A stretch of 32,000 nucleotides of DNA, taken from Tannockella kyphosi (GTDB taxonomy: Bacteria; Bacillota_I; Bacilli_A; Erysipelotrichales; Coprobacillaceae). The notes under the pieces were generated by a model. It saw nothing but the letters and a program-made list of their open reading frames with translations. It did not search any database and was not told the origin of the DNA. Made by a program: the position numbers and the translations under genes. The stretch is taken from NCBI RefSeq assembly GCF_021054785.1, contig NZ_CP088239.1, positions 2,160,001 to 2,192,000 of the forward strand, in the 5' to 3' direction. Shown piece by piece: positions 1 through 32,000 of this stretch (position 1 is its first letter; every line of letters begins with the position of its first letter).

Positions 1-1208
1 CCATCATAAAAAGAATCTTTATCTACTAATTCTATGAAATTAGATTTAGGATTTGCTTTTTCTGTTTTACTTTTATTATCAAATGAAATACTTAATAGAT
101 GTTTTATTTCTTGGATATTTGCTTGACGTTTGTCTTGTTTTAATTGACGTATTTTAGGATTATATAGGGCAATGATACGTTTGGTTGTATTATCGATATC
201 GATGGTTCTTTCTTTATAATAGTAGCCATCTTTTATTTCTTCTAAACTAAGGAGGCTAACTGGTTCTTTAGAACCGTTTATAAACCATCCATTATAGTTT
301 TCTATCCATTGAATGATAGCAGTAGGTAAGTCTTTTATAGCTTGGATTGTAATGGTTTTTTTTGGTTTGTCTTTTAAAGCATTGATTGTTTCACTAGGAA
401 AGAGTGAATCTTGGGTTACAACGAGTTTGGCATCTTTAAAATCTTCAATGATTTGACGGAATAGAGTACGGTTCATATGAATGTTTTGAGTAAAATAAGT
501 AATAGGTAGATGGTTTTCATCGACAAAATAATAAACATTGGATGTAGGATTAAATTCTTTATCGTATTTTCGAACACGATACCCTGGATCGTTTTCGAAA
601 ACATGATTAGTATGTAATAAGTGAATATGTTGATGATGAATAGAAAATAAGCGTTTGGATTGTTTGTATAAGAATAGTTCGATTTGATTTTTTTCTTTTG
701 TAATGATTTCTAAGGCTTGGTACATTTTTACAACATCAATAGAGAACTCTTCTAATAAAGAAGCTGATAAACGTTGATATGTTTGAGTAGATGTAGGATA
801 TAAGTAATGACAATAAATAAGTAGAGATAGAACAGTAGTAAGATCATAATCAAGCTGATAGTTTGATTGGATTTTTTGACATAATATATCTAGTTTAAGT
901 TCATAGAAAATAGATTGAATAAATAAATAACCACCATTATAATTACTATAATGATTTAATTCTAATTGTTTAGAAGGATAAGTAACAACTAAATCCTGCT
1001 TTTCTTGCTTTAATAACTCAGTACACACGGTTGCTTGGTCTTTCGCCCAGGCAACCAGTGCATCGTAGTCATTATTGAATTGGGGTAATAGTTGTTCAAC
1101 AGTACCTAATTTCTTATGAATTTTGGTAGTGCTCTTGCCATTTTTACGAAAAGATTCGATGATATAGATGTTTTTAGCGTTTTTAGAAGATACAATACTG
1201 ATTCTCAT
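1..1208 (-). CDS. IS1634-family-like DDE transposase; partial, 3' part runs off the window
   Basis: Absent from the ORF track because it is open to the window edge. Manual minus-strand translation from the ATG at 1208-1206 gives MRISIVSSKNAKNIYIIESFRKNGKSTTKIHKKLGTVEQL..., with no stop seen down to base 1 (about 400 codons). The N-terminal pattern (Y-x-I-ES-x-R-x-x-GK ... LG) matches my recollection of IS1634/IS4-type transposases. The later segment YYFVDENHLPITYF...AKLVVTQD resembles the DDE core region. Confidence 0.6.
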   Translation of the reverse strand, partial: MRISIVSSKNAKNIYIIESFRKNGKSTTKIHKKLGTVEQLLPQFNNDYDALVAWAKDQATVCTELLKQEKQDLVVTYPSKQLELNHYSNYNGGYLFIQSIFYELKLDILCQKIQSNYQLDYDLTTVLSLLIYCHYLYPTSTQTYQRLSASLLEEFSIDVVKMYQALEIITKEKNQIELFLYKQSKRLFSIHHQHIHLLHTNHVFENDPGYRVRKYDKEFNPTSNVYYFVDENHLPITYFTQNIHMNRTLFRQIIEDFKDAKLVVTQDSLFPSETINALKDKPKKTITIQAIKDLPTAIIQWIENYNGWFINGSKEPVSLLSLEEIKDGYYYKERTIDIDNTTKRIIALYNPKIRQLKQDKRQANIQEIKHLLSISFDNKSKTEKANPKSNFIELVDKDSFYD

Positions 1209-1296
1209 TGTGTTTACGAAAGAATAAGATATATTCTTAGCTCCTTTTTATGTATATATCTATTTTATCACCATTTACTACACATTACCACAAATA

Positions 1297-1498
1297 TTTA
1301 GTAAACTATTAGAAAAATATTACTAAAAAGGAAGAAATTATTTAGTAAAGTTGTCTAAATTTTAAGTAAATATGACTTAGAAAGAAGATGTAAATAGATA
1401 AAAATTTATAAAAAAAACACATTCACCCATAGTAATTACTAAAAATCCCAAAAATAGGATAGTTATTAAAAAATAATGTTAAATTAGTTTACTAAAAA
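1297..1498. repeat. Array of a 9-10 nt motif (TTACTAAAAA / reverse TTTAGTAAA) between the transposase 5' end and the mgl promoter
   Basis: Exact TTACTAAAAA occurs at 1320-1329, 1436-1445 and 1489-1498. The inverted core TTTAGTAAA occurs at 1297-1305 and 1341-1349. That is five copies in about 200 bp, in both orientations. Confidence 0.4.
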
Positions 1499-1525
1499 GT
1501 AGTAAAAAATAGAAAAATAGTTTTT

Positions 1526-1562
1526 ATGAAAGCCTTTACACAAAAAGAGTGCGTGATATAAT
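1526..1562 (+). promoter_or_regulatory. Predicted sigma-A promoter of the mgl operon with an overlapping cre-like site
   Basis: -35 TTTACA (1535-1540), 16-nt spacer, extended -10 TGATATAAT (TATAAT at 1557-1562). ATGAAAGCCTTTACA (1526-1540) fits the CcpA cre consensus WTGNAANCGNWNNCW except for the central G. Confidence 0.4.
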
Positions 1563-1595
1563 TACGGTATAGTGAATAATATGGAGGAGAAAAAT

Positions 1596-2570
1596 ATGAA
1601 AAAATTATTCAAAATTGCATTAACTGTTGCAATGGCATTCTCAATTGTAGGATGTAGTTCATCAGACTCAGAAGAAGAAGCAAAAACAGTTGGTATTTGT
1701 GTATACCAATTTGATGACAACTTCATGACAACTTATCGTACAGAATTAGAAGAAAAATTAACTGCTTTAGGGTATGAAGTAACTGTAGTAGACGGAAGTA
1801 ATGACCAATCTACTCAATCAGAACAAATTGATACTTTTATTGCTCAAGGTGTTGATGCTTTAATCATCAATCCTGTTATGACTTCTGCAGCATCAGAAAT
1901 CGTTGCTAAAGTTCAAGAAGCTGACATTCCAACTGTTTTAATTAACCGTGAACCAGAAGCTGATACTTATGCAGATTATGATAAAACCGCTTATGTAGGT
2001 TGTGATGCATCTCAATCTGGTACTTTCGAAGGAGAAATCATCTTAAATACTGCTACTAGCGGAGATATCAATGGAGATGGTGTTATTTCTTATATTATGT
2101 TAATTGGAGATCCAGAAAACTCTGACTCTACTTTAAGAACTGAATATTCAGTAAAAGCTTTAACTGATGCTGGATGGGAAGTAGAATGTTTATATGAATG
2201 GCAATGTGACTGGGATCAAACAAAAGGTCAAGAAGCTACTGCGAATGCTTTAACTCAATATGGAGATGAAATTGAAGTAGTATTCTCTAATAATGACTCT
2301 ATGGCTTTAGGAGCTATTGAAGCTATCCAAGCTGCTGGACGTACAGTTGGTGAAGATATCTATATCGTAGGTGTTGATGCATTAGATGATGCATTAGATA
2401 AAATGAATGATGGATTAATGACTGGTACAGTATTAAATGATGCTGATACTCAATCAGATATGTGTATTGAAGTATTAGAATTATTATTAGCTGGTGAAAG
2501 TGTTGAAAAACTTTACTATTGTGACTACACTATGGTTACAACTGATAACATCGCTGACTATATTGACTAA
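1596..2570 (+). CDS. mglB: Galactose/glucose ABC transporter substrate-binding lipoprotein (MglB-like)
   Basis: ORF 1572-2570. The preferred start is the ATG at 1596, 8 nt after GGAGGA. Lipoprotein signal MKKLFKIALTVAMAFSIVGC. Motifs VYQFDDNFM, SNDQSTQSEQID, VFSNNDSMALGA and GVDAL...GTVLNDA align by eye with E. coli MglB. Confidence 0.85.
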   Translation: MKKLFKIALTVAMAFSIVGCSSSDSEEEAKTVGICVYQFDDNFMTTYRTELEEKLTALGYEVTVVDGSNDQSTQSEQIDTFIAQGVDALIINPVMTSAASEIVAKVQEADIPTVLINREPEADTYADYDKTAYVGCDASQSGTFEGEIILNTATSGDINGDGVISYIMLIGDPENSDSTLRTEYSVKALTDAGWEVECLYEWQCDWDQTKGQEATANALTQYGDEIEVVFSNNDSMALGAIEAIQAAGRTVGEDIYIVGVDALDDALDKMNDGLMTGTVLNDADTQSDMCIEVLELLLAGESVEKLYYCDYTMVTTDNIADYID

Positions 2571-2592
2571 TCAAAACAAATAAATAATATGT

Positions 2593-2619
2593 GAAGGGTG
2601 GGCTGTATACCCACCCTTC
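2593..2619 (+). terminator. Intercistronic GC-rich stem-loop after mglB (partial terminator or mRNA stabiliser)
   Basis: GAAGGGTGGG (2593-2602), loop CTGTATA, CCCACCCTTC (2610-2619): a perfect 10-bp stem with no clear T-tract. This is typical of binding-protein/ATPase junctions in ABC operons. Confidence 0.5.
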
Positions 2620-2738
2620 TACATGTTAAAAATAGGTGTTTATATAACATCAAGTGTATAAAATAAAGGTTTATTTACTTGATGTTGTAGTAAATGCTAT
2701 AATATAACAATAGTAAAAGTATAAAGGGAGGATTGCTT

Positions 2739-4247
2739 ATGTCTGAATATCGTTTAGAACTAAAAGGCGTTGTTAAAACATTCCCTGGTGTTAGAGCTTT
2801 AGATGGGGTAAATCTGAATCTGAGACCAGGAACTGTGCACTCATTAATGGGTGAAAACGGTGCAGGGAAAAGTACATTAATGAAATGTATGTTCGGTATT
2901 TACAAAATGAATGAAGGTGAAATGTATTTTGAAGGGGAAAAGGTAGTTATTAATGACCCATTAGATGCATTAAACCGAGGGATTGTAATGGTGCATCAAG
3001 AGTTACAACCAATACCTGCAAGAAGTATTGCAGAAAATATTTTCACAGGTCGTTATCCGACAAAAAAAGCAGGGCCATTGAAAGTGATTGATCATGAAAA
3101 AATGAATGAATTAGCTGCAAAGGCACTAAAAGAAGTAGGATTAGATTATGATGAAAAAGCGTTGCTTGGAACATTGAGTGTATCTCAAATGCAGTTAGTA
3201 GAAATTGCAAAAGCAGTAAGTGTTGATTGTAAGATATTAATCTTAGATGAACCAACATCATCATTAACTTCTAGAGAGGTTGATAAATTATTTGATATTA
3301 TTAACTTACTTCGTGATAGAGGTGTATCAATTGTTTACATTTCTCATAAAATGGATGAAATTTTAAAAATTTCAGATGAAGTTACGATCATGCGTGATGG
3401 TAAATATATTGGAACATATGATGCAAAAGGATTAGAAATTGACTTTATTATTACAAAAATGGTTGGTCGTGAATTAACGGACCTATATCCAAAAAGAGAA
3501 AATGTACCTGGAGAAGTTGTATTTGAAGTAAAAGACTTTACTTCTATTAATCCAAAAAGCTTTAGAGATGTTTGCTTTGATGTAAAAAAAGGTGAAATCT
3601 TAGGAGTTGGTGGATTAGTTGGAGCTCAACGTACAGAATTAATGGAAGGTTTATTTGGGTTACGTTGCCATTCTAAAGGAAATATTAGATATAATGGAGA
3701 ACAAATCAAAATAAATAGACCTAGAGATGCAATCCAATCAGGAATTGCGATGTTAACAGAAGACAGACGTGCTACTGGTATTATGGGTGTGTTATCTATT
3801 TCTGATAATGTTGCGATTGCATCATTAGATAAATACTTAAATGCAGGTATTGTATTAGATGATAAGAAAATCGAACAATTAGTAGATGAGAATGTTGCAA
3901 AATTATCAATTAAAACACCATCTAATAAAACGCTAATTCAAACATTATCTGGTGGGAATCAACAAAAAGTATTAATTTCTAGATGGTTAGCAAATGATCC
4001 AGATATCTTTATCTTAGATGAACCAACTAGAGGTATTGATGTTGGTGCTAAATATGAAATTTACTGTATTATTGCAGAACTTGCAAAACAAGGAAAAAGC
4101 GTTATCTTAATCTCATCTGAAATGAGTGAGTTAATTGGTATGTCGGATCGTATCATGGTTATGTGTGACGGTAGAGTTACAGGTGTAATTGATGGAAAAG
4201 ATGCAAACCAAGAAAATATTATGGAATTGGCAACAAGTTTTGCTTAA
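2739..4247 (+). CDS. mglA: Galactose/methyl-galactoside ABC transporter ATP-binding protein with two ABC domains
   Basis: ORF 2733-4247. The ATG at 2739 lies 7 nt after AAGGGAGG. Two Walker A/signature sets are present (GENGAGKST ... LSVSQMQ ... ILDEPTS; a second half with LSGGNQQK ... ILDEPTRGIDV). Near-collinear by eye with E. coli MglA. Confidence 0.9.
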   Translation: MSEYRLELKGVVKTFPGVRALDGVNLNLRPGTVHSLMGENGAGKSTLMKCMFGIYKMNEGEMYFEGEKVVINDPLDALNRGIVMVHQELQPIPARSIAENIFTGRYPTKKAGPLKVIDHEKMNELAAKALKEVGLDYDEKALLGTLSVSQMQLVEIAKAVSVDCKILILDEPTSSLTSREVDKLFDIINLLRDRGVSIVYISHKMDEILKISDEVTIMRDGKYIGTYDAKGLEIDFIITKMVGRELTDLYPKRENVPGEVVFEVKDFTSINPKSFRDVCFDVKKGEILGVGGLVGAQRTELMEGLFGLRCHSKGNIRYNGEQIKINRPRDAIQSGIAMLTEDRRATGIMGVLSISDNVAIASLDKYLNAGIVLDDKKIEQLVDENVAKLSIKTPSNKTLIQTLSGGNQQKVLISRWLANDPDIFILDEPTRGIDVGAKYEIYCIIAELAKQGKSVILISSEMSELIGMSDRIMVMCDGRVTGVIDGKDANQENIMELATSFA

Positions 4248-4261
4248 GGGAGGATATAAAA

Positions 4262-5263
4262 ATGGAAATGACAAAAAAGAAAATTGATACAAATTATATT
4301 AAAGATTTTTTTGAAAAAAATTCAATTTTAATTTTAATTATTATCATGGCTCTATACGTAGGGTTTACACAAAAGAACTTCTTTTCAATCAGTAATGCAA
4401 AGAACTTAGCTTCTAATACATCAGTTCGTTTCATTATTGCTTGTGGGGTTTCTGGATGTTTAATTACAAGAGGTACTGACTTATCAGCTGGGCGTATGGT
4501 TGGTTTCTCTGCATGTATCTGTGCAACATTATTACAAAAAACAGACTATGCATCTAAATTTTTCCCAGGTTTAGGAGATATTCCTGTAATCGGTGGTTTA
4601 TTATGTGCAATCATTGTCTGTGCATTCTTTGGTGCAATAAGTGGTTTGATTATCGCATTCTTGAAAGTACCACCATTTATTACAACATTAGGTATGCAAA
4701 CATTTATTTATGGTATTTGTAGTGTATATACTGGATCTCAACCATTAGGTGGATTTAAATCAACATTTACTGGAGCAGCAACAGGTAGTTTGTTTGGTGT
4801 ACCGTACTTGGTAATTTATGCATTAGTTATTGGGGCACTAATGTGGTTCTTATATAATAAAACTCGTCATGGTAAATATATGTACGCTATTGGTGGTAAC
4901 GAACATGCAGCAGAAGTTGCAGGTATCAACGTAGCAAAAGTTCAAGTTAAAATTTATGCTTTAGCAGCTTGTTTATATGCTATTGCTGGGTTCTTAGTAG
5001 CAGCTAAATCTGGTGGTGCTTCAGTAGCAACTGGGTTAGGTTACGAATTGGAAGCTATCGCAGCATGTACTATCGGTGGTGTATCTACTAACGGTGGTGT
5101 TGGTAAAGTATCTGGTATCTTAATTGGGGTATTAGTATTTGAAACATTAAAAATCTGTTTACAATTCTTAGGAGTTGACCCTGCTTATACTTATGTAGCT
5201 CAAGGTTTAGTTATCGTAGTCGCTGTAGCATTAGACTTACGTAAATATATAGCTAAGAAATAG
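4262..5263 (+). CDS. mglC: Galactoside ABC transporter permease (MglC / BPD_transp_2 type)
   Basis: 333-aa polytopic membrane protein directly after mglA with an RBS GGGAGG. Contains the TDLSAGR and YAIGGNEHAAEVAGINV motifs typical of the MglC/RbsC family. Confidence 0.85.
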   Translation: MEMTKKKIDTNYIKDFFEKNSILILIIIMALYVGFTQKNFFSISNAKNLASNTSVRFIIACGVSGCLITRGTDLSAGRMVGFSACICATLLQKTDYASKFFPGLGDIPVIGGLLCAIIVCAFFGAISGLIIAFLKVPPFITTLGMQTFIYGICSVYTGSQPLGGFKSTFTGAATGSLFGVPYLVIYALVIGALMWFLYNKTRHGKYMYAIGGNEHAAEVAGINVAKVQVKIYALAACLYAIAGFLVAAKSGGASVATGLGYELEAIAACTIGGVSTNGGVGKVSGILIGVLVFETLKICLQFLGVDPAYTYVAQGLVIVVAVALDLRKYIAKK

Positions 5264-5268
5264 AAAGC

Positions 5269-5481
5269 ATGGAAGACAACAAAGAAGTACAAACAAAAAT
5301 GACTGATTTAGAAGCTGTTGAAATATTAAAAGAACAACGTATAAATCAAAAAGAACTAATGTACGATAAGATTCCTGAAAAGAATAGACCTATCATTATA
5401 AAGGTACTAAATGCAATTATATTATTTGGAATATTAATATTTGCAGGAATTATTATTGGAGCAATGGCAGGATTTTTATAA
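5269..5481 (+). CDS. Small C-terminally membrane-anchored protein of unknown function
   Basis: 70-aa ORF starting 5 nt after the mglC stop and sharing the operon terminator. It has a charged N-terminal half and one C-terminal TM helix (IIIKVLNAIILFGILIFAGIIIGAMAGFL). The RBS is weak. Confidence 0.4.
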   Translation: MEDNKEVQTKMTDLEAVEILKEQRINQKELMYDKIPEKNRPIIIKVLNAIILFGILIFAGIIIGAMAGFL

Positions 5482-5487
5482 GCAAAG

Positions 5488-5521
5488 AAAAGCATTTCAC
5501 TAAAATAGTGAAATGCTTTTT
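5488..5521 (+). terminator. Rho-independent terminator of the mgl operon
   Basis: AAAAGCATTTCAC (5488-5500), loop TAAAATA, GTGAAATGCTTTT (5508-5520), followed by T. Confidence 0.75.
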
Positions 5522-5835
5522 AAATACGCTATTGAGCAAAACAGATTGTTTGTGGATCTTCGGCTATCGATAGCCGATTTCCAAAATTACAAAGAATGGT
5601 ATTGTTAAAACAAACTTCGTTGGCTATCATACGAATACAGGGAATCAGCATGATATTATGTTATTATCAGAGTCTGATATAGATTGTAGTATCTACAATC
5701 TAACCAGTATAGACGTATGACTAGTTTGTTTATAAAAGATTCTCTGCGAAATCTGATTATTGATTCTACTATTATATATAAATAAGTTTAATAAAAAGTA
5801 CGACAATATCAAATATATATTATTATCATAAATAA

Positions 5836-5875
5836 TTTGTGAATATTTCACAAATATTTTGACATAATATATAAT
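5836..5875 (+). promoter_or_regulatory. Predicted promoter with a palindromic operator upstream of the orphan ATPase
   Basis: Palindrome TTTGTGAA-TAT-TTCACAAA (5836-5854). -35 TTCACA (5847-5852) lies inside the right arm, followed by a 17-nt spacer and -10 TATAAT (5870-5875). Confidence 0.4.
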
Positions 5876-5896
5876 ATAGAAAAGGGAGTGATGAAA

Positions 5897-7090
5897 ATGT
5901 TAGTACAATTTATTGTTAGAAATTATCTATCATTTAAAGAGGAAGCTATTTTGGATATGTGTGCGATAAGTTCTTATAAAGAACATGAGTATAACTTGAT
6001 AGATGTTGGAATGAAGGAAAATTTCTTAAAAGTTGCTACTATTTATGGTGCGAATGCAAGTGGAAAGTCAAATTTACTTTTTGCAATGAATGCTTTTCAT
6101 CAAATCATTAAAGAATCTTTAAACAATTCAGATAATGATGAGATTATTATAAAGAAATTATATAATCCTTTTAAGTTTGCAAATGAAAAGGATAATACAG
6201 AATTTCAAGTAATTCAAATTTTAGATGATTTTGAATTTAATTATGGATTCGAATATAATGATGAGGAAATTGTAAGCGAATGGTTGTATATTAAAAATAT
6301 AGCTACTAATCGAACAAAAATGATATTTGAAAGAGAGCGCAGTAAAATAACGTTTGGGGCCAGTGTAAAAAAAGAATGTGATATTTATAAAGAACAGCTT
6401 CCTAAAGAAACGTTAGTTTTATCATGGTTTAATAAATTAAGATTAAAAACAAAAGTGTTTGATGATGTTTATGAAGCAATATTAAATACAACTGTTATCA
6501 CATCTGATGCATATGAATCACCAAGTTTTTTGAATAATTTTTTAAAACCAATTATAGATAAAGAAAAAGAAAAACTTTTATCTTTTTTAGTAGCAATTGA
6601 TAGTGGTATTAAGGATATCTTTTATATGGAAAAAGATGGTGAACTCGAATATTATACTGGGCATATAGGAAGTAATGGAGAAAAATACACATTGAATCTC
6701 TTTCATGAATCACAAGGTACTTTAAAAAGTATTTCAATTTTTATCCATTCATGTCTTGCGATTAAGACAGGACTAGCAATAGTAGTTGATGAGATGAATG
6801 CAAAGCTACATCCATTATTACTCAAGTTTATTGTTGATCTTTTTAATAATCAACAAAACAAGCAAGCACAATTAATATACACAACACATGATACAACGCT
6901 ATTAGATAAACGTTTTTTTAGGAGGGATCAAATCTGGTTTGTAGAGAAAGATGAATTTGGATACTCTAAACTGATTGCATTATCGAATTTTAAAGTTAGA
7001 AATGATGCATCTTTTGAAAAAGATTATTTAAGTGGTGTTTATGGAGGGATTCCGTTTATCAAAGACTTTGATTTGAAAGTTGCTGAATAA
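5897..7090 (+). CDS. ABC-type (AAA_21-like) ATPase; orphan paralogue of the ATPase at 14316-15662
   Basis: ORF 5888-7090. The start ATG at 5897 is preferred: it lies 8 nt after AGGGAG, and its N-terminus MLVQFIVRNYLSF parallels MLIKLSVSNFLSF in the paralogue. Walker A YGANASGKSN, signature-like ESQGTLKS, Walker B IVVDEMNAKLHP, H-loop TTHDT. The C-terminus RRDQIWFVEKD...DYLSGVYGGIPFIKDF matches the paralogue. Confidence 0.75.
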   Translation: MLVQFIVRNYLSFKEEAILDMCAISSYKEHEYNLIDVGMKENFLKVATIYGANASGKSNLLFAMNAFHQIIKESLNNSDNDEIIIKKLYNPFKFANEKDNTEFQVIQILDDFEFNYGFEYNDEEIVSEWLYIKNIATNRTKMIFERERSKITFGASVKKECDIYKEQLPKETLVLSWFNKLRLKTKVFDDVYEAILNTTVITSDAYESPSFLNNFLKPIIDKEKEKLLSFLVAIDSGIKDIFYMEKDGELEYYTGHIGSNGEKYTLNLFHESQGTLKSISIFIHSCLAIKTGLAIVVDEMNAKLHPLLLKFIVDLFNNQQNKQAQLIYTTHDTTLLDKRFFRRDQIWFVEKDEFGYSKLIALSNFKVRNDASFEKDYLSGVYGGIPFIKDFDLKVAE

Positions 7091-7195
7091 ATGTGAAGTG
7101 ACTGTTAAATTCAAACCTGGAAGAAATGTATCTTCGAAAAAAGAAATGGCACTAGGTATCTGATAGTTATACCCTGCATAGGCAAATACCTTTAA
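7091..7195 (+). pseudogene. Possible decayed N-terminus of an RloB-like partner gene
   Basis: An ATG sits immediately after the ATPase stop, where the partner starts in the intact pair, but it is followed directly by TGA. The same frame reads M*SDC*IQTWKKCIFEKRNGTRYLIVIPCIGKYL*. Compare MAPLKTYSNWFVRS...KSYYIICEGQNTEKWYF in the intact RloB-like gene. The stretch is very short and degenerate. Confidence 0.3.
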
Positions 7196-7408
7196 TTAAT
7201 GTATTAATAGTTCTTTAATCATTTCATAATATGTGTCAGATAGAGAAGTATTATTATAGTGAGGTAACTATTTAAATCCATTATTGAGAAAATCATAATG
7301 ACAGAAGTAGCAGTTATAGTTTATTTTTATCTTAAAATCCTTCTAAATGCACTGTAATATTATACTATCTTCTTATGCGTTTTTATGTTGGAACTTATGT
7401 ATAATTTA

Positions 7409-7437
7409 TTGAAAATAATAAAGAAATTCATTATAAT
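7409..7437 (+). promoter_or_regulatory. Predicted sigma-A promoter for darTG
   Basis: TTGAAA (7409-7414), 17-nt spacer, TATAAT (7432-7437), about 50 nt upstream of the darT RBS AGGAGG. Confidence 0.45.
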
Positions 7438-7485
7438 ATGTATATAATTAATGATAAGACAGTTTAATAAAATAGGAGGATAAAG

Positions 7486-8106
7486 ATGGATCCAGTATCA
7501 TATGAGTATAAAATGATAGAATTTTTATATAATATTAATGATTTGAGGAATCTTGAAAGTATTTTTATGTATGGTTTACTATCTAAAAATTCCTTAATAA
7601 ATTTAGGTATTGCAACACCTATAGATTTATCTGATCATGAGGTTCAAAAAATAAGAGAAACTAAAAAAGTTCCAAATCATGCATATCTTCATGATTATGC
7701 TAACTTGTATATAGATGCTCGAAACCCAATGATGTATCGCATAAGTAGAAATAGGAATATTGATGATGTATGTGTTATATGTGTTGATAAGAAGGTATTA
7801 GACATAGAGGGGACTATAGTATCTGATAGGAATGCAGCAGCTGAAATCGCTCTTTTTGACGCTCCCAAGGAAGCTCTTAAGCATCTTGATTTCCCTTTGA
7901 TTCTAGCAAAATATTGGAAAGATGACGATTATCTTATTGAAATAGAAAAAAAGTCAAAAAAATGTGCAGAAGTCCTAGTATATAACAGTGTTCCAATTCA
8001 ATATCTTGTTAAGATAAAAGTCGCGACCAAACAAGCAAAATCTTTAGTTGAAGAATTCTCGTTAGGTGTTCCAATAGAAATAGATAAAAACATTTTTTTC
8101 CAATAA
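7486..8106 (+). CDS. darT: DarT-like ssDNA ADP-ribosyltransferase toxin (DUF4433 family)
   Basis: 206 aa. Segments LHDYANLYIDARNPMMY, IVSDRNAA, YWKDDD...KKCAEVLVY align by eye with LHDYVPFYFCPRSPMLY, FTDRHG, YWADP...KQAEFLVY of Thermus DarT as I recall it. It lies directly upstream of a macrodomain gene. Confidence 0.8.
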   Translation: MDPVSYEYKMIEFLYNINDLRNLESIFMYGLLSKNSLINLGIATPIDLSDHEVQKIRETKKVPNHAYLHDYANLYIDARNPMMYRISRNRNIDDVCVICVDKKVLDIEGTIVSDRNAAAEIALFDAPKEALKHLDFPLILAKYWKDDDYLIEIEKKSKKCAEVLVYNSVPIQYLVKIKVATKQAKSLVEEFSLGVPIEIDKNIFFQ

Positions 8107-8126
8107 AATAAAGGGGGACTAGAAGA

Positions 8127-9227
8127 ATGATTAAAATTAAAATAGGTGATATTTTTAACTCTGATAAAGAAGTTCTAGTTAATACTGTCAATTGTGTAGG
8201 TGTTATGGGGAAAGGCATTGCTCAAGTATATAAGAAACAATTCCCTAAAATGTTTGATGAGTATAAAGAACAATGCGATAAAAAGCAAATTATCATAGGA
8301 GAAAATTATCCTTATTATGAAAATGGGAAAGTAAGGATTATCAATTTTCCCACAAAACAACATTGGCGTTCTTCCTCAAAGTTGGAATATATTGTTTCTG
8401 GCTTAGATTGGTTTGTCGAAAATTATGGAAAATTGGAAATCAGCTCTATTGCATTCCCTCCTTTAGGGTGTGGGAATGGAGGATTAGACTGGTTAACAGT
8501 GGGACCAATCATGTACCAAAAATTGATAGATTTACCAATTGAAATAGAAATTTATGCGCCATTTGGTACAAGTAGTGATCAACTATCTGAACAGTTTTTG
8601 ACTAAACTGCCAGAGAATCCTCTAAAAGAAGGAATTATTCATGAAAAGATGAATGAAAACTGGTTTTTAGTTTTATATTTAGTGTCATACCTATCAAAAT
8701 CAAAGTATTCTATAAAGGTAGGAAGAACAATCTTTCAAAAAATATGTTATGTATTATCAAGGTCTGGTACAGACTTAGGACTTGAGTTTATAAAAGGAAC
8801 ATATGGACCATATTCACCCGACATAAAGAAAATGCTTACGATATTATCGAACAATAATTTAATTTGTGAAATAGAACAAGGCAACATGATATTATTATCC
8901 GTGAACAAGAATTTTACAATTGATCCCGATATGTTTTCGCAAAAAGACAAAGAAAATGTTAACAGTGTATTTCAATTGTTTCGTAGGTTGAAAGATACTC
9001 AGCAATCTGAATTGGTTACAACGATTTTATATTCTTTTGATCAATTACAACTTTATGATGAGAATGTAACGGAAAATAAGCTATTTGAGTATATTGCAGA
9101 ATGGAAAAATAGATATGATAATGATGATTATGAAAAAAGAATTAGAGAATTATCGAGAGATTTGACATCGATGGGATTAATGGATGTTAATTATTCAAAG
9201 GATTATAAGGAGTACGATTTTATATAA
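8127..9227 (+). CDS. darG: DarG-like antitoxin: N-terminal macrodomain (DNA ADP-ribosyl glycohydrolase) plus a C-terminal toxin-binding domain
   Basis: 366 aa. VLVNTVNCVGVMGKGIA, INFPTKQHWRSSS and AFPPLGCGNGGL match the DarG macrodomain signature. The C-terminal half (IFQKICYVLSRSG...GTYGPYSPD) looks DUF4065/Panacea-like. There is a 20-nt gap after darT. Confidence 0.85.
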   Translation: MIKIKIGDIFNSDKEVLVNTVNCVGVMGKGIAQVYKKQFPKMFDEYKEQCDKKQIIIGENYPYYENGKVRIINFPTKQHWRSSSKLEYIVSGLDWFVENYGKLEISSIAFPPLGCGNGGLDWLTVGPIMYQKLIDLPIEIEIYAPFGTSSDQLSEQFLTKLPENPLKEGIIHEKMNENWFLVLYLVSYLSKSKYSIKVGRTIFQKICYVLSRSGTDLGLEFIKGTYGPYSPDIKKMLTILSNNNLICEIEQGNMILLSVNKNFTIDPDMFSQKDKENVNSVFQLFRRLKDTQQSELVTTILYSFDQLQLYDENVTENKLFEYIAEWKNRYDNDDYEKRIRELSRDLTSMGLMDVNYSKDYKEYDFI

Positions 9228-9256
9228 AATAAGTAAATGCATTGAATTCTCATTGT

Positions 9257-9300
9257 TTACAATAACCTAGCAGAATGCTTACTTCTTTAGGGATGGGATT
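9257..9300. repeat. Copy A of a 44-bp direct repeat flanking the hipA-like gene
   Basis: TTACAATAACCTAGCAGAATGCTTACTTCTTTAGGGATGGGATT matches 10951-10994 at 34 of 44 positions, with the core AGCAGAATGC..ACT.CTTTAGG..TGGGAT. Confidence 0.5.
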
Positions 9301-9338
9301 TACTTTTAGAAATAATAGATAAAATCTAAATCAGTATA

Positions 9339-9372
9339 GGGGTATTCATCGTAGGATGATTGCCCCTTTTTG
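9339..9372 (+). terminator. Rho-independent terminator after darG
   Basis: GGGGTATTCATC, loop GTAG, GATGATTGCCCC (two mismatches), followed by TTTTTG. Confidence 0.6.
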
Positions 9373-9541
9373 TTTAGTAAATGTAGATAAATAGTTTTAT
9401 CCTTAAGTTAGTGTAAGCCATCTGTATTCTTGCTAGTCACCCTATTGAGATGAATACATAATTAATGTATACTATAAGTAGTAATGAATGTGATTAATAG
9501 GGATAAAACAGGATATAATATCTTGAAGAAAGAGAGGTTCT

Positions 9542-10669
9542 ATGGACTATATATTGAAAAGATTTGATGAAAATTTAATATATTTTTCTATGGAAACGAC
9601 AGATGATGGAATTGCAGTTGATATTAAAACTATAAATCATAAATTAGTTCCTATGTTGCCGTTGGATATGAGTAGTGATAATAAGTCATTAAAAAGATGG
9701 TTGGAAAAAAGGACAATACCAAGGAATAGAGCATATGTTACAAACTTTTTATCTAAGATGGATCTGAATGAAAAAGATACAAAAGGTATCATTGATATAT
9801 GTTTAGGATTATCTTTGAATGATTGTTATTGGGTAGTAAAAGAAGGTTGTGAAGATAGTTTTGAAAAAAAGAACTTATATATCAATTCTTTCAATACAAC
9901 CATTGCATCGATTGCATTTACAGGATATGGAAATAATACAAGAACATCCTTTCAATCATCTCCAGAATTTACTACCAATGGTATGCTTGCTAAGTCTTGG
10001 CGTAGACTAAACGGAAAAATAGTGTTATTTAAATCAGGTACAGAAGGTTTTGCAAATAGTGGTTTAGAACCATATTCAGAGTTTTATGCTAGTGAAGTTG
10101 CAAGAGCAATGGGACTGAATCATATAGATTATAATTTATCTAGATGGAAAAAGAGAATGTGTTCGACATGTGAGTTATTTACAGATTTAAATGTTTCTTT
10201 TATTTCCATAGGAAGATTGGTAAAAAGCGGAGGTATGAAAGCTGTAGAAGATTACTATTTAGAGCTAGGTGATGAGTTTTATCAAGAATTAATAGATATG
10301 TTAGTGTTTGATGCAATCATATTAAATGAGGATCGTCATTTAGGTAATTTTGGATTATTAATAGATAATAGAACAAATAAAATTATTGCTCCGGCACCTA
10401 TCTTTGATAATGGGTTATCATTATTGTGTTATGCCATGGATAGTGATTTTGAAAACATAGATGAGTATGTAAAAACAAGAAGACCAGCGTGTTATCAAGA
10501 CTTTATAGAACATGTGAAACCTTTCATAACACATAGGCAAAGAATGAAATTAAGGAAATTATTAGATTTTCATTTTGATACGAAAACAAGGTATAAATTG
10601 AATAATAAAAGGTTGAAGAAATTAGAAATAATTATGAAACAAAGAGCAATCTTATTATTAGATGATTAA
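9542..10669 (+). CDS. HipA-like serine/threonine kinase with no adjacent HTH/HipB partner
   Basis: 375 aa. Catalytic-loop motif NEDRHLGNFG (D-x-H-x-x-N), a downstream IFDNG Mg-binding-type Asp, and a P-loop-like TTNGMLAKSW. RBS AGAGAGG. Confidence 0.7.
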   Translation: MDYILKRFDENLIYFSMETTDDGIAVDIKTINHKLVPMLPLDMSSDNKSLKRWLEKRTIPRNRAYVTNFLSKMDLNEKDTKGIIDICLGLSLNDCYWVVKEGCEDSFEKKNLYINSFNTTIASIAFTGYGNNTRTSFQSSPEFTTNGMLAKSWRRLNGKIVLFKSGTEGFANSGLEPYSEFYASEVARAMGLNHIDYNLSRWKKRMCSTCELFTDLNVSFISIGRLVKSGGMKAVEDYYLELGDEFYQELIDMLVFDAIILNEDRHLGNFGLLIDNRTNKIIAPAPIFDNGLSLLCYAMDSDFENIDEYVKTRRPACYQDFIEHVKPFITHRQRMKLRKLLDFHFDTKTRYKLNNKRLKKLEIIMKQRAILLLDD

Positions 10670-10743
10670 TAATAGTTCTGGGTCATAGAACAAAGAAGAG
10701 TGTTAACAAAAAATAGTATAAAAGAATAAATAGAAATCAATAT

Positions 10744-10781
10744 CATAAAGAGTATTCATCATTTGATGAATACTCTTTATG
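10744..10781 (+). terminator. Perfect 17-bp-stem hairpin after the hipA-like gene
   Basis: CATAAAGAGTATTCATC (10744-10760), loop ATTT, GATGAATACTCTTTATG (10765-10781). The T-tract is weak. Confidence 0.55.
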
Positions 10782-10911
10782 ATTTGGGCATTGATGTGGT
10801 TCTTATATGTACGCTATAAGTGGTAGCGAACCTTAATAAATCATTATCTAATAACATATCTATAATTTGCATTTTATTACTGCCTTCGCATAAGACAAGA
10901 ATCTTATTCAT
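10777..10911 (-). pseudogene. Truncated N-terminus of a small Toprim-like gene, fused to unrelated sequence
   Basis: Minus-strand 44-codon ORF with an RBS AAGGAA: MNKILVLCEGSNKMQIIDMLLDNDLLRF, then read-through (ATTYSVHIRTTSMPKS) across the antisense of the mglC-like scrap. The hydrophobic-CEG-x-x-E start is Toprim-like. It is too short to be in the ORF track. Confidence 0.3.
10786..10831 (+). pseudogene. 46-bp scrap homologous to an internal part of mglC
   Basis: GGGCATTGATGTGGTTCTTATAT + GTACGCTATAAGTGGTAGCGAAC matches mglC 4833-4855 and about 4882-4905. The intervening roughly 25 nt are deleted between TATAT repeats. Confidence 0.5.
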
Positions 10912-10950
10912 TCATTAGTTCCTTTTTTAAACACATCAATGATTCATAAC

Positions 10951-10994
10951 TTACAGAAAACAAGCAGAATGCCCACTCCTTTAGGAGTGGGATG
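10951..10994. repeat. Copy B of the 44-bp direct repeat flanking the hipA-like gene
   Basis: TTACAGAAAACAAGCAGAATGCCCACTCCTTTAGGAGTGGGATG. It contains a perfect 8-bp hairpin, CCCACTCC-TTTA-GGAGTGGG (10972-10991). Confidence 0.5.
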
Positions 10995-11128
10995 AATGTG
11001 TAAACACATTGCCAAAATACAGTCCTAGTGGCATAATGCAAAAAATAAAAGGGAAAAGTGGGTTGATATTAAGAAATGAATTTTTAGGATGACAAGCGGG
11101 AAACCTCGGTAATTCAATTGTCGAGTAG
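10955..11128 (+). pseudogene. Decayed fragment of an IS200/IS605-type Y1 transposase (tnpA)
   Basis: A single frame reads QAECPLL*EWDECVNTLPKYSPSGIMQKIKGKSGLILRNEFLG*... This is collinear with the TnpA segment E-x-x-x-PDHIHMLVSIPPKYSVSxxMGYLKGKSSLMIF, with in-frame stops. There is no N-terminal half and no start codon. Confidence 0.55.
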
Positions 11129-11263
11129 TTCACATATTATATGCATTATTCATTATTTTATAACAATAGTTCTAGGATCATATAAAGAAGGTTTTGTTTT
11201 CTTATACCTTTGTATTATATCTAATAACCTATGTTCATTAAGTAACTGTAATAGAATAAACTA

Positions 11264-11968
11264 TTATATGTATGGAACTGATTCTTTAAATTGTTGATAA
11301 TAACGAAAAGCTTCTGCTCTTTTACGTTGACTAGCACGTAAGATAGTCCCATCATCTAAATGATAATCAATTCCATTACTTGATACTATTTTATCTACAT
11401 TTATTAATAGACTTTGAGAAATACTAATAAAACCATGAATACATAATAATTCATCATACTGTCTATAGAAACGATACTCTCCTACATAACTAGTATCTTT
11501 TGTATGAACATATACTTTACCGTAGTTAGATTCTAAATAATAGACGGAATCAGTATCAATATATCGTATTCTTCTTCTCTCATTCACTCTAATATATCTA
11601 GGTTTTATTCTAGTAGCATCCATATGATATACTAGCGTATCGTAGATACGCTGGCTATCATATGGTTTGGTTAGGATATCGAAGTTATTTAATGGAATGT
11701 AGTCATTACGTGATGTGAGAAGCACGATAGCACAGTTAGGTAATAGTTCTTGGATTGTTTTAAAAGTAACTAGATCAGTGCTAGATTCTTCTAGGTAAGC
11801 GATTCTAAAGTCTACACCATCATACATATATTCAATAAATTCTTTGTTATCATCAAATTGATATACAAATACATCTTCTTTCTTTGTTGGATAGAAATAA
11901 TGTTTACATATTTCATCAGATAGAGTTTTTTGATCGATAAGATAACGATCCACAATAGCAACTTTCAT
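11264..11968 (-). CDS. LytTR-family DNA-binding regulator with an atypical (pseudo-)receiver domain
   Basis: 234 aa. The C-terminal LytTR-type domain reads IRVNERRRIRYIDTDSVYYLESNYGKVYVHT...FISISQSLLINVDKI. The N-terminal CheY-like fold retains T (LLTS) and K (TKP), but Glu sits where the phospho-Asp is expected (IAYLEESS). No kinase gene is nearby. Confidence 0.75.
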   Translation of the reverse strand: MKVAIVDRYLIDQKTLSDEICKHYFYPTKKEDVFVYQFDDNKEFIEYMYDGVDFRIAYLEESSTDLVTFKTIQELLPNCAIVLLTSRNDYIPLNNFDILTKPYDSQRIYDTLVYHMDATRIKPRYIRVNERRRIRYIDTDSVYYLESNYGKVYVHTKDTSYVGEYRFYRQYDELLCIHGFISISQSLLINVDKIVSSNGIDYHLDDGTILRASQRKRAEAFRYYQQFKESVPYI

Positions 11969-12039
11969 ATAGCAAGTCTCCCTTATAATACAGAATGTTC
12001 ACTATTATACTAAACTAGAAAAAGAAAGCAAGAAATTTG

Positions 12040-12396
12040 TCATAAAAACGAAAAGAAAACCAGCGTATCAATGATACGCTGGCTATCGTAAGGCTTTAGT
12101 AGTACTTCGAAGTTATTGAACGGGATGTAGTCCTCATTGGCTGTAATTAGTATAATAGTACAATAAGGTAATAACTCCTTCATTGCCTCAAATGTATTTG
12201 AGTCAATGCTTGATACTTCTAGATAAACTATTTGGTAATCATCTCCATGATATAGAGATTCAATGAATTTTTTATTATCATTATATTGACTAATAAATAC
12301 ATTGTTTTTCTTTATAGGACAAAGACAATGTTCAAATATTTTATTAACTAGAATTTCTTGATCACTGAAATGATGATCTAAAATAGCTACTTGCAT
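12040..12396 (-). pseudogene. Truncated paralogue of the LytTR regulator (pseudo-receiver domain only)
   Basis: 118 aa, about 55-60% identical by eye to residues 1-113 of the neighbour. Homology stops after DSQRIIDTLV and the ORF ends in junk (FFSFL*). The LytTR domain is missing. The upstream regions of the two genes are also homologous (11969-12047 vs 12397-12477). Confidence 0.6.
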
Positions 12397-12460
12397 ATAT
12401 TTTATTTCCCCCCTTTAATATAGAACGCTCTCTATTATACAAAAAGAGAAATTAATTACA

Positions 12461-12488
12461 AGAAAATTGTCATAAAATGTGAACCAAT
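12461..12488. repeat. Left copy of the 28-bp target-site duplication of the IS
   Basis: AGAAAATTGTCATAAAATGTGAACCAAT, identical to 14019-14046. Confidence 0.8.
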
Positions 12489-14018
12489 ACTGATTAACTT
12501 ATGATAATGTCTTAGTAGTTATCTTTTGAAAATGTCTCAAAAAACTATATACTATCACTGAGGTGATGATAAATGAAAAAGGTGGATCTAAGAATGAATG
12601 AACAACAAAAATATGAAGTAATTAAAAACCTAGTGGATAACAACGGAAATAAAAATAGCGCTGCTGTTACACTAGGCTTATCAAGGCGTCAAATTGATCG
12701 TCTTATTGTAAATTATAAAGAGAAAGGTAAATCTAGTTTTGTGCATGGCAACCGTTCAAAGAAACCTAGTACATCGATAGATGTATCAATCTCTACTAGG
12801 ATTATACAACTTTATAAAGAAAAATACTATGATTGTAACTTCAATCATTTTAAAGATTTATTAAATGATTGGGAAAATATCCAAGTATCTTATAACTATT
12901 TATATAAACTTCTTATGAAGGAGAATATTCATTCTCCTAGAATAAGGAAACTGACAAGAAAAGCTATGAAGAAAAAAGAACTGTTGCTTTTAAAACAAAA
13001 CCAAGAAAAAACAGAAGAAGATATAGATATTATGGTTAATCATCTAATAGATATTGAAGATAGTCATCCTAGACAAGAAAAACCAAAATACTTTGGAGAA
13101 ATCATTGAGATGGATGGCTCTATCCATCCTTGGTTTGGATTAAATAAAGCTTGTTTGCATCTAGCTATTGATGTTTGTACCGGTACCATCGTTGGTGGAT
13201 ATTTTCAAGAACAAGAGACATTACGTGGTTATTATCATGTTTATAAGCAAATATTAACGGATTATGGCATTCCTTATCAGTTTAAAACGGATAATCGTAC
13301 TGTATTTCACTATGAATCTATCAACAAGTCGAAACGTACTTCTGATAAAGATGTCCTAACTCAATTTGGTTATGCCTGTAAACAGTTTGGTACTGATATT
13401 GTTACTACCAGTGTTGCACAAGCTAAGGGTACCATAGAAAGAGCCAATGGAACATTTCAAGGAAGGCTGGTACAAGAACTTAGAATGAAGGGGATTACTA
13501 CAATGAAAGAAGCAAATAAGTATCTAACAAAGTATTTCATTCCTGACTTCAATAAAAGGTTTGCACTAAATTATAAAAAGTTCCCTAGTGTCATGGAAGA
13601 AAAACCAACACAAGAAAAGATCAATTATACTCTAGCAATATTAACACCTAGAAAAATAGACAGAGGAAGTGCTATTAAATATTTTAATAATACTTACCAA
13701 GTGTATGATAAAGACTCTAAGTTACAATGCTTTATGCCTAAAACGGAATGTTTAGTTATCAAAGCTTTTGATGGAACCTTACTTGTAACAGTTGATGAAG
13801 CAGTGTATCAATTAAAGAAATTAGAAAGTCATAAAAAAGTATCCGAAAATATCGATTTTGTAGAAGAAGAAAAACCAAAGAATGTTTACATACCTCCAAT
13901 GACTCATCCTTGGAAGAAGGCGTCCTTTGATAGACAAGTGAAAAAAGCACATACACAACGTGTATATGCTTAACGCAAATGTTTTCATTAAAACGAGACA
14001 TTTTCAAAAGTTATTGAC
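12489..14018 (+). mobile_element. Complete IS1202-group (ISNCY-type) insertion sequence, about 1530 bp
   Basis: One transposase ORF. Imperfect terminal inverted repeats of about 23 bp: 12490-12513 (CTGATTAACTTATGATAATGTCTT) against the reverse complement of 13995-14018 (GTCAATAACTTTTGAAAATGTCTC), 18 of 24 matching. These abut perfect 28-bp direct repeats. As I recall it, IS1202 has about 23-bp imperfect IRs, a 27-bp duplication and a roughly 54-kDa transposase. Confidence 0.75.
12573..13973 (+). CDS. IS1202/ISNCY-type DDE transposase (HTH + rve-like integrase core)
   Basis: 466 aa. N-terminal HTH (AAVTLGLSRRQIDRLI). DDE candidates are EMDGS, KTDNRTVF and TIERANGTFQ. RBS GAGGTG. Confidence 0.8.
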   Translation: MKKVDLRMNEQQKYEVIKNLVDNNGNKNSAAVTLGLSRRQIDRLIVNYKEKGKSSFVHGNRSKKPSTSIDVSISTRIIQLYKEKYYDCNFNHFKDLLNDWENIQVSYNYLYKLLMKENIHSPRIRKLTRKAMKKKELLLLKQNQEKTEEDIDIMVNHLIDIEDSHPRQEKPKYFGEIIEMDGSIHPWFGLNKACLHLAIDVCTGTIVGGYFQEQETLRGYYHVYKQILTDYGIPYQFKTDNRTVFHYESINKSKRTSDKDVLTQFGYACKQFGTDIVTTSVAQAKGTIERANGTFQGRLVQELRMKGITTMKEANKYLTKYFIPDFNKRFALNYKKFPSVMEEKPTQEKINYTLAILTPRKIDRGSAIKYFNNTYQVYDKDSKLQCFMPKTECLVIKAFDGTLLVTVDEAVYQLKKLESHKKVSENIDFVEEEKPKNVYIPPMTHPWKKASFDRQVKKAHTQRVYA

Positions 14019-14046
14019 AGAAAATTGTCATAAAATGTGAACCAAT
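14019..14046. repeat. Right copy of the 28-bp target-site duplication of the IS
   Basis: AGAAAATTGTCATAAAATGTGAACCAAT, identical to 12461-12488. The flanking sequences differ. Confidence 0.8.
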
Positions 14047-14213
14047 TATAATAATCTCTTTATAACATATAACTTATTCTCTTTTTACGCTAAATAAACT
14101 TGGTCACAATGTCCTATTGTTCATTTCAAAAGAACTTTGTGTAATAGGAGTGCTTTATAAGAGATAATTTATCTTTCAGTTTTATGAATAGTTATTTTAT
14201 CAAATTATAGGAT

Positions 14214-14287
14214 ATAATAGCATATTTAGAGAAGTTTTCTCTAAATATGCTATTATTATTGACTGAATAACATTACTATAGTAATAT
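14214..14287 (+). promoter_or_regulatory. 20-bp-stem hairpin followed by a predicted sigma-A promoter of the ATPase-RloB cassette
   Basis: Perfect inverted repeat 14214-14233 / 14237-14256 (ATAATAGCATATTTAGAGAA GTT TTCTCTAAATATGCTATTAT). Then TTGACT (14259-14264), a 17-nt spacer, and TAATAT (14282-14287). Confidence 0.45.
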
Positions 14288-14315
14288 TTATGTAATAAGA
14301 AGAGGAGGGTTTAAG

Positions 14316-15662
14316 ATGTTAATTAAATTATCGGTTAGTAATTTTTTATCATTTAATGATGAAATAGACTTAAGTATGATAACTTCGAGTAAAATCCAGA
14401 CTTCACAAGAACATAAAATGGAAATTGGGGGAGCTTCCATACTAAAACATGCAGTAGTGTATGGAGCAAATGCTTCTGGGAAATCGAACTTAATAGAAGT
14501 TCTTTCATTTATGAAAAGTAGTATATGTGATAATATGCCACGAAATTCTTCAAGTATGTTTTGTAGAACTCAAAAAGAGAATGAAAATAAACCAAGTGTT
14601 TTTGAAACAACTTTCGCTATTGGAAATAAAGTATATGCATATGGTTTTTCTTCCATTCTAAGTCAAAGAATTATTAGTGAGGAATGGTTATACCAATTAA
14701 ATAAAAATGGTAGTTCGAAAAATGTATTTCATAGAGAAGAGGGGAAGAAACCAGTAATAGGAATAAAACTTGCCAAGAATGATCAAGTGCGCATGGAAAC
14801 TTATTTAGGTGATTTCAATGAAACATCTAATTTATTGTTTTTAACTTTTATGAATAATGGGAAAAACTATTCACAGGGAACTAAGCTTTCTATCTTTAAG
14901 GATGTTTACAATTGGTTTTATGAAGGAGTGGAAATATTTAAAGCTGATGTACCTATAACGGATTTTAGGTATTACTATGATGAAGCGTCATTATCTTTCA
15001 TAAATAAACTAATTACAACTTTTGATACTGGTATATCTTGTATAAATATAGAAGAAATATCTTATGAAGAAGTAAGCAAAGAAATATCGAAAGATATATT
15101 AGTGAATATAGTAACGGATATCTTAAAGAAAACAAACGAGAGTGGAAATCAAGAAATAAAAGTATCACTAAGATCGAGAAAGAGTTTCTTTAACATTGAA
15201 TGTTCGAAAGATGGAACTATTTTATTTACAACTATTAAGTTAGAACACATAAATTCACAGTATCATTTTGATTTTAAAGAAGAGTCAGATGGAACTAGAA
15301 GATTACTAGATTTATTAGATATGCTTCTAGAAAAGAAGGAGAATAAAATATATATTGTTGATGAATTAGAGCGTAGTTTGCATCCAAAACTTACTTATCA
15401 ATTTTTACAATTGTTCCACCAACAAAACTTTTCTAAGCGAACACAATTAATCTTTACAACACATGAATCGTCTATTATGGATGCAGATCTATTTAGAAGA
15501 GATGAAATATGGTTTGTAGAAAGAGATAAAAATAATTGTAGTAAAATATACTCTTTAGATCGTTTTAAAGAACGATATGATACTTTTTTAAGTAAAGCAT
15601 ATTTATCTGGAAGATATGGTGCTATACCAATATTTAAAGATTTTGAGAATAGGCAGGTCTGA
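14316..15662 (+). CDS. ABC-type (AAA_21-like) ATPase, partner of the RloB-like protein
   Basis: 448 aa. Walker A YGANASGKSN, signature-like ESDGTRRLL, Walker B IYIVDELERSLHP, H-loop TTHES. The C-terminus reads RRDEIWFVERD...AYLSGRYGAIPIFKDF. RBS GAGGAGGG. Confidence 0.8.
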   Translation: MLIKLSVSNFLSFNDEIDLSMITSSKIQTSQEHKMEIGGASILKHAVVYGANASGKSNLIEVLSFMKSSICDNMPRNSSSMFCRTQKENENKPSVFETTFAIGNKVYAYGFSSILSQRIISEEWLYQLNKNGSSKNVFHREEGKKPVIGIKLAKNDQVRMETYLGDFNETSNLLFLTFMNNGKNYSQGTKLSIFKDVYNWFYEGVEIFKADVPITDFRYYYDEASLSFINKLITTFDTGISCINIEEISYEEVSKEISKDILVNIVTDILKKTNESGNQEIKVSLRSRKSFFNIECSKDGTILFTTIKLEHINSQYHFDFKEESDGTRRLLDLLDMLLEKKENKIYIVDELERSLHPKLTYQFLQLFHQQNFSKRTQLIFTTHESSIMDADLFRRDEIWFVERDKNNCSKIYSLDRFKERYDTFLSKAYLSGRYGAIPIFKDFENRQV

Positions 15663-15664
15663 TT

Positions 15665-16369
15665 ATGGCACCCCTTAAAACATATTCTAATTGGTTTGTA
15701 AGAAGTGATGATAACAAAGAACAAATAGAACCTTTCAAAAGTTATTATATTATATGTGAAGGGCAAAATACGGAGAAATGGTATTTTGAGAGCTTAATTG
15801 ATAGGAAGAGAGAATTAGGAATACATGCTTCTATTGATATAAAGTATCTTGAAAAAACAAAAGAAGATAAAGATTTATCGCATCCTATAAAATTAATGGA
15901 GTTGGCTAACAAATTTAAAGAAAATAATAACAGACAATTTGATAAGAATCATGACGAAATGATTATTGTCTTTGATGCTGATATCTATGAAGAGAATAAA
16001 GAAAGATATGATTCTTTAATTAAAGAAGCTTCAAAAGATAATATTCTTGCAATAACAAACCCTGGATTCGAGTTATTCTTACTGTTGCATATTGAAAACT
16101 CATTGGATGAGATTATTGTTCCTCATGAACAGGAGATTGTTAGCAATCAAAAAGTAGGGAATCAACGTTTTATAGCTCATTTATTTAGAAAAACAACCGG
16201 TATGAATGCAAAAAAGAATTCGCGTATAAGTGAATTATCTAAAGACATACAAATAGCAATAAATCAAGAAAAGAATATAAATAATGATATTACTAAAACA
16301 AATGGAAAACTAACAAGTAATGTTGCAAAAGTAATATCGGATATTCTTAATGATCAAGTAGAATTCTAG
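15665..16369 (+). CDS. RloB-like (Toprim-superfamily) protein, putative nuclease effector
   Basis: 234 aa. YYIICEGQNTEKWYF, IVFDADIY and ITNPGFELFLLLH match the RloB family pattern (ilIvCEGekTE.nYF ... vfD.D ... SNPcFElWlLLH). The ATG is 2 nt after the ATPase stop. Confidence 0.8.
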   Translation: MAPLKTYSNWFVRSDDNKEQIEPFKSYYIICEGQNTEKWYFESLIDRKRELGIHASIDIKYLEKTKEDKDLSHPIKLMELANKFKENNNRQFDKNHDEMIIVFDADIYEENKERYDSLIKEASKDNILAITNPGFELFLLLHIENSLDEIIVPHEQEIVSNQKVGNQRFIAHLFRKTTGMNAKKNSRISELSKDIQIAINQEKNINNDITKTNGKLTSNVAKVISDILNDQVEF

Positions 16370-16414
16370 CAAAAGCACTAATCCCTGTTTGGAATTAGTG
16401 CTTTTGCTAGAATT
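16362..16414 (+). terminator. Strong hairpin terminator overlapping the rloB-like stop codon
   Basis: AATTCTAGCAAAAGCACTAAT (16362-16382) pairs with ATTAGTGCTTTTGCTAGAATT (16394-16414): a 21-bp stem with an 11-nt loop. Confidence 0.7.
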
Positions 16415-16753
16415 TATCTAAAGAACCAAGATAGATTGTTTTAAGTAAATGAGGTCATAACAAAATAAGATTCAAAGTTTATAGACTTCGTAGTTTTCAT
16501 TCTTTTTGACATGAATATCATCTTATAGAGAGTGTATAATAAAGTACGAATACTATTTTTATATAATTTGATAAAAAAATACCTATTAAATAAGGAAATA
16601 CAAGAATTAAATTTCGTTTAACTGTAAAACTTTTGAAATGTTTGTTATTTAAATTTGGACTAATAATTTACTGATTTTTTGTTACCAACTAATAGCAATC
16701 TATTGTTTAAGGTGTTATAATAGCAAAGAAATTATAAAAAGGGGAATTGAAAT

Positions 16754-17920
16754 ATGAAAATTGCAGTAGCGGGAACAGGTTATGTTGGTCTATCATTAGC
16801 AACATTATTAGCACAACATAATGAAGTAGTAGCTTTAGATATTATTCCAGAAAAAGTAGAAATGATAAATAATCGTATATCACCTATTCAAGATAACGAA
16901 ATAGAAAAATTCTTCAAAGAAAAAGAATTAAACTTAAAAGCAACAACAAGTAAAGAAGAAGCATTTAAAGATGCTACTTATATCGTAATTAGTACACCTA
17001 CTAATTACGATGTAGAAAAGAATTATTTTGATACAAGTAGTGTAGAAGATGTCATCATTTCAGTAAAAGAAATGAACTTAAATACTACGATGGTAGTAAA
17101 ATCAACAGTACCTGTTGGTTTTATCAAAGATATGAAAGAAAAATATAGTATTGAAAACATCTTATTTTCACCTGAATTCCTAAGAGAAGGAAGTGCCTTA
17201 TATGATAACTTATATCCTTCTAGAATAGTAGTAGGAGAAGATAGTGATAGAGCTAGAATATTTGCTGGTTTATTAGTAGATGGTGCTATGAAAGAAGATA
17301 TAACTGTATTATTTACAGAAAGCACAGAAGCAGAAGCTATTAAGCTATTTGCTAATACATACCTAGCATTACGTGTATCTTTCTTTAATGAGTTAGATAC
17401 TTATGCAGAGTTACGTGATTTAGATACAAAACAAATTATTGATGGTGTATCTTTAGATCCTAGAATAGGAGGACACTATAATAACCCTTCATTTGGATAT
17501 GGAGGATATTGTTTGCCTAAAGATACAAAACAATTATTAGCTAATTATGATAAAGTTCCCCAAAATCTAATTGGTGCTATTGTAGATGCAAATAGAACTA
17601 GAAAAGATCATATTTCTGAAATGATTGTGAAACGTAATCCTAAGGTAGTAGGTATTTATCGTTTAACAATGAAAACAGGATCTGATAATTTTAGAGCATC
17701 TGCAATACAAGGTGTAATGAAAAGATTAAAAGGAAAAGGTATTGAAGTAGTTATCTATGAACCAACATTAAAAGATGAACTATTCTATAACAGTAAAGTT
17801 ATCTCATCATTAGATGAATTTAAAGCAATATCTGATGTTATTCTTTTAAACAGAAACAGTGATGAATTAAATGATGTATTAGATAAAGTATATACTAGAG
17901 ATATTTATACAAGAGACTAA
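16754..17920 (+). CDS. ugd: UDP-glucose 6-dehydrogenase
   Basis: 388 aa. N-terminal Rossmann [35 protein letters not shown], the catalytic-Cys motif [10 protein letters not shown], and [11 protein letters not shown]. Confidence 0.9.
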
Positions 17921-17950
17921 AAAAACGTGCTAAGCACGTTTTTGTTTTTT
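17921..17950 (+). terminator. Rho-independent terminator of ugd
   Basis: AAAAACGTGC, loop TAA, GCACGTTTTT, then GTTTTTT. Confidence 0.75.
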
Positions 17951-18359
17951 ATGTAACGAAAAAAAGATAACCAGGGGATTATCTTTTGATCTGTTGTTTT
18001 TTAATGTATAGTATTTTTTAAATCTATTTAAATCTATTCAATTGTAAACAACGATAACAACAACAATAGCGTATACCATGTTCTAATATACTAGTCCATT
18101 ATTACATAAAATAGATAAATGTAAATAGAAAACGAGTAAAAACTAATAATTTCTATCAAATTAGTATGAATTGAATATACAATCACCTCTAAGAATACAA
18201 AATCATGTAGTTTGTGACAAGAAAAAAGTATTTTCCTTATAGATTAGCTACTATATAGATACGTCTATAAGGAGCTAATATGAAAAAAAGATGGGAGTGC
18301 TTCAAAGGACGTTATCCTTAATAGTTTTATATTACTATAAAACTATTAAGGAGAGGGAT

Positions 18360-18833
18360 ATGAGAACGCATAGGGATTTTGAATATATATTATTTGTAGT
18401 GGAAGAGAAGTACTATGTAAAAATAAAAGAGACACAAGAAGAGATAGAAGTAGAAAATAAAGTTTTTTGTTTTTTAAGGAGTGAAGGAATGAAAGTATAT
18501 CGTTATTCTTTAGGGATACCATTTTATCGATTAGTAGAAGGTAAATGGAGAAAAGATGGATATAGGGGTTTGATTTTAATGGATAGTGAAATAGAGAGAA
18601 AAGTAATACATGATGGTTTAGAACGTCATGTGTTTTTTAAACTAGAAATAGAATACTTTATGAAACATCTAACGAAACATCAGTTAGATGTTTTTAAACA
18701 CTGTATGTTAAATCAATTATCAATTAGAAGTTATGCAAGAGAACATGGATTACATAAATCAAGTGTAGAGGAAACAATTAGAAATATTAGAAAAAAATAT
18801 AAAAAAATAATGAAAGACCCCCGCCATTTATAA
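18360..18833 (+). CDS. Putative HTH transcription regulator (sigma-70 region-4-like C-terminus) heading the pilus locus
   Basis: ORF 18291-18833. The internal ATG at 18360 is preferred because it follows AAGGAGAGGG. The C-terminus LTKHQLDVFKHCMLNQLSIRSYAREHGLHKSSVEETIRNIRKKY resembles a sigma region 4 / LuxR-like HTH. Confidence 0.5.
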   Translation: MRTHRDFEYILFVVEEKYYVKIKETQEEIEVENKVFCFLRSEGMKVYRYSLGIPFYRLVEGKWRKDGYRGLILMDSEIERKVIHDGLERHVFFKLEIEYFMKHLTKHQLDVFKHCMLNQLSIRSYAREHGLHKSSVEETIRNIRKKYKKIMKDPRHL

Positions 18834-18867
18834 AATAAATGTAGGTTCTATAGTGAAAGGGGGTTAA

Positions 18868-19302
18868 ATGAAAAGAGTTCTAATAAAAGTAGGAGTATTC
18901 ATTATTAGTTTGTATTTAGTACAAGTATTATTTTTAGGAGTATTTATACAGTATGGTCAATCGATGTATCCATCTTTAAAAGATGGTGATCTTGTTTTCT
19001 ATAGTCGTCTATATGAAGAAATATATATAGATGACGTAATAGTTTATAAACAAGATAATGAATTATATTGTGGTAGATGCTTAGGTGATGAAGGAGATGA
19101 GGTGAATGTAGAAGAAGGAATATTAGTAGTAAATGGTATAAATAAGTGTTATGTAGAGGACAGTGATTTTAAAGAAGTAGTCATGGAAGCAGACTATTAT
19201 CTAGTAGTAGTTGATTATGAAGATAATCAACTACTAAAGATAATAGAGGGACAAGACATAGTAGGTAAAGTGAGTATTATAATACGACATCGAGGAATAT
19301 AA
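18868..19302 (+). CDS. Signal peptidase I (S26) homologue, SipA/LepA-like pilus assembly factor
   Basis: 144 aa. One N-terminal TM helix, then GQSMYPSLKDGDLVF (SMxPTL box). By my eye alignment, the box that normally carries the catalytic Lys (K-R-V-I-G-x-P-GD) reads CGRCLGDEGDEV. It is located between a regulator and a pilin/sortase pair. Confidence 0.65.
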   Translation: MKRVLIKVGVFIISLYLVQVLFLGVFIQYGQSMYPSLKDGDLVFYSRLYEEIYIDDVIVYKQDNELYCGRCLGDEGDEVNVEEGILVVNGINKCYVEDSDFKEVVMEADYYLVVVDYEDNQLLKIIEGQDIVGKVSIIIRHRGI

Positions 19303-19315
19303 AAAAGGAGAGAAT

Positions 19316-20470
19316 ATGAAAAAGATTATAATAGGATTTATGATGGTATGTATGATGTTTATAGTAGGGAGTAAAGATGTTTATGCTAGTGAGGATATAT
19401 TTGTATTAGAATCTAAGTTAATGGTTAGTGAAAATGCTGTAAGTGCACCTAATTTATCTTTTAGTTATGCAGTAGAGTATATAAAAAGTAATTTATTAAT
19501 GCCTTCTAATCAAGTATCAATAGATGCTTCTGTATTTACTAATTATTTGATATTAGACCCTAACTCTAATAAAGAAGGTAAATATTTTTCAACAACATCA
19601 AACATTGATTTTAGTAACCTAATATTTAGTAGTACAGGAGTCTATTGTTATCAAATAACAATAGATGCCTGTACTTATAATGATGTGAAGGTAGAGGATT
19701 TATATCAGTATGGAATTATTAAAGATGTAAATGAGAGTCGTTATTTATATGTGTATGTAGTAAATGGGCTAGAGGGATATGAAATAGATAATATTATTAT
19801 GACAAGTGAACTAGATGATGTATCTAAAAGTGATGGATATGTTCATTCATTTGGTGTTGTAGCAAGTGAAGGTGATGGAAGTGAGGAAGATCCATATGTA
19901 CCAGGTGAAGCAGGAGGTGAGTCTATAAGAGATGTTGTAGTTAGTAATGAAATTACAGGTAATATGGCTAATTTAGCGAAAGATTTTTCATTTATATTAT
20001 CGAATGGTACTAATATTAGTGAGAATACAGTATTTAAAGTATTTGATGGAACTACGAATCATTATATAAGTTATAGTAATGAACATGGTTTTATAGAAGG
20101 AACATTAGTTTATAGTGATGAACTAAAAGGATATCAGTTTAATGCTTATATAGATGATATAGATTATAGAGAAGCTAGTTATCTACTAACAAATAATGAA
20201 AGTTTCACTATTTATAGCACAGTATCTGATATGTCATTTGAAGTAATCTCTATCTATGAAGAAAACTACATCACTAGTAGTTCTCCAATAGGAGAACTAC
20301 TAGATGGTAATTATCTAGCAACAAGTAATGAAGCTATTGATTTTACACAAACTTATGAACTAACAGTACCTGAAACAGGAGTATTTCTAAATATACTTCC
20401 CTATGTATTAGGAATAGTAGTTACATCATTAATAGGTATAGGATATCTAAGAATAAAAGATGATTGTTAA
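19316..20470 (+). CDS. Sortase-anchored/polymerised surface protein, FctA (Spy0128)-like pilin
   Basis: 384 aa. Signal peptide MKKIIIGFMMVCMMFIVGSKDVYA. C-terminal sorting signal VPETG, followed by a hydrophobic stretch and RIKDD. The internal pattern IFSSTGVYCYQIT ... SRYLYVYVVN resembles streptococcal backbone-pilin domains. Confidence 0.7.
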   Translation: MKKIIIGFMMVCMMFIVGSKDVYASEDIFVLESKLMVSENAVSAPNLSFSYAVEYIKSNLLMPSNQVSIDASVFTNYLILDPNSNKEGKYFSTTSNIDFSNLIFSSTGVYCYQITIDACTYNDVKVEDLYQYGIIKDVNESRYLYVYVVNGLEGYEIDNIIMTSELDDVSKSDGYVHSFGVVASEGDGSEEDPYVPGEAGGESIRDVVVSNEITGNMANLAKDFSFILSNGTNISENTVFKVFDGTTNHYISYSNEHGFIEGTLVYSDELKGYQFNAYIDDIDYREASYLLTNNESFTIYSTVSDMSFEVISIYEENYITSSSPIGELLDGNYLATSNEAIDFTQTYELTVPETGVFLNILPYVLGIVVTSLIGIGYLRIKDDC

Positions 20471-21152
20471 ATGTTGTAATAAGATAATAGATAGTATTAT
20501 TTTTATTAGTCTATTATTAGTACAACTATATAGCATATATATTATTTATGATTATATAGCTATCTATCGAGGTTCATCAACACAAGCAGTTTATCAAGCC
20601 CTTCAAATAGAAGAAGAAAGCAAACTAGATATAATTACTAACTATTCTGATGTAAAAGGTTGGATTCAATTAGGAGATATCGATTATCCTATCTTACAAG
20701 GACAATCAAATAATCAATATCTCCGTACCAACCTAGAAGGAGAATATAGTTTATCTGGTTCTATCTTTCTAGATTACCGTAATACTAGTGATTTAAGTGA
20801 TAACTATCAAATTATATACGGACATAATATGCAAGCAGGAACTATGTTTGGTTCGTTAGATAAGTATTTAGACAGTGAATATATGGAAAACAATAATATA
20901 GGTATATTAACAACTACTAAAGAAGTAACCATAGAAGTATTTGCATCTTTTGTAACAGATATAAAAGATATCTACTTATATACACCTAGCTATCAAGAAG
21001 AGATTATATCTCTTCTTGATTATATTGTTATAAATAGTGAAGTATATCGTGATATAGAAATATCTAACGATGATCAAGTTATCGCACTAAGTACTTGTAA
21101 AACAACAGGATCGACTGAGAGAATAGTAGTTTTAGCAGTAATGAAACAATAA
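20460..21152 (+). CDS. srtB: Class B sortase
   Basis: 230 aa. An N-terminal TM helix, GWIQLGDIDYPILQGQSNNQYL, SGSIFLDYRN, IIYGHNMQAGTMFGSL, and the catalytic LSTC. Collinear by eye with S. aureus SrtB. It overlaps the pilin gene by 11 nt. Confidence 0.8.
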   Translation: MIVKCCNKIIDSIIFISLLLVQLYSIYIIYDYIAIYRGSSTQAVYQALQIEEESKLDIITNYSDVKGWIQLGDIDYPILQGQSNNQYLRTNLEGEYSLSGSIFLDYRNTSDLSDNYQIIYGHNMQAGTMFGSLDKYLDSEYMENNNIGILTTTKEVTIEVFASFVTDIKDIYLYTPSYQEEIISLLDYIVINSEVYRDIEISNDDQVIALSTCKTTGSTERIVVLAVMKQ

Positions 21153-21440
21153 AGATAGTAATAATAACTATAATTTATATCTGTATATACAATAGAATAA
21201 GATGTAAAGTAATAGTCAATGAAATTCCTACCATTTTTACGGGGTTTTCATTGACTTTTACTTATATCTATGGTTAATTAAAGAGAACGTTTATGTGATA
21301 GAATTTTGGGATTTATATTTTTTGTGTTATAATTATGATTGTATGAATGTTTTGTTCTAAAAACTATACATAATCTTGTAATTTGTTGAAATTACTATAT
21401 AATTTTAACAAATGATTCAAATAAAAAAGGAGATTTAGTT

Positions 21441-22880
21441 ATGATAAAAAAGGTAACAAAGACTTCTACAATTGCAATAATGCAATTGTTAGCGACAATG
21501 GTATTGTTAGTAGTTATCTACCAATTAAATATGATTCCGTTTAAATTTTTAATTGTTATAATTGCCATACTTATTTTATTTTTCATATTTATGTTTAGAA
21601 AAATGAAAAAGAATGAAAAGAGAAAAAGAAATATCTTTTATAAGTTAATAAGTGTTTTAGTAAGTGTTTGTATGTTAATAGGTAGTGTATATATATTACA
21701 AGGGAGTAACCTATTAAGTAGTATTACAGGTGGTACTACACAAGTACAAACAGTATCCGTTATTGTTTTAAATGATAGTGGGTATGAAGAACTAACAGAT
21801 ATTGATGGACTTTCTTTAGGAGTTAACCTAAATACAGATGAAGCTAATATATCACAAGCATTATCATCATTAGAAGAAGAAATAAGTGTATCACAAGTAG
21901 AATCTAGTGGTTTCGCAGATATGGCAGAAAGTCTTTATAACGGAGAAGTAGATGCCATTATTATGAATGAAGTATATCGTACTACAATGGAAAATACATA
22001 TACCAATTTTGATAGTGAAACTACAGTTATATGGACATATGAAATAGAAGAAGAAATAGAAGATATTGCAAAAGAAGCAGATGTAACAAATGAAACATTT
22101 AGTATTTATATTAGTGGTATTGATACATATGGTAGTGTAGGGACAGTATCAAGGTCAGATGTGAATCTGATTTTAACAGTTAACCCTACTACTAAAGAAA
22201 TACTAATGACAAGTATTCCTAGAGATATGTATGTAGATGTTTCTTATAGTACATCATTGAAAGATAAGTTAACTCATGCAGGAAATTATGGTATTAATAC
22301 TTCTGTAGAAACAATAGAGAACTTCTTAGATATCGATATCAATTACTATCTGAAAGTAAACTTCACATCATTGATTGATATTGTCGATGCATTAGGTGGT
22401 GTAAATGTATATTCTCAATATTCATTTACAACACTTACAGGTGGATATTATATTTCCTCTGGTTATAATCAGTTAGAGGGATATGAGGCGTTGTGTTTCG
22501 TTAGAGAAAGATATAGTCTTCCTAATGGAGATTATGATCGTGGTATTAATCAAACAGAATTACTAAAAGCAATGATTGAAAAGGTTATTTCACCAACTAT
22601 TATTACAAACTACACATCCATATTGAACTCAATTGATGGATCGTTTGTAACAAACATGTCAGAAAGTGAAATCCAAAGCTTGATTAAAATGCAGATAAGT
22701 GATATGGCATCATGGACATTCCAAACAGTACAAGTAGAAGGTACCGGTGGTGCATATGCATATACTGCAAGTTATCCTAGTCAAAAACTATCAGTACAAT
22801 ATCCAGTAGATTCTTCTGTGCAAGAAGTATCGGATTATATTAATGCTATGATGACTGGAGAAAGCATTACAGTAGAATAA
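21441..22880 (+). CDS. LytR-CpsA-Psr (LCP) family glycopolymer ligase/regulator
   Basis: 479 aa. N-terminal TM segments. LCP core SIYISGIDTYG...RSDVNLILTVNPTTKEILMTSIPRDMYV and LCFVRERYSLPNGDYDRGINQ. Confidence 0.85.
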   Translation: MIKKVTKTSTIAIMQLLATMVLLVVIYQLNMIPFKFLIVIIAILILFFIFMFRKMKKNEKRKRNIFYKLISVLVSVCMLIGSVYILQGSNLLSSITGGTTQVQTVSVIVLNDSGYEELTDIDGLSLGVNLNTDEANISQALSSLEEEISVSQVESSGFADMAESLYNGEVDAIIMNEVYRTTMENTYTNFDSETTVIWTYEIEEEIEDIAKEADVTNETFSIYISGIDTYGSVGTVSRSDVNLILTVNPTTKEILMTSIPRDMYVDVSYSTSLKDKLTHAGNYGINTSVETIENFLDIDINYYLKVNFTSLIDIVDALGGVNVYSQYSFTTLTGGYYISSGYNQLEGYEALCFVRERYSLPNGDYDRGINQTELLKAMIEKVISPTIITNYTSILNSIDGSFVTNMSESEIQSLIKMQISDMASWTFQTVQVEGTGGAYAYTASYPSQKLSVQYPVDSSVQEVSDYINAMMTGESITVE

Positions 22881-22900
22881 ATAAGAAAAGGGGAACTATT

Positions 22901-24280
22901 TTGAATACGTTATTATTACCAACACTTTTAATAACAATTGAATCATTAGTATATTTAATAATAGGAAACTGTTTAAACATTCCTTTAGAATTAAGTATAA
23001 GAACATTAGTCTTATACTTAATCTTTATGTTTACATACGGACACTATTCACAAAGAACAACACTAATATGGGATGAAATGAAAAATGTTGCTAAAGCAAT
23101 GTTTCTCTATTTCATCGCCATATTTATGTTTGTTTCAGTAGATACTTATCCTTTAAGTATCTTCTTATATGGTTGCATTAGTGTTAGTATGTTTCTTTTT
23201 GCAATAGGTTTAAGTAGATTCTTACGTGTTAAACTACGTAGTTATATTGCAAGAAGGACACTAGTAATAGGAACAGGAAAAGAAGCAGTACGATATTTAG
23301 ATATTACTAAAAACAATAGATTTGCTTTAACAAAAGTAGTAGGAATGGTGTCACTAGATGCAACTCCTAAGTTTGGTGGAAAGCTGTTTGAAACACAAAC
23401 TATTTCTTCTAAACATATAAACTTAGGACAATATGGATATTATCAATTAGATGAAGTAATCTTAAAAAAACGTATTAATCAAATTGTAATAATATTACCA
23501 GATGTAGAAAGAAAAATAACAGAAGAAGTAATGAGAGATGTTAATGGAAAAGTACGTCACATTAAGTTCTTTGTAGAAGGAACAGGATTAATTACATTCT
23601 CTTCTGTAGTACAAGACTTTGATGGATTACTGTTAGTATCTACTTCTAGATCTACCATGAGTATTCTAGATAGAATTCTAAAACGTACAGTAGATATATT
23701 AGCAGGACTAGTAGGATGTCTTATCAACATCCCACTAGCCTTAATGATTAAATATAAGTATGTAAAAAACGGAGATAAAGATCCTATTATTTTCTGTCAA
23801 GATAGAATAGGTAAAGATGGTAAAACTATAAAAATATATAAATTTAGAACAATGATTCCTAATGCAGAAGCAGTATTAGAGAAGTTAATGGATGAAAATC
23901 CATCCATTAAAAAAGAGTATCTTATTAACAAAAAACTAAGGAATGATCCTAGGATCACTCCTTTAGGTAATAAACTAAGAAATTCATCACTAGATGAATT
24001 CCCTCAGTTTATTAATGTCCTAAAAGGAGAAATGTCTTTAGTAGGACCTAGACCATATCTCTTTAGAGAAAAAGAAGATATGGATATCTACTTTGATGCG
24101 ATAGTATCTTGTAAACCAGGTATAACAGGTATGTGGCAAGCCAATGGTAGAAGTGATGTAGGATTTGAAGATAGATGTAAGTTAGATGATTATTACTATA
24201 ATAACTGGTCAGTGTCATTAGATTTTGTTATAATTTATAAAACTGTAAAGGGTGTATTCTACGGAAAAGGGGCGTTGTAA
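22901..24280 (+). CDS. Polyprenyl-phosphate hexose-1-phosphate transferase (WbaP/CpsE-type initiating enzyme)
   Basis: 459 aa with a TTG start after AAAGGGGAA. N-terminal TM block. The C-terminal Bac_transf motifs are RILKRTVDIL, KIYKFRTM, DEFPQFINVLKGEMSLVGPRP and PGITGMWQ. Confidence 0.85.
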   Translation: MNTLLLPTLLITIESLVYLIIGNCLNIPLELSIRTLVLYLIFMFTYGHYSQRTTLIWDEMKNVAKAMFLYFIAIFMFVSVDTYPLSIFLYGCISVSMFLFAIGLSRFLRVKLRSYIARRTLVIGTGKEAVRYLDITKNNRFALTKVVGMVSLDATPKFGGKLFETQTISSKHINLGQYGYYQLDEVILKKRINQIVIILPDVERKITEEVMRDVNGKVRHIKFFVEGTGLITFSSVVQDFDGLLLVSTSRSTMSILDRILKRTVDILAGLVGCLINIPLALMIKYKYVKNGDKDPIIFCQDRIGKDGKTIKIYKFRTMIPNAEAVLEKLMDENPSIKKEYLINKKLRNDPRITPLGNKLRNSSLDEFPQFINVLKGEMSLVGPRPYLFREKEDMDIYFDAIVSCKPGITGMWQANGRSDVGFEDRCKLDDYYYNNWSVSLDFVIIYKTVKGVFYGKGAL

Positions 24281-24364
24281 TTTATAAATAAATATTTTTC
24301 TGTTTATCATGCAAATGAATGTTAAAAAGAATTAAAAATAATTTGAAGAATTTATACAAAAAGG

Positions 24365-25147
24365 ATGTGTTTGGATAGTATGAATGAATTAGTATCAATT
24401 ATTACTCCTTGTTTTAACAGTGAGGACCTTATTGAAGAAACAATCCGCTCTGTACAAGAGCAAGATTATACAAATTGGGAAATGATCATTATTGATGATT
24501 GTTCTAGTGATGGTACAAGTTTAATAGTAGAAAAATTTACAAGAAAAGATAAACGAATTAAATTTATCCAGTTGAGAAATAACTCCGGTGCTGCAGTTGC
24601 AAGGAATAAAGGTCTTGACGAAGCGCAAGGGCGTTTTATTGCTTATTTGGATGCTGATGATTTATGGGTCCCAAATAAACTAACTATGCAAATTGATTTT
24701 TTAGTAAAAAACGGTTATGGATTCTCTTGTTGCGATTATGAGAAAATTGATATAGATGGGGTTTCATTGAATAAATACATTTCAATGCCGAAAAGCATGT
24801 CATATAATCAGTTTTTACGCAATACCATCATTCAAACAGTAGGTGTAATAATTGACTTAGATATTATTGATAAAAAATTGTTGATAATGCCAAATGTTAG
24901 ACGTGGTCAAGATGCAGCAACATGGTTACAAATTTTAAAAAGTGGGACTGAATTCAAGGGTCAAAATATTGTACTTGCAAAATATAGAAGAGTACCAAAA
25001 TCTCTTAGTTCAAACAAAATTAAAGCGTTTAAAAGAACGTGGTACATATATAGGCATATTGAAAAATTATCATTTATTAAATCTTTTTACTGTGCTATAG
25101 GATGGGCGTACAATGCTATAAAAAAAAGAATATATTTTAATAGATAG
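24365..25147 (+). CDS. Family 2 glycosyltransferase
   Basis: 260 aa. VSIITPCFNSEDLIEETIRSVQEQDYTNWEMIIIDDCSSDGT and YLDADDLW (DxD). An alternative start is the ATG at 24380. Confidence 0.8.
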   Translation: MCLDSMNELVSIITPCFNSEDLIEETIRSVQEQDYTNWEMIIIDDCSSDGTSLIVEKFTRKDKRIKFIQLRNNSGAAVARNKGLDEAQGRFIAYLDADDLWVPNKLTMQIDFLVKNGYGFSCCDYEKIDIDGVSLNKYISMPKSMSYNQFLRNTIIQTVGVIIDLDIIDKKLLIMPNVRRGQDAATWLQILKSGTEFKGQNIVLAKYRRVPKSLSSNKIKAFKRTWYIYRHIEKLSFIKSFYCAIGWAYNAIKKRIYFNR

Positions 25148-25175
25148 TGATTAAAAGGAATAAGGGGGAAAATTA

Positions 25176-26414
25176 ATGAACTTAGTTTTTATAACAAAAT
25201 TTTATCCATTCGGACTTGGCGAAACATTTATAGAAAATGAAATTAAAATAATGTCTAATTACTATGATAAAATTTTGATCATTTCTTGTGATGTCCAGGA
25301 CTGTGATAAAATAATTAGGCCTCTTCCTAAAAATGTAGAAGCCATCAAATTATCTGGAATGTCTCGTTTTGACAAGGCGAAGAGTGTAATCAAAGGAAGC
25401 AAGTATATTATTTCCAGTGATGAAAGTATCATGTATGAAATGCAGGATTGCAGAAACATACTACAAAAAATATTCGTCGGATATTTTGAACAAAAGAACC
25501 AACATTTATCGGCTCAAATAATTGATTCAAAACTTTTACGTGATTTTTGTGATAATGATTTTATATTATATAGTTATTGGTTTTTTAGTACTGCAAAATT
25601 AGGTGTTGAAATCAATAATAAGTATAATTCGCTATTTTTCTTTAGTAGAGCCCATCGCTATGATTTATATGAAGAACGTAGTTTAATAAAACGTCTTCCT
25701 TTCAGGAATCTTCTACTAGAAGAATGTGATAATGTGTTACCTTGCTCAGAAAATGGAACAAGTTATCTAAAGAAAAAATATCCGAATTTTTCTAATAAAA
25801 TAATGACATCATTACTCGGTACCCTAGATTATGGTATAGCTCCTTATTCTGCTGACGGTAAATTTAGAATTGTAAGTTGTTCTAGAGTGGAGTCTGTAAA
25901 AAGACTGGATAAACTTGTTTTGGCACTTGAACTTTTGCAAAATGAATATACTAATATTGAATGGGTACACATAGGTGATGGTACTAAATACAACAAAGTT
26001 TATAATCTGGCAAAAAAAAGGTTAAAAAACATTAAAGTTTCTTTTTTTGGGGCACTATCAAATTCTGATGTTTTGGAATTTTATAAAAATAATCCAATTG
26101 ATTTATTTGTTAATGTGAGTTCTAGCGAAGGACTACCGGTCTCAATTATGGAAGCAATAAGCTTTGGAATACCGGCTCTCGCTACTGATGTAGGGGGTAC
26201 ATCCGAGATTGTTATTGACAATGTAACAGGAAAATTAATGAGAGATGATTTTAAAAATGAGGATCTTTTTGATGGAATAAAATATTTTATTCTATCTGAA
26301 AACAAGGAAACAAAAATACAATTAAGAGAATCATGTAGAAATTATTGGAAAGAAAATTTTCAAGCAGAAAAAAACTATAATTTATTGCATACATATCTAA
26401 TTAAGGAGGAATAA
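25176..26414 (+). CDS. GT-B glycosyltransferase (family 4-like)
   Basis: 412 aa. The C-terminal motif is SSSEGLPVSIMEAISFGIPALATDVGGTSEIV (E-x7-E type). Confidence 0.75.
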   Translation: MNLVFITKFYPFGLGETFIENEIKIMSNYYDKILIISCDVQDCDKIIRPLPKNVEAIKLSGMSRFDKAKSVIKGSKYIISSDESIMYEMQDCRNILQKIFVGYFEQKNQHLSAQIIDSKLLRDFCDNDFILYSYWFFSTAKLGVEINNKYNSLFFFSRAHRYDLYEERSLIKRLPFRNLLLEECDNVLPCSENGTSYLKKKYPNFSNKIMTSLLGTLDYGIAPYSADGKFRIVSCSRVESVKRLDKLVLALELLQNEYTNIEWVHIGDGTKYNKVYNLAKKRLKNIKVSFFGALSNSDVLEFYKNNPIDLFVNVSSSEGLPVSIMEAISFGIPALATDVGGTSEIVIDNVTGKLMRDDFKNEDLFDGIKYFILSENKETKIQLRESCRNYWKENFQAEKNYNLLHTYLIKEE

Positions 26415-26415
26415 G

Positions 26416-27378
26416 ATGAAAGTGTCTGGTAAAATTGCGCTTCTTAAGCGTTGGACTAAAATTATCACAGGACGAAATCGTGTTGCTATACCCCAGGGGG
26501 TTGGGAAAATTTATTCAAAAAACGAAATTCTAGGATACTATAATGATTTAACTGGAAAAGTAAATGATGATACTTTATTAGACGATCAAGGAATACCGTT
26601 AAATTTGATAGGAAACGGAGATCTTGTTTACTTCCCAATTAGTATTTTTCAATACGCTTTGGGCATGTGGGATAAATTCTTGCTAGAAAAAGATAATAGT
26701 TATAAAAATAAATTTCTTCAATTAGCTGAATGGGTAATTCTAAATCAAAAAAATGATGGATCTTGGAACTGTTTTGGTCCTATTGGATATGAATATTTTT
26801 CTGTCTCATCCATGGGGCAAGGTGAAGCTATATCGGTAATGCTACGTGCTTATGTCTGCAATAGAGATTCAAAATGGCTTGATGCCACGACTAAAGCTAT
26901 AGAATTTATGTGTTTAGATGTCGAAAGTGGAGGAACAATACTTCACGAAAATGGAAAAATTTATTTAGAAGAGTATCCATCTATAGACGAAAATTTGTCA
27001 CATCCAAAGGTAACGGTTTTGAATGGCTGGATTTTTTCACTTTTTGGTATGTATGATTATTTACAAATTATAGAAAATGAAAAAGTAGAGGAGATTTACT
27101 TAAAGTCGATAGACACATTAAAAGAAACTCTTTGTAAATATGACATGGGATATTGGACTTATTACGATCGCTCTGGTTTAATCGCTAGCCCTGCATATCA
27201 TAATCTTCATGTGAATCTTTTACTAGTTTTATCTGATTTAACAGGAGAGGTTTATTTCAAAGAAATTGCAATAAAGTGGGAACAGTATCCTTTAAAAAAG
27301 ATGAATGTTATTAGAGCTGTATATAGAAAAATAATTCAAAAAATGGGTGAAAGTTCAGAAGGAGTAATTATAAAATGA
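26416..27378 (+). CDS. D-glucuronyl C5-epimerase family protein (C5-epim_C domain)
   Basis: 320 aa. Blocks collinear with human GLCE as I recall it: YFPISIFQYALG / YFPIQIAQYGL; WVILNQKNDGSW / WLVRNQDEKGGW; SSMGQGEAISVMLRAY / SAMAQGQAISTLVRAY; YLEEYPS...VLNGWIFSLFGMYD / WYEEYPT...VLNGFMYSLIGLYD; YHNLHVNLL / YHTTHINQL. Confidence 0.8.
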   Translation: MKVSGKIALLKRWTKIITGRNRVAIPQGVGKIYSKNEILGYYNDLTGKVNDDTLLDDQGIPLNLIGNGDLVYFPISIFQYALGMWDKFLLEKDNSYKNKFLQLAEWVILNQKNDGSWNCFGPIGYEYFSVSSMGQGEAISVMLRAYVCNRDSKWLDATTKAIEFMCLDVESGGTILHENGKIYLEEYPSIDENLSHPKVTVLNGWIFSLFGMYDYLQIIENEKVEEIYLKSIDTLKETLCKYDMGYWTYYDRSGLIASPAYHNLHVNLLLVLSDLTGEVYFKEIAIKWEQYPLKKMNVIRAVYRKIIQKMGESSEGVIIK

Positions 27379-28484
27379 AACGCGTATTATGTATAGTTGG
27401 TGGCATGAATGCTGGTGGTGCAGAAACTTTTTTAATGAAAATATACAGAGAATTAGACAAGTCTAAGTATCAAATGGATTTTTGTGTCACTACTAAGAAA
27501 AAAGGATTTTATGATGACGAAATATGCAGTATGGGCGGTAGAGTAATAAGGGTGGTTCCAAAAAGCGAAAACCCTATTAAATCCTTCTTTAGTTATTACT
27601 GCACAATAAAGAATAATAATTATAAAATTGTTCTAAGAACTTCGCAACACTCACTTTCTGCCATAGAGCTGTTAATTGGCTGGCTTGCAGGCGCTAAAAC
27701 AAGGGTTTATAGATCTAGCAATTCCCAAACGATGGGTACTGGGATAGAAGCCGTTTTTCATAAAATGTTTTCCTTTCTGCCCAAAATTTTTGCAAATGTA
27801 AAAATTGCCCCTTCTGATAAAGCAGCAATTTTTATGTTTGGAAAACAAGAATATCAAAACGGTAAGGTTTTGATTTTGAAAAATGGAATTCCTATTGATG
27901 ACTTTTTATTTAATGAAGATTTGAGAAAGAAAACTAGATGTGATTTGAAGATTGATGATAAGTTTGTCATGGGACACATAGGGAGATTTAGCAATCAAAA
28001 AAACCATAGGTTTTTAATAGATATTTTTAGTGAATTCAACAAAATAAAAACCAATTCTTGTCTACTTTTGATCGGCACAGGCGAGCTCAAGGATGATATT
28101 GTGTCATATATAGAAAATAAAGGCTTATCAAATAAGGTGTTTTTATTAGGCGTTAGGAATGATATTCCTGCATTGTTATCAGCTATGGACACTTTTGTTT
28201 TCCCTTCTTTTTATGAGGGGATGCCAAATACTGTTATTGAAGCTCAAGCAAATGGGCTATCTTCTTTTATATCTAATACTATTTCAAATGATGTCAAAAT
28301 CAATGATAATGTGCATTTGCTCGATATCGAAACGCCCGCTGATAAGTGGGCAAATGTGATAGTAGATAAATATGACAGATTATCTATTGATGAATGTCAA
28401 TTTAATCTGACAGCTAGTGGCTATAATATAAAGGATGTAGTTAAAATGTTTGAAAAAGAAGTTTTATTAAAGGAGGTAAATTAA
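27375..28484 (+). CDS. GT-B glycosyltransferase (family 4-like)
   Basis: 369 aa. CIVGGMNAGGAETF at the N-terminus and FPSFYEGMPNTVIEAQANGL at the C-terminus. It overlaps the upstream stop by 4 nt (ATGA). Confidence 0.8.
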   Translation: MKRVLCIVGGMNAGGAETFLMKIYRELDKSKYQMDFCVTTKKKGFYDDEICSMGGRVIRVVPKSENPIKSFFSYYCTIKNNNYKIVLRTSQHSLSAIELLIGWLAGAKTRVYRSSNSQTMGTGIEAVFHKMFSFLPKIFANVKIAPSDKAAIFMFGKQEYQNGKVLILKNGIPIDDFLFNEDLRKKTRCDLKIDDKFVMGHIGRFSNQKNHRFLIDIFSEFNKIKTNSCLLLIGTGELKDDIVSYIENKGLSNKVFLLGVRNDIPALLSAMDTFVFPSFYEGMPNTVIEAQANGLSSFISNTISNDVKINDNVHLLDIETPADKWANVIVDKYDRLSIDECQFNLTASGYNIKDVVKMFEKEVLLKEVN

Positions 28485-29801
28485 ATGGGCTTATTGTTTT
28501 TAACTATATTTTTGTTAATATCAACAATTATATATTGTGGTGGTAGAACCACTTTTGCAATTATGATGTCTTATTTAATTATTTCTCCAGATATTCAGAT
28601 ATTTGGAATGCAGATTGACTCTATTTACTTGGCTGTTCTGTATTTTTTAATACTTATATTGCGAACAAAACCAAAAATTAAAAAACCCCCAGTTGTTTTT
28701 AATGCATATCTTAAATTAATAATATTGGTATATCTTGTTTACAGTGTATCTTGGCTAGTATTTAGTAGATTAGACTTTGTAACATATCTTAGCTGTGTTA
28801 CTGGTGCAATAAAAATTCTGCTATTTTTATTAGAGGTCTGGATAATGAATGAAAGTCTGGAAAATTTAGATTATACTTGTGAAACTGCTAAAATGATAGG
28901 AATCGTTCTAATAATAAATTTTGTTTTCATTTTATTTCAAAAATCTAGTTTAGATTTATCAATGACTTTTTTGGATACATATTTATCAAATGAAGAATAC
29001 GAATATATGGTATATTCTACAAAATACGGTTACTATAACCGTTTCAATGGACTGTTTGCCTACCCGATGCACATGGGTCTTTTCGGTACTTATGCTATAG
29101 CTTTTTTGACAATGTATGATCACAAATTGAAATCTCTATTTAAATGGATTTTGATTTTTATAGCGGGATATATAGGGATTCTATCAGCATCCAAAAGTTT
29201 TATTTTTGGAGTAGTTATTTTTTACTGTTTAAATATGGTGAGGCTTTTTATTCAAAGTAAATCTACAGCCCCCAAAAAATATTCAGTGATAGGCGTATTT
29301 CTTATTGCAATGCTTTTTATTATTTTCTATAATCAAATATATAATCTTGTTTTAAATGTTTTTGGATCTAATTTTGCAAGATACATTTTGATGTTATCAA
29401 CCCCAATGGAGATATTATCAACTCGTTTTGATGCGGATACGGGGGCTATAAATGATTTGATGTATTTTTTAGAAAACCACTTCTTTTTTGGGGTAGGCCC
29501 ATCTAGTATTATGGGGGAATATGTAATGGATAATGCCTTCTATATGATTTTACACAATGGGGGGATGCTGGCAGTTAGTATCGTGGCTTATTTTTATACA
29601 AAACTTGTTTTTTTATGCAAAAATAAATCAAATCATCTAATAATGATATTTTTGGTATTTGTTACTGGATTAGGATTTCAAACTTGGATAGTTGAAACTA
29701 TTTCGGTTTGGATAATATTTTATATTGTGCTTGATTTAAAAGAAAGTAGTAGTTTTTCTTTTGATTTAAAGTTCAAAAGAAGTAATCTTAAGGAAATGTG
29801 A
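28485..29801 (+). CDS. Wzy-like polysaccharide polymerase / O-antigen ligase-family membrane protein
   Basis: 438 aa with about 10 or more predicted TM helices. It is Phe/Ile/Leu-rich and sits inside the glycosyltransferase block. No motif-level confirmation is possible by eye. Confidence 0.55.
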   Translation: MGLLFLTIFLLISTIIYCGGRTTFAIMMSYLIISPDIQIFGMQIDSIYLAVLYFLILILRTKPKIKKPPVVFNAYLKLIILVYLVYSVSWLVFSRLDFVTYLSCVTGAIKILLFLLEVWIMNESLENLDYTCETAKMIGIVLIINFVFILFQKSSLDLSMTFLDTYLSNEEYEYMVYSTKYGYYNRFNGLFAYPMHMGLFGTYAIAFLTMYDHKLKSLFKWILIFIAGYIGILSASKSFIFGVVIFYCLNMVRLFIQSKSTAPKKYSVIGVFLIAMLFIIFYNQIYNLVLNVFGSNFARYILMLSTPMEILSTRFDADTGAINDLMYFLENHFFFGVGPSSIMGEYVMDNAFYMILHNGGMLAVSIVAYFYTKLVFLCKNKSNHLIMIFLVFVTGLGFQTWIVETISVWIIFYIVLDLKESSSFSFDLKFKRSNLKEM

Positions 29802-29858
29802 AATTTTTATTAATTTAAAGAATAGATATTAATGTTCGCGGAAAGGCGGAGTGCTTAA

Positions 29859-30725
29859 ATGAATAATTTATTTATTGTTAAAGATAAAGGGATGTATTTC
29901 TATCCTTTAGAAGAGAAATGCGTATGTTCCACAAGGGAAACAATATCTTGTCGCATATTGAAGAAAATATATACTAAATTAAATATTGCATTCCCTGCAT
30001 ATATTATTAATACCATTGTACTAGATTGGATTGCTAATTCACAAGATGTGATCGTAGTTACTGATTCAGCATTTAGCATATCTTTCGTGAAATTTTTAAA
30101 GAAAAAAAAAGTGAATATGTGCCTTTATTTTCAAAACGAAATAACAAATGAAAACTGTTATAAAATGTCTTTTTTTGATAATATATATACTTATGATAAT
30201 GTAGATGCCAAAAAATATGGACTAAAATTTATGCACTATCCATACTCAGGAAAGGTAAAAAAAAATAATTCCACTAACTATCTTTATGACGTTTACTTTA
30301 TTGGAAACGCAAAAGATAGAGAACCTCAAATCTTAAAATTATACGGAGAATTAAAAAAAGCAGGACTAAGTGTTCTTTTTAAAGTTGTTGGAGCAGAAAG
30401 CAAATCTATTAAAAGTGATAAGTATGTCAATTATGAAGAAAATTTAAAATATATAGAACAATCTAAGTGTCTTTTGGATATCAATGATGTTAATCAACAC
30501 GCGCCATCGATTAGATATTTAGAATCAATTTTTTTGGAGAAAAAACTTATCACTACCCAAACCAACATAAGAACATATAAGTATTTTAATCCTGAAAATA
30601 CTTTGGTCATAGATTCAGACAACTATTTTGATCAGCTTAATGATTTTATTGCCAAGGAATATAAAGAAGTAGAAACAAATTTTGATAATATTGATTTTCA
30701 TAATTGGATTGATCTGTTTTATTAA
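29859..30725 (+). CDS. Polysaccharide-locus protein of unknown function
   Basis: 288-aa soluble ORF with an RBS GGCGGAG. The only pattern I can point to is DVYFIGNAKDREPQI ... CLLDIN, which vaguely resembles capsule/LOS transferases. No confident family assignment. Confidence 0.5.
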   Translation: MNNLFIVKDKGMYFYPLEEKCVCSTRETISCRILKKIYTKLNIAFPAYIINTIVLDWIANSQDVIVVTDSAFSISFVKFLKKKKVNMCLYFQNEITNENCYKMSFFDNIYTYDNVDAKKYGLKFMHYPYSGKVKKNNSTNYLYDVYFIGNAKDREPQILKLYGELKKAGLSVLFKVVGAESKSIKSDKYVNYEENLKYIEQSKCLLDINDVNQHAPSIRYLESIFLEKKLITTQTNIRTYKYFNPENTLVIDSDNYFDQLNDFIAKEYKEVETNFDNIDFHNWIDLFY

Positions 30726-30772
30726 GATTAAGAGAATTTAGTTAATATGGATACAGAGAAGGGATAAGAAAA

Positions 30773-31768
30773 ATGAAAGCAGATAGAATAGAAATAATAT
30801 TAGTTACAGGGGCTGCAGGATTTATAGGATCACATTTATGTGAGCAATTACTTAGAGAAGGAATAAACGTTATCGGAATAGATTCTTTTAATTCTTATTA
30901 TGATGTCGAGATTAAGAAAAACAATGTGAAATTAATAGAAGCTACTGCAAAAGATAATGGCAAAAATTTCCAGATGCTTACAGGGGATATCAGAGACACA
31001 CAGTTTCTAAACACGGTCTTTAGTAAATATAAAATTGATGCGATAGTTTCATTAGCTGCAAATGCAGGGGTTAGACCATCAATTGAAGAACCTTTAGAAT
31101 ATATTTCGGTAAATTTGGATGGACTAACTAAATTACTTGAATGTGCAAAAAATTACGGAATAAAAAAGTTTATTTTTGCGTCATCATCATCAGTTTATGG
31201 AAATAATAGGAAAACACCTTTTTCAGAAGAGGACCCTGTGGATAACCCTATTTCTCCTTATGCAGCCACAAAAAAAGCTGGAGAATTAATCTGTTATACA
31301 TATCATTCGTTATATGATATTAATATTGCTTGCCTTCGATATTTCACAGTATATGGACCGAGGCAAAGACCAGATTTAGCAATTAATAAGTTTACAAGAT
31401 TAATATTTAACGGCAGTAAGATTGAAATGTATGGTGACGGATCAACGGCACGAGATTATACATATGTTTCAGACGTTGTTTCAGGAACTATTGCAGCAAT
31501 AAACTATCTCTCACGAGATGAAAGTATTTATGATATTTTTAATTTGGGCGGTTCGAATCCGATTAAGCTAATTGATCTAATTGATTTAATAGCTAAAACT
31601 TTAAATAAACCGGTTGAGATTATTACTAAGCCTATGCAACCTGGAGATGTTGAAGTTACGTTTAGTGATTTTAGTAGGGCACAAGAAAAATTAAACTACT
31701 ATCCTCAAGTGACTATTGAAAAAGGGATTGAAAATTTTGTAAGATGGTATGTAAAGAACTCGGATTAG
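30773..31768 (+). CDS. NAD-dependent sugar-nucleotide epimerase, UDP-glucuronate 4-epimerase-like (SDR)
   Basis: 331 aa. VTGAAGFIGSHL, DSFNSYYD, the catalytic YAATKKAGE, and RYFTVYGPRQRPDLAINKF. Compare FTVYGPWGRPDMAYFFF in plant and bacterial GlcA 4-epimerases. Confidence 0.7.
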   Translation: MKADRIEIILVTGAAGFIGSHLCEQLLREGINVIGIDSFNSYYDVEIKKNNVKLIEATAKDNGKNFQMLTGDIRDTQFLNTVFSKYKIDAIVSLAANAGVRPSIEEPLEYISVNLDGLTKLLECAKNYGIKKFIFASSSSVYGNNRKTPFSEEDPVDNPISPYAATKKAGELICYTYHSLYDINIACLRYFTVYGPRQRPDLAINKFTRLIFNGSKIEMYGDGSTARDYTYVSDVVSGTIAAINYLSRDESIYDIFNLGGSNPIKLIDLIDLIAKTLNKPVEIITKPMQPGDVEVTFSDFSRAQEKLNYYPQVTIEKGIENFVRWYVKNSD

Positions 31769-31862
31769 TAAATAACTAAATTTTAATAAAAAAATGGATT
31801 TTATCTGATGCATTTTTCTATAAAAATAATTTTTATAAAATTCAAAATGGGAAGGCGTTAAA

Positions 31863-32000
31863 ATGAAAGGCATAATTTTAGCAGGTGGGAGTGGTACAAG
31901 ATTATACCCTCTTACACAAGTAACAAGTAAACAATTATTACCAATATATGATAAACCTATGATATATTATCCATTATCAACCCTAATGTTAGCAGGTATA
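31863..32000 (+). CDS. rfbA: Glucose-1-phosphate thymidylyltransferase; 5' part only, runs off the window
   Basis: [46 protein letters not shown] is the canonical RmlA N-terminus. The ORF is open to the window end. Confidence 0.85.

Follow-up and report, generated by a model that had tools for sequence, protein, structure and literature searches.

Positions 14214 to 16414 of a 32,000-nucleotide stretch of the Tannockella kyphosi chromosome (the window) likely encode an AbiL-family two-gene anti-phage module of toxin-antitoxin-like character that lies in a small defense island and whose expression is controlled by an upstream sequence element. The gene pair itself is AbiL, an ordinary, already catalogued kind, and it adds little, given that PADLOC-type tools would call AbiL and that the family is large (the RloB profile matches 2,180 clusters built at 50% identity). 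The value of the locus lies elsewhere. First, one AbiL clade can be compared cleanly through it, revealing strict pairing, conserved 2-nt coupling, no link to restriction-modification (R-M) genes, and rarity in phages. Second, a promoter-proximal element that is conserved 5′ of almost all relatives of the pair, and that had previously gone unremarked, offers a concrete experimental handle on AbiL.

The cassette and its transcription unit

The two genes lie on the forward strand of this Erysipelotrichaceae gut bacterium. abiLi (14316 to 15662) encodes a 448-aa ABC-type ATPase (AAA_21/AAA_15), and abiLii (15665 to 16369) encodes a 234-aa RloB-family protein that is a predicted Toprim-like metal-dependent nuclease; both proteins already carry generic NCBI annotation. 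An earlier note, made from the DNA letters, had read these two frames as lying 2 nt apart, and this was confirmed, as the abiLi TGA ends at 15662 and the abiLii ATG begins at 15665. The retention of this gap in relatives suggests that the two genes may be translationally coupled. A ribosome-binding site, GAGGAGGG (14302 to 14309), can be read directly 6 nt 5′ of the abiLi ATG, and a GGAGG site is equally placed in relatives.

The pair had also been credited with its own promoter. A sigma-A-type promoter spans 14259 to 14287, with a -35 box TTGACT (14259 to 14264), a 17-nt spacer, and a -10 box TAATAT (14282 to 14287), and it agrees with the consensus at 9 of 12 positions. The consensus promoter scan as a whole was not above chance (16 sites versus 19.9 expected). 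The layout is conserved in homologues: TTGACx-17-TATAAT recurs at the matching place, with a 17-nt spacer in 30 of 36 loci, and the distance from the upstream motif to the -35 box is 13 to 15 nt in 31 of 37 homologous loci. These features show abiLi and abiLii as a single predicted transcription unit with its own sigma-A promoter and a strong ribosome-binding site.

At the 3′ end, arms at 16362 to 16385 and 16391 to 16414 (24 nt, one mismatch, 96% complementary) form a long hairpin on the plus strand (16362 to 16414; -35.2 kcal/mol, z = -9.5). It had been taken for a terminator with a 21-bp stem. The hairpin is present, but its arms are 24 nt long, and as it overlaps the abiLii stop codon and no T-run accompanies it on the plus strand, it does not qualify as a canonical intrinsic terminator. 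Rather, it is a locus-specific, terminator-like or transcript-stabilizing 3′ end. A conserved 3′ boundary motif was rejected because the sequences 3′ of RloB show no conservation across 72 loci.

AbiLi is an ABC ATPase of the OLD/Rad50/PtuA class

All of the ATPase motifs quoted in the earlier note (GANASGKSN, SDGTRRLL, IYIVDELERSLHP, and TTHES) are in the translation of abiLi. They supply Walker A (G50, K56, S57), a signature-like S324-D-G326, Walker B (D349-E350), and an H-loop (H383), to which a candidate Q-loop residue, Q130, can be added; G50-K56, Q130, S324/G326, D349-E350, and H383 are invariant or at least 90% conserved across 35 ATPase sequences. The protein matched Pfam AAA_21 at 1.2e-33 and PADLOC PDLC02335 (AbiLi) at 5.8e-85, the top of 47 ATPase profiles. 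Membership in MADS was rejected, the MAD3 profile NF047739 (NCBIfam) scoring 24.6 bits versus a cutoff of 420. Searched with Foldseek against the PDB, the AF2 model (pLDDT 81), which has an alpha/beta insert at about residues 142 to 320, gave 140 matches at E ≤ 0.001 led by OLD, Rad50, PtuA, and SMC; among them were the OLD nuclease 6p74 (2.4e-10), SMC heads, retron PtuA, and GajA (6e-8). As modeled, AbiLi is shown to belong to the OLD/Rad50/PtuA structural class of ABC ATPases, and none of its catalytic motifs is disrupted.

The central region had been described as lacking visible similarity to the paralogue at 5897 to 7090, as would fit a variable sensing insert. BLASTP, however, aligned the two ATPases of the window end to end (29% identity, E 5e-39); the alignment is strong at both ends and poor in between (roughly residues 175 to 320), so that the first of these claims survives as poor alignment. 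Within the orthologue clade, the middle (residues 141 to 320) has a mean identity of about 0.47 versus about 0.50 for the N-lobe and holds invariant Y220, Y221, and F236-I240. Variability of the insert thus applies between the paralogues only; inside the clade, the middle is hardly more variable than the N-lobe. No RloB remnant was found beside the second ATPase.

AbiLii is an RloB protein with a predicted Toprim center

The motifs quoted for the 234-aa protein (YYIICEGQNTEKWYF, IVFDADIY, and ITNPGFELFLLLH) are likewise all in its translation, and the RloB/Toprim assignment made from them was upheld by profile matches to Pfam RloB over nearly the full length (1.9e-27; 97.2 bits versus a cutoff of 31.5) and, in part, to PADLOC AbiLii (1.5e-17; profile positions 25 to 98 of 170). 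In the AF2 model (pLDDT 87.5), which has a beta-alpha-beta-alpha-beta-alpha-beta core, E32 follows strand 1 (residues 25 to 31) and D104-A-D106 follows strand 3 (residues 98 to 104). Among 74 diverse RloB members, E32, G33, D104, and P133 are invariant and D106 is at least 90% conserved. Intact motifs were seen across RloB sets of 36 to 74 homologues. Candidate catalytic residues are E32, E37, D97, D104, D106, and E136; H142, K183, and E202 are also conserved. The model shows AbiLii as an RloB-family protein in which the predicted Toprim Glu and DxD are canonically placed.

Comparison with solved structures gave little. Foldseek with the AbiLii model returned no PDB entry at E ≤ 0.001, and its 50 best entries included no Toprim protein. 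With profiles built from 36 or 74 RloB sequences, PDB searches returned noise only, and when the RloB alignment was compared by hhalign with full-length P2 Old, the match was irrelevant. A three-sequence stand-in OLD profile gave a weak in-register hhalign match that placed ICEGxNTE on LVEGxxE (P = 0.012). Additionally, 1 of the 74 RloB members matched OLD-like_TOPRIM at 4e-4; apart from RloB itself, no other family reached a best E-value under 0.001. Against BFVD, Foldseek retrieved only an "RloB-like protein" of a Myoviridae contig (1.7e-6). Because the fold search against solved structures was empty, the Toprim-like nuclease assignment leans mainly on published work (PMC12065111, PMC10440598, PMC13064643).

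A conserved 25-bp element precedes the promoter

Directly upstream of the promoter, an inverted repeat (14214 to 14256) has arms of 20 nt (14214 to 14233 and 14237 to 14256) that are 100% complementary across a 3-nt loop. This had been reported as a perfect hairpin with a 20-bp stem; the arms are as reported, but the feature is a family-conserved sequence element and not a mere hairpin. Its core (14223 to 14247), TA-TTTAGAGA-AGTTT-TCTCTAAA-TA, represents at this locus a 25-bp family element, TATTTRGAGA-A5-TCTCYAAATA, of which the window palindrome is an extended form. With a position weight matrix (PWM) threshold of at least 16 bits, 69 of 70 related loci carried the element about 14 nt 5′ of the -35 box; this score was reached once in 1.69 million background positions. 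The window palindrome scores 26 to 29 bits, and the runner-up site in the window scores 13.6. Loci bearing the element otherwise have unrelated flanks while its distance to the -35 box is fixed, and its G and C positions are invariant. Variants (GTGA-N5-TCAC and GAGA-A5-TCGA) stand upstream of genes for AbiLi-like ATPases in Fusobacterium, Bacillus, Clostridium, and Treponema plasmids, and related palindromes also precede AbiLi-like genes with a different RloB partner or none. The two AbiLi-type genes of this genome differ in their half-sites, with GAGA at 14225 and GTGA at 5836.

Base pairing does not account for this conservation. Relatives retain only about the inner 10 bp, pairing holds in 47% of cells for the outer 8 pairs, and 14 of 38 sequences are unpaired at the R/Y position. 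Pairing stood at 68.0% versus 66.6% in column shuffles, and the covariation value of 0.155 (versus 0.142) was reached in 87 of 500 shuffles. A hairpin function, whether as RNA or DNA, was therefore rejected, and an Rfam scan of the window gave no match. Since the element lacks base-pair covariation, it is probably a protein-binding site, and the palindrome can be regarded as a putative operator-like site centered near -60.

A host factor, rather than the cassette proteins, may read the element, whether a small-regulon transcription factor or the RNA polymerase alpha subunits in the manner of an UP element; we take this to be a serious possibility, although short of an even chance. It would fit with the finding that neither cassette protein has a recognizable DNA-binding domain, with the A/T richness and A5 tract of a site upstream of the -35 box, where activators and the alpha-CTD bind, and with the better conservation of the promoter-proximal half than of the distal half. 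However, element and gene pair travel together through several Bacillota families, and the plasmid-borne variants, the two half-sites in one genome, and the single strong match in the background all count against a host regulator. A generic UP element in particular would not be expected to have invariant G and C positions.

The element may also be the operator for a sequence-specific DNA-binding activity that the cassette itself encodes, which we put forward tentatively and as somewhat unlikely. In that case, AbiLi would be the most likely binder, because such palindromes also stand before AbiLi-like genes whose RloB partner is different or missing. If this cassette-encoded operator is real, AbiL-type systems would be autoregulated, the paralogous systems of one cell would be insulated from each other by GAGA versus GTGA half-sites, and DNA binding by the sensor ATPase might be part of infection sensing. 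If AbiL proteins do bind the element, they would thereby gain a first assigned biochemical activity, and their state could be followed by a simple assay.

It is very unlikely that the palindrome is instead a hairpin serving as terminator or insulator, or a repeat that arose by chance or from an IS: the window copy would form a 20-bp stem as RNA (-24.1 kcal/mol, z = -7.7), and an IS end lies 200 bp upstream of it, but no T-run follows it, its pairing in relatives is at shuffle level, and its sequence is kept at a fixed place amid unrelated flanks.

Comparison with known systems and proposed mechanism

AbiL (AbiLi/AbiLii) was reportedly described by Deng et al. in 1999 from the Lactococcus lactis plasmid pND861. 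Like AbiL, the T. kyphosi cassette has two predicted co-transcribed genes, adjacent on one strand with a 2-nt gap, with the ABC ATPase first and the RloB/Toprim-like protein second, and both PADLOC profiles match, the likeness to the founders being through these profiles only. Unlike the founding lactococcal plasmid system, it is chromosomal and from Erysipelotrichaceae, and it matches the AbiLii profile only in part. The L. lactis system aborts phage infection after transcription, and this founding member was isolated through its anti-phage phenotype (PMC13064643). The proposal that the locus is an abortive-infection or anti-phage module is supported by the AbiLi/AbiLii and AAA_21/RloB profile matches and by a genomic context that, among homologues, is largely free of R-M genes. 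That RloB-type pairs are mechanistically almost uncharacterized, as the earlier note held, agrees with the literature (PMC13064643), as does its statement that an ABC ATPase with a Toprim protein is the layout of PARIS, OLD/Gabija, and AbiL (PMC11464382, PMC13064643, PMC12409363). Published reviews likewise place AbiL among the systems that combine an ABC ATPase with a TOPRIM protein.

By analogy, PARIS is the best mechanistic model for the cassette, as both divide the ABC ATPase sensor and the Toprim nuclease effector between two proteins and follow toxin-antitoxin-like logic. In PARIS, an AriA hexamer sequesters AriB, a tRNase restrained by its ABC ATPase, and AriB cleaves tRNA once released (PMC11464382, PMC12409363). 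P2 Old has also been reported to be an abortive tRNase restrained by its ABC ATPase (bioRxiv 10.64898/2026.07.10.737580). Membership in PARIS was nevertheless rejected, since the 234-aa protein has no DUF4435 or AriB match in Pfam or PADLOC; for the ATPase, the one AriA match is to the generic AAA_21-type profile and is far weaker than that to AbiLi, and in published work AbiLii superposes poorly on AriB (PMC13064643). P2 Old and GajA share the ATPase structural class, by the Foldseek matches given above, and the same E/DxD Toprim chemistry, which is predicted in the cassette. In contrast to the cassette, they carry ATPase and Toprim fused in one protein, and RloB is too diverged for the OLD Toprim to be detected by HMM or Foldseek, the one member noted above excepted. 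OLD/Gabija membership was rejected on account of the separate genes and the absence of a GajB-like helicase neighbor.

From these relatives, we propose that AbiLi would act as both sensor and neutralizing partner, holding the nuclease inactive while the cell is uninfected. A phage cue would shift the state of the ATPase and thereby free or activate AbiLii, which would cut a nucleic acid essential to translation or replication so that the infected cell stops (abortive infection). tRNA would be the most likely target, solely by analogy with PARIS AriB and P2 Old. Comparative sequence suggests that expression may be controlled through the 25-bp palindrome, about 60 nt 5′ of the transcription start, which most likely binds a protein, possibly a cassette product.

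The neutralization step has a mixed record. For a Clostridium algidicarnis TOPRIM_OLD(D44, RloB-like):AAA(D29) pair validated by NetFlax, which is from a Firmicute and resembles the cassette at the domain level as the same domain pair, the ATPase neutralized nuclease toxicity in E. coli (PMC10440598). No phage phenotype was reported for that pair. F. nucleatum AbiLii is toxic in E. coli, where F. nucleatum AbiLi failed to neutralize it in trans, and L. lactis AbiLii is not toxic there (Dy et al., PMC3985639), so the toxin-antitoxin picture is not uniform.

Alternatively, the pair could be a plain addiction (toxin-antitoxin) module that stabilizes a genomic island or mobile element and has no role in phage defense. 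RloB-type toxin/AAA antitoxin pairs do act as toxin-antitoxin systems in E. coli (PMC10440598), and the pair occurs on ICEs, on plasmids, and beside recombinases. We nonetheless consider this improbable, as the founding member of the family was found by its anti-phage phenotype (PMC13064643) and the T. kyphosi locus lies among other defense genes. Addiction and phage defense are not mutually exclusive roles.

Relatives and genomic context

In 79 of 79 related genome loci, the ATPase gene lies directly 5′ of RloB on the same strand, and 47 of these loci have a 2-nt gap. The nearest homologue beyond T. kyphosi is about 55 to 58% identical; plasmid-borne RloB relatives gave no match above about 32% identity, and the plasmid matches listed include no Lactococcus record. 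Neighbors are heterogeneous, with 122 nearest neighbors in 127 Pfam families and none dominant, and the neighborhoods are variable and often mobile, with resolvases, an ICE with a relaxase, and integrases. The self-contained cassette envisaged in the earlier note is borne out by this strict adjacency amid varied neighbors and by the scarcity of R-M genes nearby.

Campylobacter RloA/RloB similarly combine an RloB family protein with an ATPase, but these genes lie inside type I R-M loci, whereas the cassette and its clade lie outside them. The family name comes from R-M-linked open reading frames (PMC10440598), one relative lies divergent beside hsdR-S-M-S (L012-L014), and another is beside a giant methyltransferase-helicase (L015-L017), yet a role as an R-M accessory is extremely improbable here and is largely refuted for the AbiL clade: HsdM or large methyltransferase relatives occur within 8 kb in 3 of 68 loci, ResIII accounts for 2 of the 122 nearest neighbors, the top 25 families are without any methylase, and the open reading frames of at least 100 aa in the window include no R-M gene. 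The embedding of homologues in R-M operons that the earlier note had weighed is thus not the pattern of this clade, identity with the R-M-linked RloAB was rejected on the same counts, and the gene pair is a standalone cassette.

A search of phage genomes with RloB by tblastn gave no match, and 1 RloB relative was found in 2.9 million viral contigs; the pair of the AbiL clade is almost absent from phage genomes. The GC content of the locus does not indicate recent import. The cassette sits in a small defense island, sharing a stretch of about 10 kb of the window with DarT-DarG, a HipA-like PDC-M03A candidate, the second AbiLi-like ATPase, and an ISNCY element.

The cassette is an AbiL pair

The ATPase gene, abiLi (14316-15662, 448 amino acids), and the RloB gene, abiLii (15665-16369, 234 amino acids), lie on the same strand, and because the TGA of the first ends at 15662 and the ATG of the second begins at 15665, the gap between them is 2 nt, as the earlier note had stated; all of the motifs quoted there were also found in the two translations. 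The ATPase matched Pfam AAA_21 (1.2e-33) and also AAA_15, and the second protein matched Pfam RloB over nearly its full length (1.9e-27), which bears out the assignment made from sequence. In the PADLOC library, the best matches were AbiLi for the ATPase (5.8e-85) and AbiLii for the second protein (1.5e-17). The generic PADLOC ATPase profiles (AriA, HEC-01A, PDC-M, MAD3, PtuA, and GajA) scored far lower than AbiLi, and the second protein matched nothing in that library besides AbiLii. MAD3 is ruled out, as the ATPase widely missed the NCBIfam equivalog (24.6 bits versus a cut-off of 420). Exact database copies from Tannockella kyphosi, an Erysipelotrichaceae gut bacterium, are named "AAA family ATPase" and "RloB family protein," and the nearest relatives beyond the species, found in gut Clostridia and chiefly in Lachnospiraceae, are just 52 to 58% identical. 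The cassette is AbiL, an already known kind that standard defense-system annotation would recognize, and the AbiLi and AbiLii matches to a standalone pair support the proposed abortive-infection or anti-phage role.

An AbiLi-type ATPase gene sits directly 5' of the RloB gene on the same strand in all 79 related loci with upstream DNA, each from a different species' genome, and in 47 of these the gap is exactly 2 nt. The surroundings vary: the site is between nadA and a phosphoesterase gene in Bilifractor, one relative is divergent from a type I restriction-modification (R-M) operon, another is within a conjugative element, and in Clostridium sp. Marseille-P2415 a tandem duplicate pair adjoins resolvases. 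Searched against Pfam, the 122 nearest neighbors gave 127 families, led by phage integrase (5), RadC (4), and ResIII (2). An R-M accessory role is rejected, since relatives of HsdM or of large methyltransferase-helicases lay within 8 kb in only 3 of 68 loci, by single-sequence phmmer, which is less sensitive than profiles, and no R-M gene was found among window open reading frames (ORFs) of at least 100 amino acids. The pair is therefore self-standing, as had been claimed. Among relatives, no conserved sequence was found 3' of the RloB stop. Given the constant pairing, the varied surroundings, and this unconserved 3' sequence, the conserved unit is the upstream element, the promoter, and the two genes, and presumably the same unit moves. 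Phages almost entirely lack this clade: a search of 50,697 phage genomes gave no match, and 2.9 million viral contigs contained a single relative. On the Treponema saccharophilum plasmid pTS1 (3001-4823), an AbiLi-like ATPase (32% identical) has a NUDIX hydrolase and not RloB as its partner, flanked by cytosine methyltransferase genes and, on the opposite side, by a gene for an Eco47II-family restriction endonuclease. This locus illustrates effector swapping with the ATPase retained.

In the window, the cassette closes a stretch of about 10 kb (5.8 to 16.4 kb) flanked on one side by a sugar ABC transporter and on the other by a capsule/sortase locus. The stretch begins with a second AbiLi-type ATPase (400 amino acids from GTG 5888, or from ATG 5897, to 7090; PADLOC AbiLi, 4.9e-86), for which no RloB gene or remnant was found anywhere in the window. 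After 395 nt comes the toxin-antitoxin/defense pair DarT-DarG (7486-9227; DarT, 206 amino acids, Pfam DarT, 2.5e-40; DarG, 366 amino acids with a macro domain, PADLOC DarG, 9.4e-90), followed by a HipA-like kinase (9542-10669) with a weak Pfam HipA_C match, a match to the PADLOC candidate-system protein PDC-M03A (2.6e-21), and no partner identified. A LytTR-domain regulator (234 amino acids) and an adjacent 118-amino-acid protein with no family match occupy the minus strand (11264-12396). An ISNCY-family insertion sequence (12520-14013; transposase 12573-13973, NCBIfam, 2.3e-112) has 19-bp terminal inverted repeats (12520-12538 and 13995-14013) and ends 200 bp upstream of the cassette palindrome. 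GC content stays at about 28% throughout. At the left edge, positions 1-1570 hold one complete ORF of at least 60 amino acids (61 amino acids) and gave no Rfam match; an ORF may extend past the left end.

Both proteins retain their key residues

In an alignment of 35 ATPase homologues, the Walker A residues (G50, A51, N52, A53, G55, and K56), a Q-loop candidate (Q130), the signature-like E323-S-D-G-T-R-R, Walker B with the catalytic glutamate (D349 and E350, then ERSLHP), and the H-loop (T381-T-H383-E) are invariant or nearly so. Among solved ABC heads, the AlphaFold model (pLDDT 81, pTM 0.78) best matched the Thermus OLD nuclease (6p74, 2.4e-10), with further matches to Rad50, Septu PtuA, SMC heads, retron-associated PtuA, and GajA. 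Thus, the ATPase looks catalytically competent, and its predicted fold places it in the structural class that serves as sensors in OLD-like defense systems. The earlier note had also proposed a variable sensing insert. Against the paralogue (5888-7090; 29% identity overall, E = 5e-39), the ends align well and the middle poorly, as described; among orthologues, however, the insert (residues 141 to 320) contains invariant residues and has a conservation close to that of the N-lobe (mean identity about 0.47 versus about 0.50), with just two clearly variable 20-residue blocks, 201 to 220 and 261 to 280.

Across 74 diverse RloB family members, which share 28 to 48% identity with the query, E32, G33, D104, and P133 never vary, and conservation is 90% or more at T36, E37, D97, F103, D106, E136, K183, and E202. 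The AlphaFold model (pLDDT 87.5, pTM 0.83) has a beta-alpha-beta-alpha-beta-alpha-beta core with E32 right after strand 25-31 and D104-x-D106 right after strand 98-104, a predicted placement that is the arrangement defining Toprim domains. Foldseek of this model against the PDB gave no match at E ≤ 0.001, and its 50 best-ranked entries included no Toprim protein; no PDB chain is related to RloB by sequence. Pfam OLD-like_TOPRIM, the sole family besides RloB with a best E of <0.001, was matched by 1 of the 74 members (4e-4), and a small OLD/GajA profile weakly aligned its LVEGxxE in register on ICEGxNTE of RloB (P = 0.012).

The two genes form an operon with coupled genes in a mobile, defense-island context, the ATPase is competent looking, and its partner is nuclease-like with intact acidic residues. 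Judging from relatives, the ATPase would sense infection and restrain the nuclease, which, once released, would arrest the cell. AbiL of L. lactis blocks phage after transcription (PMC13064643), AbiLii of F. nucleatum is toxic in E. coli (PMC3985639), and an RloB-type toxin of C. algidicarnis is neutralized by its AAA partner (PMC10440598); one published trans-neutralization test, with AbiLi and AbiLii of F. nucleatum, failed (PMC3985639). PARIS AriB and P2 Old are tRNases under the control of their ABC ATPase (PMC11464382, PMC12409363, bioRxiv 10.64898/2026.07.10.737580), and by analogy with these two, tRNA is the leading guess for the nuclease target.

A conserved element precedes the ATPase gene

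The perfect hairpin reported ahead of the cassette is present as an inverted repeat (20-nt arms 14214-14233 and 14237-14256, 3-nt loop) that, if transcribed, would exceed shuffled sequence in stability by a wide margin (-24.1 kcal/mol, z = -7.7). So would the downstream repeat (24-nt arms 16362-16385 and 16391-16414, 96% complementary; -35.2 kcal/mol, z = -9.5), which overlaps the stop codon. No T-run follows either repeat on the plus strand; of the claimed terminator, the long inverted repeat stands and the T-run is missing. A promoter-like TTGACT-17-TAATAT (14259-14287), from a consensus scan and the layout conserved in relatives, and a ribosome-binding site, GAGGAGGG (14302-14309), precede the ATPase gene. 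The promoter match alone is unremarkable (16 sites in the scan versus 19.9 expected by chance), and it is credible because the same layout recurs in relatives. The best promoter-like match of the region, TTGTCA-16-TATAAT (11/12; 14025-14052), is just beyond the right end of the insertion sequence and oriented to the cassette, with no ORF before the palindrome.

The 25-bp core of the upstream repeat, TA-TTTAGAGA-AGTTT-TCTCTAAA-TA (14223-14247), is found again ahead of the ATPase genes of relatives. Under a strict pattern that allowed up to two substitutions and fixed the spacer at 5 nt, it was found in 38 of 70 non-identical loci and three times in 910 kb of flanking DNA, once upstream of another AbiLi-like ATPase gene. 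With a position weight matrix built from the 38 strict sites (threshold, 16 bits), the element was detected in 69 of the 70 loci, including 32 outside the training set, against one background match in 1.69 million positions; 14223-14247 is the sole strong site in the 32-kb window (26 to 29 bits; next best, 13.6). The element lies 13 to 15 nt from TTGACx in 31 of 37 loci, and the promoter spacer is 17 nt in 30 of 36, followed by TATAAT, GGAGG, and ATG, so that the element is centered near -60. Bases between the element, the promoter boxes, and GGAGG are not conserved, and protein identity has fallen to about 50%. Because this fixed layout is kept while the intervening bases vary, the comparison argues that the element is under selection. 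The cassette yields one new lead, this conserved control element.

A hairpin function for the element is rejected, as pairing (68.0% of cells versus 66.6% in column shuffles) and covariation (0.155 versus 0.142, with 87 of 500 shuffles as high) are near those of shuffles, the R/Y position fails to pair in 14 of 38 sequences, and the element, being upstream of the promoter, is outside the mRNA. The outer 8 pairs, which make the window stem 20 bp, are paired in just 47% of cells across relatives. We infer that the element is a putative protein-binding site. Variants occur before more distantly related AbiLi-like ATPase genes: TTTGTGA-ATATT-TCACAAA (5836-5854) before the window's second one, overlapping a TTCACA-17-TATAAT promoter; TTTTGTGA-ACTTT-TCACATAA on a Clostridium estertheticum plasmid and AGTGA-AAAAA-TCACT, in two copies each, on plasmids of Fusobacterium varium and Bacillus mycoides; and GGAGA-AAAAA-TCGAA before the Treponema gene with the NUDIX partner. 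No related palindrome was seen on the Salmonella plasmid or Rhizobiaceae plasmid examined. The window's second ATPase is closest to that of C. estertheticum, and both are of the GTGA palindrome type.

That the element accompanies the ATPase gene across hosts and phyla, that its half-site shifts with the ATPase lineage, and that two differing versions coexist in the T. kyphosi genome favor binding by a cassette-encoded protein, most simply the ATPase. Binding by a host factor is also in play, since neither the ATPase nor the RloB protein has a recognizable DNA-binding domain, the element's position is typical of activators, and its promoter-proximal half is better conserved. A 2026 review of lactococcal Abi systems mentions an operator, autoregulation, or an inverted repeat for AbiE and ToxIN only, not for AbiL.

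In the Marseille-P2415 locus (2285-8714), a row of AbiLi-like genes with two resolvase genes alongside comprises one complete AAA_21 and RloB pair, a second pair with its ATPase truncated to 183 amino acids, and an extra upstream ATPase-like ORF; the palindromic element recurs just about 20 nt ahead of two ATPase starts. In the relative adjoining a type I R-M operon (6536-6588 of its locus), a 23-nt perfect palindrome with the core ATATAGAG-N7-CTCTATAT abuts the -35 box and is a more divergent version of the element, extended as in the window.
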